A stretch of 64,000 nucleotides of DNA, from IMG/VR virus record IMGVR_UViG_3300027770_000027, positions 124,001 through 188,000 of that record; one strand, written 5' to 3'. Below, in pieces: positions 1-64,000 of this stretch (its first letter is position 1; every line of letters begins with the position of its first letter). A program made the translations under genes and the position numbers. The notes below the pieces were generated by a model, which saw only the letters and a program-made list of their open reading frames with translations, did no database searches and was not told the origin of the DNA.

Positions 1-2036
1 GTAGAAGATTTTACTGTCGTTTGATTTATATTTGTTATTTTTAAATTATAATTTAGGTTATAACATTGACCATTAATAGAATCTACTAAAGATAAGATAG
101 GTGCTGTATTTGCGGTATCATTTACTAACCCATAACCACTATTATAAAAATTACCAAATATTTGATATCCGTGAATATCTGCCCAGTCTTCTGTTTTTAA
201 CCAAAGAGAAGTGGTAAAGTGAGTAGTTTCTAGTAAAGAAGTTCTAGAGGGAAACACTGCATGAGTAGTACCATCTAAATCCCAAAAAGAAGTGTCTTGA
301 TCCTTTAGATTTTCTGAATATATTAAACCATTGTTGTGATAATCTGATTGGTCTCTCAGAGGATTAGTGTTCCACGCAGTTATTTCTAGAGTCTTAGAAC
401 CTGTACTAGCACCTCTCACATTGTTTAAAAATGGTAAATAAGATTTACTAGTTTCTAGTCCAGCATGATAATATCTGTAAAATGCGCCAGGTTCCAAAAA
501 CATAGTTGATGGTCTGTCTATAATAAAATTCTCCCCAGCATCAAGTCTTGAATTGTATACTTCTGTCTGGGCGGATAATGCTTGGTCTAGGGTATAATAA
601 GCAGAATTGTAAAATCTGTCCATCCATTGTTTTGTTCCTGTGTTGGAACCGGATAACCAAGCACATAACCAGGTAGTAGAAGTTTTTGAAATACTAGCCG
701 GCTGTAAAAACCCTGGTAACTTGTTGCTATAATCTGTTTGTTTTAAATATATGCGATCTGATATATAAGGATGATGAGAAGCAATGGCTCCATCTTCTAT
801 AAAACCAGCATTATTTAAAAGAGTTCTTTCTGCAGTTGGCGGAAAACTAAAAAATGTTTCCCGATCTCTTTCGAATTTTTTTTCTAGAGTATGGGCTTCA
901 TATCCGAGGTAGAGAGATTCAAGTCCGCCTCTTTGATTAGTACCTGCAAAAATGGCATCATAAGATCTATGAACCCCTTTTAATCCATCCACATAATCCG
1001 TATTAAAACTATAATTGTATTCTGGAGTTTGATAATTTTTTAATCCGTGAATATGTAAATCATATATGGCGGTATTTTCTTTAATAGTGGGAAATTCTAG
1101 AGGAAACATGCCCATATAATTTTGAGCATATAAAGCATTGCTGGTAGTCGCGTCTGGAAGCAATTCTTGTTGATAATCCAATTTATTAATTAAGTATCGA
1201 GTTAAATAACTGTCAGTTACATGGGAAGCATCTGGTAAATCTTTTTTAAATGAAACAAATTTTAAGTAAGAATCTGTTGGAAGGTTAGAACCAGCATTTA
1301 AAGCCAATTGTTGTAAATTAAATTCTGGAGAATCTAAAGATTTTTTTACTATCCAAGTATAGTTTGTATTTGGCTTAAATAAATAAATTCCTTCATCTCC
1401 TAAAATGTAAGCAAATTTTTGAGAATAGCTTTCTGGATAAATCCGAGCTTTAAAGGAAACAGATTTTGATAGGTTATTCCAGGTTAAAACAAATTTATGA
1501 GGAGCGTCTTTAGTACCAGCCGAAGAAGTTTGGGTTTCTACCATTACCAATTCATCTTCTGCATCTTCAAACACATGAGTATTATCTTTAGAAAATATAA
1601 AATTCAAACTGTCTTGAGATGAAAAATTTGAAGGATAACCGGTCTCGTTATATGCTGCTTTGGATGTTATGAATAATTTATTATTACCAACAACACCCTT
1701 TGCCGTATTTGCCCGGGAAGATATGCTTATTACCTTATCAAAAGGAAACCCGATAGTTGCAACCGGAGTCAAAATTTCTGATAATTCTTGTCTATCTTTT
1801 GGAGGTATAAGAGCTTCAAAAGCTGCTGAAGAATTAATCAGTGTTGTTAGAAACAATCCGGTTTTTTTGTTTATAGCAACATCTTTATAATTTTTAAGAC
1901 AATCATTGAGAATAAACTTAACCCCATACTGAAAAGTAATGGGTGTGTGTTTAAGTTGATACTGGTTGCCCGTTACATTGAAGGTAATTGGTAACCAGGG
2001 CATCCTAGTGATATCTGGAAAATTAAAGACAGCCAT
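1..2036 (-). CDS. Large virion structural protein, partial (runs off window start); possible LamG-like domain
   Basis: Not in the ORF track. Read manually from ATG at 2036 (MAVFNFPDITRMPW...), with no stop before base 1. FTTSLWLKT motif resembles LamG. TAAATA lies 6 nt upstream. Confidence 0.75.
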   Translation of the reverse strand, partial: MAVFNFPDITRMPWLPITFNVTGNQYQLKHTPITFQYGVKFILNDCLKNYKDVAINKKTGLFLTTLINSSAAFEALIPPKDRQELSEILTPVATIGFPFDKVISISSRANTAKGVVGNNKLFITSKAAYNETGYPSNFSSQDSLNFIFSKDNTHVFEDAEDELVMVETQTSSAGTKDAPHKFVLTWNNLSKSVSFKARIYPESYSQKFAYILGDEGIYLFKPNTNYTWIVKKSLDSPEFNLQQLALNAGSNLPTDSYLKFVSFKKDLPDASHVTDSYLTRYLINKLDYQQELLPDATTSNALYAQNYMGMFPLEFPTIKENTAIYDLHIHGLKNYQTPEYNYSFNTDYVDGLKGVHRSYDAIFAGTNQRGGLESLYLGYEAHTLEKKFERDRETFFSFPPTAERTLLNNAGFIEDGAIASHHPYISDRIYLKQTDYSNKLPGFLQPASISKTSTTWLCAWLSGSNTGTKQWMDRFYNSAYYTLDQALSAQTEVYNSRLDAGENFIIDRPSTMFLEPGAFYRYYHAGLETSKSYLPFLNNVRGASTGSKTLEITAWNTNPLRDQSDYHNNGLIYSENLKDQDTSFWDLDGTTHAVFPSRTSLLETTHFTTSLWLKTEDWADIHGYQIFGNFYNSGYGLVNDTANTAPILSLVDSINGQCYNLNYNLKITNINQTTVKSS

Positions 2037-2112
2037 TTGTAATATTTATGGCAAAAGTCTTTTATGTAAACCTAGATTTTGTCAAACAGAGGTTATCACT
2101 GTTCATAATAAA

Positions 2113-5100
2113 TTAAACAACCGTATCTCCGGTAACAACCCAAGTATCTGTGGCTATTTTAATCAATGTAGCAGTAGCCCATTGGCTATTTAATCTAAAT
2201 TTGGAAGAGTTACTGCATAAAATTGTGGTTGCTGGTGTTGCTGCTACAATAGATACTGCATTGGTTCCAGTTTGGATCACCTTAATCTGAGAACCTATAG
2301 TAAATGCTACATTAGAGTTTGTAGGTACAATAGCAGATAGAACTCCAGATGTAGTATTCATTTGAATAGCTCCACCAGCATCCGTTATTGTAAGAGTATA
2401 ATTGGCTGTTCTGGGTGCGTCCATTGCTAATGGATTAGATCCGTATAACGTTGTTGCTCCGAAGGAGGTATCTCCTATATTATTTGGTTTTACACCATTG
2501 GGTGAAGGCCATATATAACCTAAATTCTCTACTCCTGTAAAATATTTTTTGTCGGAAGTACCTGCAACACCGCTCCAGTTTTTAGATAATCCAGAATATT
2601 TCCAGTTGGCTCCGTAGTCTGTAGAAACCAACAGAGGAGATCCACTGATAGCAACAACCACGGTGGAGTTATCTCCAGAAATATAAATAGATCCAGACCA
2701 TCCTACACCACTGGGGGCTGTGGACATTGCTGTAAAACTTGCTCCGTAGTCTGTGGATCTATAAAGAGCACCTCCGAAGACAGTGGCGTAAGCATAACTA
2801 CCGTCTTCAGAAATAGTGGCACCAGTAAAGTTTGCGGGTGGTCCGGTCTGTGCAAAAGTTGCACCGTAATCACTGGAAATCTTCATCAAACTTTGAGACG
2901 AGACTAATTGATACTTTCCGTTGGAAGACATAGAGGCACCGATCCAAACGGAGTTGGTACTTCCAGTCGGAGTTACAACAGTGACTCCACCATCACTTGA
3001 AGTATATATTTGAGTGTTGTCTCCAGCAGCTAGTACATATTGACCATCCTGAGAAGCAGCAACCCTCTGATAATTTAGAGATGGATACGTTGTTGTTGTA
3101 AATGTAACTCCATAATCTGTGGATTTATAAACTGATCCAAATCTACGAACTGTGTATTGAATTTTACCGTCATCACATACAACTACATTACCGTAGTTCA
3201 TGATGGTATTACCATTGGTGATGCTCCAGGTTGTTCCATAGTCTGCAGATCTCCATAAATTACCACCATAGATTCCAAACAGTTGATATTTGCCATCATT
3301 AGACATATCTCCTGGATTCCATCCCAGAGAAGATACTTTTGGGGTTGTTAATAAAGTAACTGGCAGAGAGGAGGAAACTCCCTTCACAGCCGGAAGATTC
3401 ACAAGGGAACTCCCATCACCCAAATGAACACCACTTAAACTATTAAAGGTGGCTCTATTACCGGATAAGGTTGGGGTATAAACACTATTGCCAACAACAA
3501 TTTTATTAAGAGTTAAATTACCTGTAGAATCTAAATAAGCCTTCGGAATGGTAATTTTCTTTGCGTTTCCTGCCCCATTATTAGTTTGGGCCCAAAAAAG
3601 AGTATCTGTAGAACTCCAATTTATATACGGGTTGCCATAAGAAAAAGAACCTCCAACCACAGACGGAATGTCTCTGACATATTGTAACGTACCATTGATT
3701 CCTCCAGGAGATTGTGGTCCTGGAGTTTTGTATAATTTATTAACATTATCTAATAGATAGATATAACCACTGGAGGAAGAACCTACAGAGCGGTCTATGG
3801 TAAAGTCTATAATTGTATTAGGTACAAATAAAAGAGGATTGTTAGGAGTTCCTATAGCATATAAAGAATTATAGGAAGTGCTCATAAGAGCGTATAAAGT
3901 GCTTGTAGAATCTGTATCTATAGATCCTATAATTTTATAATTAGCAGTCCCAGATAAAGTTACTACATATGTAGGAGATACTTTATAAACTGCTCCATAA
4001 GAGATGAGCGTGGTATCGGATGTGTAAACACTAGAATCCAAAGCATTGGCCATCATTGTCGGAGTGCCTATACGAGTGCCACTTGCAGCATTTGTCATGG
4101 TGCTGTCAGAAGTACGAAGTTTTTGGACTGTAAATGTGGTATTATTTATATAAAAAAGATTACCAGCATTATCTGCGGTTAAAGTGTGAGGCCCTCCCAG
4201 GGCTTGACAGTTCGCTACATTTACACTTGCTATTTGAACAGCATCAAGAATTGTTGGGTCATATTTCCAAACTGTGTACCCATTTAACATATAACCCCCG
4301 ATATAGTTTCCAGAAAGATCTGTACACGATCCATAGACATTTCCATAAGGAACGTTAAAATAAGTATCAGTTCCTATGCTCGGAGACAATCCCAATACAT
4401 TGATAAGATTTTTACCATCACCATAGTGAGTCCCGCTTAAAGAAGGGGCAGAAACTGATAAAGCAAATGTAGCACTTGCTGATAAAGCAATTGTAGCACT
4501 AGCAATAATACCAGTCAGTTTACTTCCATCTCCAAAATATGTTCCATAATGAACTCCACTTAAAGATGGAGCAGAAACAGAGGTAGTAAAGGTAGCAACT
4601 GCTGGTAATCTGCTGTTATTTAAAGTGCCTTGGCTGATATTGGTGGCATTTAAACCTGTCAAATTAGTACCATCACCACTTAAAGATGGAGCAGAAACAG
4701 AGGTAGTAAAAGTTGCAACTGCTGGTAATCTGCTGTTACTTAAAGTGCCTTGAGCAATATCAGCAGCATCTAAATTTGTTAAATTGCTACCATCACCATA
4801 AAAACCAAGAGTTGAACTAATATCCCCCACCACTGTTAGGGTTTTATTGGGAGCAGAAGTTTTAATACCCACATTTGGATATATAGAATTGACTCCTCCA
4901 ATGTGTAACACTTCTACATTTTGATCTATATCATAAAAAGAAGCAATGTCTGAGGGACCCTTTTGCCCTACATATAAAGCAGGCACTCCAGACACTGGAG
5001 AAACATTCACCACACTTAAAGAACTGGTGGTACTGAAAACCGTATTAACAAAGGTGGCAGACCCTCCAACTGTTAAAGTACCCACGGTTAGGTTATTATT

Positions 5101-5880
5101 AATAACTAAATTACCAGCAATAGTTCCTCCAGAAGCTGGTAATTTAGTAGTATCCGTGCCCCATACTTTAGTTAAATTGCTTCCGTCTCCATAATGAACT
5201 CCACTGACAGAGGGAGAAGAAATAGATGTAGTAAAGGTAGCAACTGCTGGTAATCTGCTGTTATTTAAAGTGCCTTGGCTGATATTGGTGGCATTTAAAC
5301 CTGTCAAATTAGTACCATCACCACTTAAAGATGGAGCAGAAACAGAGGTAGTAAAAGTTGCAACTGCTGGTAATCTGCTGTTACTTAAAGTTCCTTGGCT
5401 AATGTTGGTAGCGTTTAAACCCGTCAAATTAGCACCATCTCCGTAGACGTTACCAGCACTTAAAAATATTGCAGTTAGAGATGTTGCTGTTAAAGATCGA
5501 ACCACTAAAGTACCGTTGATAGTGCCGCCAGATAATGGAAGAGCTGCTGTGGTATTAACTCCAAACAATTTACTACCATCTCCATAAAAAGTACCACTCA
5601 AGGATGGAGCAGAAACAGATGAAGTGAAAGTAGCATTGGCTGGTGGAGTATATTGCGTAGTAATTACTCCAGTTAGACTACTGCCGTCTCCATAAATCTT
5701 GCCTCCGTTACCCGTCGCACACAAATTATTAACATAAAGTGTATTCGTAGTGGCTGTGGTGATATTATTTCCAATAACAAAAGAACCGCTTTGATTGGAT
5801 GTGCTGCCAGAGCCAGCCAATACGCCACTTAAGGCGGTGTCTAACATGCTAGGGATAAGTTTGGTAAGACTTTGACTCAT
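2113..5880 (-). CDS. Tail fibre / receptor-binding protein with 40-aa shaft repeats and BNR/Asp-box-like propeller
   Basis: GDGSxL and LNATNISQGTLxNSRLPAVATFTTS repeats, a NVGIKT fibre motif, repeated SxDYGxT(W/F) boxes and a fibre-type C-terminal domain. Confidence 0.8.
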   Translation of the reverse strand: MSQSLTKLIPSMLDTALSGVLAGSGSTSNQSGSFVIGNNITTATTNTLYVNNLCATGNGGKIYGDGSSLTGVITTQYTPPANATFTSSVSAPSLSGTFYGDGSKLFGVNTTAALPLSGGTINGTLVVRSLTATSLTAIFLSAGNVYGDGANLTGLNATNISQGTLSNSRLPAVATFTTSVSAPSLSGDGTNLTGLNATNISQGTLNNSRLPAVATFTTSISSPSVSGVHYGDGSNLTKVWGTDTTKLPASGGTIAGNLVINNNLTVGTLTVGGSATFVNTVFSTTSSLSVVNVSPVSGVPALYVGQKGPSDIASFYDIDQNVEVLHIGGVNSIYPNVGIKTSAPNKTLTVVGDISSTLGFYGDGSNLTNLDAADIAQGTLSNSRLPAVATFTTSVSAPSLSGDGTNLTGLNATNISQGTLNNSRLPAVATFTTSVSAPSLSGVHYGTYFGDGSKLTGIIASATIALSASATFALSVSAPSLSGTHYGDGKNLINVLGLSPSIGTDTYFNVPYGNVYGSCTDLSGNYIGGYMLNGYTVWKYDPTILDAVQIASVNVANCQALGGPHTLTADNAGNLFYINNTTFTVQKLRTSDSTMTNAASGTRIGTPTMMANALDSSVYTSDTTLISYGAVYKVSPTYVVTLSGTANYKIIGSIDTDSTSTLYALMSTSYNSLYAIGTPNNPLLFVPNTIIDFTIDRSVGSSSSGYIYLLDNVNKLYKTPGPQSPGGINGTLQYVRDIPSVVGGSFSYGNPYINWSSTDTLFWAQTNNGAGNAKKITIPKAYLDSTGNLTLNKIVVGNSVYTPTLSGNRATFNSLSGVHLGDGSSLVNLPAVKGVSSSLPVTLLTTPKVSSLGWNPGDMSNDGKYQLFGIYGGNLWRSADYGTTWSITNGNTIMNYGNVVVCDDGKIQYTVRRFGSVYKSTDYGVTFTTTTYPSLNYQRVAASQDGQYVLAAGDNTQIYTSSDGGVTVVTPTGSTNSVWIGASMSSNGKYQLVSSQSLMKISSDYGATFAQTGPPANFTGATISEDGSYAYATVFGGALYRSTDYGASFTAMSTAPSGVGWSGSIYISGDNSTVVVAISGSPLLVSTDYGANWKYSGLSKNWSGVAGTSDKKYFTGVENLGYIWPSPNGVKPNNIGDTSFGATTLYGSNPLAMDAPRTANYTLTITDAGGAIQMNTTSGVLSAIVPTNSNVAFTIGSQIKVIQTGTNAVSIVAATPATTILCSNSSKFRLNSQWATATLIKIATDTWVVTGDTVV
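4583..5391. repeat. Exact 164-bp direct duplication inside the fibre gene (4583-4746 = 5228-5391)
   Basis: Base-by-base comparison; offset 645 bp, in frame. Confidence 0.85.
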
Positions 5881-5886
5881 ATATTA

Positions 5887-5894
5887 TATTTATA
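5887..5894 (-). promoter_or_regulatory. T4-type late promoter TATAAATA
   Basis: Perfect consensus 6 nt upstream of the ATG at 5880. Confidence 0.8.
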
Positions 5895-5921
5895 GGTAAT
5901 GTGAACTATTTGAAATTATTT

Positions 5922-7337
5922 TTACCAAGTTATTCGTAAACTGGCAGTGCCGGCTCCTGCGGTGATTTGAATCGGTATTGTTGTAGACGATCCTACAAAG
6001 TAAGGCAGATCTAAAGATTGACCGTTTAGACCATTATATCCATCAGATCCCTTACCACCCTTACCAACCTCTCCAGGACTTCCTACTACATTTGCGGAAG
6101 CCGTGCCGGCATTTGCTATAACTATATTCTGACTAGGTTGCCCAGATCCTCCTCCACCGCCACCACCGTTTTGTTTGCTATTTTCATTTTGTCCTCCTCG
6201 GCCACCATTACCTCCAGAAGCTCCTAGAAGTGACTCAGATTGTCCCCCAGCCCCTCCAGCATTACTACCAATGAAATCTGGATTTGTTCCGTTAGCTCCG
6301 TCTGCACCATTACCACCAGACTGAAACCCCTCGCCACCAAGACCCGGATTTGGCCCCCTACCGTCATTACCAGATAACCCGTACGTAACAAAGACACTAG
6401 CTCCACCCCCACCACCACCACCGTATCCTTTTAGACCACCAGCTCCGCCACTATAAGTAGTGGAGCCAAAAATAACAGATTTTCCAGCAGCTCCTTCTGT
6501 ACCATCAATGCCATCTACACCATTTGCACCATTTGAAACACTTACTGGCACATAATACTGCTGTTCATCGGACGGATCTATAATGTAGTCATATGTTACA
6601 TTTATAGGAGCTCCATCAGCTCCATCAGAGCCAGGAGTTCCTGCGGCTCCGTGTCCCGTTACTGCTTGTAATCTAACATAACGTATTCCATAAGGCACTT
6701 GCCAGTTAAAGGAAGTAGTAGTATTTACAAAAGTTTCTCCTCCGGTGGAGGATAAGCCACCGGTCAATGTTTGTGGTTGCCATTCATTATCTGCAGAACT
6801 CCACACTAGGGCCTGTCCGTCTGTTGGAATATTAGTAGACACATTTCGTCCAAGAATTTTAACAGCATCTTCTCCAGCGGCACCGCCCACCAATAACCTT
6901 ACTAAAATTTTAGAGCCTCTTGGTGGAGCACTTGGAAATGTTATGGTTCCTCCAGCAGTTTCTGTTACTGTGTAATCTGTGGGAATTTGATTCAACCCAC
7001 CAATGCTTACTATATAGTTGTTAGAATCTGTTGAATTAAATCCATTTAATGGATAAAAACTAACAGAGGTGCCGTTTCCAACAAATTCATTAGAGGTGGT
7101 CCCTCGTATGGAAAAATTTTCTCTTCCAGTTAAAATAATATTCTGCAATCCAGCTGCAGATCCTAAAAGTTTACTATTAGCACTTAAAGAATTTACAAAC
7201 AAAGTATTAGCTGCAGATGTGGTGATGTTATTTCCAATAATAAAAGACCCTGGGTGTTGGACAACATTATTTTCTCCAGCCAAAACACCACTGGAAGGAA
7301 TTATTAATGTATTGCGGCTAACAGAAGTAAGAGGCAT
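5922..7337 (-). CDS. Glycine-rich fibre/adhesin protein (paralog 1)
   Basis: Shared N-terminal motif, beta-rich FPSAPP module, DGQALVW motif, polyglycine region. Confidence 0.7.
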   Translation of the reverse strand: MPLTSVSRNTLIIPSSGVLAGENNVVQHPGSFIIGNNITTSAANTLFVNSLSANSKLLGSAAGLQNIILTGRENFSIRGTTSNEFVGNGTSVSFYPLNGFNSTDSNNYIVSIGGLNQIPTDYTVTETAGGTITFPSAPPRGSKILVRLLVGGAAGEDAVKILGRNVSTNIPTDGQALVWSSADNEWQPQTLTGGLSSTGGETFVNTTTSFNWQVPYGIRYVRLQAVTGHGAAGTPGSDGADGAPINVTYDYIIDPSDEQQYYVPVSVSNGANGVDGIDGTEGAAGKSVIFGSTTYSGGAGGLKGYGGGGGGGASVFVTYGLSGNDGRGPNPGLGGEGFQSGGNGADGANGTNPDFIGSNAGGAGGQSESLLGASGGNGGRGGQNENSKQNGGGGGGGSGQPSQNIVIANAGTASANVVGSPGEVGKGGKGSDGYNGLNGQSLDLPYFVGSSTTIPIQITAGAGTASLRITW

Positions 7338-7346
7338 ATGTTATAT

Positions 7347-8696
7347 TTACCAAGAAATAGTTAATGTTGCAGACCCGTTTCCAGTAGTAATTTGTACTGG
7401 AATTGAAGATAATCCTTCTACATTGATTCCAGTATCGTAATTTAAACGAGGGCCTCCAGCAGTTCCAGAGCCTCCAGATCCTCCCGCTCCGCCAAGACCC
7501 AACACGAGAATGCCAGCGTTGCCAGCACCACCTCCGCCGCCTCCACCACCACCTCCGGGTCCAGAGGCAGGATCGTTTACGTAAAAGGCACCGGCGCCGC
7601 CTGCTCCTCCAGTTGAAACGTCAGAATTAACCCGGGCGCATCCTAACCCTCCAGTACCACCAGTACCACCGAGTCCGTTGCCAGTATCTGGGGTTGCATT
7701 TGGAGTTACATAAGGATCTGTTTGGCCAGCTCCTCCAAGTCCTCCAAGACCCTCACCATTACCCGCTAAACCGGGTCTACCATTATAAATTCCGCCACCG
7801 CCGCCGCCACCACCACCGAATCCTCCAAGACCTCCAGTGCCTCCCGGAAAAGTGTATTGACCCACTATTACAGATTTACCAGGATCCCCGTTAGCACCAT
7901 TGGCTCCATTAGCACCATCAGACCCGTCTGTTGGAAGACTAGATTCTGGATCTGTGTAACCATCAAGGCCGTTTTCTCCGTTGTGTCCTGGTTCTCCGGC
8001 GGCACCAACGCCAGTGTCTCCGTTTAATCTAAGCCATCTTACCCCAGATGGTATTATAAAATTAAAAGAAGTCACAGAATTAACAGTTGTAGAACCTCCG
8101 GAATTGTATGGAACTGAAGTTGTTTGATTTCTTGGCACCCATTCAGAAGTGGCAGAATTCCATTTCAAAACTTGTCTGTTCTGAGCAGAGTTGTTTGATA
8201 TACTTCTAGATTGGAGGAAAGAAGCAGATCCTCCACCGGGAGCACCTGTTAAAGTTCTTACAGAAATTTTCGCTCGAGCTGGTGGCGCAGTAGGAAAGGT
8301 GATGGTTCCTCTATTTGCTTCAGAAATAGTATAATCAGAAGCAGATTGTGTAATGCCTCCAACTGTGACTATATAAGACTGACTATCAATACCGTTGTAT
8401 CCACTAAGAGGAAAAAAACTAACTCTCACCCCAGTACCGTAAAATTCATTGGCATCTACTCCTCTTAAATTGGAAAAGTCTCTTGGCACTAAAACTATAT
8501 TAGTCAAACTAGTACCGTCTCCAAATATAGCTGAAGTAGCACTTACGGTGGTTGTAAAAAGGGTATTGGGTAATGTTGATGTTAAATTACTACCAATAGC
8601 AAAAGAACTCAGATGGGTAACATTACTGTTAGAACCACCTAAGACCCCACTATAGAGCGGATCAACCATCCCTAGACTGACTTTAGTAAGACTCAT
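7347..8696 (-). CDS. Glycine-rich fibre/adhesin protein (paralog 2)
   Basis: Same architecture as 5922-7337; ends IPVQITTGNGSATLTISW. Confidence 0.7.
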   Translation of the reverse strand: MSLTKVSLGMVDPLYSGVLGGSNSNVTHLSSFAIGSNLTSTLPNTLFTTTVSATSAIFGDGTSLTNIVLVPRDFSNLRGVDANEFYGTGVRVSFFPLSGYNGIDSQSYIVTVGGITQSASDYTISEANRGTITFPTAPPARAKISVRTLTGAPGGGSASFLQSRSISNNSAQNRQVLKWNSATSEWVPRNQTTSVPYNSGGSTTVNSVTSFNFIIPSGVRWLRLNGDTGVGAAGEPGHNGENGLDGYTDPESSLPTDGSDGANGANGANGDPGKSVIVGQYTFPGGTGGLGGFGGGGGGGGGIYNGRPGLAGNGEGLGGLGGAGQTDPYVTPNATPDTGNGLGGTGGTGGLGCARVNSDVSTGGAGGAGAFYVNDPASGPGGGGGGGGGGAGNAGILVLGLGGAGGSGGSGTAGGPRLNYDTGINVEGLSSIPVQITTGNGSATLTISW

Positions 8697-8712
8697 AATA
8701 TATATTTACAGA

Positions 8713-9531
8713 TTAATAATTGATTGTCACAAAAGCGGAACCAGCCCCATCTGTTATGTAAATGGGAAGCAAGTCTCCTGGATGTAAAAGTACTGGATAT
8801 GTGCCAGATTGGCCAGGAGTTCCTCTCCCTCCAAAACCACCACCATCTCCGGATTGTATAATTACTTCCGCGTATCTAGCGTTTCTAGGAACTCTCCAAT
8901 AATGAGTCCCCACAGAGTTAAAAGTTACAGTCCCGCCGAAATTTGTATTACCAATTTGATCTTGATAACACCACCTAGCACTCAAAGCACTCCAGGTTAA
9001 TACCTGGCCGTCTGTAGGTGAAGAGTCTACTATAACTCGACCCATCAAGCGATTTACATCTCCGGTTCCTATTGTACCATACACATAAGCCCTAACAGAA
9101 ATGCGGACATTTTTTGGAGGAGCACTTGGTAGTATTAGGGTGCCATCATTTAATGCTGAAATTGTATAATCAGATGCAAGTAAATCTAAACCTCCTACAG
9201 TTACTAGATAATTTATAGAATTAGTCCCGTTGTATCCGTTAATAGGATAAAAAGAAGTGTCTGAATCATTTCCTACAAATTCTGTTGACGTGGAAGAATT
9301 TATACCCGATGGAACATATTCTAAAGGAACGGCTCCAGTAATATTTCTACCGTCACCATAAAATGTTCGGGCACTAATAGAGTTTACATAAAGTAAATTG
9401 TCCTGAGAAGTGGTTATGCCGTTACCAATTACATAAGAACCTGTGTTGTTGGTAGAATTATTAACACCTCCCATAATCCCGGAGGACTTAGGGTATTGTG
9501 TCATGCTATACTCGATTTTAGATATGCTCAT
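8713..9531 (-). CDS. Short fibre/adhesin protein (paralog 3, minimal glycine-rich region)
   Basis: Same architecture; ends LPIYITDGAGSAFVTINY. Confidence 0.7.
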   Translation of the reverse strand: MSISKIEYSMTQYPKSSGIMGGVNNSTNNTGSYVIGNGITTSQDNLLYVNSISARTFYGDGRNITGAVPLEYVPSGINSSTSTEFVGNDSDTSFYPINGYNGTNSINYLVTVGGLDLLASDYTISALNDGTLILPSAPPKNVRISVRAYVYGTIGTGDVNRLMGRVIVDSSPTDGQVLTWSALSARWCYQDQIGNTNFGGTVTFNSVGTHYWRVPRNARYAEVIIQSGDGGGFGGRGTPGQSGTYPVLLHPGDLLPIYITDGAGSAFVTINY

Positions 9532-9543
9532 GTACAGTTATAT

Positions 9544-12500
9544 TTATTGATAATCCCACAGACGAATCAATCTTTCTACTCCGTGAATGGTTACTTTAAA
9601 GAAATCCCCGCTCGCGACTGTTGGAGTTGATATTGAATATGCGTCTTGGAAGTTGATAATGTCTGAAGAATATAAATCTACAATACCAGTTTTACCGTTT
9701 ATAGTAGATACAGTTGCTGGATATACTCCATAACTATATGTATAAACAATTATAGAAACGCCAGCATCTGGCACGGAAGTAAATTGAACAGATCCGCCGT
9801 TGTATAAACTTATAACATAATCTATATCCGGACGTTGAATAACATTTCCGACCAACACCAGATAATTTCTAGCATTTGTGCGAATTATTCCTCCAGGTGC
9901 TAAGGTGTAGAAGGAGTCTATCCCATTTGAGGTCCTGTTGGTTACTACTGGTGGTGGTATATTGAATCCGTGAAAATTTGTATACCACACGTTAACATTT
10001 GAAACCACTGGTCCAAAATCTGTAGAGGTGAATACTATGGATTTACCGCCGTCTCTAGTGATATTAAAGTCTATTCCGGGTTTTTGAACTACACCATTAA
10101 CAGTCACCAAATAATAGGAAGAATTTGTAGCATATTCTGGTGTAAGGCTAGTTGATAGATTGTACGAGGCGGACGCACTAGTTGCAGTAAAAGAGGTATA
10201 AGAGGTTCTTGGAGTATAACCATTTTCATACTGATTAGATCTTACTTGAACCACCGCACCAGTTGGTGGGGCTGAGTCAAATATTAAAAATCCTTGACCA
10301 TCCCCAGCAGATATAGAATAATTTGATGTCGGTGTTTGTACCACCCCATCAATAGCAATTAAATAATCGGAAGCAACGTCGCCTACAAAAGCGGTAACAG
10401 ATGGAGTATTAGTTAGTAAGAAGGAAGTGGTTGAACTGTCTCCATTAAATGTAGAAAAACTTGGACTTGCATAGTAAATATAAGCTGCTGGAGGTCCTAT
10501 AACAACTGGTACAGTGTTGGTAGGAATTTTAATGTTCTTAATCAACTCTATCACATCTATATTAGCACTCAATAGAGTGCCAGTTGTGTTGATGTTTTTG
10601 CCTTCTATGAAACTAGTTGCACAAAAGGATCTGGCAGTTAATGCTCCTTGACTGACAAAGTCATTAGTAACTGTTAAGTTGTTAGTAACTACAGAATTTG
10701 TTGCTCGGATGTCTGTGGCACTAATCAACGGACTGCTCACTCGTACAGAGCCGTATATTATATTACCTGTAATAGAATTTGCAGATAAAGTATTGCCCAC
10801 ACTTAAATCATCTCTTATTATTGCAGAAACTGTATTTATTGTGCTAGTAATATTGGCATAAGTCCCTTGAACTAAAGAACCAGCACATATATCTCGAGCA
10901 CAAACAAATGTAGTAGAATATATATTATAGCCACTTAAACTTTGTGTTGCTTTGATGTTTGTACCACCACAAATATCTCCAACAGAACATATTACATTAC
11001 CCGATTTAATTAAATTAGAGGCATATATAACATTGTCTGATACTAAACAATCCGTAACACAAGCACTTGGTGATTTTACTAAAGATCTACCACAGATAGT
11101 ATTGCCACAAATAGTATTGTATGTATATAGGTTGTTGCTTACGATTAAACAATCAGTAACACAAGCACTTGGAGCTTTTACTAAAGATCTACCACAAACG
11201 ATATCGCCACAAATAGTGTTTGTGGCGCATATACTTCCACCAGTATTAATGGTGTTGCTAGCGTATATAACATTGTCTGATACTAAACGATCAGTAACAC
11301 AAGCACTTGGGGATTTTACCAAAGTTCTGCCACAAACGATATCGCCACAGATAGTGTTTGTGGCACATATGCTCCCACCTGTATTAATGGTGTTGCTAGC
11401 ATATATGCAATTAGAAGATCCTAGATAATCTGTAACACAAGCACTTGGTGATTTTACTAAAGTTCTGCCACAGATAGTATTACCACAGATGGTGTTTGTT
11501 GTGTATATATTATTGTCTACGATTAAACAATCTGTAACACAAGCACTTGGTGATTTTACTAAAGTCCTGCCGCAGATAGTATTACCGCAAATAGTGTTTG
11601 TTGTATAAATGTTATTATCTACAATTAAACAATCTGTAACACAAGCACTTGGTGATTTTACTAAAGATCTACCACAGATAGTATTACCACAGATGGTGTT
11701 TGTGGCACATATGTTGTTGCTAGAACTTATACAATCTGTAGCTGATACGCTGATGGAAAACATTCCATTAACAGCACATATGTTATTTGCAGAACTTAAA
11801 TTGTTAACAAATGTGTGATTGTGGCACACTGCATTTAAGTTAGATCCTAAAATGAAAACATTATTAAAGATTTTAGAATCATTGTCAAATCCACCGGCAA
11901 TGAAAGAATTATCAGAAGAGGATTTATTACCACTACCCGCTCCTATAAATGTGTAGTTACCAGATGAAGTATTCTTTAAACCACTTCCTATAAAGGATTG
12001 AATACCAGAGGCAACTCCACTGATACCGTTGACAATTGTAGAGAAACAATTAGAAGCATTGTTATACTGTCCAGCCCCTACAATTGAATTAGCACTTAAT
12101 ACTGTGTTATTAGTACCACCAGCTATGATAGAATTACTTCCACATACAACATTAGATTCACCTGCTAAGATGGCATTTGAATTGTTATATGTTTTATTTA
12201 ATTGGCCGGCTCCAATTAAATTATAAGAACCCGCTGCAATATTTGAATTACCCGCAATTATGGAAGAGTAATCTGCAGAGGATTGATTGCTACTACCTGC
12301 AGCAACAAACGTATAATGGCCAGAAATTGTATTTTTAACTCCACCAGCAAGAACACTACAATTACCAGACACATTTCCACTCAAACCACCGACAATAGAA
12401 GAATGTGATCCAGAAACAATATTACGTTCTCCAGCCCCTATAAAAGTTTGAACTGCTGCGGATGAGTTGTTAAGACCCGAACTGATTACAGAATTGGCAC

Positions 12501-15500
12501 TTAATGCTGTGTTACTAGTACCCGCACCGATGATAGAACTGTTGCCACAGGCAATATTAAACTCCCCGGCAACAACAGCACTTGAATTGCAATAAACTTT
12601 ATTTGATTGACCAGCTCCAACAATATTACAAGCTCCGAACGTTTTGTTGTTATTACCAGAAACTATAGCTGAATAATCTGCATTTGCGGCATTTGCACTA
12701 CCCGCTACCACTGTGGTGTAATTGCCATTTACTATATTGTTTCTGCCACCCACCAAAGAACTACAACTACCAGCAACATTCCCACTCAAACCACCAACTA
12801 TAGAAGAATGATTTCCAGAGACAGTATTACCTTCTCCCGAGCCTACAAAGGCATTGTTGCCCGAGGAGGTGTTAGTACCACCACCAACAATGGCAGAAGA
12901 ATTTCCAGAATTAACATTACAGCACCCAGCTGCAATGTGAGAAAACCCTCCACTTACTGTATTACAAAGCCCTCCTCCGAGTGTGCTACAATTACCAGAC
13001 ACATTTCCACTCAAACCACCGACAATAGAAGAATGTGATCCAGAAACAATATTACGTTCTCCAGCCCCTATAAAAGTTTGAACTGCAGAAGAATTATTAC
13101 AGAGACCGGCTCCGATAATTGAATTAGCACTTAATGATATGTTACTAGTCCCGCCGCCTATAACAGAGTTGTTGCCACAAACTGTATTAGAATCTCCAGC
13201 CAAAATAGCACTTGAATTGCAATTGGTTTTATTTGACTGACCCGCTCCTATAATATTGCAATTACCATTAGAAATATTAGTACTACCAGAAATGATTGTT
13301 GAAGCATGACCACTTACAGTATTGGCTTTGCCTCCTATAACAACGCTGCAGTTACCGGTTACATTACTACTTAAACCACCCACTATGGAAGAGTGTTGGC
13401 CAGAAACTATATTATATTCTCCAGCACCGATAAAGGTTTGAGCCCCGGAGGTATTATTACCCGATCCCGCTGCTATGAAAGAATTAGTTGCTGTTACAGT
13501 GTTACTGTTGTTAACTCCACCGCCTATAATAGAATTGTTTCCGCAAGCTGTGTTACATTCACCAGCTAAGATAGCATTTGAATTGTTACAGACTTTGTTT
13601 AATTGTCCAGATCCTATAAAATTGTAGTTACCATTAGTTTGGTTAACCGCTCCAGCAACAATAGCTGAATAATTTGCGTTGGCTAAATTGGCGCTACCAG
13701 CACCCACTAATGTATAATTGCCTGTTACAGTATTTTTAGTACCACTGTCAATACTACTGCAGCTGCCAGACACCCGACCACTTAAACCACTTATTATAGA
13801 AGAGTGTTGACCAGAAACAGAATTAGCTTCCCCTGATCCTATAAAAGTTTGAACCGCAAAAGAATTATTACAAACTCCAGATCCTATAAAAGAACTAGCA
13901 CTTAAGGCGGTGTTTGTGGTGCCAGATCCGATGAGGGAATTGTTACCACACACGTTATTGCCGTACCCAGCAATAATGGCACTGGAATTTCCTGAAGTTT
14001 GATTAAATTGTCCAGCACCGATTAAATTATAACCAGCTGTGCCAGAAAGAGTAACAACGTTGTTTATACCTGCAAGTATTGCAGAGTGATCTGAACATAC
14101 GGTATTGTTGACCCCAGTCCCTATAAGAGAATTGGAACCATTGACTGTGTTTAATCTACCACCTACTAGGGAAGCACATGTCCCAGTAACCTTATTGCAA
14201 CAACCTCCAACAATAGATGCATGTGAGCCAGTAACAACATTACAATCACCTGCGCCTATGAAGGTTTGAATGTTATTAGCAGTGTTACAAGAACCAGCAC
14301 CGATGAAAGAATTTGCGCTTAAGGAAATGTTATTAGTTCCCGCTCCTATAACGGACTTGGTTCCACAAAGAGTGTTGGTTTCTCCTGCGATAATTGCATT
14401 GGAATCACAATAAGATTTGTTTTGTTTACCCGCTCCTATTAAGCTACAAGATCCGGATACACAATTGCTTCCTCCGGTTAAAATGGAAGAATAATCACCA
14501 GTCACTTTGTTGCTACTTCCCGCAGCAACAAAGGCATAATTACCAGCGATATTATTAAATTTACCACCACCAACAACACTACAGCTACCAATTACATTAC
14601 TACTAAAACCCCCCACAATAGACGAATGGTCACCATAGACTATGTTGGAACATCCTCCTCCTATGAGGGAAAGATTTCCAGATGCCGTATTAGAACATCC
14701 CGTAACAATACCAGAGGCATTTCCACTGACTACGTTTACGCCGCCGGCACCTATTACAGATAAATTTGAACTTACCGCGTTTGCATTTCCACCCACTATG
14801 GAACTTTGTATACCAGATACATTATTAGAATAACCTGCGGTTACACTAGAATCGGAATTAGTAACCTCATTGCTTCTACCAGCAGTAACAGAAGAGCTAC
14901 AGCCACGAACAATGTTTTGACTACCGGCTCCAACGAAAGAATTTGCACTTAAAGATTGATTTGAACAACCAGCAACGACTCCAGAATATATGTTACAAAC
15001 AGAATTGCTTCTACCAGCAGCAATGACACTACAATTTCCGTTTATAATTTGATTGTATTGTCCAGCTTCTACGACAGAACTATCAGAATTTCTAATTAAA
15101 TTTGAATCCCCGGCGCCTATATAGGAAGTAGTACCACAACTTGCATTATTAGTACCACCAATAATAGTGTTATGAGCGCCTTGGGTACAGTTATTATAAC
15201 CACCCACTATAGCAGAAAATTCATTTCTTGTCAGATTGCAACAACCAGCACCTATAAAAGAATTTGCACTTAAAATTGTATTACTTGTACCCCCTCCAAT
15301 AATACTGTTAATACCATCACTAGAATTTAATACACCAGCACCGACCATGGAGTACTCCCCATTACTGGTATTATTGCCACCAGCCACAACAGCCGACTGT
15401 AAGCCAATAGTTTTATTATAACAACCAGCACCTATGAAAGAATATGGTCCGAATGCATATGCACACAAACCACCAACAATAGTTGCGAAATCTCCAGGGG

Positions 15501-16095
15501 CAGAATTTCTACAACCACCAAGAACATTTGCAAACACCCCAGTAGAGTTAAATCTACCACCACCTATTACCCCGAAAGCATTAGAATTATAGTTATTAGC
15601 ACCGGATCCTATAAATGTATTAATACCATCTGAAACGTTAAATTCGCCACCGCCTATTACACCAGCACAAAAATTAACATAATTAAGTTTACCACCACCA
15701 ACAAATCCTAAATCACATTCTATGTGATTATAACAACCACCGGCAATAACAGCATCATCTCCTACAATTGTATTTCCTTCACCACCACCAATATTTGAAT
15801 ACCATCCAGCATTTATTACTTGATTTGGTCGAGTTCCGGGTACTCCAGAGAGTGGGTTAGAGGGAACTATACCAAAGTGTTGGAGGTTTATGGTAAGCCC
15901 ACGACCGTTAGAACTAGTGGTTTGTGCCCAAGTATACGGATTATATCCTAAAACATAATCTAATAGAACACAAGCGGAGGCTGTTTGAGTGGTAGGACTA
16001 AAATCTAAATTAGTAGCTGCCAAGAAAAGATCGCCGTGTGATATGCTATCAGCACGTGTTAGCTCTGTTAATCTGATGTCGTCTATTGTAGCCAT
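9544..16095 (-). CDS. Giant repeat-rich tail fibre (YadA-head-like 15-aa repeats, Cys-rich)
   Basis: 2183 aa; dozens of SxIxxGxxN 15-mers, six KxPSACVTD repeats, three C-terminal beta modules. Confidence 0.75.
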   Translation of the reverse strand: MATIDDIRLTELTRADSISHGDLFLAATNLDFSPTTQTASACVLLDYVLGYNPYTWAQTTSSNGRGLTINLQHFGIVPSNPLSGVPGTRPNQVINAGWYSNIGGGEGNTIVGDDAVIAGGCYNHIECDLGFVGGGKLNYVNFCAGVIGGGEFNVSDGINTFIGSGANNYNSNAFGVIGGGRFNSTGVFANVLGGCRNSAPGDFATIVGGLCAYAFGPYSFIGAGCYNKTIGLQSAVVAGGNNTSNGEYSMVGAGVLNSSDGINSIIGGGTSNTILSANSFIGAGCCNLTRNEFSAIVGGYNNCTQGAHNTIIGGTNNASCGTTSYIGAGDSNLIRNSDSSVVEAGQYNQIINGNCSVIAAGRSNSVCNIYSGVVAGCSNQSLSANSFVGAGSQNIVRGCSSSVTAGRSNEVTNSDSSVTAGYSNNVSGIQSSIVGGNANAVSSNLSVIGAGGVNVVSGNASGIVTGCSNTASGNLSLIGGGCSNIVYGDHSSIVGGFSSNVIGSCSVVGGGKFNNIAGNYAFVAAGSSNKVTGDYSSILTGGSNCVSGSCSLIGAGKQNKSYCDSNAIIAGETNTLCGTKSVIGAGTNNISLSANSFIGAGSCNTANNIQTFIGAGDCNVVTGSHASIVGGCCNKVTGTCASLVGGRLNTVNGSNSLIGTGVNNTVCSDHSAILAGINNVVTLSGTAGYNLIGAGQFNQTSGNSSAIIAGYGNNVCGNNSLIGSGTTNTALSASSFIGSGVCNNSFAVQTFIGSGEANSVSGQHSSIISGLSGRVSGSCSSIDSGTKNTVTGNYTLVGAGSANLANANYSAIVAGAVNQTNGNYNFIGSGQLNKVCNNSNAILAGECNTACGNNSIIGGGVNNSNTVTATNSFIAAGSGNNTSGAQTFIGAGEYNIVSGQHSSIVGGLSSNVTGNCSVVIGGKANTVSGHASTIISGSTNISNGNCNIIGAGQSNKTNCNSSAILAGDSNTVCGNNSVIGGGTSNISLSANSIIGAGLCNNSSAVQTFIGAGERNIVSGSHSSIVGGLSGNVSGNCSTLGGGLCNTVSGGFSHIAAGCCNVNSGNSSAIVGGGTNTSSGNNAFVGSGEGNTVSGNHSSIVGGLSGNVAGSCSSLVGGRNNIVNGNYTTVVAGSANAANADYSAIVSGNNNKTFGACNIVGAGQSNKVYCNSSAVVAGEFNIACGNSSIIGAGTSNTALSANSVISSGLNNSSAAVQTFIGAGERNIVSGSHSSIVGGLSGNVSGNCSVLAGGVKNTISGHYTFVAAGSSNQSSADYSSIIAGNSNIAAGSYNLIGAGQLNKTYNNSNAILAGESNVVCGSNSIIAGGTNNTVLSANSIVGAGQYNNASNCFSTIVNGISGVASGIQSFIGSGLKNTSSGNYTFIGAGSGNKSSSDNSFIAGGFDNDSKIFNNVFILGSNLNAVCHNHTFVNNLSSANNICAVNGMFSISVSATDCISSSNNICATNTICGNTICGRSLVKSPSACVTDCLIVDNNIYTTNTICGNTICGRTLVKSPSACVTDCLIVDNNIYTTNTICGNTICGRTLVKSPSACVTDYLGSSNCIYASNTINTGGSICATNTICGDIVCGRTLVKSPSACVTDRLVSDNVIYASNTINTGGSICATNTICGDIVCGRSLVKAPSACVTDCLIVSNNLYTYNTICGNTICGRSLVKSPSACVTDCLVSDNVIYASNLIKSGNVICSVGDICGGTNIKATQSLSGYNIYSTTFVCARDICAGSLVQGTYANITSTINTVSAIIRDDLSVGNTLSANSITGNIIYGSVRVSSPLISATDIRATNSVVTNNLTVTNDFVSQGALTARSFCATSFIEGKNINTTGTLLSANIDVIELIKNIKIPTNTVPVVIGPPAAYIYYASPSFSTFNGDSSTTSFLLTNTPSVTAFVGDVASDYLIAIDGVVQTPTSNYSISAGDGQGFLIFDSAPPTGAVVQVRSNQYENGYTPRTSYTSFTATSASASYNLSTSLTPEYATNSSYYLVTVNGVVQKPGIDFNITRDGGKSIVFTSTDFGPVVSNVNVWYTNFHGFNIPPPVVTNRTSNGIDSFYTLAPGGIIRTNARNYLVLVGNVIQRPDIDYVISLYNGGSVQFTSVPDAGVSIIVYTYSYGVYPATVSTINGKTGIVDLYSSDIINFQDAYSISTPTVASGDFFKVTIHGVERLIRLWDYQ
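11020..11710 (-). repeat. Six 34/46-aa tandem repeats (xCGRxLVKxPSACVTD)
   Basis: Recurring gtaacacaagcacttgg core at about 102- or 138-bp spacing. Confidence 0.8.
12356..13086. repeat. Exact 101-bp duplication (12356-12456 = 12986-13086)
   Basis: Offset 630 bp, equal to 14 units of 45 bp. Confidence 0.8.
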
Positions 16096-16104
16096 TGTTA
16101 ATAT

Positions 16105-16998
16105 TTATTCCAAGACCAGGTATTTCTGATAGACATGTTTACTATCTCCAAATTTAGTAACATCTGCCTTAATATATCGTAGATTATAAGCAGGATCTGT
16201 CTTGTCTGTTGCAACTGTTAAGATGTGATAAGGTAGTGGCGTAAACGGATCATAAGGAAACACAGCACAATTTTCTTCATCTAAATCCATATACGGTAAA
16301 TGAAGAGACACTTCTGTGATGTGAAATTGATCCTGTTTACCTGCATTTCCAGGGGATATATTAAAACTCATTATACCAAATTCTAATATTTCATTTTTTA
16401 ATAAGAAAGAAATATTAAATAATCTAGTAGTTTCATTAAATGTAATGACAGGGTCTTCTAGAGTTACATTAAAATTGCTCCAATTTGAAGTTCCTTCGGG
16501 TCTCATTATTAAACGAACTCTATCAAATAATACAGTTTGAACAGTTGCCAGATTCGTATCAAAAACATTTAAATGGATGGTAAAACTGAAACGGCTAATA
16601 GAATTTTTGTTTTCATCCATTGGAGCTACATAAGCATAGTATATTTTGTTTTCATCTTCCTGTAGCCAATAACAACAACGAGTCGAGAATCCTGCATAGT
16701 TTTGGCGTTTTGGAATAATTGGAGTGTAAAAATTATATAAACTAAAAGGAGTTATGCCCCTGTCATCTAAATTAAGTTTTTCAAAGAAATATCCAGCAGG
16801 TGTTTCTACAAAAATGGTATCATAAAAGACGTCAAATCTAGTAACATTATTAGTAGACAAATGATTATAAAATGTTGGATATGCTGTTGCATATTTCATA
16901 TAAACTGCTGACAAGGCAATTGTTGCTGGAACCCTATTGCCTTCTGTGTCTCTAAACCAAAGCTCTCCCCCTTCAAGGGTTTTATTATATAAATTCAT
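16105..16998 (-). CDS. Hypothetical protein (tail/baseplate region)
   Basis: 297-aa ORF tightly packed in the structural operon. Confidence 0.6.
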   Translation of the reverse strand: MNLYNKTLEGGELWFRDTEGNRVPATIALSAVYMKYATAYPTFYNHLSTNNVTRFDVFYDTIFVETPAGYFFEKLNLDDRGITPFSLYNFYTPIIPKRQNYAGFSTRCCYWLQEDENKIYYAYVAPMDENKNSISRFSFTIHLNVFDTNLATVQTVLFDRVRLIMRPEGTSNWSNFNVTLEDPVITFNETTRLFNISFLLKNEILEFGIMSFNISPGNAGKQDQFHITEVSLHLPYMDLDEENCAVFPYDPFTPLPYHILTVATDKTDPAYNLRYIKADVTKFGDSKHVYQKYLVLE

Positions 16999-17001
16999 AA
17001 A

Positions 17002-17664
17002 TTACAATTGGTGGATGTTGGGGTTTAAATTATTTTTAGAGTCGTAGGATTCTTGTATTTTATATTTTTTGAAAAATGGAGATGGTAATATTTTAGTTAA
17101 AGGTTCTACCGGAGTAGGTCCCCACTTGACCAATACTGGTAATAGATAGCTCGGATTAAAAGATTCAAAATTATATAAAAGAGTGTTGTCAGCTCCAAAC
17201 ATACGAGAGGATGCTAAATGAATGTTATCAAAATAATGAGCTTCTATATCATCTAGACTAGCATTTAGGTTAGGAGCTCTTACTTCTAGAACAAATTCTA
17301 TAAAGTTGTGATTAATTGCCACCCTTTCATCTGCAATCCAATACCAAGTTATTTTGATAATATATTGTTCTGTAATACCATTTGTTGCATGATATGTGTG
17401 ATCAATGGTAAAATTTCTAGGATCTCCGGGTTCTGATGAAAATGGAACTCCGGGAGTAACAACATTCGGTTTAGCAAACAGTTTTTGGGTAAATTTAGGA
17501 GAATTATCTCCAAATTCATACACTATTTTATAAACTTTGTGTGAAAGACTTCCACTGGCTCCGTTATCCAAAGCTCCTGGATTTAAACTAAGTTTACAAG
17601 GACCAACACCGTAAATAATTTGGCCAAACAGATCTTGATTTAAATCTACGGTTATATGTGACAT
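17002..17664 (-). CDS. Hypothetical structural protein, PKD-like motif
   Basis: VYEFGDNS...DHTY motif. Confidence 0.55.
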   Translation of the reverse strand: MSHITVDLNQDLFGQIIYGVGPCKLSLNPGALDNGASGSLSHKVYKIVYEFGDNSPKFTQKLFAKPNVVTPGVPFSSEPGDPRNFTIDHTYHATNGITEQYIIKITWYWIADERVAINHNFIEFVLEVRAPNLNASLDDIEAHYFDNIHLASSRMFGADNTLLYNFESFNPSYLLPVLVKWGPTPVEPLTKILPSPFFKKYKIQESYDSKNNLNPNIHQL

Positions 17665-17698
17665 ACAGATTTATCATACTTACTAGGTTTGTCTAAAT

Positions 17699-20239
17699 TT
17701 AAACAAACCATTTTGTAATTTCTGTAGGAGTTCTGACAGGGACATTTAAAGGTCCAGAAATATTATTAACTGAATCTGAAGCAGTCAAAAACAGACGATT
17801 TTTTGTATCTTTTATAAGAGTGCCATAAGCATCTGAACCGTTGCCAAAGAATTCTACTTGAGATACATAATTGATAGCAACAGCACTAAGAAACGGACTA
17901 GCTTGAGCAAACGTGGTGTATTGGTTGGGAGCTCTGTAACCTGCTAAATGTAAAAAGTTATCCGTGGTAATTCCTCCCAGCAGTGAAGCTCCACTACCAT
18001 TATCACTAGATACTAATTTGGAAAATTTAACACCAGAGTCAAATGCATAGGAAATCGGAGTAGCAACTGAATAAGAAGTAGTTGTTGTTCCTAGTCCCAA
18101 TTGTCCGTTAACATTATATCCCCAAGAGTATATCTTACCAGTCTGTGTAAGAGCCATGCAACTGACGTACTCTCGTCCACCAGTTGACACAAAATCTATT
18201 GCATTGGTTACATTACTCACTTGTTTAAAGAATGACGCTGAGGTGAATGCATAATTACTCCCCAACGCTCCATTAATATTAGAACCACATGCCCATATAG
18301 TAGCATCATTTTTTAAAGCATATACCACTGAATTATCAAAAAAACTATTGCGTAAAATTTTTGAAACACCGGTAAATTGTGAGCCGGCAGCTATTAAAGC
18401 CGCACTAAAATAATAATTACTTGTAGTGGTTCCAAAAGTTCCCTGTCCCAATTGTCCGTAGTGATTAAATCCCGCCGAATAAAGAAGATTATTTTTTAAA
18501 GCCAATGTGTTAAAATCTTTGGCAAATATTTGAGACACATTTGAAGACATTGCTGGTACTAAAGTCGGAACGTATACTGGATTGGCATGTCCTAAACCAC
18601 ACTGGCCATAGGCATTGTTACCCCATGTGAATAATTTGCCTAAAGAGGTCATGACAGCAAAATTAGCAACTATAGGCTTAGACACCGGCAAGTTCATTCC
18701 ACCACTAAGTAATGATCCGGTCCAGTGCTTGGTAAGATCTGAAGAAGTGCCCATCTGGGGTATGGCGTAGTCAAAATCTGATACAAATGGCTGACTAGCT
18801 TCTGATGGAAATAAAACCTTTTTAAGTTGGTATTCTGTAGCATTTGCCGAACCACAACTCAATTGTCCCTGAGCATTATCACCAGCAAACCACAAAGTAC
18901 CATCACTTAGTAATGCTCCTAGGTGGTTTTTACTAATAATGACCTTGGTTATGTTAACAGAAGGATTTTTTAAATTGTAATTATTGGCAAATGGAAATAC
19001 AACAGGAGGCCACACACTGGCAGGTGCTCCTGGTGCGGTGTTTGTTCCATTTCCCCATACCAATATTCTATTGTCACTAGTCACCACAGCTGAATTAAAC
19101 ATCCCTCCACTGTGATGGGCTATGCTCTTGATATAAGTGGTTTGCAAAGCAGCTGAGGTGATAGCAGTTCCGTCTGCAAATGTCACTCCACTCAGAGCAC
19201 TAAAACTACCACTCATAGAAATGCCGCCGTTTAAAGTTTGTATACAAGTACTGGCAACTGAGGTTTTAAGAGTGTTGGTGGTTTTTACCAAGTTGGTATC
19301 TGGGTCTACTATTATCGTAGATCCGTCAACATTGAGACAAACGGTTGAAGTTCCTATAGTGCGAGTAAGGCCTCCTCCGAAACCATACCCCAAACATAGT
19401 TTATTACTACCATTAATTTTAATTGAGTCTGCATCGACGCATACTCCTATTTTATTAGCAGAGTATCCAATGGCGCCAGCAGTCTCTACAGAAAGAGAGG
19501 TTTGTAACTTGCCGGCAACAATTTTAATGGTACTATTATCAGGAGCAACAGAAAGAGTTTGACTAGTGGTATCATAAGCTAATCCGTCTCCAAAGTTATA
19601 TTTTCGAGCAGGATCTAATTGGATAGCACCGTTGATGATCTTGATGGTATCATTATCCAAGATTGGGACTACATCCCAAGTAGGGATTACAGCCGTGGAA
19701 TCATAAACAGAATTAAGACCACTACCAAATCTATATGTAGTAAAAAGATTCCCAGATAAAACTATAATTTTACTACCATCTGCCGATAGAGCCGAAAATA
19801 TAGAATATAAGTTAGAGTAATTGTTAACCAATTCTCCAGCTTGATTTAAACAGATAGTGTTGTTGTCTACACAGGCCGTTACCAGACTACCCAACTGTTT
19901 TAAACCAGCGCCGTAAGATAATGTTGCTCCCTGGGTACCTGTAAAGTTTTCTGCAGCAACCGTTCCATGGACACAGATACTGCCATTGAAAATAGAAGTG
20001 CCTCCACGAGCATCAATAGGAGTGGTTCCGTATGCACAAATTCCGGTATTCTGGCTATAGAAATAACCAGCAACTGCGCTCAAGGGAGCCACCGCACTTA
20101 ATGCTCCATTAAGAACAAAATCCCCTTGGAAGGGGCTGTCCGGACTAGCAATTGGATCATGTCCTGCATCTGGATTTGCAGAATTTGTATAAGTGTGGTG
20201 ATTGCGTCTGTGGTATTTGGAATGAAAACGGTCACTCAT
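17699..20239 (-). CDS. Fibre protein with C-terminal RCC1-like beta-propeller
   Basis: DNxTIKI shaft repeats; WGxNxxGQxGLG RCC1 repeats. Confidence 0.8.
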   Translation of the reverse strand: MSDRFHSKYHRRNHHTYTNSANPDAGHDPIASPDSPFQGDFVLNGALSAVAPLSAVAGYFYSQNTGICAYGTTPIDARGGTSIFNGSICVHGTVAAENFTGTQGATLSYGAGLKQLGSLVTACVDNNTICLNQAGELVNNYSNLYSIFSALSADGSKIIVLSGNLFTTYRFGSGLNSVYDSTAVIPTWDVVPILDNDTIKIINGAIQLDPARKYNFGDGLAYDTTSQTLSVAPDNSTIKIVAGKLQTSLSVETAGAIGYSANKIGVCVDADSIKINGSNKLCLGYGFGGGLTRTIGTSTVCLNVDGSTIIVDPDTNLVKTTNTLKTSVASTCIQTLNGGISMSGSFSALSGVTFADGTAITSAALQTTYIKSIAHHSGGMFNSAVVTSDNRILVWGNGTNTAPGAPASVWPPVVFPFANNYNLKNPSVNITKVIISKNHLGALLSDGTLWFAGDNAQGQLSCGSANATEYQLKKVLFPSEASQPFVSDFDYAIPQMGTSSDLTKHWTGSLLSGGMNLPVSKPIVANFAVMTSLGKLFTWGNNAYGQCGLGHANPVYVPTLVPAMSSNVSQIFAKDFNTLALKNNLLYSAGFNHYGQLGQGTFGTTTSNYYFSAALIAAGSQFTGVSKILRNSFFDNSVVYALKNDATIWACGSNINGALGSNYAFTSASFFKQVSNVTNAIDFVSTGGREYVSCMALTQTGKIYSWGYNVNGQLGLGTTTTSYSVATPISYAFDSGVKFSKLVSSDNGSGASLLGGITTDNFLHLAGYRAPNQYTTFAQASPFLSAVAINYVSQVEFFGNGSDAYGTLIKDTKNRLFLTASDSVNNISGPLNVPVRTPTEITKWFV

Positions 20240-20265
20240 GGTAAGGGTTTAGCTGATAATATTTA

Positions 20266-23200
20266 TCACAAAGGGCTGGAGATATTGCTACAACAATCTG
20301 AAGTGGCTCCGTCCCATGTTTTGGTCCAATCTCCAGATTCATATTGAATGGGAAAACTGCTTCTCAATTCTGCGTAAGTTATTGGATTGACATTACATAT
20401 TCTTACAGTCGGTAAACTTAAGTTGTAAGATGCCATAGCACTCCAGCTCCAACAAAATCCATTAGGACATAATACAGATATTCCGGAATTTTCTATTTTA
20501 AAGTCTGGCAGAGATATAGCGGATATGTCTAAGAATTCTTTTAGACTAACAATAGATTCGTGCAATTTTCGTAATTCTCTGTTAAGAACCTGGGGAATAT
20601 GGTATTCATTAACAGCAACTCCTAATGTTTCATTTTCAACTGCATCATCAAAAAGTGGTCTCTCTTGTACTGAAACTGGTACCAATGCATAATATGTAAC
20701 TACTCCATTGAATGTTTTTTCCGTTACTTTAGAAAATTTAGCATTTAGCATGTTTCTAAACATTTTAATGTTTTGGGCTATTCTGACCAAACTTCTATTA
20801 TAATTTGTATCTGTTGCAAATTCATTTTTGTTTATTATAAGCTGGTCTTTTGTCCAATAATCATAAGGCAGACCGTTTCCGATCTTAAAAAGGTTTACAA
20901 CGTCTTGCAATTTAATAATTGCATGAGCAGAACATATTAATAAATGTCTGCTATGGGACTTTCTAATGGAAGTTGCTGTGAATCCAACTGGAGTTGCCCA
21001 GCTACCTATAAACATACCAGCTGCAGAAAATTTAAACAGGCGAGATCCTCCACCTGGTACTGATACTAAAACGTATAGAAATTCTCCAGCTTCATCAAAT
21101 GTTATTTTCTTAACGGTGCTACGACGAGGCACTACAGACCTAATAACACTTGCTATAGAAAAATTGAATATGGGTTCTGATTTAGAACTATCAAAAACAT
21201 ATATGGTATAATCTTTGCATAACACATACGCCATTCCATCAAAATTACTAGCGATGTATAGTGGCTGGTTGGTGTTAAAATTGCTGGTGTAATATGTATG
21301 TACCCAGTTTAAATCTTGAGTAAATTCTTTGACACATTTGTTGTTGTAATCTAAAACAAATAAATGATTTTCAGAACAACACAGGTCTGATGGTGCATTA
21401 AATTTATTAGGGTCTTCTTTACTTCCAAATCCACCGACATTAATAGAAACATTTAAAGCCGGTAAATCTAAGTCCACTTCAAGGCAAACAATTTTATTAC
21501 GAGGAGGGTCAAGCACATAGACATAACCCCCATCTGGACTCGTATCCATTTGGGTTGGGGATATAAACTCTAAATTTAAATCTTCTGAATTAATGAATGG
21601 ATACTCAGAAGGTTTAAAATGATTATTATTAAACATTCTGACTCGATTTTTGTCTAAAACATAAATAGCATCTGGTGTTTCTATAACATCTTTTAGGCTA
21701 TTAAAATAACTAACACCAGAACCCACCGCTTGATTAGGAAGCTGGTAATATTTGTCTCCAAAATTGCGAGTATACCAACGAATACCGTCAGCCTTTTTGC
21801 TAGTGCTGGTTCCAAGCCATCCGTAATATAATGTAGGAAAATCCGTGTTTATAGACTGTATATTTTCTGATAAATATGTGATATTGTCATTTAATCTAGT
21901 TATAGCCGTATTAAAAATATCTGAATCTCCCCACTCATTTGGTTGAATTTCTATTTCATTTAAACTATATGGTAATTGAAGTATGTCTTCACTTAAGGTT
22001 CTTATATTTTCTTGATTATATGCAGCCCACTCTGATTTAACAATGATTGGATATTGTAAGGTTCCACTTTCCATAGACCCATCAGAATATATAGCATCAT
22101 ATGTTATATAATAGGAACCCGGGGCACTATAGGTATATTTGACTGGTTCATTTTTATAAGAAATGACATAATCTTGTTCATTTTCTCCAAAGTTAGTTCT
22201 GTAAAAAGATATTAAATTATCTTCTTGTTCGTTGGGTGCGGTGTATTCTATAAAAATCTCTTCACCCACTAATGTAATAAGATCTGAAACAAATGCCTCT
22301 GGTTGCTTTCCGGTATTAAAGGCAACCAGAGTTTGAGTCTTTTGAGAAGTTAACGATGTGGTTACTGTATGAGCACTCCATAAATCTCTACTTGTTGGCC
22401 AGTTTAATACAGAGACGTCATCAAAAGTTGTTGATTGGATAGATACCGGAATGTCTGCTTTTAACACCTTTACAGATATTGTAGTATTTGCGGCATTGGT
22501 TATATACCCCTCTTCAAAAGGATCTCCTATTTTAAAATCTAGAGCTTTAAAAGTTCCTTCCAAAGCAGATATTTCAACTACTCGGGTCCAGTATGGTGTG
22601 GTTATTAAATATGTTATATAACCAAGATCAAGTAAAGGTTGAACTGGATTTGTTTTTGGAGAAGAACAAATAGTTTGTGTTAGTGATAAGGTTCTAACCC
22701 ACCCCAAATCCATTTTATTATTTTTATTAGCAATCTTAAAACTAAAAGTAATGTCTGTGTCAGCTGGGACAATTTTAGGATTCCATTTAAAATTATTTGA
22801 TAAACCACTAGTTCCAAAATTATAAGAACACGCAGTTAAAGCATATGTTTGAGTGATTAAAGATCCACCAACACTAGCGGGTTTGACGAAATACAGTGGA
22901 TATGAAGATGGATACATTTCACTAAACGCAGAAAGTCTAATGGGTAGTCCGGTGTTGCTGAAAAATTCTGTAGTATATGGAAATTCAACCAGAGCCACGC
23001 GACTATTGATGGTTGAAAGAAATGTGCTATTTGTTCCTATAAGATAATCATATTCACTAAAAGATTTATTAGCACTAAGATAAAAATTTTGAGTTTTAGT
23101 TTTTTTAGAAGTATATGCCGTGGGTGATTGTGCTAGTGTGTAATTGGAAGTATTGAGTAATGTAAGGTTTCTACCACTTAGCCAAGCATATTCTGGATAT

Positions 23201-26064
23201 GTTACAAATTCTAAAGGTCTGTAAAAGTCTGAAACTGTTGGGGTAAAAATCTTAACACTAGTGGATACACTATGATATGGTATGCCTATAAGGTCCATGT
23301 CTGGGTTTGTTAGAATGTTGGGAATGTCCCAACCTACAGCTACAGCACTTAGAGCACTTAGAGTTATTATAGTAGTTTTAACTAACGGATCTGTTATCTT
23401 GTATTGAATGTAGTGATCTTTGTATTGGACTCTAACAGATGAAGTAAATCCAGTGTTATTAGAAATAGACCAAACATATGTTGAACTTAATGCTACGTCT
23501 GACGTATTTGCACTGGATAATGTAAATATGTTGGTGCCGTCATTTGGCCTGGTCAGTGTGTATACATCATTTGCGGTATTTAACACCGTAGCAGATGTTT
23601 CAGAGTATCCAGTATATGTAATGTTAAAATCAGAATTTAATAAATCTCTAGAAGGAAATTCATCCACAAAGAATTCATAATCAGTCCAAAAACGTGGACT
23701 TCTTACGTCTGATACTAAAGAAAGTTTTACAGAGTGTATTGCTGGAATAGAATTACTATATTCCGGAACTACTTGCACATATATAGAACTCAAAGAACTT
23801 TGATCTAAAGTGGTTCCATATTCATAAGGAGTTAATTTTCCAGCAGAAAGATAAGAAACTGATATAGGAGTTACTAGAGGATCGGTAATATGGTCGTATT
23901 TCCATAACCAATACAAGGGGGTTCCTTCTGGTATTGGATATGTCTGGCCACCAAACGGTATTTTTGCAGCTACTTGTAAATATCGGGTTCTTTCAAAATT
24001 ATTGATAGGCGCCACAGCATATATGTTAAAGGTCCTCTCATCAAAAGCGTCGTATAAACCAGTATTACTTGATACATTGGTAGTTTGTCTATATTTCTGA
24101 GAAGATAGAGTAATAGTTACAGAATTTAACCCGTAACCAGACAACTGAACCGTGCTAGATTTCTCAGAAAATGGAACTACTTGATTGTTTCTAAAGGAAG
24201 AAAGTACATTCCCTAAAGAATCTATAGAATAAAATGAAAGATTTAAATCTGTAGGAGTATAACTCCATTTAATATTAGAACCTCTTAAATCTTTGGAAGG
24301 CCATCCGGGACTTGCAGTCAACATATTACAAGTAACTGTAAAATTGCCAATGGTTTGTCCTACAATATCTAAGAAAATTGGAGACCCTCCAGAATCTTGA
24401 GTAATTCCCTCTGCTAATTTTATTAAAGTTGCGTTTTTACCAGAAATAAAACCAGCTGCAGAACTCAAGGTGGGGCGCAAACTAAGGTCTATTTCTCCAT
24501 AAGTTGCATGTGGATATGTAAGAAATAATTTTGTAGCAGATGCAGCCGGTATCCAAGGAGATGATATTAAATCATACACTTGATCTAAATTAGATCCATA
24601 ATATGCAAAAACAGAATTGAGACTTAAAAATTGTCTGTCGCCCACTACTTCAAATTTAACAACTTCGTTGATGGAATTGTTTACTAAATCATATGAGAGA
24701 AGATTAAAATCAGACGCTATATAGGTTGAAAGAGTTACTGATGTGGTAGTGCTATTTAAGGTTGCGGTGTGAATATCAAAATTTAAATTACAGGTATCAG
24801 ACAATTTATTAAATCCGAGATTGGGTGCTAATAAAGAAGTTTTATAAGAGTAATAATGTGGAGGATACTTGGTGCACCATTTAATTATCTGATTATAACA
24901 ATTGTTAGATGCTATGGCAGATCCCAAGGCAACAGAGGTTCCGTTTATTTGAAAAGTGCTCAAAGTGCTGTTAACAGTTTCAGAAGAGAACAAATAACCA
25001 CTATCAGAACAGAACCGAGCTCCTATATTGGTGCCCGGTACCCCTGTTACAAAATTTGTAAGAGTCTTGCCATAGTAATCATTTTTATTATAATATGATA
25101 AACTAGCAGCTGACAAATTCCAAACAGCACTTAACACGCAAAATTTTGAATCATTCAAAACTCCTTCTCCTCCAGCGGGCTTAAACTGGAGCAGTTGATA
25201 AGTTTGAATATTATTTCCTATTTTACTCTGATCTAATATAAAAGAACTCTTGAATCCGTGAGTTCCTCCTATTACAATATCTGGAGGATTTTGTCCCAAT
25301 CTGGCAATTTTACCCTGGGCATCCATATAATTAACTTCATAAGAAATAAAGGTAGAATCTGGTCTTATAACAGATGGATAATTTTTTTCTAATGTATCGG
25401 CTTTGGTTCTTGGATTATAGGAAGTATCAAATGTAATGAACGGAATGTCTATGCGAGTTCTGGTGGCACTCAGGTCAAACACCAAAGAAATACTAGAATC
25501 TGAGGGCAATTGATAAAAAGAGGGCCCTGTGTTTAAAAATTGTTTGTGTTTTTCAAAGGATAATGATTCCGCATTTGTAGAATTAAAGAAAAATGATGTT
25601 GGGTTGGATACTACTGCTGATGTTGATAATATCCAAGAAGATGCTCCCTTGGTTAAAGATAACGGTTTTAAAAACAGCCTAGACGGATATAATAAATACG
25701 AATATATGTTTCTATACTTGGCTGGATTTCCTGGATTATTATTAACGTAAAAATAGTTAAATTGGGGCCCTAAATTATAAGACATTCTAGAGGAAGATAG
25801 GTCCCATGTAAAAGAAGCGCCTTTGTCTATATTAATAATGTACTGTCCTATGTCATCCGAAAAAGTATATCGAAAATTTTGATATAAAACTGGGTTTATA
25901 GAGTTTGTTTCATTCAACGGATTGTTTACATATCTAAATATGTTTTCCGCCGGCTGGTCCGCTACACGTGGATCTATAAGTTGAGAGCTAGTTGATATTT
26001 TGTATGTCTCAACTGGCCAACTTCTCTGTGTTTCAATTAAAAATGCAGAATCTGTCTCACCCAT
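20266..26064 (-). CDS. Large baseplate/tail-associated protein with PKD-like and NHL-like repeats
   Basis: 1932 aa; YTYSAPGSYYIT; GGFGSKEDPNKFNAPSDL NHL-like repeat. Confidence 0.65.
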   Translation of the reverse strand: MGETDSAFLIETQRSWPVETYKISTSSQLIDPRVADQPAENIFRYVNNPLNETNSINPVLYQNFRYTFSDDIGQYIINIDKGASFTWDLSSSRMSYNLGPQFNYFYVNNNPGNPAKYRNIYSYLLYPSRLFLKPLSLTKGASSWILSTSAVVSNPTSFFFNSTNAESLSFEKHKQFLNTGPSFYQLPSDSSISLVFDLSATRTRIDIPFITFDTSYNPRTKADTLEKNYPSVIRPDSTFISYEVNYMDAQGKIARLGQNPPDIVIGGTHGFKSSFILDQSKIGNNIQTYQLLQFKPAGGEGVLNDSKFCVLSAVWNLSAASLSYYNKNDYYGKTLTNFVTGVPGTNIGARFCSDSGYLFSSETVNSTLSTFQINGTSVALGSAIASNNCYNQIIKWCTKYPPHYYSYKTSLLAPNLGFNKLSDTCNLNFDIHTATLNSTTTSVTLSTYIASDFNLLSYDLVNNSINEVVKFEVVGDRQFLSLNSVFAYYGSNLDQVYDLISSPWIPAASATKLFLTYPHATYGEIDLSLRPTLSSAAGFISGKNATLIKLAEGITQDSGGSPIFLDIVGQTIGNFTVTCNMLTASPGWPSKDLRGSNIKWSYTPTDLNLSFYSIDSLGNVLSSFRNNQVVPFSEKSSTVQLSGYGLNSVTITLSSQKYRQTTNVSSNTGLYDAFDERTFNIYAVAPINNFERTRYLQVAAKIPFGGQTYPIPEGTPLYWLWKYDHITDPLVTPISVSYLSAGKLTPYEYGTTLDQSSLSSIYVQVVPEYSNSIPAIHSVKLSLVSDVRSPRFWTDYEFFVDEFPSRDLLNSDFNITYTGYSETSATVLNTANDVYTLTRPNDGTNIFTLSSANTSDVALSSTYVWSISNNTGFTSSVRVQYKDHYIQYKITDPLVKTTIITLSALSAVAVGWDIPNILTNPDMDLIGIPYHSVSTSVKIFTPTVSDFYRPLEFVTYPEYAWLSGRNLTLLNTSNYTLAQSPTAYTSKKTKTQNFYLSANKSFSEYDYLIGTNSTFLSTINSRVALVEFPYTTEFFSNTGLPIRLSAFSEMYPSSYPLYFVKPASVGGSLITQTYALTACSYNFGTSGLSNNFKWNPKIVPADTDITFSFKIANKNNKMDLGWVRTLSLTQTICSSPKTNPVQPLLDLGYITYLITTPYWTRVVEISALEGTFKALDFKIGDPFEEGYITNAANTTISVKVLKADIPVSIQSTTFDDVSVLNWPTSRDLWSAHTVTTSLTSQKTQTLVAFNTGKQPEAFVSDLITLVGEEIFIEYTAPNEQEDNLISFYRTNFGENEQDYVISYKNEPVKYTYSAPGSYYITYDAIYSDGSMESGTLQYPIIVKSEWAAYNQENIRTLSEDILQLPYSLNEIEIQPNEWGDSDIFNTAITRLNDNITYLSENIQSINTDFPTLYYGWLGTSTSKKADGIRWYTRNFGDKYYQLPNQAVGSGVSYFNSLKDVIETPDAIYVLDKNRVRMFNNNHFKPSEYPFINSEDLNLEFISPTQMDTSPDGGYVYVLDPPRNKIVCLEVDLDLPALNVSINVGGFGSKEDPNKFNAPSDLCCSENHLFVLDYNNKCVKEFTQDLNWVHTYYTSNFNTNQPLYIASNFDGMAYVLCKDYTIYVFDSSKSEPIFNFSIASVIRSVVPRRSTVKKITFDEAGEFLYVLVSVPGGGSRLFKFSAAGMFIGSWATPVGFTATSIRKSHSRHLLICSAHAIIKLQDVVNLFKIGNGLPYDYWTKDQLIINKNEFATDTNYNRSLVRIAQNIKMFRNMLNAKFSKVTEKTFNGVVTYYALVPVSVQERPLFDDAVENETLGVAVNEYHIPQVLNRELRKLHESIVSLKEFLDISAISLPDFKIENSGISVLCPNGFCWSWSAMASYNLSLPTVRICNVNPITYAELRSSFPIQYESGDWTKTWDGATSDCCSNISSPL

Positions 26065-26089
26065 GACTCCAAATACTTAGAATAGAAGT

Positions 26090-29000
26090 CTATTTGTTCA
26101 ACAAATTAAGTCCGTTATATAATTCATAACTAAACATAACATCTATAGGACCCCCATTATCATACCAGCGCTGGACAGATGAGAGATCATAAGATAGAGT
26201 AGTTACCTCATTATCCCAGTCTATTACACCTTCTAGCTGTTTGCCTTCTGGTCCTGGAATATACTCATAAAATTCATAATACAAATTCCAAGGTTGTTTT
26301 AATCTTAAAAAATTTGCTAATATGTTTATAGAAAATTTAGGCAATAAAATTGGTCCTGGATATATTAATCTATAACTATTTGTATTTTTAGTTTTTAAAA
26401 CAACCGGAACATCTGGATATACTATATATCTGTCTGGATTTATAAGGGCTCCTCTGTTATAAAAACCACCTATGCCATAATCTCTTTCATGAAATTCTAA
26501 CATACAAGCATCCTTAACACCTCTTAAACGAGATAAATTAATACTTGTTAAATCAATTAACCTTTTAATAGCTGGTGGATATTTCATGCGAAAATCATCT
26601 GTATCTAGATCTACCATTTCAGACAAACTATAGAGTTGGTCTAAGTTACAGGTATCCACATCCACATGATTCATGGAGAAATTTGCAATTTTTTCATATA
26701 TAGCAACTCCCAAATCTTGATGAGAAGAAGAGCCGTCTCCGAAAATAGACGCAAAGAATTTATCATATAATACAGAACTATCTTGGAGACGAGGGACATA
26801 TGATAAACTCTTCAAATAATCTGCCATGTTAAAGGTTTCATTTAACTTGGCTACATTAAATGCTGGTGTGTTGTCTGTGTAAAAATTTAAAGAATTTGAA
26901 ATACCAGAAACACTTAATACAAATGGCTGGGTGGTTCCCGTAGAGAGAGTGTTTCCGTATTTATTAGTCCATCTAAACCCAGTCCAATCTCCCTGAGCTT
27001 GTAGAGATTTGTTATATACAGAATATGCGGTTTCTTGATGGTTGTTTTTGTCTATATAACTGACAAATCCTTGAGGATTTATGAAAAAACTAGATTCAAT
27101 GGCCAGAGTGTCTTTGTCTATAACATAAACTTGATTTTCTATAGAATTTATTACATATATTTTCCCATATAAACTATAAGATATGCCTTCTAACGCAGTA
27201 AAATCATCATTAGGCTCCAAAGAGGAGTCATTTACCACTTCTATGGTGTCTAATTGGTAGTTGTCATGTCCTAAAAGGTCTGTGGTTACTGTTATTTTGC
27301 CTACTGACCTGTAATCATAGGTAAACCATAAATCTTGATCAGCATCTATAGTAAGATTGTTTAGCCCTTTGAAGGGACCAAATCTAGCATCCTCTAACGG
27401 ACTCATATTATGGTTTCTTTTTTCTATATACCCCAAATAATCTCCATCATCACCGGCTAGAGATACCCAAAAGTCTCCAAAATTGTCACATACGATCTCC
27501 TGTGGGGTAGACCCCACATCAAATGTATTATTTGCGTCTAAAACAGTTCCATCAGAATCATATTTTACCACAAAACTGCTTATCGGATGGGAATATGTAA
27601 TATATACATTATTATCCATGTCCGTATCTATACCAGTTGGTTCTATTAAATTGACATCATCAAATAAATTAATAGTTCTATCAAAATAAGAAATTTGATC
27701 ATACCAAGAAAGTGTTTGATTTTGTATACTAATGTTTGCATTATAAGGCAAACCAATTGCAACGGAAGATGGTGGCACAACTGCTGTTAAAAAATTTCCA
27801 AATGAATCTAATTTTATAGTAGATGGAGAATCATACAAAGTAATCCATATATTTTGAAATTTGTCCAAAACCATAGTCGCAGGAGTCACTACCCCCGGAA
27901 TACGAGGTGACAATCCATTAGCAACTACCAAGGCATTTAAATCAATGGCACATAATATTTGGCCCTTTGTGGTGGTTCTATACAAATATTGTAATTCTGA
28001 ATCAAGCATCCAAGCATGGAAGTGTGGTGCCGGAGTAGCTGCTATGCTATAAATGCCATGAAACCCACTTAGTCCTGTGGATTTTACAGGCATGTCAAAG
28101 TTATACACATGAGCAACCGTCTTTTGAGGAATCACGCTTGTTAATTGTTCTTTGAGCGTGTTATACTGAGCTACCGCCACCAAGCCAGCTTCGGGATTAG
28201 ATAACCATAAAAGAGGGTTTATTAAATTAGAACTTAGAGAAGGAATTGGTATATTTGCAATTGATCTTATGTATACATCTGTTTTATTAACATCTGCTAT
28301 ATCAAACATTCCCTTATAATATCCAGGCCTTTTGTGTAGAGAATAATCAGACCATTCAAACCGAGGAGGAGAGTCAAATGTACAATCTATTGGAACAAAT
28401 TTTTGATAAAGAGCAGACAATTCAATAGTTTCGGTAATTGTTGTAGATAGTACTTCTGTTTCAGTGGTAGATATTGATATTGTTTCAGTGGTTGAAAGAG
28501 TATAATACACACTTTCGACAAATTGTCCTGTTTCTACGGCTATGTCAAAATTTAAAGTGTTTAATAATGGAAAGTTGTGTAAGAAAAATGAATCAATGTT
28601 TGGCACTGCCACTCCATTGCCATCTATCCAGTTATCTACATATCTAGAAGATATTGAAGCAGACACCACTATTGGATTTTTCCCAGTTGACCATCGAGGA
28701 TTTGCATATGCTCGTAGACCATTCTCAGAAATTTTTAAATAATCTGGAGATCTCCAAACTGTAAGATAGGGAATGGCTATTGACGCTCTACTATTGGAAA
28801 AATTTGATAAGAAAGTGCTGGATTCTGTTTGTAAATTAAAATCTTTTGCGTTTGCGGTCTCTAAAGTTGCCACTATGCATGTATGAGCTTCTCTAGAAAC
28901 TGCTAAATCTGTATTATACAAATCTTCTATAAAATAAAATTCTGCATATCCACTAGTGCCTACAACATGTGTGCCAGTTGGGGTCAAAATTCCTTCATCA

Positions 29001-29518
29001 TTACATTTTATAATAGAATCTGTTGTAACAATTGAGTCTATTATTTGCCCCTTGAGGTTTAAAAATTTCCATTGAGGTTTTAAAAATGCCCATTTATTGT
29101 TGTCAAATTTACTTTCTTCGGATCTTGAAAAAACTGCTGCAAGATGTACGGTGTGTTCTTGTGTATTACTAGAAGTAATTTGAATTTTAAATGGATGTCT
29201 ATTATAGTGTCCACTAAATGTTGGTGGTGGTACATATTCAAATTTAATAGATTCATTTATTAACAAATCTACAAATATTGTAGTTTCTAATTCTATAATA
29301 GAACCATCTTTGCCGAAACATTTTAAAGATATATTGAATGTACCAGGACTAAAGTATGTATGAGTTGGATTAATTTTTGTGCTAGTAGCACCGTCTCCAA
29401 ATTGCCACAATACACTTTTCAATTCTTTAAGTGGATTTATTATTGGTGTAAATTTAAAAACAGTTATGCCTACAAATCCTTCCTGTTTATCTACATTTAG
29501 TTTGGCGGAAATGCTCAT
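26090..29518 (-). CDS. Baseplate-associated protein with N-terminal PKD domain and beta-propeller
   Basis: WQFGDGATSTKINPTHTYFSPGTF PKD motif; propeller-like repeats; directly downstream of gp6. Confidence 0.7.
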   Translation of the reverse strand: MSISAKLNVDKQEGFVGITVFKFTPIINPLKELKSVLWQFGDGATSTKINPTHTYFSPGTFNISLKCFGKDGSIIELETTIFVDLLINESIKFEYVPPPTFSGHYNRHPFKIQITSSNTQEHTVHLAAVFSRSEESKFDNNKWAFLKPQWKFLNLKGQIIDSIVTTDSIIKCNDEGILTPTGTHVVGTSGYAEFYFIEDLYNTDLAVSREAHTCIVATLETANAKDFNLQTESSTFLSNFSNSRASIAIPYLTVWRSPDYLKISENGLRAYANPRWSTGKNPIVVSASISSRYVDNWIDGNGVAVPNIDSFFLHNFPLLNTLNFDIAVETGQFVESVYYTLSTTETISISTTETEVLSTTITETIELSALYQKFVPIDCTFDSPPRFEWSDYSLHKRPGYYKGMFDIADVNKTDVYIRSIANIPIPSLSSNLINPLLWLSNPEAGLVAVAQYNTLKEQLTSVIPQKTVAHVYNFDMPVKSTGLSGFHGIYSIAATPAPHFHAWMLDSELQYLYRTTTKGQILCAIDLNALVVANGLSPRIPGVVTPATMVLDKFQNIWITLYDSPSTIKLDSFGNFLTAVVPPSSVAIGLPYNANISIQNQTLSWYDQISYFDRTINLFDDVNLIEPTGIDTDMDNNVYITYSHPISSFVVKYDSDGTVLDANNTFDVGSTPQEIVCDNFGDFWVSLAGDDGDYLGYIEKRNHNMSPLEDARFGPFKGLNNLTIDADQDLWFTYDYRSVGKITVTTDLLGHDNYQLDTIEVVNDSSLEPNDDFTALEGISYSLYGKIYVINSIENQVYVIDKDTLAIESSFFINPQGFVSYIDKNNHQETAYSVYNKSLQAQGDWTGFRWTNKYGNTLSTGTTQPFVLSVSGISNSLNFYTDNTPAFNVAKLNETFNMADYLKSLSYVPRLQDSSVLYDKFFASIFGDGSSSHQDLGVAIYEKIANFSMNHVDVDTCNLDQLYSLSEMVDLDTDDFRMKYPPAIKRLIDLTSINLSRLRGVKDACMLEFHERDYGIGGFYNRGALINPDRYIVYPDVPVVLKTKNTNSYRLIYPGPILLPKFSINILANFLRLKQPWNLYYEFYEYIPGPEGKQLEGVIDWDNEVTTLSYDLSSVQRWYDNGGPIDVMFSYELYNGLNLLNK

Positions 29519-29520
29519 AA

Positions 29521-31296
29521 TTAAAATTCTGCAACTTTGATGGAGTTACTTTGATCAACAATTTCTATACGATCCCCTAAATTAATAGCATTATAAAGTA
29601 GTGGATACATGAAAAATTCTAAATTTACAGTCTGTGTATAAGTTTTAATGTCATCCCTAGGATGTTTAGAGTTCCAAACTAGAAAAGATATTTCCTTGAC
29701 AGCTACATCATATTTTGTTCTGTATGTGTCAAGAGATTTGACTCCATCAATTGATAGAATATCCGTGGTCATTTGATGAGTGTCTACATCTTGTCCCAAC
29801 ACAATGTTTGCAGGATTGAAATAATTTAATATTAAATTAACAATGTCTAGTTTTATGGCAGAATTAGACCTTCTGGTATTTACATCTTTGTAAATTCTTA
29901 ATTTATTTTGAGATATGTCTAATATGTTTGGTGCAACATCTGGCACATTTACAAAAAAATCAAAATACATATATTCTGGATCCATTGGAACCACTTGACT
30001 GGTCATGGTTTTATACTGCCTTACCTGGTTAAGTATGTATTCTTTTTGAGGACCAGAGAGATATCTCAAATCTCTTTTAGGAACTGTGTACATGTATATG
30101 TTGTTAAAATTGCAACTATTTGCAAATTTTACCTGATTATACAAGACAGAAGATTCTAGTTGGGGAGAATTTAAACCAATCTCATACAAATACTTCAAAT
30201 GGCCTTTCAGGTATTCGTCATTTGTTACTATTTTAGAATCTGCCAATAAATTACTAAAATTGCTTTTTACAAAAGATTCATAATCTGTAGCAGTTACTAA
30301 ACGATGTTGAGATCTAAAAACCTTTGGAGCATTTTTGCGTATAGAATCTACAGACTCCTCTTCAGAATAATTTGATGAAGGAAAGGTATTCAATAAACTT
30401 ATATTGTCATATTGAGATGGTGTCAAGTAAATGCCGTAAGGTGATTTAACGTTGTCTAATATGGTTAGAAATTGTGGAGAAATGAATGGTATTAGATAAA
30501 AATTATCCAATGCTCCAGAACCTAAAGTGGCGGCATTTGGATTGCTACTTAAAAAATAAATTGCAACTGAGTCATCTGCATTTAATTGTTTTCCATTAAC
30601 ATCGTCTCCAAAAATTAATTCATATCTTTTATTTGCATTAAAACGCACCTCAAATACCCTATCATTAGAAGCATATAAAGATCTATCTTCTACTCTACGC
30701 CACGTTTCCCAGTTTTGTTCTCCTTGTTTAACATATGCAAAAATGCTAAAGTGATCTATTATTACATTACTGTTTAGCCCTAGATATACTACCTCATTGG
30801 CTACTCCGATGGCTTTATACATTGGATATTCTTGTATAGTTCCTTCGTGTAACAGATAATTGTTTGCTACGTCTTCAACTATTTCCACTCCGTTAGTTAA
30901 TTTTGAAAATGTTAAATCTTCTGTTAGAGTGTATGAAGTTCCTCCTATATTAACGTAACTATAGCGAGGTATTACATAGGAATTCATAGACAATCCTTGT
31001 CTTGCCTTTAAAGAAAACGGAATATTTTGAGCAACTCTACCTACTGGATTGTAGTTTAGAATTTTAACAATTTTATTCATGTTTTCATATAGCTGAGCTT
31101 CTGAAAACATGGCTTCTGAAGATGTTTTGCTGTTATAAAATAATAAAGTACCAAATGCCATGCTGATTACATCAATCAAAGCAGATATGTTTGATCCTTG
31201 ATAGTTTTGATCGGTAAAGACCTTGCCATCATTGAGTTTTTCTACGATTTTGTCTCGTAGTTGCACAGCATCAAATGCTAGAAATTGATTTGTCAT
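29521..31296 (-). CDS. gp6: Baseplate wedge subunit (T4 gp6-like)
   Basis: FTDQNYQGSNISALID, FGDDVNGK and ESVDSIRKNAP...RLVTATDY motifs. Confidence 0.9.
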   Translation of the reverse strand: MTNQFLAFDAVQLRDKIVEKLNDGKVFTDQNYQGSNISALIDVISMAFGTLLFYNSKTSSEAMFSEAQLYENMNKIVKILNYNPVGRVAQNIPFSLKARQGLSMNSYVIPRYSYVNIGGTSYTLTEDLTFSKLTNGVEIVEDVANNYLLHEGTIQEYPMYKAIGVANEVVYLGLNSNVIIDHFSIFAYVKQGEQNWETWRRVEDRSLYASNDRVFEVRFNANKRYELIFGDDVNGKQLNADDSVAIYFLSSNPNAATLGSGALDNFYLIPFISPQFLTILDNVKSPYGIYLTPSQYDNISLLNTFPSSNYSEEESVDSIRKNAPKVFRSQHRLVTATDYESFVKSNFSNLLADSKIVTNDEYLKGHLKYLYEIGLNSPQLESSVLYNQVKFANSCNFNNIYMYTVPKRDLRYLSGPQKEYILNQVRQYKTMTSQVVPMDPEYMYFDFFVNVPDVAPNILDISQNKLRIYKDVNTRRSNSAIKLDIVNLILNYFNPANIVLGQDVDTHQMTTDILSIDGVKSLDTYRTKYDVAVKEISFLVWNSKHPRDDIKTYTQTVNLEFFMYPLLYNAINLGDRIEIVDQSNSIKVAEF

Positions 31297-31299
31297 AAA

Positions 31300-31821
31300 T
31301 TATAGTACAAGAATATCATTTAACGTTAAAGCTTGTGTATTAAATTTTAATTGCAATTTATTTAACATACTAGATGCTTTTATTGTGTAATTAATTTCTA
31401 TATAATACTGCAATTCGTCATAAAGAGGTGTTATATTGACTCCGGTAAAATTGACTCTTGTTTCAAATTTTTCTAGATTTCTCAATATATCACTTGCTAT
31501 TACGTGGGCATTAAATTCTGAAAGGGGTTCAAATAAATATTTGTCTAATCTACATCCAAATTCCGGAGACAGCACTTTCCATCCTGGTCGGGTCGTTATT
31601 ATATTTACAAGAGAGTTTGAAATAGCCTTTGCATCATAGTCAGCTTGTATATCTTTGGTGTTAGCAGTGTCCCAACCGGTGCCAACTGTTTGGGAAAATA
31701 TTAAATCTAGGTGTAAATCGGTATAAGTATATTGAGATGGTGTTGGTTCTTTGCCCAATACCGTCCCAGTTGCCTTAGTTTGACGCGGTTTGACTAAGTT
31801 ATCTAGATAAATAGCAGCCAT
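31300..31821 (-). CDS. gp25: Baseplate wedge subunit (gp25 / GPW family)
   Basis: AISNSLVNIITTRPG...PEFGCRLDKYLFEP...FETRV. Confidence 0.9.
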   Translation of the reverse strand: MAAIYLDNLVKPRQTKATGTVLGKEPTPSQYTYTDLHLDLIFSQTVGTGWDTANTKDIQADYDAKAISNSLVNIITTRPGWKVLSPEFGCRLDKYLFEPLSEFNAHVIASDILRNLEKFETRVNFTGVNITPLYDELQYYIEINYTIKASSMLNKLQLKFNTQALTLNDILVL

Positions 31822-31826
31822 GTTGG

Positions 31827-31838
31827 TAAATATTTATA
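31827..31838. promoter_or_regulatory. Palindromic late-promoter element between divergent genes
   Basis: TAAATATTTA gives TAAATA on both strands; TATAAATA on the minus strand. Confidence 0.6.
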
Positions 31839-31857
31839 GCAAAACCCTCTATAATGT

Positions 31858-32454
31858 ATGATCAGTAAATTTAATAAATTTGAAACTCTTTTTGAGAATG
31901 CCTTTTCTGCCTTTTCTAACGGAGGATTTAGAGAAGGGACTCCGGTAATATTATTACCCAGTTTCCTTAGGAGTTCTTATTTCAGGAAGCATTACAGTGG
32001 CCATCCAAAATTTGTCAAATTTTTAAAACAATTAATAACTGACAAAGTTATGTTTTTCATTAAACACGTAGCAGGGTCAAAGGCTGGAGAAAATGTCAAA
32101 GATGCAAATGACAATGAGGGTGCTGGCAATGTTTATGTGATTTTAAAAACAGATGCCAGAACCGTTCAATGGCCTACAGAATTTAATGATTTTACAGTTC
32201 CAGGAGATTTTGATTTAATGCAAATTGTTGATAATGGAATTAATTTGCCTCCGGTTCAAGGTGTTCCTAATAGATACGAAAGGGCGGGATACACAACTGC
32301 AAAAGTTTATAAAATGGAATCAGATATTGATAATCATCCTCAAGATGATCAGACTGCTACCAAAAATACAGTTTTACCTCATACCTCACCGGAGAGAGAT
32401 AAGAAGTTAAAAACTGTAAGCCCTAAACCCTATAAGAGGAGTTCTAATTCTTAA
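31858..32454 (+). CDS. Hypothetical protein (possible internal head protein)
   Basis: 198-aa ORF; N-terminal KFETLFE. Confidence 0.65.
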   Translation: MISKFNKFETLFENAFSAFSNGGFREGTPVILLPSFLRSSYFRKHYSGHPKFVKFLKQLITDKVMFFIKHVAGSKAGENVKDANDNEGAGNVYVILKTDARTVQWPTEFNDFTVPGDFDLMQIVDNGINLPPVQGVPNRYERAGYTTAKVYKMESDIDNHPQDDQTATKNTVLPHTSPERDKKLKTVSPKPYKRSSNS

Positions 32455-33379
32455 AAGAATTTTCTAAAGCAAGAACACAGCAGAAGAAATTAATTTCTTT
32501 GTCTAGTACCTGACAATCTCTGTACATATATTCACCGAGTTCTAACATGGCGGCTTTTTTTACTGGTGCTAGTATATCTAGGTTATATACCAATTCAAAG
32601 ATTTCTTTCATCAATTGCTGATAATCCGCATTAAAGGTCTTTTCTGCTTCTATAATTTTTTTGCGAATTTCTAATGTTGAAATTTTATTAATCAAAGAAG
32701 TAATTACATGATTTGCCAGGTCTGTAATTTGATTTTCTTCAGAAATAATCAGGCTTCCTGAAATAGAAAACTTTTGCAGATCATTAATGGTTCTACGCAG
32801 ATCTGTTCCGTTCTTTTCAATCAATTTAAGAAGTCTATATTTTTGTTTTTCTTCTATTGAAATTTTTTCAGACTTAAGAATATCAACACAACGTTGTACA
32901 ATACTCTTAAGATCTGGTATCAACTTAAATAACAAACATCTAGAAGTAATTGGTTCTACAATACGATTTAAGTAATTTGCAGTAAGAATAAACCTGGTAG
33001 TGTCTGCGTATTCTTCCATCACATTACGAAGAATGCGCAGACTTTCTCCTGTTAGACCATCTGCTTCTTCCAAGATCACTACCTTCTTGTTTCCGTCAAT
33101 GGAACGTGTCTGTGCAAAACTGATAACTTTATTTCTGATAGTATCAATACCATTTTCATCACTTGCATTGATATACAAATATTGACATTTAAGAAGAGAT
33201 TTTACTATCACTTTTGCCATGGTACTTTTACCAGTACCGGGGGGTCCATAAAACAAAATATGAGGAGTGTCTTCATTAAGACTTTTAAAGTGTTCTTTAA
33301 TTTCATCCGAAAGAATAACTTCATCTAAATTTTGTGGACGATATTTTTCGACCCAAAGTGTTGTGTAATGACTAGACAT
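32444..33379 (-). CDS. gp44: Sliding-clamp loader ATPase subunit (gp44 / RFC-small-like)
   Basis: WVEKYRP, GPPGTGKS, NASDENGID, SRC motifs. Confidence 0.95.
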   Translation of the reverse strand: MSSHYTTLWVEKYRPQNLDEVILSDEIKEHFKSLNEDTPHILFYGPPGTGKSTMAKVIVKSLLKCQYLYINASDENGIDTIRNKVISFAQTRSIDGNKKVVILEEADGLTGESLRILRNVMEEYADTTRFILTANYLNRIVEPITSRCLLFKLIPDLKSIVQRCVDILKSEKISIEEKQKYRLLKLIEKNGTDLRRTINDLQKFSISGSLIISEENQITDLANHVITSLINKISTLEIRKKIIEAEKTFNADYQQLMKEIFELVYNLDILAPVKKAAMLELGEYMYRDCQVLDKEINFFCCVLALENSFKN

Positions 33380-33381
33380 AA

Positions 33382-33834
33382 TTATTTTCCGGAGTCTCCA
33401 AAACCAGATGCTCCTCTATCAGTTTCTTCTTTATTAGATTCCCAGTAAGGTTCTAGACTGACAAGTGGAAAATATGCAATTTGAGCAACTCTGTCTCCTT
33501 TACCCACTGGATAATCTTTGTCTGAGAAATTGTAAAGTTTTACTCCAAGATCTCCTCGGTAACCGTTATCAATGACTCCAAGATGAGGTTGGATACCATG
33601 TTGAAATCCAAGACCTGATCGAGGAAGAATTAAATACCAGACACCAATAGGAGTTTTAGCTACGGTTAAACCTGTAGGAACAATAGCATCTCCCTTGGCT
33701 GGAATGATTACGTCTTCAATAGCAAATAAATCATAACCAGTATCTCCGGGACGCTTTTTGAAAGGTAATTTGGCATCTGGATGGGATTTTGTAAATCCAA
33801 TTTTAATAGGTTCTAGGTAATTTATATCTGACAT
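33382..33834 (-). CDS. dut: dUTPase (trimeric family)
   Basis: GYDL, PRSGL, GVIDNGYRG, RGASGFGDSG motifs. Confidence 0.95.
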   Translation of the reverse strand: MSDINYLEPIKIGFTKSHPDAKLPFKKRPGDTGYDLFAIEDVIIPAKGDAIVPTGLTVAKTPIGVWYLILPRSGLGFQHGIQPHLGVIDNGYRGDLGVKLYNFSDKDYPVGKGDRVAQIAYFPLVSLEPYWESNKEETDRGASGFGDSGK

Positions 33835-33887
33835 GGCAATTATAGGTGTTGTTGTAAATATTATAATTCAACGTTTTCTTTTATCAC

Positions 33888-34358
33888 ATGGAATCTTCAC
33901 CAGAAATACAAAATATCATAGACGAACTTCGCTCAGATTCCGTTCAAGGCGCTGTAGCTATTAATATAGAACCTCAAAAACCAGAAATTATACGTGATGA
34001 TACCGTAAATGCCTATGTATATGAAAAAACTGCTGAGGTTATTCAAGCGGGTTTAGAGGCTATTAACGGTCTTAAAAATAATATCATGATGGGAGCAGAT
34101 CCTAAGGAAGTTTCTGCTCTGGCTCAATTAATAGGAGCAACTACAAAAGCTATAGATTCTCTCAACACTTTAAATTTGCAACAAAAACAGGCTGCAACTG
34201 CGGTAGAACTTAAAAAGATGGATATTGCCGGTAAAAAAGAAATTGTTTCAAAACTACCAGCCGCTAATAACATTCTTATTGCAACCCGAGATGAGGTTAT
34301 ATCTAGAATGATGGATAAACCAAAGAGGTCTTCTTTAGATCTAATTGAAAACGACTAA
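33888..34358 (+). CDS. Probable terminase small subunit (gp16-like)
   Basis: Helical EVSALAQLI and NNILIAT resemble T4-like gp16; TAAATA at 33855-33860. Confidence 0.55.
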   Translation: MESSPEIQNIIDELRSDSVQGAVAINIEPQKPEIIRDDTVNAYVYEKTAEVIQAGLEAINGLKNNIMMGADPKEVSALAQLIGATTKAIDSLNTLNLQQKQAATAVELKKMDIAGKKEIVSKLPAANNILIATRDEVISRMMDKPKRSSLDLIEND

Positions 34359-34822
34359 GCCTGCGGATCAGGAGGCAGCTGTATTCCACGTTCTTTAGCA
34401 ACTTCTACCATTTTAGCCAAATATTGGCTCATAGAAGCTGGTCTTTTTCCTCCGTGTTGAAAATCATTCTTTCTATGAGTCAAATCTTTATATACGGCTA
34501 TGAATTTTGCAGGAGCCAAATCATTTAGGTCTGTGTCTTTGTCTTCAGCTGTAAATTTAGATCTGTTTATTTCTAAATAATCTAAAAAATCTTCAAATTT
34601 TTGAGCACTTTCTGGAGAGGAGTTTTTATAACCCAGTTTGGTCATTCTGGTCCAGTTGGCTACCCGACCAAAATTGGCAGAAGAAGGATTTGTCAATAAA
34701 AAAGTCTTAACGTGAGATATTTTACTATCTACATCTTTAATTTTTTTAGCCTCTTCTCTAGTGACTTGCCATTCTGTATTAAATTTGTTAACAGATTCCT
34801 TATAAAAAGACTCAAAATTCAT
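34355..34822 (-). CDS. Hypothetical late protein (possible internal head protein)
   Basis: Starts MNFESFYKES; TAAATA 4 nt upstream. Confidence 0.6.
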   Translation of the reverse strand: MNFESFYKESVNKFNTEWQVTREEAKKIKDVDSKISHVKTFLLTNPSSANFGRVANWTRMTKLGYKNSSPESAQKFEDFLDYLEINRSKFTAEDKDTDLNDLAPAKFIAVYKDLTHRKNDFQHGGKRPASMSQYLAKMVEVAKERGIQLPPDPQA

Positions 34823-34825
34823 ATA

Positions 34826-35359
34826 TTATTTACTTATAAAAAAATACGGAGTTTCCCGCTTGGTCCAAGAAGCTTTTACAATTTTGGAACCAAATTTAAA
34901 TTCTCTCTTGCCTTCGTTGTAGTAATTTTGATATCCCTTTACAGGATCTCCGGGAACAATGCACTGTGGATATGATACCGCAAAACATTGTGGGTGCTCT
35001 GAAAGAAACCCCACTGGAAGATTGGGTGGGTTGTTTCTAACCCAATTTAAAAAATCTTTGCTAAAATGAGGTTTTTCAAATCGATGTAGCCTTTCTTGAT
35101 ACAAACCATCTAGATGTTCTAGAGTCCATGCAAAATTAGACATATTTGTCCTCACCCATTTAGTCATTGGATGGTTGTAGTGCCCATGTTTTCGCGGAGT
35201 TCCTTTTTGAGTACGCGGACAATCACTTTGTGCTAGTCTATCCAGCGGATATGCAGCTGCTAGTAACTGTGTTCCTTCTATAATAATCTTATTAATATGA
35301 AGGTCCTGGTAGTATTTAGCTGCTTTTTTAGGATCTAAATCAAGAATAAACAGATTCAT
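34826..35359 (-). CDS. Pyrimidine-dimer DNA glycosylase-like (DenV family) protein
   Basis: MNLFILDLDP...HINKIIIEGTQLL...HYNHPMTKW; start moved to the MNLF Met. Confidence 0.75.
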   Translation of the reverse strand: MNLFILDLDPKKAAKYYQDLHINKIIIEGTQLLAAAYPLDRLAQSDCPRTQKGTPRKHGHYNHPMTKWVRTNMSNFAWTLEHLDGLYQERLHRFEKPHFSKDFLNWVRNNPPNLPVGFLSEHPQCFAVSYPQCIVPGDPVKGYQNYYNEGKREFKFGSKIVKASWTKRETPYFFISK

Positions 35360-35360
35360 A

Positions 35361-35894
35361 CTACAGATTATCGAAGTATTTGACAATACTGGCAACCCTT
35401 TCTTCTACATTTCCTCTAACTGTGGTCACTTTATTGGAATTTGACAATATTTCTTTCATGTTACCATCCACCCTGTAGCGGTATTCCTCATCTATCTTGC
35501 GATATCCGTCTTCTGGCATATCAAATTCAATAGGAATATAGAAAATTTGATCATATAAATGTTTAAAATGCCAACATTGAGATCTTACTGCCTCCCAACA
35601 ATGATGATTTACCTTTGATTCCATCATATATGCACAGCCATCTACTATACAACGATCAGCAAACCAGCTATAACGCTTTGCAAAATTACTTACATGGCTT
35701 GCTGCAACTACATATTGTACAAATTCTGTACCAGCATCATTAATAGCGTGTCCCATTTCTTTTAATTGTTTAGCATTACTGCTATTATCAATTAATTTTA
35801 GTCCCCATTGATCAAAATATGGATTAATAGCTTGTAGGATGGTAGACTTACCCACTCCATGAGTTCCACAAAATGCGTATCTTTTCAAATTCAT
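35361..35894 (-). CDS. P-loop nucleotide kinase (AAA_28 / NadR-Ttd14-like)
   Basis: GTHGVGKST, DRCIVD, EDGYR. Confidence 0.8.
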   Translation of the reverse strand: MNLKRYAFCGTHGVGKSTILQAINPYFDQWGLKLIDNSSNAKQLKEMGHAINDAGTEFVQYVVAASHVSNFAKRYSWFADRCIVDGCAYMMESKVNHHCWEAVRSQCWHFKHLYDQIFYIPIEFDMPEDGYRKIDEEYRYRVDGNMKEILSNSNKVTTVRGNVEERVASIVKYFDNL

Positions 35895-35930
35895 ACCATA
35901 TATTATCACGTAAAACCGGGAAATCAAAGC

Positions 35931-35965
35931 AAAAAAAACACCCACTCTTTTGGAGTGGGTGTTTT
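35931..35965 (-). terminator. Rho-independent terminator after the major capsid gene
   Basis: AAAACACCCACTC-TTTTG-GAGTGGGTGTTTT hairpin followed by a U8 tract on the minus strand. Confidence 0.9.
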
Positions 35966-35983
35966 AACGATTTTACCGTGCGG

Positions 35984-37456
35984 TTACATGTAGATACGTG
36001 CATTACCTGCTACGTTGTCTGTACTTAGACCACTGACGATGATAACATGGTAGTACAGAGATGCGCCGAAGATATAATCTACGACACCATAACGAGTCAT
36101 CAACCCAACACGTGGGCTGAAGTCGGTAGGACCAACTGTACGCTGAATCATCACAGGGATGTAAGGGCAGTAAACAATACCGGTATCATAATACTCAGTA
36201 CCTTTGTAGCCTAATAGTGCATATTCTAAACCTTTACCTACTGTGTTACGGCCACCCAAGTTTTGTGCTTCTGTGCGAGTATCGCGATAGATGCTGAAAC
36301 GGCCACCAACAGTACCAACCTTGGCGATGCCAGTGGGTTGAGTGTTGACGTTACCGTTAACGGGCATCCATTGGAACTCAGGAAGCATTTCTAGGATTGC
36401 ACAAACACGAGGTGTTGCAACGATGAAATTCGCGGAACCACGGCGGTTACGGATAGCAATACGGTTAGCTTCGACAATGACCTTGGCGTAGAAGTCGCGG
36501 TTGCGTTCTCCTAACCAACGAGCATCAGCGGAAGCGGCATACCAGAAGCTATATCCTGTACCCTTACCAGCGTTCAGAGACAATTGAATCATTCTGACAA
36601 TCATTTCACGGTCAATTTCGGCCTGAATTTCATAGCTCATCGCATTTGTTAATTCAGAGTCAATATCTAGACCATTCATGTTCTTCAAGTCTTGTTCAAG
36701 TTCAACAGACCAGCGAGCTGCGAGACGGCGTGTACCGGCTTCAACTGCAATCTTGGAGAACTCGACAGTTACCTGAGGAATATTACCAGTTAATTCGAAC
36801 TGACTTAGGATAGCAGCGACACCCTTGTCTTCTTCATTCCAGGACCAATCACTGTTACCAGTGAGGGCAGCGGACGAAGTACCGGTGAAGCGAGTATCAA
36901 GGGTTTGGTAACCCAATTCACCGGGTCCTGCGACACGTTGAATTGTAGGGCCACCGACAGTCGCTGCAGTTCCCCAAGGGGTTCCTGCGCCGCCGTTTGC
37001 AACTCCATCAATACCATTTGTACCTAAAGCAGCATTTTCATATCTATAACGCATAGCGAAGGCCATGCCCACTGGACCATTCATAGGCTGAACTCCAACG
37101 ATTTCATTGGTGATCAACTCAGGAAAAGTACGGCGAACCATGGGAATCAAGACTTTAGGCATACGGGCGTCTCCGCCTGCATACCAATCAGATCCTGCTG
37201 GGTTCATTGACCCTCCATAACTACCTGCATTGACGGATCCAAAGACACCACCTGTGCCACCAGCTGTATTGGATGTCTCATTAAGACACCATTTTTCTTG
37301 GTTTTCCATCAAAATGGCTGTAGCCAAACGGCTATGATCATTTTCAATGGGTCTAACTTTATCACTAGAGAAATCAAGCATTGGAGCCCATTTTTCTAGC
37401 AATTGAGTTGCACGGTTGCGGTCGATGTATCCGGGAGCGGAACTTACATTACTCAT
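35984..37456 (-). CDS. gp23: Major capsid protein (T4 gp23-like)
   Basis: LLEKWAP, GVQPMNGP, WSVELEQDL, EIDREMI, YCPYIP, MTRYG. Confidence 0.98.
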   Translation of the reverse strand: MSNVSSAPGYIDRNRATQLLEKWAPMLDFSSDKVRPIENDHSRLATAILMENQEKWCLNETSNTAGGTGGVFGSVNAGSYGGSMNPAGSDWYAGGDARMPKVLIPMVRRTFPELITNEIVGVQPMNGPVGMAFAMRYRYENAALGTNGIDGVANGGAGTPWGTAATVGGPTIQRVAGPGELGYQTLDTRFTGTSSAALTGNSDWSWNEEDKGVAAILSQFELTGNIPQVTVEFSKIAVEAGTRRLAARWSVELEQDLKNMNGLDIDSELTNAMSYEIQAEIDREMIVRMIQLSLNAGKGTGYSFWYAASADARWLGERNRDFYAKVIVEANRIAIRNRRGSANFIVATPRVCAILEMLPEFQWMPVNGNVNTQPTGIAKVGTVGGRFSIYRDTRTEAQNLGGRNTVGKGLEYALLGYKGTEYYDTGIVYCPYIPVMIQRTVGPTDFSPRVGLMTRYGVVDYIFGASLYYHVIIVSGLSTDNVAGNARIYM

Positions 37457-37524
37457 ATGTTTATTTTAACTTTCTATTTCTGTGGATATACTTTCGAGAA
37501 ACACGTCATGCATTTCTCCAACTG

Positions 37525-38418
37525 TTACTTTTTACTGAAAGACTTGAGTCCTTCTACGTAAAGATTTACTGGGTCAGCAGATTGGGCTGATTCCCTGATG
37601 ATTTCCTGAGCTTTGGGAACTTTAGCATCTTTAGATACTGCTGTCTTTACGGCTTCGGACATCAAATTGTTTGAGGTCGAACGATCTTCTCGTTCAAACA
37701 TACTGACAACATACTGAAAATTTTCTTTAATGTATTCAGGTGTTTTGTCACTTAAAATTTTAGTAATGAATTCTTTCTTGGAAGAAGGCATCCCTTTTGT
37801 TTTTTGTTCAATCAATAAAGAAGCTTTGGTGTTCTTTAGATTTTCATTAAGTCCAATGTTTTCTTTGTAAGATTCATTGAGCTTGGCTTGTAAATTATCA
37901 ATCTTGGATTTACCTTGAATCACAATCTTCTTGAAATCTTCATTCAATGATGCGGGGTCAAAAGAAATAATCTTTTTAATCTGTTCTAATTGTTGTCGAG
38001 CAGACACATTTGCGACTGCTTCTGCTAATTGTTCTTTGGGTACAATTTTATCCAGATACAAATCTAAATAATTGCTCATCTCGGAAACAATTTTAGTACT
38101 GAAGGCTTCAGCCTTTTCATTTACGGCTGTACGATAGTAATTAACTACGTTTTGAAGTTTTTCAGCGTGGTTTTGACTAACAGCTTCAACCACATGTTTT
38201 AGTTTGCCGAGGTGGTCCGCGTCAATGGCTTCCAATAAAGTTTTTAATTTGGTAGCATGGTTTTCGTCTTGTTCACTCAAAGCCTTTTCGACTTCTAGTC
38301 CAACACGAGAGGAAACCTTTTCATTGACAGCCTGATTAAAGGCTTCTGCAATGGCTGTGGCAGTGTCCTCGCTCAGTACGGAATTGTCGATTGATTTAAG
38401 AATAGCAGATATATTCAT
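37525..38418 (-). CDS. gp22: Prohead scaffold protein (gp22-like)
   Basis: Coiled-coil ORF immediately upstream of gp23; AFNQAVNEKV, NYLDLY. Confidence 0.85.
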   Translation of the reverse strand: MNISAILKSIDNSVLSEDTATAIAEAFNQAVNEKVSSRVGLEVEKALSEQDENHATKLKTLLEAIDADHLGKLKHVVEAVSQNHAEKLQNVVNYYRTAVNEKAEAFSTKIVSEMSNYLDLYLDKIVPKEQLAEAVANVSARQQLEQIKKIISFDPASLNEDFKKIVIQGKSKIDNLQAKLNESYKENIGLNENLKNTKASLLIEQKTKGMPSSKKEFITKILSDKTPEYIKENFQYVVSMFEREDRSTSNNLMSEAVKTAVSKDAKVPKAQEIIRESAQSADPVNLYVEGLKSFSKK

Positions 38419-38436
38419 ACAATGAGTGTAATAAAG

Positions 38437-38664
38437 TTACTTAGTCTTGCCCATACCCTTTTTAACGGGTTTTTTACTCTTGGATTTAACTGAAGATTTT
38501 TTTAAATCTTTTTTAGGAGCTTTTTTATCTTGTTTCTTTGCTTCCTTTTTAATCTTTGCTGCAAGTTTGGCTTCAACAACTTGTGCTAATGTGGTGTGCG
38601 CAAATGCAAATTGTTTTTCAACCAACTGAGAAATGAACTTAGAAATTAATTGTTTGCTATTCAT
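38437..38664 (-). CDS. Small basic prohead core-like protein
   Basis: 75 aa, Lys-rich tail, lies between protease and scaffold. Confidence 0.6.
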   Translation of the reverse strand: MNSKQLISKFISQLVEKQFAFAHTTLAQVVEAKLAAKIKKEAKKQDKKAPKKDLKKSSVKSKSKKPVKKGMGKTK

Positions 38665-38679
38665 TGTATCTAGAAATAT

Positions 38680-39381
38680 TTATCGTGCTGAAGGTCCCTC
38701 TAATGTTTTAAGAGCATTGATAAAAGCGATTACCTGTTCTTTTAAATAATTTTTTGTTTCTTTGGTTGGAAGAGATGCTATTTTTCGTTCAAACCCTTCG
38801 TAGGCAGGAACAAATTCTCCAGAAGACTCTAATACCCATTGTTTGGCTTCTAAAATGCCGTTTACAAATGCTGTAGGAACAGAAGGATCTGCTACAATAT
38901 CTACAGCCATAATTTTAAAATCTGCAACAGTACTAACTCCATTTTTTTCTGCTACTAATTTACCCAAAGACCTACTAGAAACTCCCAACTTAGCACCATG
39001 TAAAATAAACCCACGAACTAAATTACCTAGTGGCATACCTTCACCGTATAAAATTTTACTCTTTCCTTCAAAAATGTTACCGTTTTGTTTTAAATCGGTT
39101 ACAAGATGACAAGCTCTTTCTAAATTAATTTCCGGAGACTGTGGATGATTTAATTCTCCATAAGCTCTATGATTAGAAATCATTTCAGATTTATATCGGT
39201 CTACTTCTTTGACCATTTCATCTAAGGGATAAATTCTTTTATTTTTATTGGCTTCGTTTGCCATAAGAAAAGGCCCTTGAATAAACATGCTGGAAGGAGA
39301 ATTGCGGTTTTTTTCTTCCACCAAATATTTGACTTCATATGTTGGTTCTTCCACTAGTAAACGGTAAACGTTGTCGCTCAT
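38680..39381 (-). CDS. gp21: Prohead protease (gp21-like)
   Basis: NKNKRIYP, GELNHP, GVSSRSLG, DIVADPS. Confidence 0.95.
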   Translation of the reverse strand: MSDNVYRLLVEEPTYEVKYLVEEKNRNSPSSMFIQGPFLMANEANKNKRIYPLDEMVKEVDRYKSEMISNHRAYGELNHPQSPEINLERACHLVTDLKQNGNIFEGKSKILYGEGMPLGNLVRGFILHGAKLGVSSRSLGKLVAEKNGVSTVADFKIMAVDIVADPSVPTAFVNGILEAKQWVLESSGEFVPAYEGFERKIASLPTKETKNYLKEQVIAFINALKTLEGPSAR

Positions 39382-39433
39382 ATTTGATATTGTTAAATAT
39401 TTATACTTAAAGGGTGTCCTATCAACAATTTGC

Positions 39434-39462
39434 TTGCGCGTCCCTGAAAATACATCTATAAT
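39434..39462 (+). promoter_or_regulatory. Sigma70-like promoter
   Basis: TTGCGC-N17-TATAAT, with ATG at 39470. Confidence 0.6.
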
Positions 39463-39469
39463 TATTTTG

Positions 39470-39697
39470 ATGACAAGTCCAATAAATTCAACAGTTGCTA
39501 GTTACCTTTCAATTAAACCAGTTATGCAAAGTATGAAAACTTTGAATGACCAACTTCCAAAAAATTCACTTCCAGTAGACTCTATGGGCACTATTCAAAG
39601 CAGAGCAGAACAAATTGCTCATCCACAACTTTCAATTTATAATGCTCATGGTATTGTAACTCCAAACTCTCCAAATACTTTGTTGGTTCATGCTTAG
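39470..39697 (+). CDS. Small hypothetical protein (75 aa), opposite to the head module
   Basis: Fills the gap between gp21 and gp4 and has its own promoter. Confidence 0.55.
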   Translation: MTSPINSTVASYLSIKPVMQSMKTLNDQLPKNSLPVDSMGTIQSRAEQIAHPQLSIYNAHGIVTPNSPNTLLVHA

Positions 39698-40161
39698 AGT
39701 TTTTTATTAATATCTTTTTCAGTCATTACAAAAAATAAATAACCGTTCTTTTCACTCCACTTTCTAGCAGCCTCCCATTTGGCGTTGTTGACTATGTATT
39801 GTGTTTGTTCGAAAAGAACGGTTTTTTTACTTTTACGAGGAGTTATTTTGGGAGTTTGTAAGAATTTTTCTGGTTTAATTTCAATTAAAAGTTTTTTTAA
39901 AGATCCGTCTGCTTCTTTGAGACAAACTACTAGATCTACAAAATAACGATGCATTTTATTATCTAGTGGTGAAATGTAGGGAATGATTACAGACTCAGAT
40001 CCCCAAGTTACTACTTTATCATTAGAATCCATCCATCGATATGCTTTTAATTCTAAGCTAGATCTAAAAAATATAGGTACAGATCCTTTATACTTTTGTG
40101 GATTTTGAGGAGAGAATATGCCTTGGTTATATTCTTTGTTTTTATTGAGGTGTTTTCTCAT
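39694..40161 (-). CDS. gp4: Head completion nuclease (T4 gp4 / TnsA-like)
   Basis: FRSSLE, WGSE, HRYFVD, IEIKP, NNAKWEAA. Confidence 0.9.
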   Translation of the reverse strand: MRKHLNKNKEYNQGIFSPQNPQKYKGSVPIFFRSSLELKAYRWMDSNDKVVTWGSESVIIPYISPLDNKMHRYFVDLVVCLKEADGSLKKLLIEIKPEKFLQTPKITPRKSKKTVLFEQTQYIVNNAKWEAARKWSEKNGYLFFVMTEKDINKKL

Positions 40162-40164
40162 TTA

Positions 40165-41364
40165 TTAACCAATAAGAAATGGTATCGGGTCTCTGTCGAT
40201 TAGATCAGAAGTGATTTCTGCTTCTAACTTATCTCTTTCAGATAATCCCTGACTCATTAAATCTGTATAATTGACAGACTGACCTCCAAAAAGAATAGAA
40301 CCAGAAAATTTACCTCTGGTGTGGGCTACTGTGAGTTTGGTTAAAGCTAATGTATACCTATAAACCCATAACTGACTCACAATATCTTTGATGGGTTTCT
40401 GGACAATACATTTGACTAGGCCAAAATACACAGAATTTTGTGTAGGTTCTGGAATAATTTTAAGCATTTGAGTTTCAGGATAAAACCGAAGATATGGTGT
40501 AAGTGCTAATGTTTTTTCTCTGGTTTCTATCCATCCTTTCAAAGCTTGCCAAGTAACTAAATCATAACCCACATTACCCAGCAAATGACCGAAGTATGCT
40601 TGCTGTGCTATCGCGTGTTCTATAGTGAACAAAGTGTTGATTCCCGTGTTACTTCCTTCTTGGAAGGAAGAAACGTCAACAACGCGGCGGTAGTTGTTCA
40701 TATCAAAGTCCCACCCAGTATATCCAAGGCGCATTTCATTGGGAACATTTGCTCCAGAAAGTGTTTGAGTTTGACCGGAGCCATTGACTATTACCACCTT
40801 ATAAGCTCCTGGTGCTGGCGGCAGAGCAAATGTAATTCTTACAGTGTTTGCATCTGGGGTACTAACACTGGGATATACTAAACTATTGGTAGTAGTATCA
40901 TATACATTTACAACGACCGTGGAGTCGTTCATATTATGAACAACATCAAAAGTGCTACGAGATCCGTCACCTATGACCTCATCATGTTCTGATAAGGATA
41001 CAGTAAACATAGGGGGTCCATTATAATCACCAGTTGTAGTATTAGGATCTACTGCAAATAAATCTGGACTTATGTTTAACAATTTACCTATAGCAAGTCC
41101 CTGTTTTGGAGTATATAGATCAGATCTAAAAATTAAAAATTCTTCTGTATTGCCGGCAAATTTGGTAAAATATTCACAAGCAGTGTCTATTATGGTATAA
41201 AGCTGTTCGTCAGAAATTTCTATTTGAACCAACGGATATCCCAACATGCGCTTTACTCTTTCACCAAGTAATTCATAACTGGTTATCCTATTAGTAAAGG
41301 TGGTACTTCCGAATATACCACTTAAAGCTCTGCCGGAAGTTGCAAATGTTGGGATTACTGCCAT
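40165..41364 (-). CDS. gp13: Neck protein (gp13-like) with inserted domain
   Basis: RMLGYPLVQIEI; WVYRYTLAL...RGKFSG...GGQSVN. Confidence 0.85.
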   Translation of the reverse strand: MAVIPTFATSGRALSGIFGSTTFTNRITSYELLGERVKRMLGYPLVQIEISDEQLYTIIDTACEYFTKFAGNTEEFLIFRSDLYTPKQGLAIGKLLNISPDLFAVDPNTTTGDYNGPPMFTVSLSEHDEVIGDGSRSTFDVVHNMNDSTVVVNVYDTTTNSLVYPSVSTPDANTVRITFALPPAPGAYKVVIVNGSGQTQTLSGANVPNEMRLGYTGWDFDMNNYRRVVDVSSFQEGSNTGINTLFTIEHAIAQQAYFGHLLGNVGYDLVTWQALKGWIETREKTLALTPYLRFYPETQMLKIIPEPTQNSVYFGLVKCIVQKPIKDIVSQLWVYRYTLALTKLTVAHTRGKFSGSILFGGQSVNYTDLMSQGLSERDKLEAEITSDLIDRDPIPFLIG

Positions 41365-41374
41365 AATGTACTAC

Positions 41375-43249
41375 TTATCCAGTAGGAGCGGCTTCTGGGG
41401 CTGGTGGCGGGGCTTCTCCGCCTTCTGGAGCAACGGCGCCGCCTTCTGGAGCAACGGCGCCGCCTTCTGGAGATACTTCTGCTCCACCTCCACCAAATTC
41501 TGGTATAGCACTACCTCCACCCCCACCCCCACCTTCAGCACCGGCACCACCTTCAGCTCCACCAGCTGCAGATGCTGCTGCTTGAGCTGCTTCAATTTGT
41601 TCTCTCCAGTTAGGACCTGCGTTGGTAATTTGCTGCAATTCCCATTTAAATGCAGCTTCCTTACGTTGCCATTCCATGTTTTCACTAATTTTAGTATCAC
41701 TAAATCCTAGATAGTGTCGTTGAGCAAATATATTAGATATTCCTTCATTTTGAGACATATCTGCAAAATTCTTTTGTTTTAATTCTTGCATCTGTTGTTG
41801 ACGAATCGCAAAGTAATTTGATGGTGGATTAAATGAAAGGTTTATAAATGACTCGTGAAGTTTGTATTCATTCCACCAGCCCTTAATTTTTAAATGGGTT
41901 ATAAAGGCAGCTTTAAGACCAAATGCAAATTGATTTTGCAAACGCATTATAAATTTAGCAAATCTTAATTCTTCTCGAAGAATTTCTGAACCGTCTTTAA
42001 ATGCTTCATTGGGGTTGAGTCTAGTTAGAGGCACTTTCAAGCTCTTGTAAAGTTTGTTTACAAAATACATCAAATCATCTAACTTTCCTAGGTTGTCGCC
42101 TCCTTGGAGCACAGACACATCTGATCCAGTCTCACCGGTACGTTTTGCAAACCAATAACTATCTAACATTGATTGTGGGTTATAAGAATTTACAACAGAT
42201 CCACCGTTATTTGACCCATCATATACCTGTTTAGACCAATATTGCTGCTTCAATTGCTGCATATATGCTTGGGCCTTAGCGGGAGGCATATTACCCACGT
42301 CAATTACAAATTTTAAACGTTCTGGTGCTCTAACTAAACGATAAATGATGATTGCATCCTCTAGTAAAGATAAAAGTTTATAAGCACGACGACAATTTTC
42401 AATAAAAGGAATTCTAACAGTTAAATCCTCATTCCAGAGACCAGAATTTATATAGGTAATTTGATTACCCTGCAAAGTCATTAATTGTTGCTGAAGATTG
42501 TTTCCGGGACTAACATTGTTAGTTTGTTGAGATAATGGTCCAGATGGATTATTGTTTAAATTAATAGGTTTAGAAAAAACAAAATTTTCTATAACATTAT
42601 TTTGTATATTATCATATACAGGACTTATAGTCTCTGCTGGTATGTTAAGACATCCAATAATTCCATAATCGGTTTTGTCTTTATAAGTGATATTTTCGAA
42701 GAAAACCTCACCTTCTACCAATAAATGTCTGCAATATCCCCATCCTTTGTGTTCTAAATCATAGATATTAATGAACTTTTCAAATTCTTTCTGCAATTCT
42801 GCCTTGGCTTCAGATTCTATGTCACAAAATGCAGAAAATGCTAAATGAATAATTTTACCATTTTCATCTTTAACAATAAATTCATCACAAATTTCATCCA
42901 AACAATCTGATACTTCAGAAAAAGCGGCCATTCTGCGATATTCTGCTAATCTTCTGATCTTATCTGTATCTACTTGTGCATAGATATAATTGTGATAAGG
43001 GCTGTGTGATCCAAAAGCAGCACTGCCTGTGGGTCCATACTCCATACCCATAGCGGGTCCGGTGATTACCGACTGCTTTAATAAGCGAAAATCTGTGCGT
43101 TTGGCTAACCTATCAAAAAGTTCATACTTGGGGTTGCCCGCAGAAACATCTAATCCAGCGGCTACATACGGCAAACGTTGTAAAACACTTGAAATAAAAT
43201 TGCGTCCTACATTTTGTCCGCGGCTTGAAGTTGGTAAAAGATCTGCCAT
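41375..43249 (-). CDS. gp20: Portal protein (gp20-like)
   Basis: YRRMA, LEDAIIIYRLVRAPER, DVGNMP, KLYKSLKVP, EILREELRF. Confidence 0.97.
   Translation of the reverse strand: MADLLPTSSRGQNVGRNFISSVLQRLPYVAAGLDVSAGNPKYELFDRLAKRTDFRLLKQSVITGPAMGMEYGPTGSAAFGSHSPYHNYIYAQVDTDKIRRLAEYRRMAAFSEVSDCLDEICDEFIVKDENGKIIHLAFSAFCDIESEAKAELQKEFEKFINIYDLEHKGWGYCRHLLVEGEVFFENITYKDKTDYGIIGCLNIPAETISPVYDNIQNNVIENFVFSKPINLNNNPSGPLSQQTNNVSPGNNLQQQLMTLQGNQITYINSGLWNEDLTVRIPFIENCRRAYKLLSLLEDAIIIYRLVRAPERLKFVIDVGNMPPAKAQAYMQQLKQQYWSKQVYDGSNNGGSVVNSYNPQSMLDSYWFAKRTGETGSDVSVLQGGDNLGKLDDLMYFVNKLYKSLKVPLTRLNPNEAFKDGSEILREELRFAKFIMRLQNQFAFGLKAAFITHLKIKGWWNEYKLHESFINLSFNPPSNYFAIRQQQMQELKQKNFADMSQNEGISNIFAQRHYLGFSDTKISENMEWQRKEAAFKWELQQITNAGPNWREQIEAAQAAASAAGGAEGGAGAEGGGGGGGSAIPEFGGGGAEVSPEGGAVAPEGGAVAPEGGEAPPPAPEAAPTG
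41418..41472. repeat. 21-bp tandem repeat (about 2.6 copies) in the portal low-complexity tail
   Basis: ccgccttctggagcaacggcg unit, encoding PEGGAVA. Confidence 0.85.
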
Positions 43250-43305
43250 ATATTATATAATTACTATAAATTGTAACTTAACACCATATTATCCTATTAT
43301 TGAAC

Positions 43306-44598
43306 TTAATCAAAATAACTATGTGGCAAATTCCAGTGCCCATCTGTGAATATTAGAGTAACAACCATTGGATGCTGGGGTGTTGTTGCACCTCTGAATG
43401 GCAACCACCAGTCTTTGTCTGCAGTTTCTTCAATATTAGTACCAGACGAATACCTTGCGTGTGCAAATTTTACAGTGGTGTACTCATCCTCGTTTGTATA
43501 CTTTCCACTTGGCACCAAATACATTATTTGTCCCTCTATTCCATCTGCTAGGGTATACATATCACTACTAGGAGTAGTACCATTGCCGTAAGGAACTAGT
43601 TTATTGATTTGTTTGGTTAAATCTATCGCAATACTGCCAGCATTGGAGCCTGCATCGACGGTAGATGTGGAAGCAACAAAAGAACCTGGAAACGTAGCAA
43701 CACCAGCTGGGCTGAAATACCAGCTTTTAGATACTAGATTATCAGGATCTGCGTTATCAATAGCCTCTATACTAACACCTTCTCCACTTGCAATATGAAA
43801 TCCCATACCAACTCTAATAGAAGTGTTGTTTCTATCAAAAACTATACCCCCGTTTTGAGCCAATAACAGATCTCCTTGTTTAGTAAACGCCCAGCGATTA
43901 ACATTATCATTTAAATTTGTTTCTATGTTGAAGGCTCCGGATAATTCTGTAGTAGGGGAAAAACTATTGTCAACAACTCCCACCCAAACATCCTTATCAT
44001 ATGATGTCAAAGAGGCCCATGCTCCGGGAGTCCCTACTAAATCTACTCCCCCACCATTCCACGCATCACCTAACATACCCCCTTTAGCCAAATATAAATT
44101 GCCGTCTGAACTTAAAGTTGTAGTATATAAATTACTTGATAAAATATTGGTAATAGTGGAAGTTGCACTTCCCCAATGACTGGATAAACTGCTTGTAGTA
44201 GCGTAAACAGAATTCCAATTTACTGAAGATGCTGTCAAATTATATACAGTTGAAGACAAGTCTGTCGGTCTACTGTTCCATTGACTGGATAAACTGCTTG
44301 TGATGGCGTAGACTGAATTCCATTTTAAAGACTCCGCAGTTAAATTTGATATATCAGTTCTAAAAACAATATCTGAAGATAATAAATTGTTAATAGACCT
44401 CAAATCTAAAGCACTTAAATCTAAGAGGGCAGCACTAAGAGAGTTTAAAGATACTAAAACTGGATTATTAGCATTTGCAAAAGAAACAACACTGAATAGT
44501 GTAGTATTAAGTGTGCGTCCATTATGATACACTAGAAGCAGATCTGCACTTGTGAGATCAGATATTGTTGTAAAATCTTTTATAGTCTTTTGTTGCAT
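43306..44598 (-). CDS. Fibre/whisker-like structural protein
   Basis: N-terminal TIKDFTT...DLLLV anchor-like motif, WNSVYAxTSSLSSxW repeats, WxFxxxG fibre motifs. Confidence 0.6.
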   Translation of the reverse strand: MQQKTIKDFTTISDLTSADLLLVYHNGRTLNTTLFSVVSFANANNPVLVSLNSLSAALLDLSALDLRSINNLLSSDIVFRTDISNLTAESLKWNSVYAITSSLSSQWNSRPTDLSSTVYNLTASSVNWNSVYATTSSLSSHWGSATSTITNILSSNLYTTTLSSDGNLYLAKGGMLGDAWNGGGVDLVGTPGAWASLTSYDKDVWVGVVDNSFSPTTELSGAFNIETNLNDNVNRWAFTKQGDLLLAQNGGIVFDRNNTSIRVGMGFHIASGEGVSIEAIDNADPDNLVSKSWYFSPAGVATFPGSFVASTSTVDAGSNAGSIAIDLTKQINKLVPYGNGTTPSSDMYTLADGIEGQIMYLVPSGKYTNEDEYTTVKFAHARYSSGTNIEETADKDWWLPFRGATTPQHPMVVTLIFTDGHWNLPHSYFD

Positions 44599-44610
44599 AC
44601 TCTAGAATAT

Positions 44611-45858
44611 TTAGTTCCAAACTAGAGTATTTCCGAATTCATCGACTATGTTTGCGTTGTCTTCTGTTAAAATAGATATTCCCAAATAATTTATAGGAAT
44701 CCCATTTACCACCGGAGAGGGTTCATATACCCAACCACTCCAAGAACTAATAGCGGGTCTCAGGCTACAAGTAGATAATTTGCCGTATCCGGCTTCATTT
44801 TCAACAATAATATCTATATATCCAAAATTAAGTGGTATTTGAGGTAGACTAAACTGTAGATGTTCATCCGTAATGGGGTTAAAACTAGAAAGCCTAACTG
44901 CATTAAATGGAGGATTGAATGAAGAAAGCTTGGGATATGCTGAAAATAAATCCCATGTCTGAATATTATCAAACATGGATGGATCACTTGCACTTAAATA
45001 TACATTACGTGGCTGAAATAAATATTTTCCATAAACGTCTAAGAAAACAGCAGACACTGGAAGAGTTGGAATAAGTGCATCATTATAATAAAGACAAGAT
45101 GGATATACAACTTTTGGATGAGGAATTGCTGATATAGATCGGGTATCAGTTTCTAAGGTTTTTAATAAACGGTCTCCTTCTCTGATATCCCCCAAAGCGG
45201 TAAAATCTGTGTTTATATAGTAGATTTTTTTATAAGGTTCATCAAATTTCTTAAAAATCCATCCCTTTATAGTAAAAGAGGTGTCTGCAGACAATTTAAA
45301 AGGAGCTCCAGCTGCTAATTCTTGTGGGTATGTGGGTGTTATGGTGCCGGACCAAGTAACTTCTGAGCGAATTTCAAACGGAGTGTCAGATTCTTTAAGA
45401 CCTGGAAATTTCCAAGAAATTACTACATATGGATCATTATATGGAATGATGTTAGATATAATCTGGTCCATATCTTCCTGATATTTTGCTATAATAGTCA
45501 TATTAACAGCAATGTTAACTGGAAGAGGTTGTGGTATTTTCTTTAAAAATATTTCCGGCACTTCTGGAGTGTTGAAAGGTATCATAAACCCTTCATTTTT
45601 ATTAAAAACCCTAGATTTGTCCCTAGTGATACTAGCAATGGATACAGCAATTGCTGGAACAGTGGGAGCACCTGGTCCTGGGGTGTTTAAAGTTTCAAAC
45701 ACACGCTGTTTAGGAGCATATACAAATGAAACTTTGGTGTCTGATGAAAGAATTTCATTATGATCTTTATCATACCTCTTGATAACAATGTCATTAAAAG
45801 CAGCTATGAACTGCTCTAGCATGGTCATTACTTCAAAATTGTATGTATAGTTCCTCAT
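44611..45858 (-). CDS. gp15: Tail sheath stabiliser / terminator (gp15-like) with C-terminal extension
   Basis: FNDIVIKR, YAPKQR, DMDQIISNIIPY, FTIKGW. Confidence 0.85.
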   Translation of the reverse strand: MRNYTYNFEVMTMLEQFIAAFNDIVIKRYDKDHNEILSSDTKVSFVYAPKQRVFETLNTPGPGAPTVPAIAVSIASITRDKSRVFNKNEGFMIPFNTPEVPEIFLKKIPQPLPVNIAVNMTIIAKYQEDMDQIISNIIPYNDPYVVISWKFPGLKESDTPFEIRSEVTWSGTITPTYPQELAAGAPFKLSADTSFTIKGWIFKKFDEPYKKIYYINTDFTALGDIREGDRLLKTLETDTRSISAIPHPKVVYPSCLYYNDALIPTLPVSAVFLDVYGKYLFQPRNVYLSASDPSMFDNIQTWDLFSAYPKLSSFNPPFNAVRLSSFNPITDEHLQFSLPQIPLNFGYIDIIVENEAGYGKLSTCSLRPAISSWSGWVYEPSPVVNGIPINYLGISILTEDNANIVDEFGNTLVWN

Positions 45859-45878
45859 CAGACAAGTATTTATGGTAT

Positions 45879-47549
45879 TTACATAAATCGTTCTAGAAAA
45901 TACTTAGGAAGATATTTTTTATTAGTAGTTATCGCTTTTACAGCAGCTCCATCTAAAATATAAGTCACTGCATGATCTTCTTTTGATCGAGTACACCTTC
46001 CACTCATTTGAATAAGACTGTCTAACATCTTCATACCATAATAATGAGGATTTTTGTCAAATTGTTTTTTAATTCTTTTAGAACCTAGCGGTAGATAAGG
46101 AGCTTTGATAATAATTTGAAACCTTCCCAAGTCATCATCTAAACTAACTCCAGTGTCTAACGAAGGGCTTACCAGAATAGTATCTTCTTCTATTCTTTTT
46201 TTATGAATTGCAATAATATCTTCATTACTTGAACCCACTTCTCTAAATAAAAATCTTAAATTTTGTCTCGTCTTTTGTTTTAACTTTTCTGTGATACTGT
46301 TGGTATGGGTATGAATTAGTCCCTTTTCTCCTTTATGCATTTCACATATCTTCAAAGCCATGTCAATTACCTTAGGAAGAGTTGATTCTATGGTTTTAAA
46401 TGACAGACTATACTTGCTTGAAACGTATATAGGAGACTTAGAAGAAGGAAAGGTTGAATCTATATCTATAAATGAATATTCATTATTTGAGATACCCAAA
46501 CTCTTTGCATATTCTTCTACATTACTAATAGTAGCCGACATCATGAGAATATGGTTAGCATTTCCGAAAATAGTCTGTGCTAATGGTTTAATGTCGTAAG
46601 GCACAAAAGTTACTTCTTTGTTATCCTTATACTCCACAAGATATTGACACTCTTGCCAGTTTAGAACGGCGTCCATGATTGAATTATACAAACTAGTGAG
46701 TTTACCCAAGCGCTGTTGCTGTTTAAAAAGTAAACTGTCAAACCCACTTCCTTTGTTTGATATCAAAGTTAACTTGTGTCTCAATTCTTGCATCTGTTCT
46801 TTGACTTGCAGAAATATATCTTGCAACCACATTCCGGCTTCCTCCGCATCGTCTGAAATAATTTTCTTGAATACAATTTCTTCTGCTGTTAATTGAGCAT
46901 AGTTTAATGTAATTGAATACTGCCCTACAATTTCACTTTCAATCTTGTCTGCTTCATCAAAGATTAAATATTGGCGTTTCATCAAAAATGTCGGCATATT
47001 AAAATACGCTCGATAATTTAAGACTGGATCTGAAGACATCAATGCATTTTTGCGGATCTTATAATAAGGACATCTATCTTCTGCAAAACATTCTTGTTTT
47101 AATTTAGGACTAAACAAACAAGGAGCAAAATCAACAGTAACGTTAGGATCCACTGCACAAGTGTAATTATTTTTACCCTTGGGTGCAATTTGATCTGTAA
47201 ACAATTCTGTATACTGATTTTGTAATGATTTTGTGACTGTTAAAATTGCGGACCCGTATGATGATTCTGATAGGAAAGTTTCTTTGTGTAAGTAATTTCC
47301 TTGATTATCTTTTTTAAAAGCTTCATACGATTCTAACAATCGCTGTCTATTAGAATCAATACCTCTTGATGATCTTGCCAATGTAGTTGCTATGTGTGAT
47401 TTGCCAGATCCTGTAGGAAGTCTGGCTATTACATATTTTTTACCGCTTTGAAACTCTTTTTGAATAAATTTAAGAGCTTCTATTTGTTGTGGTCGTGGAC
47501 TATCTTGTCCAGGGAAATAATCAATTACGTTTTGTGTATTTGTCTTCAA
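45879..47549 (-). CDS. DinG/XPD-family helicase (probable Fe-S cluster)
   Basis: PRPQQ, PTGSGKS, four-Cys segment ending CPYY, DEAD, SAT, QMSGRCTRS. Confidence 0.9.
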   Translation of the reverse strand: MKTNTQNVIDYFPGQDSPRPQQIEALKFIQKEFQSGKKYVIARLPTGSGKSHIATTLARSSRGIDSNRQRLLESYEAFKKDNQGNYLHKETFLSESSYGSAILTVTKSLQNQYTELFTDQIAPKGKNNYTCAVDPNVTVDFAPCLFSPKLKQECFAEDRCPYYKIRKNALMSSDPVLNYRAYFNMPTFLMKRQYLIFDEADKIESEIVGQYSITLNYAQLTAEEIVFKKIISDDAEEAGMWLQDIFLQVKEQMQELRHKLTLISNKGSGFDSLLFKQQQRLGKLTSLYNSIMDAVLNWQECQYLVEYKDNKEVTFVPYDIKPLAQTIFGNANHILMMSATISNVEEYAKSLGISNNEYSFIDIDSTFPSSKSPIYVSSKYSLSFKTIESTLPKVIDMALKICEMHKGEKGLIHTHTNSITEKLKQKTRQNLRFLFREVGSSNEDIIAIHKKRIEEDTILVSPSLDTGVSLDDDLGRFQIIIKAPYLPLGSKRIKKQFDKNPHYYGMKMLDSLIQMSGRCTRSKEDHAVTYILDGAAVKAITTNKKYLPKYFLERFM

Positions 47550-47778
47550 GCTTCTTTAGTATATCGAAATTTAAAACTTTTTGCACGCAGGAACATGGGA
47601 TGTGTGTAAAATTTTGATGATCCCTGCCAACAAATTTACGACCGTAACATTTATTACAGCTATTCTTTGGAAGTTTGGTGACCGGTAGATATCCAGGACC
47701 GAGAATAAATAAATCCGCAATTAAAACTTGCTGGATAGTTCCCGCAAAAACATTAAAAACATTGGTGGTTTCATTCAT
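47521..47778 (-). CDS. Small Zn-finger-like protein
   Basis: CNKCYGR...CSC. Confidence 0.6.
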   Translation of the reverse strand: MNETTNVFNVFAGTIQQVLIADLFILGPGYLPVTKLPKNSCNKCYGRKFVGRDHQNFTHIPCSCVQKVLNFDILKKLEDKYTKRN

Positions 47779-48127
47779 GGGTATTAATAGTTAAAATGGT
47801 GTCCCAATATTTATTTTTGACTCCAATTACTGGGTATACTTTTAGGTAATTTTCTATTTCTGGCGCTAATTTTGCGAGTGTCTTAATCCTGTAGTCAAAA
47901 TATACTAGATTGTCTTCATTATGAGACTCTGTAGCATATGGAATGGGTATTTCTACCTTGTCTCCTTCTTTCTTAAGAGTGTTTAAAATGAAAGTAAGAT
48001 AAAAATTCTTTTGATAAAAAAGAATGAGTTTACCTTGCTTAAAAATTTTATTATTAATCTCTAAGGAAATGGTTTTTTGCAAAAGATATTTACATATTTC
48101 TTCTAAATTTGAGCCGTTAATGTTCAT
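47771..48127 (-). CDS. Hypothetical protein
   Basis: 118-aa ORF overlapping its neighbours. Confidence 0.6.
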   Translation of the reverse strand: MNINGSNLEEICKYLLQKTISLEINNKIFKQGKLILFYQKNFYLTFILNTLKKEGDKVEIPIPYATESHNEDNLVYFDYRIKTLAKLAPEIENYLKVYPVIGVKNKYWDTILTINTHE

Positions 48128-48510
48128 TAGGTGTTCATGAAAGCAGCTTTTTGTTCACTGCTCATCTTTGATAAGACATCATTGTAGTACTCCCAGAAAT
48201 CCTCAATTGGAGTTGACGGAATTAATTTGATTACTTCTGTAGAATCTGCCGGAATGGCTCTCCAATTCTGCATAAACATATCAAAAACTACAACTAAATT
48301 ATAATTGTTTGGATTGTATGGTGGTTTTCCAGCAGGTGCATTAAAATTAAAAATTTTACGACCCAATTCTGAATCCAAAATTGCTGGATTGAGAGATGCT
48401 AACATACGCCTGGTAGCAGGTTTTCCGGCTACTGGATTTTTTCTAGTAAATTTTAATTCTACAACATTATTTTCTAACAATTGTTGTAAACCAGCAGATG
48501 AAAGTCCCAT
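48127..48510 (-). CDS. SH3/WYL-like (DUF2693-like) phage protein
   Basis: VVELKFTRK...RRMLASL...VFD...WRAI; start at MGLSS. Confidence 0.6.
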   Translation of the reverse strand: MGLSSAGLQQLLENNVVELKFTRKNPVAGKPATRRMLASLNPAILDSELGRKIFNFNAPAGKPPYNPNNYNLVVVFDMFMQNWRAIPADSTEVIKLIPSTPIEDFWEYYNDVLSKMSSEQKAAFMNT

Positions 48511-48511
48511 G

Positions 48512-48901
48512 TTATTCGATTGGTTTATAGTCACAAACTCCAAAAATTCGATCTTCATTTAAGAAGGCAACATTACTTAAACCATTGATAGAATTTACCT
48601 TCAATCCTCGATCATTCGGAAACACTACATGATCTCCTTCTTTGACAATTTTACAATCAGGTCCGGCAAGGATGACCTTACCAACTCGCCAAGTGTGTTC
48701 TACTGCATTAATAGGAATCCACAAGCTTCCGCGTCGGATTTCTGTTCCAGACTCATTAATATCCGCATACTGAATCATTAAAATATTGTCTAATACTTTT
48801 GTGATATTCCAGTCATCCAATTCATAGCTCTTTCCCTGATAGTGTTCAATTTGAATTTTACCACCAATGCGGTCTTGTAGGTTTGTGGGTCTGTCTATCA
48901 T
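48512..48901 (-). CDS. GroES-like co-chaperonin
   Basis: GKVILAGP...VKEGDHVVF...LNEDRIFG. Confidence 0.8.
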   Translation of the reverse strand: MIDRPTNLQDRIGGKIQIEHYQGKSYELDDWNITKVLDNILMIQYADINESGTEIRRGSLWIPINAVEHTWRVGKVILAGPDCKIVKEGDHVVFPNDRGLKVNSINGLSNVAFLNEDRIFGVCDYKPIE

Positions 48902-48905
48902 ATTT

Positions 48906-49301
48906 TTATTTAAGTGATTTGTTTAATTGTTCAAGTGTTGAATTATAGAGATTAATTTCTCTTTGAGATAATTCCATGTTATTAGCAATAATATTTGCAT
49001 CCGAATCTTCTTCTTTTGATTTAGAAGAAGCTTTTTTAATGTAAGATAATTTACAACTTATTTTAGGCAAAAGAGTTTTGTAAAATTTACCAGCCAAAAA
49101 ATTTTCTTTAGACAATGGAGTTTTATACACCCATCTATTAAAAGTAACATTTACTATTTGAGCTAAAGAATTATCTGCCATAGATAACCATCTATTGGTA
49201 ATAAAAATAGATGGTATACTATGTTCTTCTGGGATCTTAGAAGACTTCTTAAGAATCCAATTTAAATAAGGAAACAGATCATCTTTATATTGAGGTTTCA
49301 T
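48906..49301 (-). CDS. Probable clamp-loader small subunit (gp62-like)
   Basis: LFPYLNWI...FITNRWLS...FYKTLLPK...YIKK pattern; TAATG overlap with the upstream stop. Confidence 0.6.
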   Translation of the reverse strand: MKPQYKDDLFPYLNWILKKSSKIPEEHSIPSIFITNRWLSMADNSLAQIVNVTFNRWVYKTPLSKENFLAGKFYKTLLPKISCKLSYIKKASSKSKEEDSDANIIANNMELSQREINLYNSTLEQLNKSLK

Positions 49302-49894
49302 TAAATGACTTTGGTGGTGGCTGTGAAACAATCTTGGATAATTTCATAAAAGATATCATCAATCTTATAAGCCAATTTTTCGACCAAGTCATCTGTAAGA
49401 TAAAGAGAGAATGCAAAACTAGGAGCTCTGCTTCCTGCACTGATATTAATTCCAAAATGTCCCAGAGCAACTGTATCTGTAACCTTAGTAATGCTTACAC
49501 TGGCTTTGCCCCAGTCTTCTTTACCATCTTCACCCATGCCCTTTTTACGAAGCATCAGATCATCTCCGTTTACTTCAACATCATAAAGTCCAAAAATATC
49601 TGTTCTAAAAAGATTAGCAATTTCTTGAACAAATAATCTTTGAAAGAAGACCGCTCCAATCGGATTCATATTAGGAATCTCCCAACATACACTTAGAGCA
49701 TCGTCTGAGTATATAAAATCATTTGATAGCTTATCTTCAAGATCAATTAAATTATCTTTAACATCCATATTGCCTCGTGTAATATAGGCAACTCCAAGTG
49801 GATTATATTCCTTGCGAAAAATTTGATATCCAAAACGATTGTGGATTAAAGATCCGTCATAGTCTTCATCATTATAAATTCTTGATCTGCTCAT
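49301..49894 (-). CDS. DUF366-family protein (biotin/lipoate-ligase-like fold)
   Basis: YDGSLI...RGNMDV...IDLED...IYSDD...FQRL...GDDL...KASVSI...HFGINI. Confidence 0.75.
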   Translation of the reverse strand: MSRSRIYNDEDYDGSLIHNRFGYQIFRKEYNPLGVAYITRGNMDVKDNLIDLEDKLSNDFIYSDDALSVCWEIPNMNPIGAVFFQRLFVQEIANLFRTDIFGLYDVEVNGDDLMLRKKGMGEDGKEDWGKASVSITKVTDTVALGHFGINISAGSRAPSFAFSLYLTDDLVEKLAYKIDDIFYEIIQDCFTATTKVI

Positions 49895-49919
49895 AAATAT
49901 ATGATAGCTGTTAACTAGC

Positions 49920-50603
49920 TTAAGTCCCGAATTTTTTTGAGAAGAGTTTTGCACTGTCCATCCAGTCTGGGGTGTTCATACTGTCTCCCAGCCCATGATG
50001 AACTACTCGAATAGGCAATACCCCCATTTTGACCTTTTTGGCGTTGCAGTCTAAACAAAAAGCCAAATCATAGTGGTGAAAATTAAAATCTTTATCAAAT
50101 TTAGCACCTTTAGTAGTCACTGCTTCTACATCAATTGCTAAGAACAAACCATCTAATACCAGAGCTCTAGAATTTGTGGGCCCGAATACAGTTGTCCACA
50201 CTCTACTATCCGCCGCATGGGCAACTTCTCCTACATGAGTAGGTCTTTCAGACATCAAATGCCACGCAGGAGCTTTGGAGAGATTGATAGATTTGGCACC
50301 AGCCAAACCAGTGACTTCATAAGGAGAATTTTGTAATTTGTCTACTAAAAGCAAATCTTCCAATTCAACATCATCATGTACAAAAAGTAAAATACTTTTC
50401 TTGTGTTTTGGATCTTCTAAAAAAGTATTGTAAAGTTTGGACAAACCTTCTTTATTATCCTTTACAATAACAAAATCAAAAACTCCTTTACGAAACAAAT
50501 CGTTGGAGTCATATTGACGCTGTAAGGATTTAAAAATTGGCCTGTTTTCAAATTCTTTGATGTCTTTTGCTTGAGTTGCAATTACTGCAGTTACTTTTTT
50601 CAT
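49920..50603 (-). CDS. GT-A (family-2-like) glycosyltransferase
   Basis: LFVHDDV, GLAGA, LDGLFLA, FHHYDLAFCL; ATGA overlap with the GATase gene. Confidence 0.8.
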   Translation of the reverse strand: MKKVTAVIATQAKDIKEFENRPIFKSLQRQYDSNDLFRKGVFDFVIVKDNKEGLSKLYNTFLEDPKHKKSILLFVHDDVELEDLLLVDKLQNSPYEVTGLAGAKSINLSKAPAWHLMSERPTHVGEVAHAADSRVWTTVFGPTNSRALVLDGLFLAIDVEAVTTKGAKFDKDFNFHHYDLAFCLDCNAKKVKMGVLPIRVVHHGLGDSMNTPDWMDSAKLFSKKFGT

Positions 50604-51238
50604 ATAAAATAAGGACTTTCGTAAGAAAATGTTCCTTCTTTTGAGAAAGAACCTTCTTTTAATTTAAACCAAATTCCATCTTCTTCAACGCATGTAGAAT
50701 CTTGAAACTGAGAAGACGAAAAAGAATCTTTATCCATCCACAATGAACTACCCGCCTTGACCACATACACCTCTCCGTCCCACACAATCCAACTGGTAAG
50801 TAATCCTTGATAGTTGGAATATGTTTTTGATATACTGTAATTTTTAATTAAATCATGGGGTATCATTTGGGAGTCCACCTCAAATGGAGGATTACTATTA
50901 ATTTCTTCAAAATTTGTTATAATACCATTGTGAGCTACAAAACAACCATCCTGGTCAAATGGGTGAGTTGTTTTGTCACTCCATTTAGTTTCTGTACTAT
51001 TAGTGGGTGCTCTGGAATGAAAAAGAAAATAATCGTAAGGTTGATTACTCAATGCTAACTTATATTGATAATTTTCAAAATCTGTATCTGTCAGGTGTCC
51101 TGGCAGTTTGTGTATAAAATATGATTTTGAGTTTCTACAAACCGCCATGAACCCCGTAGAATAACTACCTCGATGTAAATTTAATTTGTAAAGATTAAAT
51201 GCTTTTTCAAAATTTGAACTGCCTGCAATTCCACACAT
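50600..51238 (-). CDS. Class II (Ntn) glutamine amidotransferase
   Basis: MCGI N-terminus, HRG, HSRAPT, HPF, AHNGII, VDS. Confidence 0.9.
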   Translation of the reverse strand: MCGIAGSSNFEKAFNLYKLNLHRGSYSTGFMAVCRNSKSYFIHKLPGHLTDTDFENYQYKLALSNQPYDYFLFHSRAPTNSTETKWSDKTTHPFDQDGCFVAHNGIITNFEEINSNPPFEVDSQMIPHDLIKNYSISKTYSNYQGLLTSWIVWDGEVYVVKAGSSLWMDKDSFSSSQFQDSTCVEEDGIWFKLKEGSFSKEGTFSYESPYFI

Positions 51239-51242
51239 GATA

Positions 51243-51983
51243 TTATAATACTGTGCAATTATATTTTTGCCAATCAATGATTCGCGAATATTGTAGAGGA
51301 TCTACCTTTTTAAGTTGGATCCAGCCTGCCAATCTTGCTGAACAACTTGGACATTCTCCACATGACTTTTCGTGTTCGGTATAGCAAGTACGAGTTTGTG
51401 TAAAATCTACACCCAATTCAATTCCATATTCTATAATTTCTTTTTTTGTTTTATCAATTAAAGGTGCTTTAATTTCTATTTGTTTGCGCCTGTTCAAAGA
51501 AAGAATAGTATTTAACCGGTTCCTAAATCCTGGTGTACAATCCCAGAACCCAGAAGTATCATCTGCTTTGGCAGCTCCGTATAGAACATGTTCTGCTCCT
51601 ACACTTTCTGCCATACCAATTGCCAAAGACAAAAATATCATATTTCTATTGGGAACGTATGCAGTATTTTGTGGATCTCCGATAACCTCTTTCATTTTAG
51701 GAACATCTACGTCATCTCTTGTCAAGGCTGAATCAAATTTTAAAAATTTTAAAGCTAATGGAAATCTACTATACTTTATTTTTTCAGCATGTTTTGATTT
51801 AAAAATAATATTTGTAATATAATCCTCTGCTCTGGTTAATTCACTGATATTTCTTTGTCCGTAATCTATACCTAAAGCATATACTTGTTCATAATTTGTC
51901 AATGCATGATGCAAAACAACTGTGCTATCCATGCCACCACTGTATAAAACAACACAAGACTTCGGAGAAAACGATGTATCCAT
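51243..51983 (-). CDS. queC: 7-cyano-7-deazaguanine synthase
   Basis: SGGMDS, YGQRN, YVPNRN, DC, and TCY...CGECPSC Zn site. Confidence 0.93.
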   Translation of the reverse strand: MDTSFSPKSCVVLYSGGMDSTVVLHHALTNYEQVYALGIDYGQRNISELTRAEDYITNIIFKSKHAEKIKYSRFPLALKFLKFDSALTRDDVDVPKMKEVIGDPQNTAYVPNRNMIFLSLAIGMAESVGAEHVLYGAAKADDTSGFWDCTPGFRNRLNTILSLNRRKQIEIKAPLIDKTKKEIIEYGIELGVDFTQTRTCYTEHEKSCGECPSCSARLAGWIQLKKVDPLQYSRIIDWQKYNCTVL

Positions 51984-52001
51984 ATGGTAAATATAGTATA
52001 A

Positions 52002-52571
52002 ATGAAAACTTCGAAGAAATCTAGCAAAAAGAATCAAAAAGTGTATAGCAAAGCACAGAAAAGTGAAGTTGCACGAATTTTAAAGTCAAATCAGCAAGAA
52101 TGTGGGTGTGATGAATCTTATGTTCCATTTCTTAAAAGTTTTATCAAACATTTAGTAAGAGAAGCAGATGAAGCTCCAGCTGTAGAACCCCAGGACCCAC
52201 AAAGTTTTACACAAGATCAAAATCAAAAAGATTTTAAGGGATCTTTAGAGCCATCTACACAGCCAGACCAATTTGATACAGAAGGAACTGATCCAAATCT
52301 GGCTGCTGATGCTATTGCTTCTATTACAGAATGGTCGGGTAGATTGGAGGAGTTTGCAAAATTCTTAAATAGTCCGGATAGCCAGTCTTTACATGCTACA
52401 TTAGCAGCTCAGGATCGTCCGGGTTCTTTGTTAAGAGGAGTTACTCGTAAAGCATCTGATAGTATTACACGTATTGCAGGAGAAGTAGAAAAACTTAAAG
52501 AGGTTCTTAATCAATTTATTATTATGGCTCCTAAAAAACAAAGAGATACAGATCAACTTAAAATGGCTTAA
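52002..52571 (+). CDS. Hypothetical late protein (possible internal head protein)
   Basis: 189 aa; TAAATA at 51988-51993. Confidence 0.65.
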   Translation: MKTSKKSSKKNQKVYSKAQKSEVARILKSNQQECGCDESYVPFLKSFIKHLVREADEAPAVEPQDPQSFTQDQNQKDFKGSLEPSTQPDQFDTEGTDPNLAADAIASITEWSGRLEEFAKFLNSPDSQSLHATLAAQDRPGSLLRGVTRKASDSITRIAGEVEKLKEVLNQFIIMAPKKQRDTDQLKMA

Positions 52572-53533
52572 ACTTCATACAGAGAATCTAAAATTAAACT
52601 GTAAGGTATTTCGTCTATTCCTTCTTTTACTGCCCATTCATTGAAATCTTTGAATGGACTATTAGAAGGCCAGCGGAATACCTTTTGTTTTGCTGTTAAT
52701 AGCTCAAAAATCTTCTGCTTGGCAGCATCATCTTTGCGTGGATTGTCTAATATCCATATTTTTTCATGTAAAGGAAACTCTGATAACTGTTTTTGCTGTA
52801 ATGGTGTTAGATTTAGACCTGCCAAACTTACTCCATTTTGAACAAACATAGAATCTAGAGGACCTTCAAACAAGAAAATAGAATCCAATTCAATTTTTAC
52901 ACGCTCAATAGCATATACTGACTTATCATATCCCACTTTATTGAGATATCGAGGCTCAGAACCATCTAGAGAACGGGTTTGATACCAAACTATACGGTTA
53001 TTTCTATCTGTGTAAGGAATACATAGACGATTTTTGTGAAAAGAATCTGTTAAGCTAATATAATATGAAGAACTTTTATTTATAGCCGTATTTAATCTAC
53101 GATGCTCTATATAATCCAGTGCTTTCTGAAAATACTGATTAGTTCCATAATATATTTGTTGCTGTTTGTCATTAACATTGATGGAATCATATGGTAATAT
53201 GGGTTTTTCCTTAGAAGTTTGTTTACTTCCTTTATAATTCTCAGATACATCTATAGATATATCTCCGCTAAATGCTTCTGCTTCAATTTCTTCCCGAGAA
53301 AGACCTGACGACAATTCTATATAAGTCTGTGAATTCCATCCACGACCACAATTAAAACAATAAAAAGAGTTGGTTGAAGGATAATAGAATAATCTCTTTT
53401 TCTTCAACCAACTCTTTCCTTCTCTACAAATATTACAAGAAGCGTTGTAATTTCCGTCAAACTTTCGAAATACGGGTTCTCCCGAATGAGTATAAAACTT
53501 ACTCAACACATAATGTCCCGGGAGCTGCTTCAT
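52568..53533 (-). CDS. gp61: DNA primase (gp61-like)
   Basis: CNIC...CFNC Zn ribbon, RLCIP, FEGPLDSMF TOPRIM, KDFNE. Confidence 0.92.
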   Translation of the reverse strand: MKQLPGHYVLSKFYTHSGEPVFRKFDGNYNASCNICREGKSWLKKKRLFYYPSTNSFYCFNCGRGWNSQTYIELSSGLSREEIEAEAFSGDISIDVSENYKGSKQTSKEKPILPYDSINVNDKQQQIYYGTNQYFQKALDYIEHRRLNTAINKSSSYYISLTDSFHKNRLCIPYTDRNNRIVWYQTRSLDGSEPRYLNKVGYDKSVYAIERVKIELDSIFLFEGPLDSMFVQNGVSLAGLNLTPLQQKQLSEFPLHEKIWILDNPRKDDAAKQKIFELLTAKQKVFRWPSNSPFKDFNEWAVKEGIDEIPYSLILDSLYEV

Positions 53534-53553
53534 ATAAGCAGTATATAGGAATT

Positions 53554-54633
53554 TTAACCTTTAATCACGCTCATAGATTTGAAAATATTACTGTATAAAT
53601 GTTTGAAATCTACACTATCTTCTAATCCCATCTTTGGGGTCATGCCTCCAAGTGATTGTCGATGCAAATTTGCCAATTCTGCCTGCTTAGCTCTGTCTAA
53701 ATCTGCCGCCTGGTCTTCCTCAGATCCCATATCTGCTAGTGTTCCTCCGTTATCTTGCTTGGGAATGGCTGTCCATCCATCATCTGTTCTTTTAATTAAA
53801 TCTTTTCTGCCCAATTCTCCGGCTATTCCTCTTAGATATGATTTAATAGTAGCATCAGAGTCAGCATACTGTCTGGGAATTAAATTTCTATCAATCTTAG
53901 AAACCAATTCATTGTTCTCTAGAGGACCTTCTGCTTCAATCAGATCTAATAGAGCTTGTTGAATGTCTGATAAATCTAATTCTGCTCCTTCTTTTCCAGT
54001 AAATCCCGCTTTATCCGGTGTTGCTGCTGGTTCCTCATTTTTTTGAGAAGGAGTTTCTTCTGGTTCTGGTTCGACTGGAACCTCTTCAGTTTCTCCAGGT
54101 GTTTCTTCGGGAGAAACCTCTGTTTCAGCTGGTGTGTTTTCAGCTTCTTCGGATCCAGATCCTTCTTCATCTTTAATATCTTCTGAAGAAGCTTGTGGTA
54201 GGGCGGCTCCTGCTGGGTTGTTTCCAGATTCATCTGGAGTTTGAGTAATTAAATTCAAGCCGTAAAGATAATTTCCAATAGTTTTCATCCATTTTTCAGC
54301 TGGGGAAGCAGACCAACCTGCTGTATGTTTGAGAAAATCAAAAATAGCAGCCTGCATCTTTGCATTATCAGGATATGTTTTACCAGAACCATGTCCACTC
54401 TTAAGAAAAAGCTCTAAGGCCTTCCAAGCGTCCTGGCCATTATACTTTCCATCTCGAGCATTAGGCTTGCGTCGTTCACCAGAACGAGGATCTACATCAG
54501 TTTCAGTAAACTTATTTATCCAATCTGGTTTAGGCGCTCTGCTAACTGCGTCTAGAGCAGGAATTGTGATAGCGCCACGAGGAGCAGCCATTTCTTCTAA
54601 ATAATTTTCACAAAGATTTTCAAATAAACTCAT
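53554..54633 (-). CDS. Hypothetical acidic late protein (possible internal protein; wHTH-like segment)
   Basis: Starts MSLFENLCENYLEE; E/P-rich linker; TAAATA 6 nt upstream. Confidence 0.65.
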   Translation of the reverse strand: MSLFENLCENYLEEMAAPRGAITIPALDAVSRAPKPDWINKFTETDVDPRSGERRKPNARDGKYNGQDAWKALELFLKSGHGSGKTYPDNAKMQAAIFDFLKHTAGWSASPAEKWMKTIGNYLYGLNLITQTPDESGNNPAGAALPQASSEDIKDEEGSGSEEAENTPAETEVSPEETPGETEEVPVEPEPEETPSQKNEEPAATPDKAGFTGKEGAELDLSDIQQALLDLIEAEGPLENNELVSKIDRNLIPRQYADSDATIKSYLRGIAGELGRKDLIKRTDDGWTAIPKQDNGGTLADMGSEEDQAADLDRAKQAELANLHRQSLGGMTPKMGLEDSVDFKHLYSNIFKSMSVIKG

Positions 54634-54642
54634 ATATCTTAT

Positions 54643-55281
54643 TTATGGTGTCCAAATGTCAGATATCAAACTTTGTTCTTCACCAAATTGTTTACCATTC
54701 TCCTGTACGTACATGGTTGTTAATGCAATTCGCTGTTCTCTGGTACCAAAAATTTCAATAAAAGCAGCTGAATCTCCTTTTGGAAAAATTCTTCCATCCC
54801 CTTGCAAATAAGACTGATTAAAAACTTTAAAAATGTTATCAATTTCTTCTCGGTACACAGGATCTGTATCTCTAATACCATCTGCAACAATTTCAACTGG
54901 AGAAGCTTTGGTTAGTGGTAGAAAAAAAAGTATATCATATAGTCTCAATGTTTCTCTCACGAGGATTCTAGAAGTATCTAAGAACTTTTCAGACACCAAG
55001 CCATTCAAATGAAGCCAAGAAGAGTATGCTAGATTGTCTAGTACACACCGATCAAAAATTACAAAATCATTTTTACTATACTGAGTGGCTTGTTCTGCTA
55101 AAAAATCTAAAATTTGTCTTTGTGATTCTTCAGAGCCTTCTTTGTTGAGAGGGATATTGTTTTCCTTAACAAGATCTCTGTAAGTCTTCTCTGGAGTTTT
55201 ATACATCGGCCATTTTGCTAGAAAATCTTGAATGTATGTAGATTTACCAACACATTGGGTTCCTATTACAGCTATTTTCAT
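54643..55281 (-). CDS. P-loop nucleotide kinase (AAA_28-like), second copy
   Basis: GTQCVGKST, DRCVLDNLAYS, DGIR. Confidence 0.8.
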   Translation of the reverse strand: MKIAVIGTQCVGKSTYIQDFLAKWPMYKTPEKTYRDLVKENNIPLNKEGSEESQRQILDFLAEQATQYSKNDFVIFDRCVLDNLAYSSWLHLNGLVSEKFLDTSRILVRETLRLYDILFFLPLTKASPVEIVADGIRDTDPVYREEIDNIFKVFNQSYLQGDGRIFPKGDSAAFIEIFGTREQRIALTTMYVQENGKQFGEEQSLISDIWTP

Positions 55282-55284
55282 AAA

Positions 55285-55533
55285 TTAGTGTTTTAATAGT
55301 TCTGGAAAAAACTTTGTAAGTGTATTTTCATTCATAATTTCTTGTTTGTCAAGAAAAACATTGCATAAAGGTACATTGGGATGGGAACATCTTAGAGAAA
55401 CTGCCAAATTAATCATTTTTTCAATATCTTCACTATAAAGAGTATGATTTACACTAGGAATAGCACAAAAAAGTAGTGCTTCCAAAATTAATTGGACGTT
55501 TTCTTTAACTAATAACGGGTTGGTATTGGACAT
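55285..55533 (-). CDS. Hypothetical protein
   Basis: 82-aa ORF with AAGGA upstream. Confidence 0.55.
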   Translation of the reverse strand: MSNTNPLLVKENVQLILEALLFCAIPSVNHTLYSEDIEKMINLAVSLRCSHPNVPLCNVFLDKQEIMNENTLTKFFPELLKH

Positions 55534-55559
55534 ATGTCCTTTATACCCTTATTTTTAAA

Positions 55560-56294
55560 TTAGTCACCTGAAGTTACCATCATAGAGCCGGTACTATTAG
55601 TTGCTAGTATCTTTTTAATATTGTTATAGGTATCATCTGCGGCTTTTAATGCAGCTTCTAATTGAGAAGGATCTTGAGATAACTGTTCCATAGTATCTAA
55701 ATTGTCTGGAAGGGTCTCTAAAGTAGAATCTATAAAAGGATCTGCCGTTTGAACTTTATCCATTGGGGTGCTTAATGATTGAATACATACACCAATCATT
55801 AAAATTCTAGTTGCGGCATTCATTTTATGAATGACATCATCAATATTTACTTTTAGATTTGCATACTGTCCACCGTCTTTAATTCTTACAGCTGTTAAAA
55901 GAAGTTGTATGGCTTTTGCCGCCGTTTCAGGATTTCCTAATTGTTCATCTATTTTATCCAATTCTGTTAAACAGCGATTAATAACATCTTCTTTTGATTT
56001 TTCTCTTCTTATGCTATCTACATCTGTCAAGAAACACGCAGCTGCTAATTGTACTAATTGAATTCTGGCCAAAGCATCTTTTCCTGGTAGCACTGAAGTA
56101 TCCCCTTCTGGTGTTCCCGCTACAGGTGGTGTAGTGGCTGCGTCTGCTTGTGTTTCGGGTTCAGCTGGATTTAGTGCATCTTCCTCGTTTAATATTTTTT
56201 TAAGAAAATTGTCAAATTTTGAATATCTGTTTGAATTTTTACTCAAAGATATTTCTTCTTGTATTAAAGAAGTTAGAAATTTATTAGAAGCCAT
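55560..56294 (-). CDS. Hypothetical late protein (possible internal protein)
   Basis: KFDNFLKKILNEE; TAAATA 5 nt upstream. Confidence 0.65.
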   Translation of the reverse strand: MASNKFLTSLIQEEISLSKNSNRYSKFDNFLKKILNEEDALNPAEPETQADAATTPPVAGTPEGDTSVLPGKDALARIQLVQLAAACFLTDVDSIRREKSKEDVINRCLTELDKIDEQLGNPETAAKAIQLLLTAVRIKDGGQYANLKVNIDDVIHKMNAATRILMIGVCIQSLSTPMDKVQTADPFIDSTLETLPDNLDTMEQLSQDPSQLEAALKAADDTYNNIKKILATNSTGSMMVTSGD

Positions 56295-56305
56295 AATTCT
56301 ATTTA

Positions 56306-57670
56306 TTAAGCAATAACCTCTTTGACCACATTTCCGTATACATCTGTGAGCCTAAATGGTCTACCATTGTATTCATAAACAAGTTTGGTGTGATCAAATC
56401 CCATCAAAGCAAGCATGGTTGCATGGAGATCGTGAATATGAACAATATCTTTGACTGATTTACCTCCAGTTTCATCAGTCTCTCCGTAACGCTGCCCACC
56501 TTTAACTCCACCTCCGGCCATCCAAACACTAAAGGCTTTGCCGTTGTGATCTCTTCCTGGAGCGCCTACTCCACCACCTGCCTGGACTGTACGACCAAAT
56601 TCTCCACCCCAAACCACAAGAGTAGAATCCAGCATCCCTCTTTGCTTCAAGTCTGTAAGAAGAGCACCAAATGGCTGATCGTATCTTCCTGCAGTTCTTG
56701 TCATGGCGTTCTTAATATCCATGTGATGATCATAGCCACCTACATTCACCTGCACAAAACGAACTCCACGTTCAACCAAACGTCTTGCAAGCAACATCTT
56801 AGCCCCTTCCTCAGTTTCACCGTACAAAGCCTTTGCTTCTGCAGATTCTTTAGAGATATCAAAAGCATCAGTAGCTTCAGTTTGCATTTTAAATGCTGTT
56901 TCAAAAGCCTCGATGCGTGACTCAAGCTGGGCATCTCTTTGAAGTTTTGCGAGATGGTTTGAGTTCAGTGTATTTGCAAAATTAATCTGCCTTCTTTGTC
57001 TTTCAAGAGTAGAAAATTCGCTGCGAATGTTGGCTAAAATCTGTTCTGCTTTTATTCCTCTACGATATGATACGTTACAACCCTGATACATTCCTGGCAA
57101 GAAAGCACATTGTCTCCATTCTGAAGCTCCGTTTAAGGAAATAAATCCAGGCATGCTTTGATTCTCTGTACCCAGCCCATACACCATCCAAGATCCCATG
57201 CTAGGCTTGGAAAGCTGAGCAGATCCAGTTGCCATCATTTTTTGAGCAATATTATGATCTGGAATTTCTGTCTGCATGCTGTTAATGATAGCAATATCAT
57301 CAGCATGGCTTCCCAATTGAGACCAAACTTCTGAATAATGAATACCAGATTTTCCAAACTGTTTGAACTCAAAAGGAGAAGCTAGCAAATTGCCAAACTC
57401 ATGTTTTACTCCATCTCTCTTTTGAAGTTCTGGTTTGTAATCAAACGTGTCAACATGAGATGGTGCTCCAGTTGCAAACAAGTGAATGATAGATTTTGCT
57501 TTCACTGGCCAGTGAGGCTTTTTTGGAGCAGTTGGAGAAACTGCTTCAGCTGTCATTGGATTTAAACCATAAAGAGAAGCCAATGAAAGTCCTCCAAGTC
57601 CCCAACCAAAGTCGGTAAGGAATTCTCTACGTGTTTGTGGGTCGCTATTGTGATGTCCGCAGTCGCTCAT
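56306..57670 (-). CDS. DUF1501-family protein with twin-arginine signal
   Basis: TRREFL, PSHVDTFDYKP, ARRLVERGVRFVQ, YDHH, GEFGRT, GRDHN, DLHAT. Confidence 0.92.
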   Translation of the reverse strand: MSDCGHHNSDPQTRREFLTDFGWGLGGLSLASLYGLNPMTAEAVSPTAPKKPHWPVKAKSIIHLFATGAPSHVDTFDYKPELQKRDGVKHEFGNLLASPFEFKQFGKSGIHYSEVWSQLGSHADDIAIINSMQTEIPDHNIAQKMMATGSAQLSKPSMGSWMVYGLGTENQSMPGFISLNGASEWRQCAFLPGMYQGCNVSYRRGIKAEQILANIRSEFSTLERQRRQINFANTLNSNHLAKLQRDAQLESRIEAFETAFKMQTEATDAFDISKESAEAKALYGETEEGAKMLLARRLVERGVRFVQVNVGGYDHHMDIKNAMTRTAGRYDQPFGALLTDLKQRGMLDSTLVVWGGEFGRTVQAGGGVGAPGRDHNGKAFSVWMAGGGVKGGQRYGETDETGGKSVKDIVHIHDLHATMLALMGFDHTKLVYEYNGRPFRLTDVYGNVVKEVIA

Positions 57671-57676
57671 AAAATA

Positions 57677-58936
57677 TTAGGCTAAAAGTTCTTTTACTAC
57701 AGTCCCATTATACACTATTGCTACAGGACGTCCATCTGGAGTTTCTAGTTTAGAATCGGGATTAATTCCAATTTGATTATACATCGTAGCTGCAAGATTT
57801 TCTGGTGATAGAGCTGACTCTTCGACATCTCCGCCAGTAGCATCAGATGCTCCGTGAATATAACCTCTCTTAATACCTCCACCAGCTAGAGCTACTGAGA
57901 ATACTCTCGGCCAGTGATCTCTTCCGCCGTCTTTATTAATTTTAGGAGTACGACCAAATTCAGAACTTACCATAACAAGAGTAGAATCTAACATGCCACG
58001 TTGATCTAGATCTGTAATAAGAGCAGCATATGCTTGATCAAATGCAGGTAAGGTTTTGTTCATGTTTGCACCAATATTAGTATGCATGTCCCAACCACCA
58101 TAAGTGACAGATACAAAGCGTACTCCAGACTCTACCAACCGACGAGACATTAATAGTCTTTGACCTGCTTGATTAAGGCCATAAGCTTCTCTTAGGGCAT
58201 CTGATTCTTTAGTTAAATCAAAAGCTCCCTTCGCCTTTGGAGAAGAAATTAAATCATATGCTTGCTGATAGAAAGTATCCATTGCAGCAAGGTTGTCACT
58301 CTTTTCGAGATATCTAAAATGTTTATCTACGGTATCAAGAATACTACGTCTTTTATCAAATCGTTCTTCACTAACAGTTGATTGCAAATCTCTTACCTTA
58401 AATCCTGGAGCAGCTGGATCAGAGCCAAGACTAAAAGGACCGTAAGCGTTAGATAAATAACCAGTACCAGCGACTTCCCCATGAGCGTTAGGAACAGAAA
58501 CATAAGCTGGCAAACTATTACGACCACCTAATTGTTGAGCTGTTACTGAACCAAAAGAAGGATATGTCACAGCAGGAGATGGACGATAACCAGTAAACAT
58601 AGTGGATGTACCTCTTTCATGAGCTGCATCTCCGTGAGTCATGGAACGGACTACTGAAATTTTATCTGCAATTTTTGCTGTCTTTGCTAAATTTTCTGAA
58701 AAGTGGACTCCGGGAATTACTGTCTGCACAGATTTGAGAGGCCCTCTATACTCTGCAGGGGCTAAAGGTTTTGGATCCCACATTTCTTGCGCTGCAGCTC
58801 CACCGGGCAAATAAATGTGAATGACTGATTGAGCTTTTGGGGTGAGGGGCGACTCTGCTTGAAGTTTTAAGGCGTCTCCTAACGAAAGACCTAAACCTCC
58901 AAATAGACCAGTGTAAAGAAAATCACGTCTGTTCAT
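57677..58936 (-). CDS. DUF1501-family protein with twin-arginine signal
   Basis: MNRRDFL, WDPKP, SRRLVESGVRFV, GGWDMH, SEFGRTP, GRDHWP. Confidence 0.92.
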   Translation of the reverse strand: MNRRDFLYTGLFGGLGLSLGDALKLQAESPLTPKAQSVIHIYLPGGAAAQEMWDPKPLAPAEYRGPLKSVQTVIPGVHFSENLAKTAKIADKISVVRSMTHGDAAHERGTSTMFTGYRPSPAVTYPSFGSVTAQQLGGRNSLPAYVSVPNAHGEVAGTGYLSNAYGPFSLGSDPAAPGFKVRDLQSTVSEERFDKRRSILDTVDKHFRYLEKSDNLAAMDTFYQQAYDLISSPKAKGAFDLTKESDALREAYGLNQAGQRLLMSRRLVESGVRFVSVTYGGWDMHTNIGANMNKTLPAFDQAYAALITDLDQRGMLDSTLVMVSSEFGRTPKINKDGGRDHWPRVFSVALAGGGIKRGYIHGASDATGGDVEESALSPENLAATMYNQIGINPDSKLETPDGRPVAIVYNGTVVKELLA

Positions 58937-58941
58937 ATATC

Positions 58942-58947
58942 TATTTA
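58942..58947 (-). promoter_or_regulatory. Late-promoter motif TAAATA before the DUF1501 pair
   Basis: Overlaps the upstream stop codon; 5 nt before the ATG. Confidence 0.6.
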
Positions 58948-59220
58948 ATCTAGATCTGGGTCCGTTGCCTTAATAAGATAGGAATGACCGTCTTTTCTCA
59001 TCATCGCAAAAATGTTTAAAATGGATTTAGAAAACCACAATTGTTTATCATCATCTATACAAGCTAGATATCTATCATAGATTAAATACAATATAGAAGC
59101 AACCCACATTGGATCCATGTCATGTGTCTGTATATCTTTAATGGCTGGTAACCACATTTGATTTTTTTCAGAATAAATTCTTACAATTTTTATAATTTCT
59201 TCTATTTCTTTATCTTCCAT
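58945..59220 (-). CDS. Hypothetical protein
   Basis: 91-aa ORF in operon-like packing. Confidence 0.55.
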   Translation of the reverse strand: MEDKEIEEIIKIVRIYSEKNQMWLPAIKDIQTHDMDPMWVASILYLIYDRYLACIDDDKQLWFSKSILNIFAMMRKDGHSYLIKATDPDLD

Positions 59221-59221
59221 G

Positions 59222-60109
59222 TTATTTTTCCTTTAGGTAATCTAAAAATAATTGTTTATCAAACAAATTGTCGAGATCATCAAAAGGACATTCATATAAA
59301 CGGCGTCCAATCCAATCATAATCTTCTAAATAAGAATCTACAAGATGTCTATAATTAGGTGCTAATTGGGGACCCACATTAACATTACTAGAATATCCAA
59401 AAACTGTAGGAGAATTGCTTATCCAAGCAACTGCTGCCTTTTTATCTAAGGCGGTTGCTACGTGTTGAATTACAGAATCTATTAATATAAACTTATCTGA
59501 TAGATAGGTATAACAAAACAAATTACGTAAATTATCAGTTACTTGAATAGTGTTCTCTAATTTTGGTTGATTCTCTCTGCGTATGTGTAAAATTTTATTA
59601 AAATCCTTATGAACAGTATTAACTAAGTCTTGGGCAATTGCAAGTGGAATATCTCTGGCCCAAGAATAATCTACATCTTGTCCATCTGCTCCTCCGTTAG
59701 TTTGTAACAATAAAACTGGTCCTTGTTTGTTTACCAATTTAGCAGCATTAATGAGTTCTCTTTGAGTTAATGTTAATTGAGGTTTAATTTGTACACATTT
59801 AATACCAAATAGGTCACACCATACTTGCACTAAATGACTTTTTTTGTTTATAAAGTCACTACAATGATAAGGTTCGGTTCTTAAAATAATTGAATTTTTA
59901 TCCTTAACAAAGTCATCATAAAAATATGCAAATTGTCCAGTTTTATAAACTCTATAAATTAATGGATTATGAAGGAACACTTCCGGCCAGGCAGTTACCA
60001 CTATTAGTTTATGATCTGGATAAGCAGCTTTGATAGAAACACAAACAGCTGTTGCCATTACACTTTTTCCAGCGCCTCCGTCAATGTGAAAAATTACATA
60101 CTTGTCCAT
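59222..60109 (-). CDS. GT-B (GT9 / heptosyltransferase-like) glycosyltransferase
   Basis: DGGAGK..MAT, PEVFLHNP, IDSVIQH, PTVFGY. Confidence 0.65.
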   Translation of the reverse strand: MDKYVIFHIDGGAGKSVMATAVCVSIKAAYPDHKLIVVTAWPEVFLHNPLIYRVYKTGQFAYFYDDFVKDKNSIILRTEPYHCSDFINKKSHLVQVWCDLFGIKCVQIKPQLTLTQRELINAAKLVNKQGPVLLLQTNGGADGQDVDYSWARDIPLAIAQDLVNTVHKDFNKILHIRRENQPKLENTIQVTDNLRNLFCYTYLSDKFILIDSVIQHVATALDKKAAVAWISNSPTVFGYSSNVNVGPQLAPNYRHLVDSYLEDYDWIGRRLYECPFDDLDNLFDKQLFLDYLKEK

Positions 60110-60579
60110 TTTTTTGTTATTTTAATGATAAATTCTGTTTCTTCACCGGTGAGATCTACACATTTTAATCCTTTATAAAATCTTCCAGAAGTATTAAAAT
60201 TAAAAATATCTGGAATATTGTCGTAAAAATAAGTATTACAATTTTTTTTAAAAATTTTGTATATAGATTTTATTACAAATTCTTTATTGTCTATATAATT
60301 GTCAAAAATATCTGGTATAGTGTAGTTTTTACTAACTGTCAAAATCTTAATATTATAATTCTGATAAACAATTCTAATATCAAATATAATATCAGAAATT
60401 TCTTTTTCAACAAAAAATTTAAAATATTTTTCTCTACCGGTAATTTTTTTATTTTTAAGTAAATCCCATTCAGTGTACTTGTTAACAATACGGGTTAAAA
60501 AGCTATCCAAGTAATTATGGAAAGGGAAAATTATGATTCTCTGGGGTAAGTGTACAACCAGATGATCTTTAATGTTCAT
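60094..60579 (-). CDS. Hypothetical protein
   Basis: AT-rich ORF; likely start MNIKDHL. Confidence 0.5.
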   Translation of the reverse strand: MNIKDHLVVHLPQRIIIFPFHNYLDSFLTRIVNKYTEWDLLKNKKITGREKYFKFFVEKEISDIIFDIRIVYQNYNIKILTVSKNYTIPDIFDNYIDNKEFVIKSIYKIFKKNCNTYFYDNIPDIFNFNTSGRFYKGLKCVDLTGEETEFIIKITKKWTSM

Positions 60580-61105
60580 TATCCAACATAATAGCCTCAG
60601 CCAAAGATTCTTCAACTATTTCTGGTGGAAGATTTTTATAAGCTTCTTCAACTATTTTGTTGAATTCTTTAAATTGTAAGGCAAACTTCATCTTATAATC
60701 ATGAGCATTTATAAGATCTTGTTTGGAAAGTTTAGAATATATAGAGGTTTCTTGTAAGCTTAAAGCTTCTAACAAAGGTTCTGCTATTGAATATAATATA
60801 GAAGCCACTCTATTATATAGTCTATCCAATGGAGATTTATAAGTTTCCATTAATGGTTTCTTTTTAAGTTTGTTGAAAAAATAATTTAAAACCACCGCTT
60901 TTTCTGTTTGAACATTACCTCTATTTAAAAATTCTCCACCACTGATGTGGTTTTTATTATAAGGATTATATACACAACCACTGCCAACTGCATCTGTTCC
61001 GCAATACATACACCCCTTGCCACCGATGTGAGCATGTGTGTTGGTAGGGGAAAACAAACAAGGCTGGCCAAAAGATTGTGATTGGCAGTAAATGCATCTA
61101 CTCAT
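60569..61105 (-). CDS. Hypothetical protein with two CxYC...C...H motifs
   Basis: CIYC..C..H and CMYC..C..H; TAAATA 5 nt upstream. Confidence 0.65.
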   Translation of the reverse strand: MSRCIYCQSQSFGQPCLFSPTNTHAHIGGKGCMYCGTDAVGSGCVYNPYNKNHISGGEFLNRGNVQTEKAVVLNYFFNKLKKKPLMETYKSPLDRLYNRVASILYSIAEPLLEALSLQETSIYSKLSKQDLINAHDYKMKFALQFKEFNKIVEEAYKNLPPEIVEESLAEAIMLDNEH

Positions 61106-61184
61106 ATTGTTATTTAGGGGATTTTAAAAACAATGCCATAAAAATGTTTCAAGAGTGTAAATATAGAAGAACATTTTATCTTCT

Positions 61185-64000
61185 ATGGGACTCCAAATAT
61201 ACAATCAACCCCAGGTCATTAACACCCTTATAGCCACCAATATATCTTCCCCTTCTTTGAGTGGTGTTCATTATGGAGACGGTGCGCCTCTGACAGACTT
61301 AAACGCTACCAACATTAGTCAAGGCACTTTAAATAACAGTAGACTGCCGGCAGTTGCAACCTTTACTACGTCTATTTCTTCTCCCTCTGTTAGTGGAGAT
61401 GGTGCTAATTTGACGGGTTTAAACGCTACCAACATTAGTCAAGGCACTTTAAATAACAGTAGACTGCCAGCAGCTGCAACTTTTGCTACCAGTGTTTCTT
61501 CCATAACTGTCAGTGGAGATGGTGCTAATTTGACGGGTTTAAACGCTACCAACATTAGTCAAGGCACTTTAAATAACAGTAGACTGCCAGCAGTTGCAAC
61601 TTTTGCTACCAGTGTTTCTTCCATAACTGTCAGTGGTATTTTTTATGGTGATGGTAGTAATTTATCAAATTTAGACGCTGGAGATATCATCCAGGGCACC
61701 TTAAACAACAGCAGATTACCAGCCGTTGCAACTTTTACCACCAGTGTTTCATCACCGGCCTTAAGTGGTAATCATTATGGAGATGGTTCTGCGTTGACTA
61801 ATTTAAACGCAACCAACATTGCCAGTGGTACTTTAAACAATAGTAGGTTACCTGCTATAGCCACCTTTACCACCTCAGTGTCTTCCCCAGCTTTAAGTGG
61901 TAATCATTATGGAGATGGTAGTAAATTGACCGGGGTGGTTCTTTCTACCGGTGGAACCATAACCGGTGACTTGAATATCACCGGTAATTTAAGTGCTCTA
62001 GGCACCACTACTCAAATAGACACCATGGTATTTGTTACTAGTGCAGTTTCTGTAACTAATACTGGTACTGGACCTGCTTTGTATGTAAAACAAACAGGTA
62101 GTAATGATGTGGCATCATTTTATGACGACACAACTTCAGCATTAATTATTAAAGACGGTGGTAATGTTGGTATTGGAGACAGCTCTCCCGGTTCTAAGTT
62201 ATCTGTTTATTCTTCTTCTGATACGCAACCAGCAGTAACTATTACTCAACTTGGAACTGCAAATGCTCTTATTATTGAAGATTCTACGAGCCCTGATAAT
62301 ACCCCATTTGTTATTGATGCAGATGGAAACGTCTTAATAGGATTATCAGCTACGTATGCAAGTCCGTTTAACTACCCCTTCCAAATATCCAGAGCAGGAA
62401 CTAGTGGAGCCACTTTTGCAAGATTCACGAACAGCACTTCTAGCGCAGGATTGAGATTTGCAAAATCTCGTGGATCCACCAACGGAACTTTTAGTGGTGG
62501 ACTTAGCTCAGGAGACAACATTGGAGTAATAGATTACTACGGAGACAATGGGGCCCTTAGTGCAACAAGAACTGCGTGGATTGCAAACGAAGCAGACGGT
62601 CTATTTACAGCTTCCAGTGCTCCAAGTAGATTCACAATTGCTACAACAGCTTCAGGATCAACAACTCCTGTTGAACGTTTGCGGATTGATAATGTCGGCA
62701 ATGTTGGTATTGGAGATACTTCTCCAAACTCCAAACTATCAGTTTACTCCACTTCTAATACAGAAGCCGCAGTAACTATTAACCAAACCGGAACAGGAAA
62801 CGCATTTGTTGTAGAAGATTCCACGAGTCCTGATAGCACACCGTTTGTAATTGATGCAGACGGAAACGTAATTGTTGGGGGACTTTCTGCATATAATGAT
62901 TCTACTACTACTGCTTCCAATAGTCGGATGCAATTACAAGTAGTAAGACAAGGTAACATTTCTTCTAGAATGGGTATGTGGACTTTCTCCACTCAAGTTG
63001 GAGATCGTGGAATATTTTCATTTAACAAATCAGCTGCAACTACTACAGGAATTGCTTCTGCTGTTTCAATTAATGAAGACATTGGTTCTATAGATTTTAA
63101 CGGTTACGATAAAGCTGTTGTTCCTGTTTTGCAAAGAGCAGCAATGATTTTAGGGGAAGTTGACGGAGTACCACTTTCAGGATCCGTTCCCGGAAGAATA
63201 AGCTTCCTTACTACTTCATCAGGGTCTGATGATGTTACAGAAAAAATGCGGATTACCAATGACGGCAAGGTTGGTATTGGGACCGAAGCCCCGGGTGAAA
63301 AATTGACGGTAGCTGGAAACATCAGTGCCCAAGGAAACATCAGCTCTACTTTTTACGGTTCTAATGGATTCGTAAAAGACGCGCTAAATCCAGGAATTTC
63401 ATCCTTCAAATCCTCTAATTCTAGATTTGATCTTCCATCTCAAGCTGCTTTTGACAGTTCTGGCAATTTATACATTTCCAGCAATCGTGCCATTCGCAAG
63501 ATAACTCCAGCCGGTGTAGTTTCAACTTTTGCGGGTTCACCGGGACAATCCGGTACATCAAATGGTACAGGAACCGCCGCCAGATTCAACACTCCAACTG
63601 GAATGGCGTTTGATTCCAGCGGCAATCTATTCGTAGCAGACTTCGGCAATAACAACATTCGTAAAATAAGTCCAGCTGGGGTGGTGTCCTCTTTTGCTGG
63701 TTCAACTGCAGGGCTCTCCGGATCAACAAACAATTCAACGGGATCTTCTGCTAGATTTTACGGACCAATTGGTGTTGCCATAGATTCTTCTAATAATTTA
63801 TTTGTAGCAGACTCTGTCAACAACACTATCCGCAAGATAACTGCTGCTGGTGCGGTAACCACTTTTGCTGGTATAGTGGGCTCAACAGGCTCGACAGATG
63901 GGGCCGGAACCGTAGCCACATTCTGGGAACCACATGGGATCACCATAGATTCTAGTAACACGTTATACGTTGCAGATAGAAACAATGCAAAAATTCGTAA
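61185..64000 (+). CDS. Tail fibre protein with 40-aa shaft repeats, GNVGIG motifs and NHL repeats, partial (runs off window end)
   Basis: Not in the ORF track. Read from ATG 61185 (MGLQIYNQPQV...); LNATNISQGTLNNSRLP repeats; FNTPTGMAFDSSGNLFVAD NHL repeats; TAAATA at 61158. Confidence 0.85.
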   Translation, partial: MGLQIYNQPQVINTLIATNISSPSLSGVHYGDGAPLTDLNATNISQGTLNNSRLPAVATFTTSISSPSVSGDGANLTGLNATNISQGTLNNSRLPAAATFATSVSSITVSGDGANLTGLNATNISQGTLNNSRLPAVATFATSVSSITVSGIFYGDGSNLSNLDAGDIIQGTLNNSRLPAVATFTTSVSSPALSGNHYGDGSALTNLNATNIASGTLNNSRLPAIATFTTSVSSPALSGNHYGDGSKLTGVVLSTGGTITGDLNITGNLSALGTTTQIDTMVFVTSAVSVTNTGTGPALYVKQTGSNDVASFYDDTTSALIIKDGGNVGIGDSSPGSKLSVYSSSDTQPAVTITQLGTANALIIEDSTSPDNTPFVIDADGNVLIGLSATYASPFNYPFQISRAGTSGATFARFTNSTSSAGLRFAKSRGSTNGTFSGGLSSGDNIGVIDYYGDNGALSATRTAWIANEADGLFTASSAPSRFTIATTASGSTTPVERLRIDNVGNVGIGDTSPNSKLSVYSTSNTEAAVTINQTGTGNAFVVEDSTSPDSTPFVIDADGNVIVGGLSAYNDSTTTASNSRMQLQVVRQGNISSRMGMWTFSTQVGDRGIFSFNKSAATTTGIASAVSINEDIGSIDFNGYDKAVVPVLQRAAMILGEVDGVPLSGSVPGRISFLTTSSGSDDVTEKMRITNDGKVGIGTEAPGEKLTVAGNISAQGNISSTFYGSNGFVKDALNPGISSFKSSNSRFDLPSQAAFDSSGNLYISSNRAIRKITPAGVVSTFAGSPGQSGTSNGTGTAARFNTPTGMAFDSSGNLFVADFGNNNIRKISPAGVVSSFAGSTAGLSGSTNNSTGSSARFYGPIGVAIDSSNNLFVADSVNNTIRKITAAGAVTTFAGIVGSTGSTDGAGTVATFWEPHGITIDSSNTLYVADRNNAKIR
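61295..61640 (+). repeat. 120-bp near-identical tandem repeats (about 3 copies, with further degenerate copies to about 61920)
   Basis: Sequence lines starting 61321, 61441 and 61561 are nearly identical. Confidence 0.85.

What the first reader, a model, noticed from the sequence alone, without database searches (positions are those of the whole stretch)
56306..58947. Phage-encoded tandem pair of Tat-exported DUF1501 proteins behind a late-promoter motif
Seen: two intact, divergent DUF1501 genes 6 nt apart, both with twin-arginine signals (NRRDFL, TRREFL) and conserved D/H motifs. A TAAATA sits 5 nt before the first ATG, as for structural genes, and the flanks are clearly phage genes. Known: DUF1501 is an uncharacterised family, heavily expanded in Planctomycetes/Verrucomicrobia and often paired with DUF1549/1553 or DUF1800; no such partner is seen here. 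Inference: the phage sends two folded, probably metal-binding proteins through the host Tat route late in infection. Possible roles are periplasm remodelling, nutrient scavenging, superinfection exclusion or hijacking a host DUF1501 complex. It also points to the host phylum.
Basis: partly seen in the sequence, partly recalled or inferred. Interest (0 to 1): 0.8.

Follow-up and report, generated by a model that had tools for sequence, protein, structure and literature searches.

The report
Phage-borne Tat-targeted DUF1501 gene pair
An abundant, uncultured T4-like lake phage carries two long-resident, strongly conserved copies of a bacterial periplasmic enzyme-like protein of unknown function (DUF1501), captured from Verrucomicrobia-type bacteria, which gives a host clue and a new handle on a 20-year-old unknown protein system.

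Summary
On the minus strand, A (57677-58936, 419 aa) and B (56306-57670, 454 aa) are intact, full-length DUF1501 proteins, 33% identical and 6 nt apart. Each has a twin-arginine-type signal peptide. They sit inside a 227-kb T4-like freshwater phage genome.

They are not an assembly artefact: the same gene order recurs in independent assemblies, codon usage is fully phage-like, and dN/dS is at most about 0.1. The TAAATA motif before A is part of a genome-wide element placed 4-9 nt before 26% of start codons, mostly of structural genes. It is conserved upstream of A in related phages.

New findings:
- A descends from the DUF1501 subunit of the PVC four-gene module (DUF1501 / PPC / PSCyt-PSD / PSCyt-WD40). 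Its nearest cellular relative is verrucomicrobial.
- B is the type that pairs with a PSCyt1-PSCyt2-PSD1 cytochrome, and some related phages carry that cytochrome.
- A and B also occur singly in other phages, so the pair is not obligate.

The fold is sulfatase-like (alkaline-phosphatase superfamily), but the sulfatase nucleophile motif is absent. The function is still unknown. My best reading is an auxiliary metabolic gene set exported by Tat that works with the host's PSCyt/PSD machinery. I found no paper describing this.

The parts
58942..58947 (-). TAAATA element 5 nt upstream of A's ATG. Its TAA (58945-58947) is the stop codon of the upstream ORF.
   Evidence: Sequence. Same motif 4-9 nt before 15 of 57 starts. 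Conserved upstream of A in L004, L005, L007, L029, L032.
57677..58936 (-). Paralogue A, DUF1501, 419 aa. A-type clade with a degenerate N-motif, G45-G-A-A-A-Q-E-M-W-D54-P-K-P. Invariant H106, D283, H285, R329, R339, H341.
   Evidence: Pfam E 5.7e-111, full length. AF2 pLDDT 91.6. Sulfatase-like fold. Motifs. dN/dS 0.05-0.12.
58856..58936 (-). Predicted Tat signal peptide of A (residues 1-27): RRDFL at residues 3-7, a 13-residue uncharged Gly-rich h-region, and c-region ...KLQA followed by E.
   Evidence: Feature analysis. MNRR[DE]F[LI] conserved in 116 of 120 orthologues. Lower pLDDT for residues 1-30.
57671..57676 (-). 6-nt spacer between A's stop and B's start, with no separate TAAATA. B is presumably co-transcribed with A.
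56306..57670 (-). Paralogue B, DUF1501, 454 aa. Canonical N-motif G68-A-P-S71-H72-V-D74-T-F-D77-Y-K-P. Invariant H139, D314, H316, R360, R373, H375.
   Evidence: Pfam E 2.9e-134, full length. AF2 pLDDT 84.7. Sulfatase-like fold. Motifs. dN/dS about 0.07-0.10.
57542..57670 (-). Predicted Tat signal peptide of B (residues 1-43): conserved n-region DCGxH, TRREFL at 13-18, h-region FGWGLGGLSLASLYGL, AEA followed by V.
   Evidence: Residues 1-44 have pLDDT below 50. Orthologues carry RR, KR or RK.
56300..56305 (-). Next TAAATA element, directly after B's TAA stop and 5 nt before the ATG of the downstream 244-aa gene.
58945..59220 (-). 91-aa ORF upstream of A. It is a conserved neighbour in related phages, and the metatranscriptome contig ends at its start.
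59222..60109 (-). 295-aa ORF (phrog_8954, function unknown), a conserved neighbour upstream of the pair in related T4-like phages.
55560..56294 (-). 244-aa ORF downstream of B, a phage gene of unknown function that has its own TAAATA element.

Best explanation
A and B are auxiliary genes of an abundant clade of uncultured freshwater T4-like phages. They were captured long ago from PVC bacteria, most likely Verrucomicrobiota. Each encodes a metal-site-bearing, sulfatase-fold (alkaline-phosphatase-superfamily) DUF1501 protein with a twin-arginine signal peptide. Shown: identity, phage residence, conservation, origin, fold and motif pattern. Inferred: the genes are transcribed from the phage's TAAATA element together with structural (late) genes, and B is co-transcribed with A. 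The proteins fold, and probably load metal, in the cytoplasm, and the host Tat system exports them to the periplasm. There they do not act as a self-contained pair. Each substitutes for or boosts the DUF1501 subunit of a host system. A serves the four-gene DUF1501 / PPC / PSCyt1-PSCyt2-PSD1 / PSCyt1-WD40 module. B serves a two-gene DUF1501 + PSCyt1-PSCyt2-PSD1 cytochrome system. This keeps a periplasmic ester-cleaving, redox-linked nutrient-processing step running during infection, plausibly on sulfated or phosphorylated organic substrates. The logic resembles cyanophage psbA or phage phoA/phoD/pstS.
For: Phage residence: identical synteny in four independent assemblies; a DNA contig crosses the locus without a break; GC3 is 0.21 and 0.31, like phage genes (0.19-0.25), against a median of 0.78 in cellular orthologues. 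Selection: dN/dS about 0.05-0.12, and both are more conserved than neighbouring genes. Origin: the best 80 GTDB matches (of about 600 found) are nearly all PVC MAGs; the phage A clade is monophyletic (support 100) and sister to a Chthoniobacter sequence (93); B's nearest Atlas clusters are mainly Verrucomicrobiota. Module: in 34 cellular loci an A-type gene is followed by PPC, PSCyt-PSD and PSCyt-WD40 genes, as in PMC3542564. Relatives carry B directly followed by a PSCyt1-PSCyt2-PSD1 protein with two invariant CxxCH motifs. Separability: A-only, B-only, A+B and B+PSCyt phages exist. Tat: [RK]R-x-F-L is conserved, including natural KR variants. Fold: S1 sulfatases, LtaS and AP are the top structural matches. 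Expression: a lake metatranscriptome contig covers the pair at higher depth than the upstream DNA. TAAATA is shared with baseplate, protease and sheath genes.
Against: No biochemical function is known for any DUF1501 or PSCyt/PSD protein (PMC3542564, PMC5615132), so the nutrient-processing role is conjecture. No host genome is linked directly. The Chthoniobacter sister contig is only 3.7 kb, and deeper branches have weak support. TAT-signal HMMs do not fire. RNA evidence is one library, kept as contigs, and DNA carry-over is not excluded. TAAATA could be a translation-initiation element rather than a promoter. Late expression is unusual for nutrient-acquisition AMGs. A has lost the Ser-His of the canonical N-motif and could be non-catalytic.
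Confidence: 0.5

Rival explanations
1. The pair is a stand-alone periplasmic scavenging enzyme set. A and B, alone or as a heterodimer, hydrolyse phosphate or sulfate esters to supply P or S for phage replication, independently of any PSCyt/PSD partner, like phage phoA or phoD.
For: Alkaline-phosphatase-superfamily fold. Invariant D/H/R residues. Tat targeting, as for PhoD and PhoX (own knowledge). No PSCyt/PSD partner in this window or contig. Many phages carry B or A without a PSCyt gene nearby. Phage P-acquisition AMGs are an established category (PMC10987575).
Against: No Ser/Thr/formylglycine nucleophile motif. In cells these DUF1501 types are almost always linked to PSCyt/PSD genes, and some phages carry the cytochrome too. 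A and B occur apart, which argues against an obligate heterodimer.
Confidence: 0.25
2. The proteins remodel the envelope, block superinfection or assist lysis. Made late and sent to the periplasm, they would modify or cleave envelope components such as lipid head groups, glycans or receptors.
For: TAAATA element shared with structural genes. Periplasmic targeting. Structural neighbours include LtaS and YejM/PbgA. Glycosyltransferase- and sugar-modifying genes lie near the module in L029. A secreted met-zincin-like protease sits between A and B in L029.
Against: The structural similarity is generic to the superfamily (TM 0.3-0.4). The genes derive from a conserved cellular module linked to cytochromes, not to envelope biogenesis. 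Neighbouring genes vary between phages. No defence-system models match.
Confidence: 0.15
3. A is a pseudoenzyme, acting as a scaffold, substrate-binding or regulatory subunit, while B is the catalyst. This reading can coexist with the explanations above.
For: The canonical GGPSHxDTFDPKP becomes GGAAAQE[TM]WDPKP in phage A: Ser to Ala, His to Ala, Asp to Glu. The cellular A-clade already lacks the Ser. B keeps the canonical motif.
Against: A retains every family-invariant residue (H106, D283, H285, R329, R339, H341) and is under strong purifying selection. The role of the Ser-His in catalysis is unknown.
Confidence: 0.2
4. The locus is an assembly chimera or cellular contamination, and the DUF1501 genes are not really part of the phage genome.
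For: GC of the two genes (0.41-0.43) is slightly above the local phage average.
Against: The same junctions appear in at least four independent assemblies from different samples. GC3 is phage-like. Structural genes have equal or higher GC (MCP 0.47). 33 further IMG/VR viral loci carry orthologues of A or B. Phage-specific TAAATA elements flank the genes.
Confidence: 0.01

Closest known systems
PVC DUF1501 / PSCyt / PSD gene modules (Kamneva et al. 2012, PMC3542564; He et al. 2017, PMC5615132)
   Same: Same Pfam family. The phage proteins have the same Tat-type signal. A is 55-66% identical to the DUF1501 of the four-gene module. In phage relatives, B is followed by a PSCyt1-PSCyt2-PSD1 protein exactly as in the cellular two-gene clusters.
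   Different: Here the genes sit in a phage genome without the PPC, PSCyt-PSD or PSCyt-WD40 partners. They have phage codon usage and a phage expression element. A has lost a further motif residue (His to Ala). The function of the cellular system is itself unknown.
Phage periplasmic nutrient-acquisition AMGs (phoA, phoD, pstS; e.g. PMC10987575)
   Same: They are host-derived genes for exported proteins carried by phages, flanked by viral genes and under purifying selection. PhoD is also a Tat substrate (own knowledge), and PhoA belongs to the same structural superfamily.
   Different: There is no sequence relationship to PhoA, PhoD or PhoX. No activity has been demonstrated. There are two paralogues, and they link to a cytochrome-containing module. 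No pho-box or P-stress link was examined.
S1 formylglycine sulfatases and other alkaline-phosphatase-superfamily enzymes (LtaS, phosphonate monoester hydrolase, AP)
   Same: The overall alpha/beta fold is shared (Foldseek probability 1.0). The strand ending in GEFGR aligns with the sulfatase GDHG metal-ligand strand.
   Different: TM is only 0.3-0.4 and identity about 10%. The C/S-x-P/A-x-R nucleophile motif is absent, and mature A has no cysteine at all. An invariant His occupies what, judging from secondary-structure order, may be the nucleophile position. That last point is inference and was not verified on coordinates.
T4-type late promoters (TATAAATA, gp55-dependent; own knowledge)
   Same: The A/T-rich core TAAATA matches the 3' six bases of the T4 consensus. 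It is found preferentially before structural genes of a T4-like phage.
   Different: It lies only 4-9 nt from the start codon, implying leaderless or near-leaderless mRNAs or a translational role. The first two consensus positions are variable. gp55 was not looked for, and no transcription start was mapped.

Membership tests
Pfam DUF1501 (PF07394) | Full-length match above the gathering threshold (27 bits) | tested here: met
   A 371.9 bits and B 448.6 bits, both covering profile 1-390 of 390.
Pfam DUF1501 (PF07394) | Family-invariant residues (His after the fourth strand, GG[WY]DxH, EFGRT, GRDH) | tested here: met
   All present in A and B and in 119-120 of 120 orthologues of each.
Pfam DUF1501 (PF07394) | Canonical N-terminal motif GGPSHxDTFDPKP | tested here: inconclusive
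   B has it (GAPSHVDTFDYKP). A has GGAAAQEMWDPKP, and the cellular A-clade has GGMAHQES[FW]DPKP.
Tat (twin-arginine) substrates | S/T-R-R-x-F-L-K-type motif at the n/h boundary of an N-terminal signal peptide | tested here: met
   A has N-R-R-D-F-L and B has T-R-R-E-F-L. The motif is conserved in orthologues as RR, KR or RK.
Tat (twin-arginine) substrates | Weakly hydrophobic h-region followed by an AxA-type cleavage site | tested here: met
   A has a 13-residue Gly-rich stretch (mean KD 1.0) then LQA. B has a 16-residue stretch then AEA. Both N-termini are disordered in the AF2 models.
Tat (twin-arginine) substrates | Match to a curated TAT-signal HMM (Pfam PF10518 / TIGR01409) | tested here: not met
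   No hit at E<=0.01 in Pfam or at E<=1 in NCBIfam. These very short models often miss true signals.
Tat (twin-arginine) substrates | Tat-dependent export shown experimentally | not testable with these tools
   Needs reporter fusions in tat+ and tat- strains and RR-to-KK mutants.
DUF1501-PSCyt/PSD module (PVC) | Adjacent gene encoding PSCyt1/PSCyt2 (DUF1549)/PSD1 (DUF1553) | tested here: not met
   None in the window (tblastn) or on this contig (profile scan). Present in relatives L029, L031, L120, L129, L130 and L134 and in 34 cellular loci.
S1 formylglycine-dependent sulfatases | C/S-x-P/A-x-R nucleophile motif in the N-terminal subdomain | tested here: not met
   Absent from B. The only match in A (SDALR at residue 245) lies in the helical insert, and mature A has no Cys. 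No Pfam Sulfatase hit.
S1 formylglycine-dependent sulfatases | Sulfatase / alkaline-phosphatase alpha/beta fold | tested here: met
   Foldseek top hits are S1 sulfatases, with E 1e-7 to 1e-5 and TM 0.3-0.42.
Auxiliary metabolic gene (AMG) of a phage | Host-derived non-replicative gene flanked by viral genes on both sides of a viral genome | tested here: met
Auxiliary metabolic gene (AMG) of a phage | Purifying selection and conservation across related phages | tested here: met
   dN/dS at most about 0.12. 13 A-bearing and 20 B-bearing IMG/VR loci. Thousands of orthologues at 70% identity or more.
Auxiliary metabolic gene (AMG) of a phage | Expression during infection | tested here: inconclusive
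   One lake metatranscriptome holds the whole pair on a 5.9-kb contig at depth 16.7, against 3-7 upstream. There is no strand or timing information, and DNA carry-over is not excluded.
T4-type late promoter | TATAAATA-like box upstream of late or structural genes | tested here: inconclusive
   NTAAATA precedes 15 of 57 starts, mainly structural genes, and is absent at primase, helicase and QueC. However, it lies only 4-9 nt from the ATG. gp55 and transcription starts were not examined.

The most novel reading that the evidence does not exclude
A widespread clade of freshwater phages has captured, piece by piece, the PVC-specific periplasmic DUF1501 / c-type-cytochrome (PSCyt-PSD) machinery. 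Different phages carry A, B, A+B, B+cytochrome, or A+protease+B+cytochrome. They express these genes with their structural genes and export them by Tat to take over a still-unknown periplasmic redox and ester-cleaving pathway of Verrucomicrobiota. The phage 'minimal sets' would then show which subunits are limiting, and would give the first experimental entry point to the function of DUF1501/PSCyt proteins. They would also give a marker for verrucomicrobial phages.
Probability: 0.3. Interest if true: 0.75.

Novelty: new variant of a known kind. Interest (0 to 1): 0.6.

Why it matters
DUF1501 and its PSCyt/PSD partners are among the most expanded protein families in Planctomycetota and Verrucomicrobiota, and they have had no known function since they were described in 2004-2012. 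Abundant lake phages keep ameliorated, strongly conserved copies, sometimes with the cytochrome partner. That argues the system performs a step that limits phage production, and it supplies compact natural variants for biochemical tests. It also gives one of the few sequence-based host clues for a large, uncultured clade of freshwater T4-like phages. Finally, it adds a Tat-routed, multi-gene periplasmic system to the catalogue of phage auxiliary genes.

Tried and rejected
- Sequence search of A, B and the family profile against PDB chains found no homologue. Only the GEFGR strand aligned weakly to sulfatases, so residue-level mapping of the active site was not possible. Model coordinates are not exposed by the tools.
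- Pfam and NCBIfam TAT-signal HMMs gave no hit. I used motif and feature analysis instead.
I replaced it with a single-protein scan.
- The nearest 50%-cluster representatives P0241 and P0242 sit on contigs of under 3 kb, so their context is uninformative. P0241 turned out to be planctomycete-type, not phage-type.
- The generic sigma-70 promoter and terminator scan was not above shuffled expectation.
- PADLOC defence models gave no hits, so I dropped a BREX/PglZ-like reading.
- PHROGs has no DUF1501 family. GenBank phages gave only one weak partial hit on a 6.9-kb gut contig.
- Run X3 holds the flanks at 95-99% identity but no A/B pieces. Its coverage is too fragmentary to call a deletion variant.
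- An A-B heterodimer could not be modelled, because the structure tool takes single chains only.
Full report
**1. The observation**

The window is part of IMGVR_UViG_3300027770_000027, a 227,352-bp contig. It encodes a Gp23-type major capsid protein, a portal, a prohead protease, a baseplate wedge, a sheath stabiliser, a primase, a helicase and QueC. This makes it a T4-like myovirus. Its capsid protein is only about 35% identical to those of cultured T4-like cyanophages.

On the minus strand, ORF A (57677-58936, 419 aa) and ORF B (56306-57670, 454 aa) are intact and separated by 6 nt. Both match Pfam DUF1501 over the whole profile (E 5.7e-111 and 2.9e-134). They are 33% identical to each other. 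A begins MNRRDFL, and B has TRREFL at residues 13-18. Both keep the family-invariant GG[WY]DxH, EFGRT and GRDH motifs.

**2. The genes are really phage genes**

- The same order (295-aa ORF, 91-aa ORF, A, B, 244-aa ORF, 82-aa ORF, AAA_28, 359-aa ORF, primase) occurs with identical proteins in three other assemblies: two JGI samples and one Logan run.
- A DNA run has a 19.9-kb contig crossing the whole stretch without a difference. It may be the source sample, so it is not independent support.
- GC3 of A (0.21) and B (0.31) is like that of the surrounding phage genes (0.19-0.25). It is far from the 42 cellular orthologues (median 0.78).
- dN/dS against orthologues in other phages is about 0.05-0.12, with dS saturated. 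dN is lower than for neighbouring phage genes.
- In another lake (run X4), only the A/B segment is retained at 90% identity or more, while the flanks fall below that.

A chimera or a recent capture is excluded.

**3. Distribution**

Cultured-phage resources lack the family. PHROGs gave no hit. Among 50,697 GenBank phage records there was no hit for B and one weak partial hit for A.

Metagenomes, in contrast, hold thousands of proteins at 70-90% identity, many on 170-250-kb contigs. IMG/VR holds 13 A-bearing and 20 B-bearing loci of this kind. The runs that contain the sequence are freshwater or lake metagenomes.

The arrangements differ between phages:

- A and B in tandem, as here (also L004, L006, L126).
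- A and B with a methyltransferase between them (L007).
- A and B convergent (L011-L013, L015).
- A alone (L005, L032).
- B alone within 7 kb either side (9 loci).
- B immediately followed by a 990-aa PSCyt1-PSCyt2-PSD1 protein (L120, L129, L130, L134).
- A, a met-zincin-like 520-aa protein, B, then PSCyt-PSD (L029, L031).

So A and B are separable units, and an obligate heterodimer is unlikely.

The phage PSCyt-PSD proteins keep two invariant CxxCH haem-c motifs. A profile scan found such a gene on four IMG/VR contigs but not on the window's contig, and tblastn found none in the window.

A second, unrelated viral lineage (L016-L028) carries a single 409-aa DUF1501 with a KRRDF motif, followed by a small secreted ORF. 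BFVD holds one auto-annotated 'DUF1501 domain-containing protein [uncultured Caudovirales phage]'. No paper in the searchable library discusses phage DUF1501.

**4. Origin**

An exhaustive search of 1.84 billion cluster representatives shows a gap. The nearest representative is 59% identical and the next are at most 46%.

The scan of GTDB species genomes matched about 600 stretches. The best 80 come almost entirely from PVC MAGs, plus a few from other phyla. None reaches 70% identity. The best, at 55-66%, come from Chthoniobacter, Opitutales, Akkermansiaceae, Verrucomicrobiaceae, Pirellulaceae, Gemmataceae and Phycisphaeraceae.

In a maximum-likelihood tree the 15 phage A sequences form one clade (SH-aLRT 100). 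Its sister is the Chthoniobacter sequence (93), within a mainly verrucomicrobial group. That deeper branch has weaker support (88, open). B's nearest Atlas clusters are DUF1501 clusters whose commonest phylum is Verrucomicrobiota.

In 34 cellular loci the A-type gene is followed by three genes: a PPC-domain secreted protein of about 820 aa, a PSCyt1-PSCyt2-PSD1 protein, and a PSCyt1-WD40 protein. This is exactly the four-gene cluster described by Kamneva et al. (PMC3542564). B followed by PSCyt-PSD in phages mirrors their two-gene architecture. In two cellular loci (L054, L057) an A-type gene is adjacent to another DUF1501 paralogue, so tandem DUF1501 genes have cellular precedents.

**5. The proteins**

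AlphaFold2 models are confident: A has pLDDT 91.6 and B has 84.7, with B's first 44 residues disordered. Foldseek places both in the alkaline-phosphatase superfamily. The nearest structures are S1 sulfatases, then LtaS, alkaline phosphatase, phosphonate monoester hydrolase and YejM. The match is distant, at TM 0.3-0.42 and about 10% identity. A profile search aligns only the '...LDxTLV...GEFGR' strand with the sulfatase '...GDHG' metal-ligand strand.

The sulfatase C/S-x-P/A-x-R motif is absent, and mature A has no cysteine. The proteins are therefore not formylglycine sulfatases.

The canonical family motif GGPSHxDTFDPKP is kept in B (GAPSHVDTFDYKP). It reads GGMAHQES[FW]DPKP in the cellular A-clade and GGAAAQE[TM]WDPKP in phage A. 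A may therefore differ in metal binding or catalysis. It nevertheless keeps all invariant residues and is strongly constrained.

**6. Signal peptides**

A has RRDFL at residues 3-7, a 13-residue Gly-rich uncharged stretch, and then KLQA followed by E. B has a conserved n-region (M-x-DCGxH), TRREFL, a 16-residue h-region, and AEA followed by V.

Among 120 orthologues of each, A keeps [NDK]RR[DE]F[LI] in 116. B shows RR in 80, KR in 37 and RK in 2. Conservation of [RK]R-x-F-L, including the naturally tolerated KR variant, is what a Tat constraint predicts. The curated TAT HMMs did not fire, and export itself is untested.

**7. The TAAATA element**

TAAATA is not enriched overall (43 on the minus strand against about 67 expected). 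Even so, it ends 4-9 nt before the ATG of 15 of 57 genes, against about 0.5% of other ATGs.

Bearers include the tail-fibre-like genes at 2.1-16.1 kb, the baseplate wedge, the prohead protease, the sheath stabiliser, A, the 244-aa gene after B, and the 359-aa gene. Primase, helicase, QueC and AAA_28 lack it.

It is conserved 5 nt before A in L004, L005, L007, L029 and L032, although the rest of the upstream sequence differs. B acquires its own copy when it is separated from A (L007, L029). The element is absent in the non-T4-like carriers.

It therefore behaves as a lineage-specific expression signal shared with late or structural genes, resembling the T4 late-promoter core (own knowledge). 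Its closeness to the ATG, and the near absence of Shine-Dalgarno motifs (5 of 57), imply either near-leaderless late mRNAs or a translational role. The TAA of the copy before A is also the stop codon of the preceding ORF.

**8. Expression**

One lake metatranscriptome (X2) holds 97-100% of the sampled words. Its 5,866-nt contig is identical to L002. It covers window 53353-59218 at depth 16.7 and ends at the start of the 91-aa ORF. The next kilobase upstream is fragmentary at depth 3-7. This is compatible with a transcription unit covering the 91-aa ORF, A, B and the downstream genes. However, contigs carry no strand information and DNA carry-over is possible.

**9. Interpretation**

The identity, origin and phage residence of the genes are shown. 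The mechanism is inferred: late co-expression, Tat export, and action in the periplasm alongside host (or, in relatives, phage) PSCyt/PSD proteins. The chemistry is unknown. He et al. link PSCyt genes with sulfatase and carbohydrate-binding contexts in lake Verrucomicrobia (PMC5615132), so processing of sulfated or otherwise esterified organic matter is a reasonable guess.

The rivals are a stand-alone P/S-scavenging hydrolase, an envelope-remodelling or exclusion function, and a non-catalytic A. None can be excluded computationally. The defence-system and chimera readings are rejected.

**10. Verdict**

This is a real, widespread feature that I found described in no paper. It is a new variant of the phage auxiliary-gene theme, involving a PVC-specific protein system of unknown function. 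Interest is moderate to high (0.6). Its value lies in the host link and in making the DUF1501/PSCyt question experimentally approachable.

Noticed in passing
window, genome-wide (e.g. 5881-5895, 31822-31840, 39382-39405, 56300-56305, 58942-58947): NTAAATA ends 4-9 nt before the start codon of 15 of 57 genes, mostly structural, while Shine-Dalgarno-like motifs precede only 5 of 57. This suggests leaderless or near-leaderless late mRNAs, or an unusual translation-initiation element, in this T4-like phage.
   Followed up: partly
L029:14254-17226; L120:8370-11339; L129:8400-11330: Related phages encode a 990-aa PSCyt1-PSCyt2-PSD1 protein with a Sec-type leader and two invariant CxxCH haem-binding motifs. 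This is a phage-encoded c-type cytochrome that would need the host's cytochrome-maturation system.
   Followed up: partly
L016-L028 (e.g. L016:6001-7532): A second, unrelated viral lineage carries a single 409-aa DUF1501 (31% identical to A, begins MKRRDFV). It is followed by a ~100-aa ORF with a signal-peptide-like N-terminus, among replication genes.
   Followed up: partly
L029:11296-12858; L127:4-873: A 520-aa met-zincin-like (HExxH region, Reprolysin_5 / DUF4953) secreted protein sits between A and B in some phages. It is not detectably related to the PPC protein that occupies that position in cellular modules.
   Followed up: partly
window 57631-57670 (B residues 1-13) and orthologues: The n-region of B's signal peptide has a strictly conserved M-x-D-C-G-x-H motif 9-11 residues before the twin arginines. 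Cellular DUF1501 proteins often have C-x-G about 5 residues before RR, whereas phage A has lost this region. Its significance is unknown.
   Followed up: partly
B orthologues P0121-P0240: 37 of 120 phage B orthologues have KR (TKREFL) and 2 have RK instead of RR in the Tat motif. This is a natural series of twin-arginine variants.
   Followed up: partly
window 5922-8696: Two tandem ORFs (471 and 449 aa) in the tail-fibre region have the highest GC of the window (0.44-0.46) and no Pfam or PHROG match. Each has its own TAAATA element.
   Followed up: no
window 2113-5880 and 17699-20239: Two large putative tail or host-recognition proteins carry unusual domains. One is 1255 aa with BNR/Sortilin-Vps10 and a Chlorovirus glycoprotein repeat. 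The other is 846 aa with RCC1 repeats.
   Followed up: no
window 51243-52037: A QueC homologue (E 1e-53) sits next to several small ORFs. It is probably part of a 7-deazaguanine DNA-modification cluster.
   Followed up: no
window 54600-60200 in run X3: A 2023 freshwater run holds both flanks at 95-99% identity but no pieces of A or B. This could be a close relative lacking the pair, or just fragmentary assembly.
   Followed up: partly
L054:5989-8751; L057:8109-11284: In two PVC MAGs (Verrucomicrobiaceae, Schlesneria) the A-type DUF1501 is directly adjacent to another DUF1501 paralogue that is 39-43% identical to phage B. This is a cellular precedent for the tandem arrangement.
   Followed up: partly
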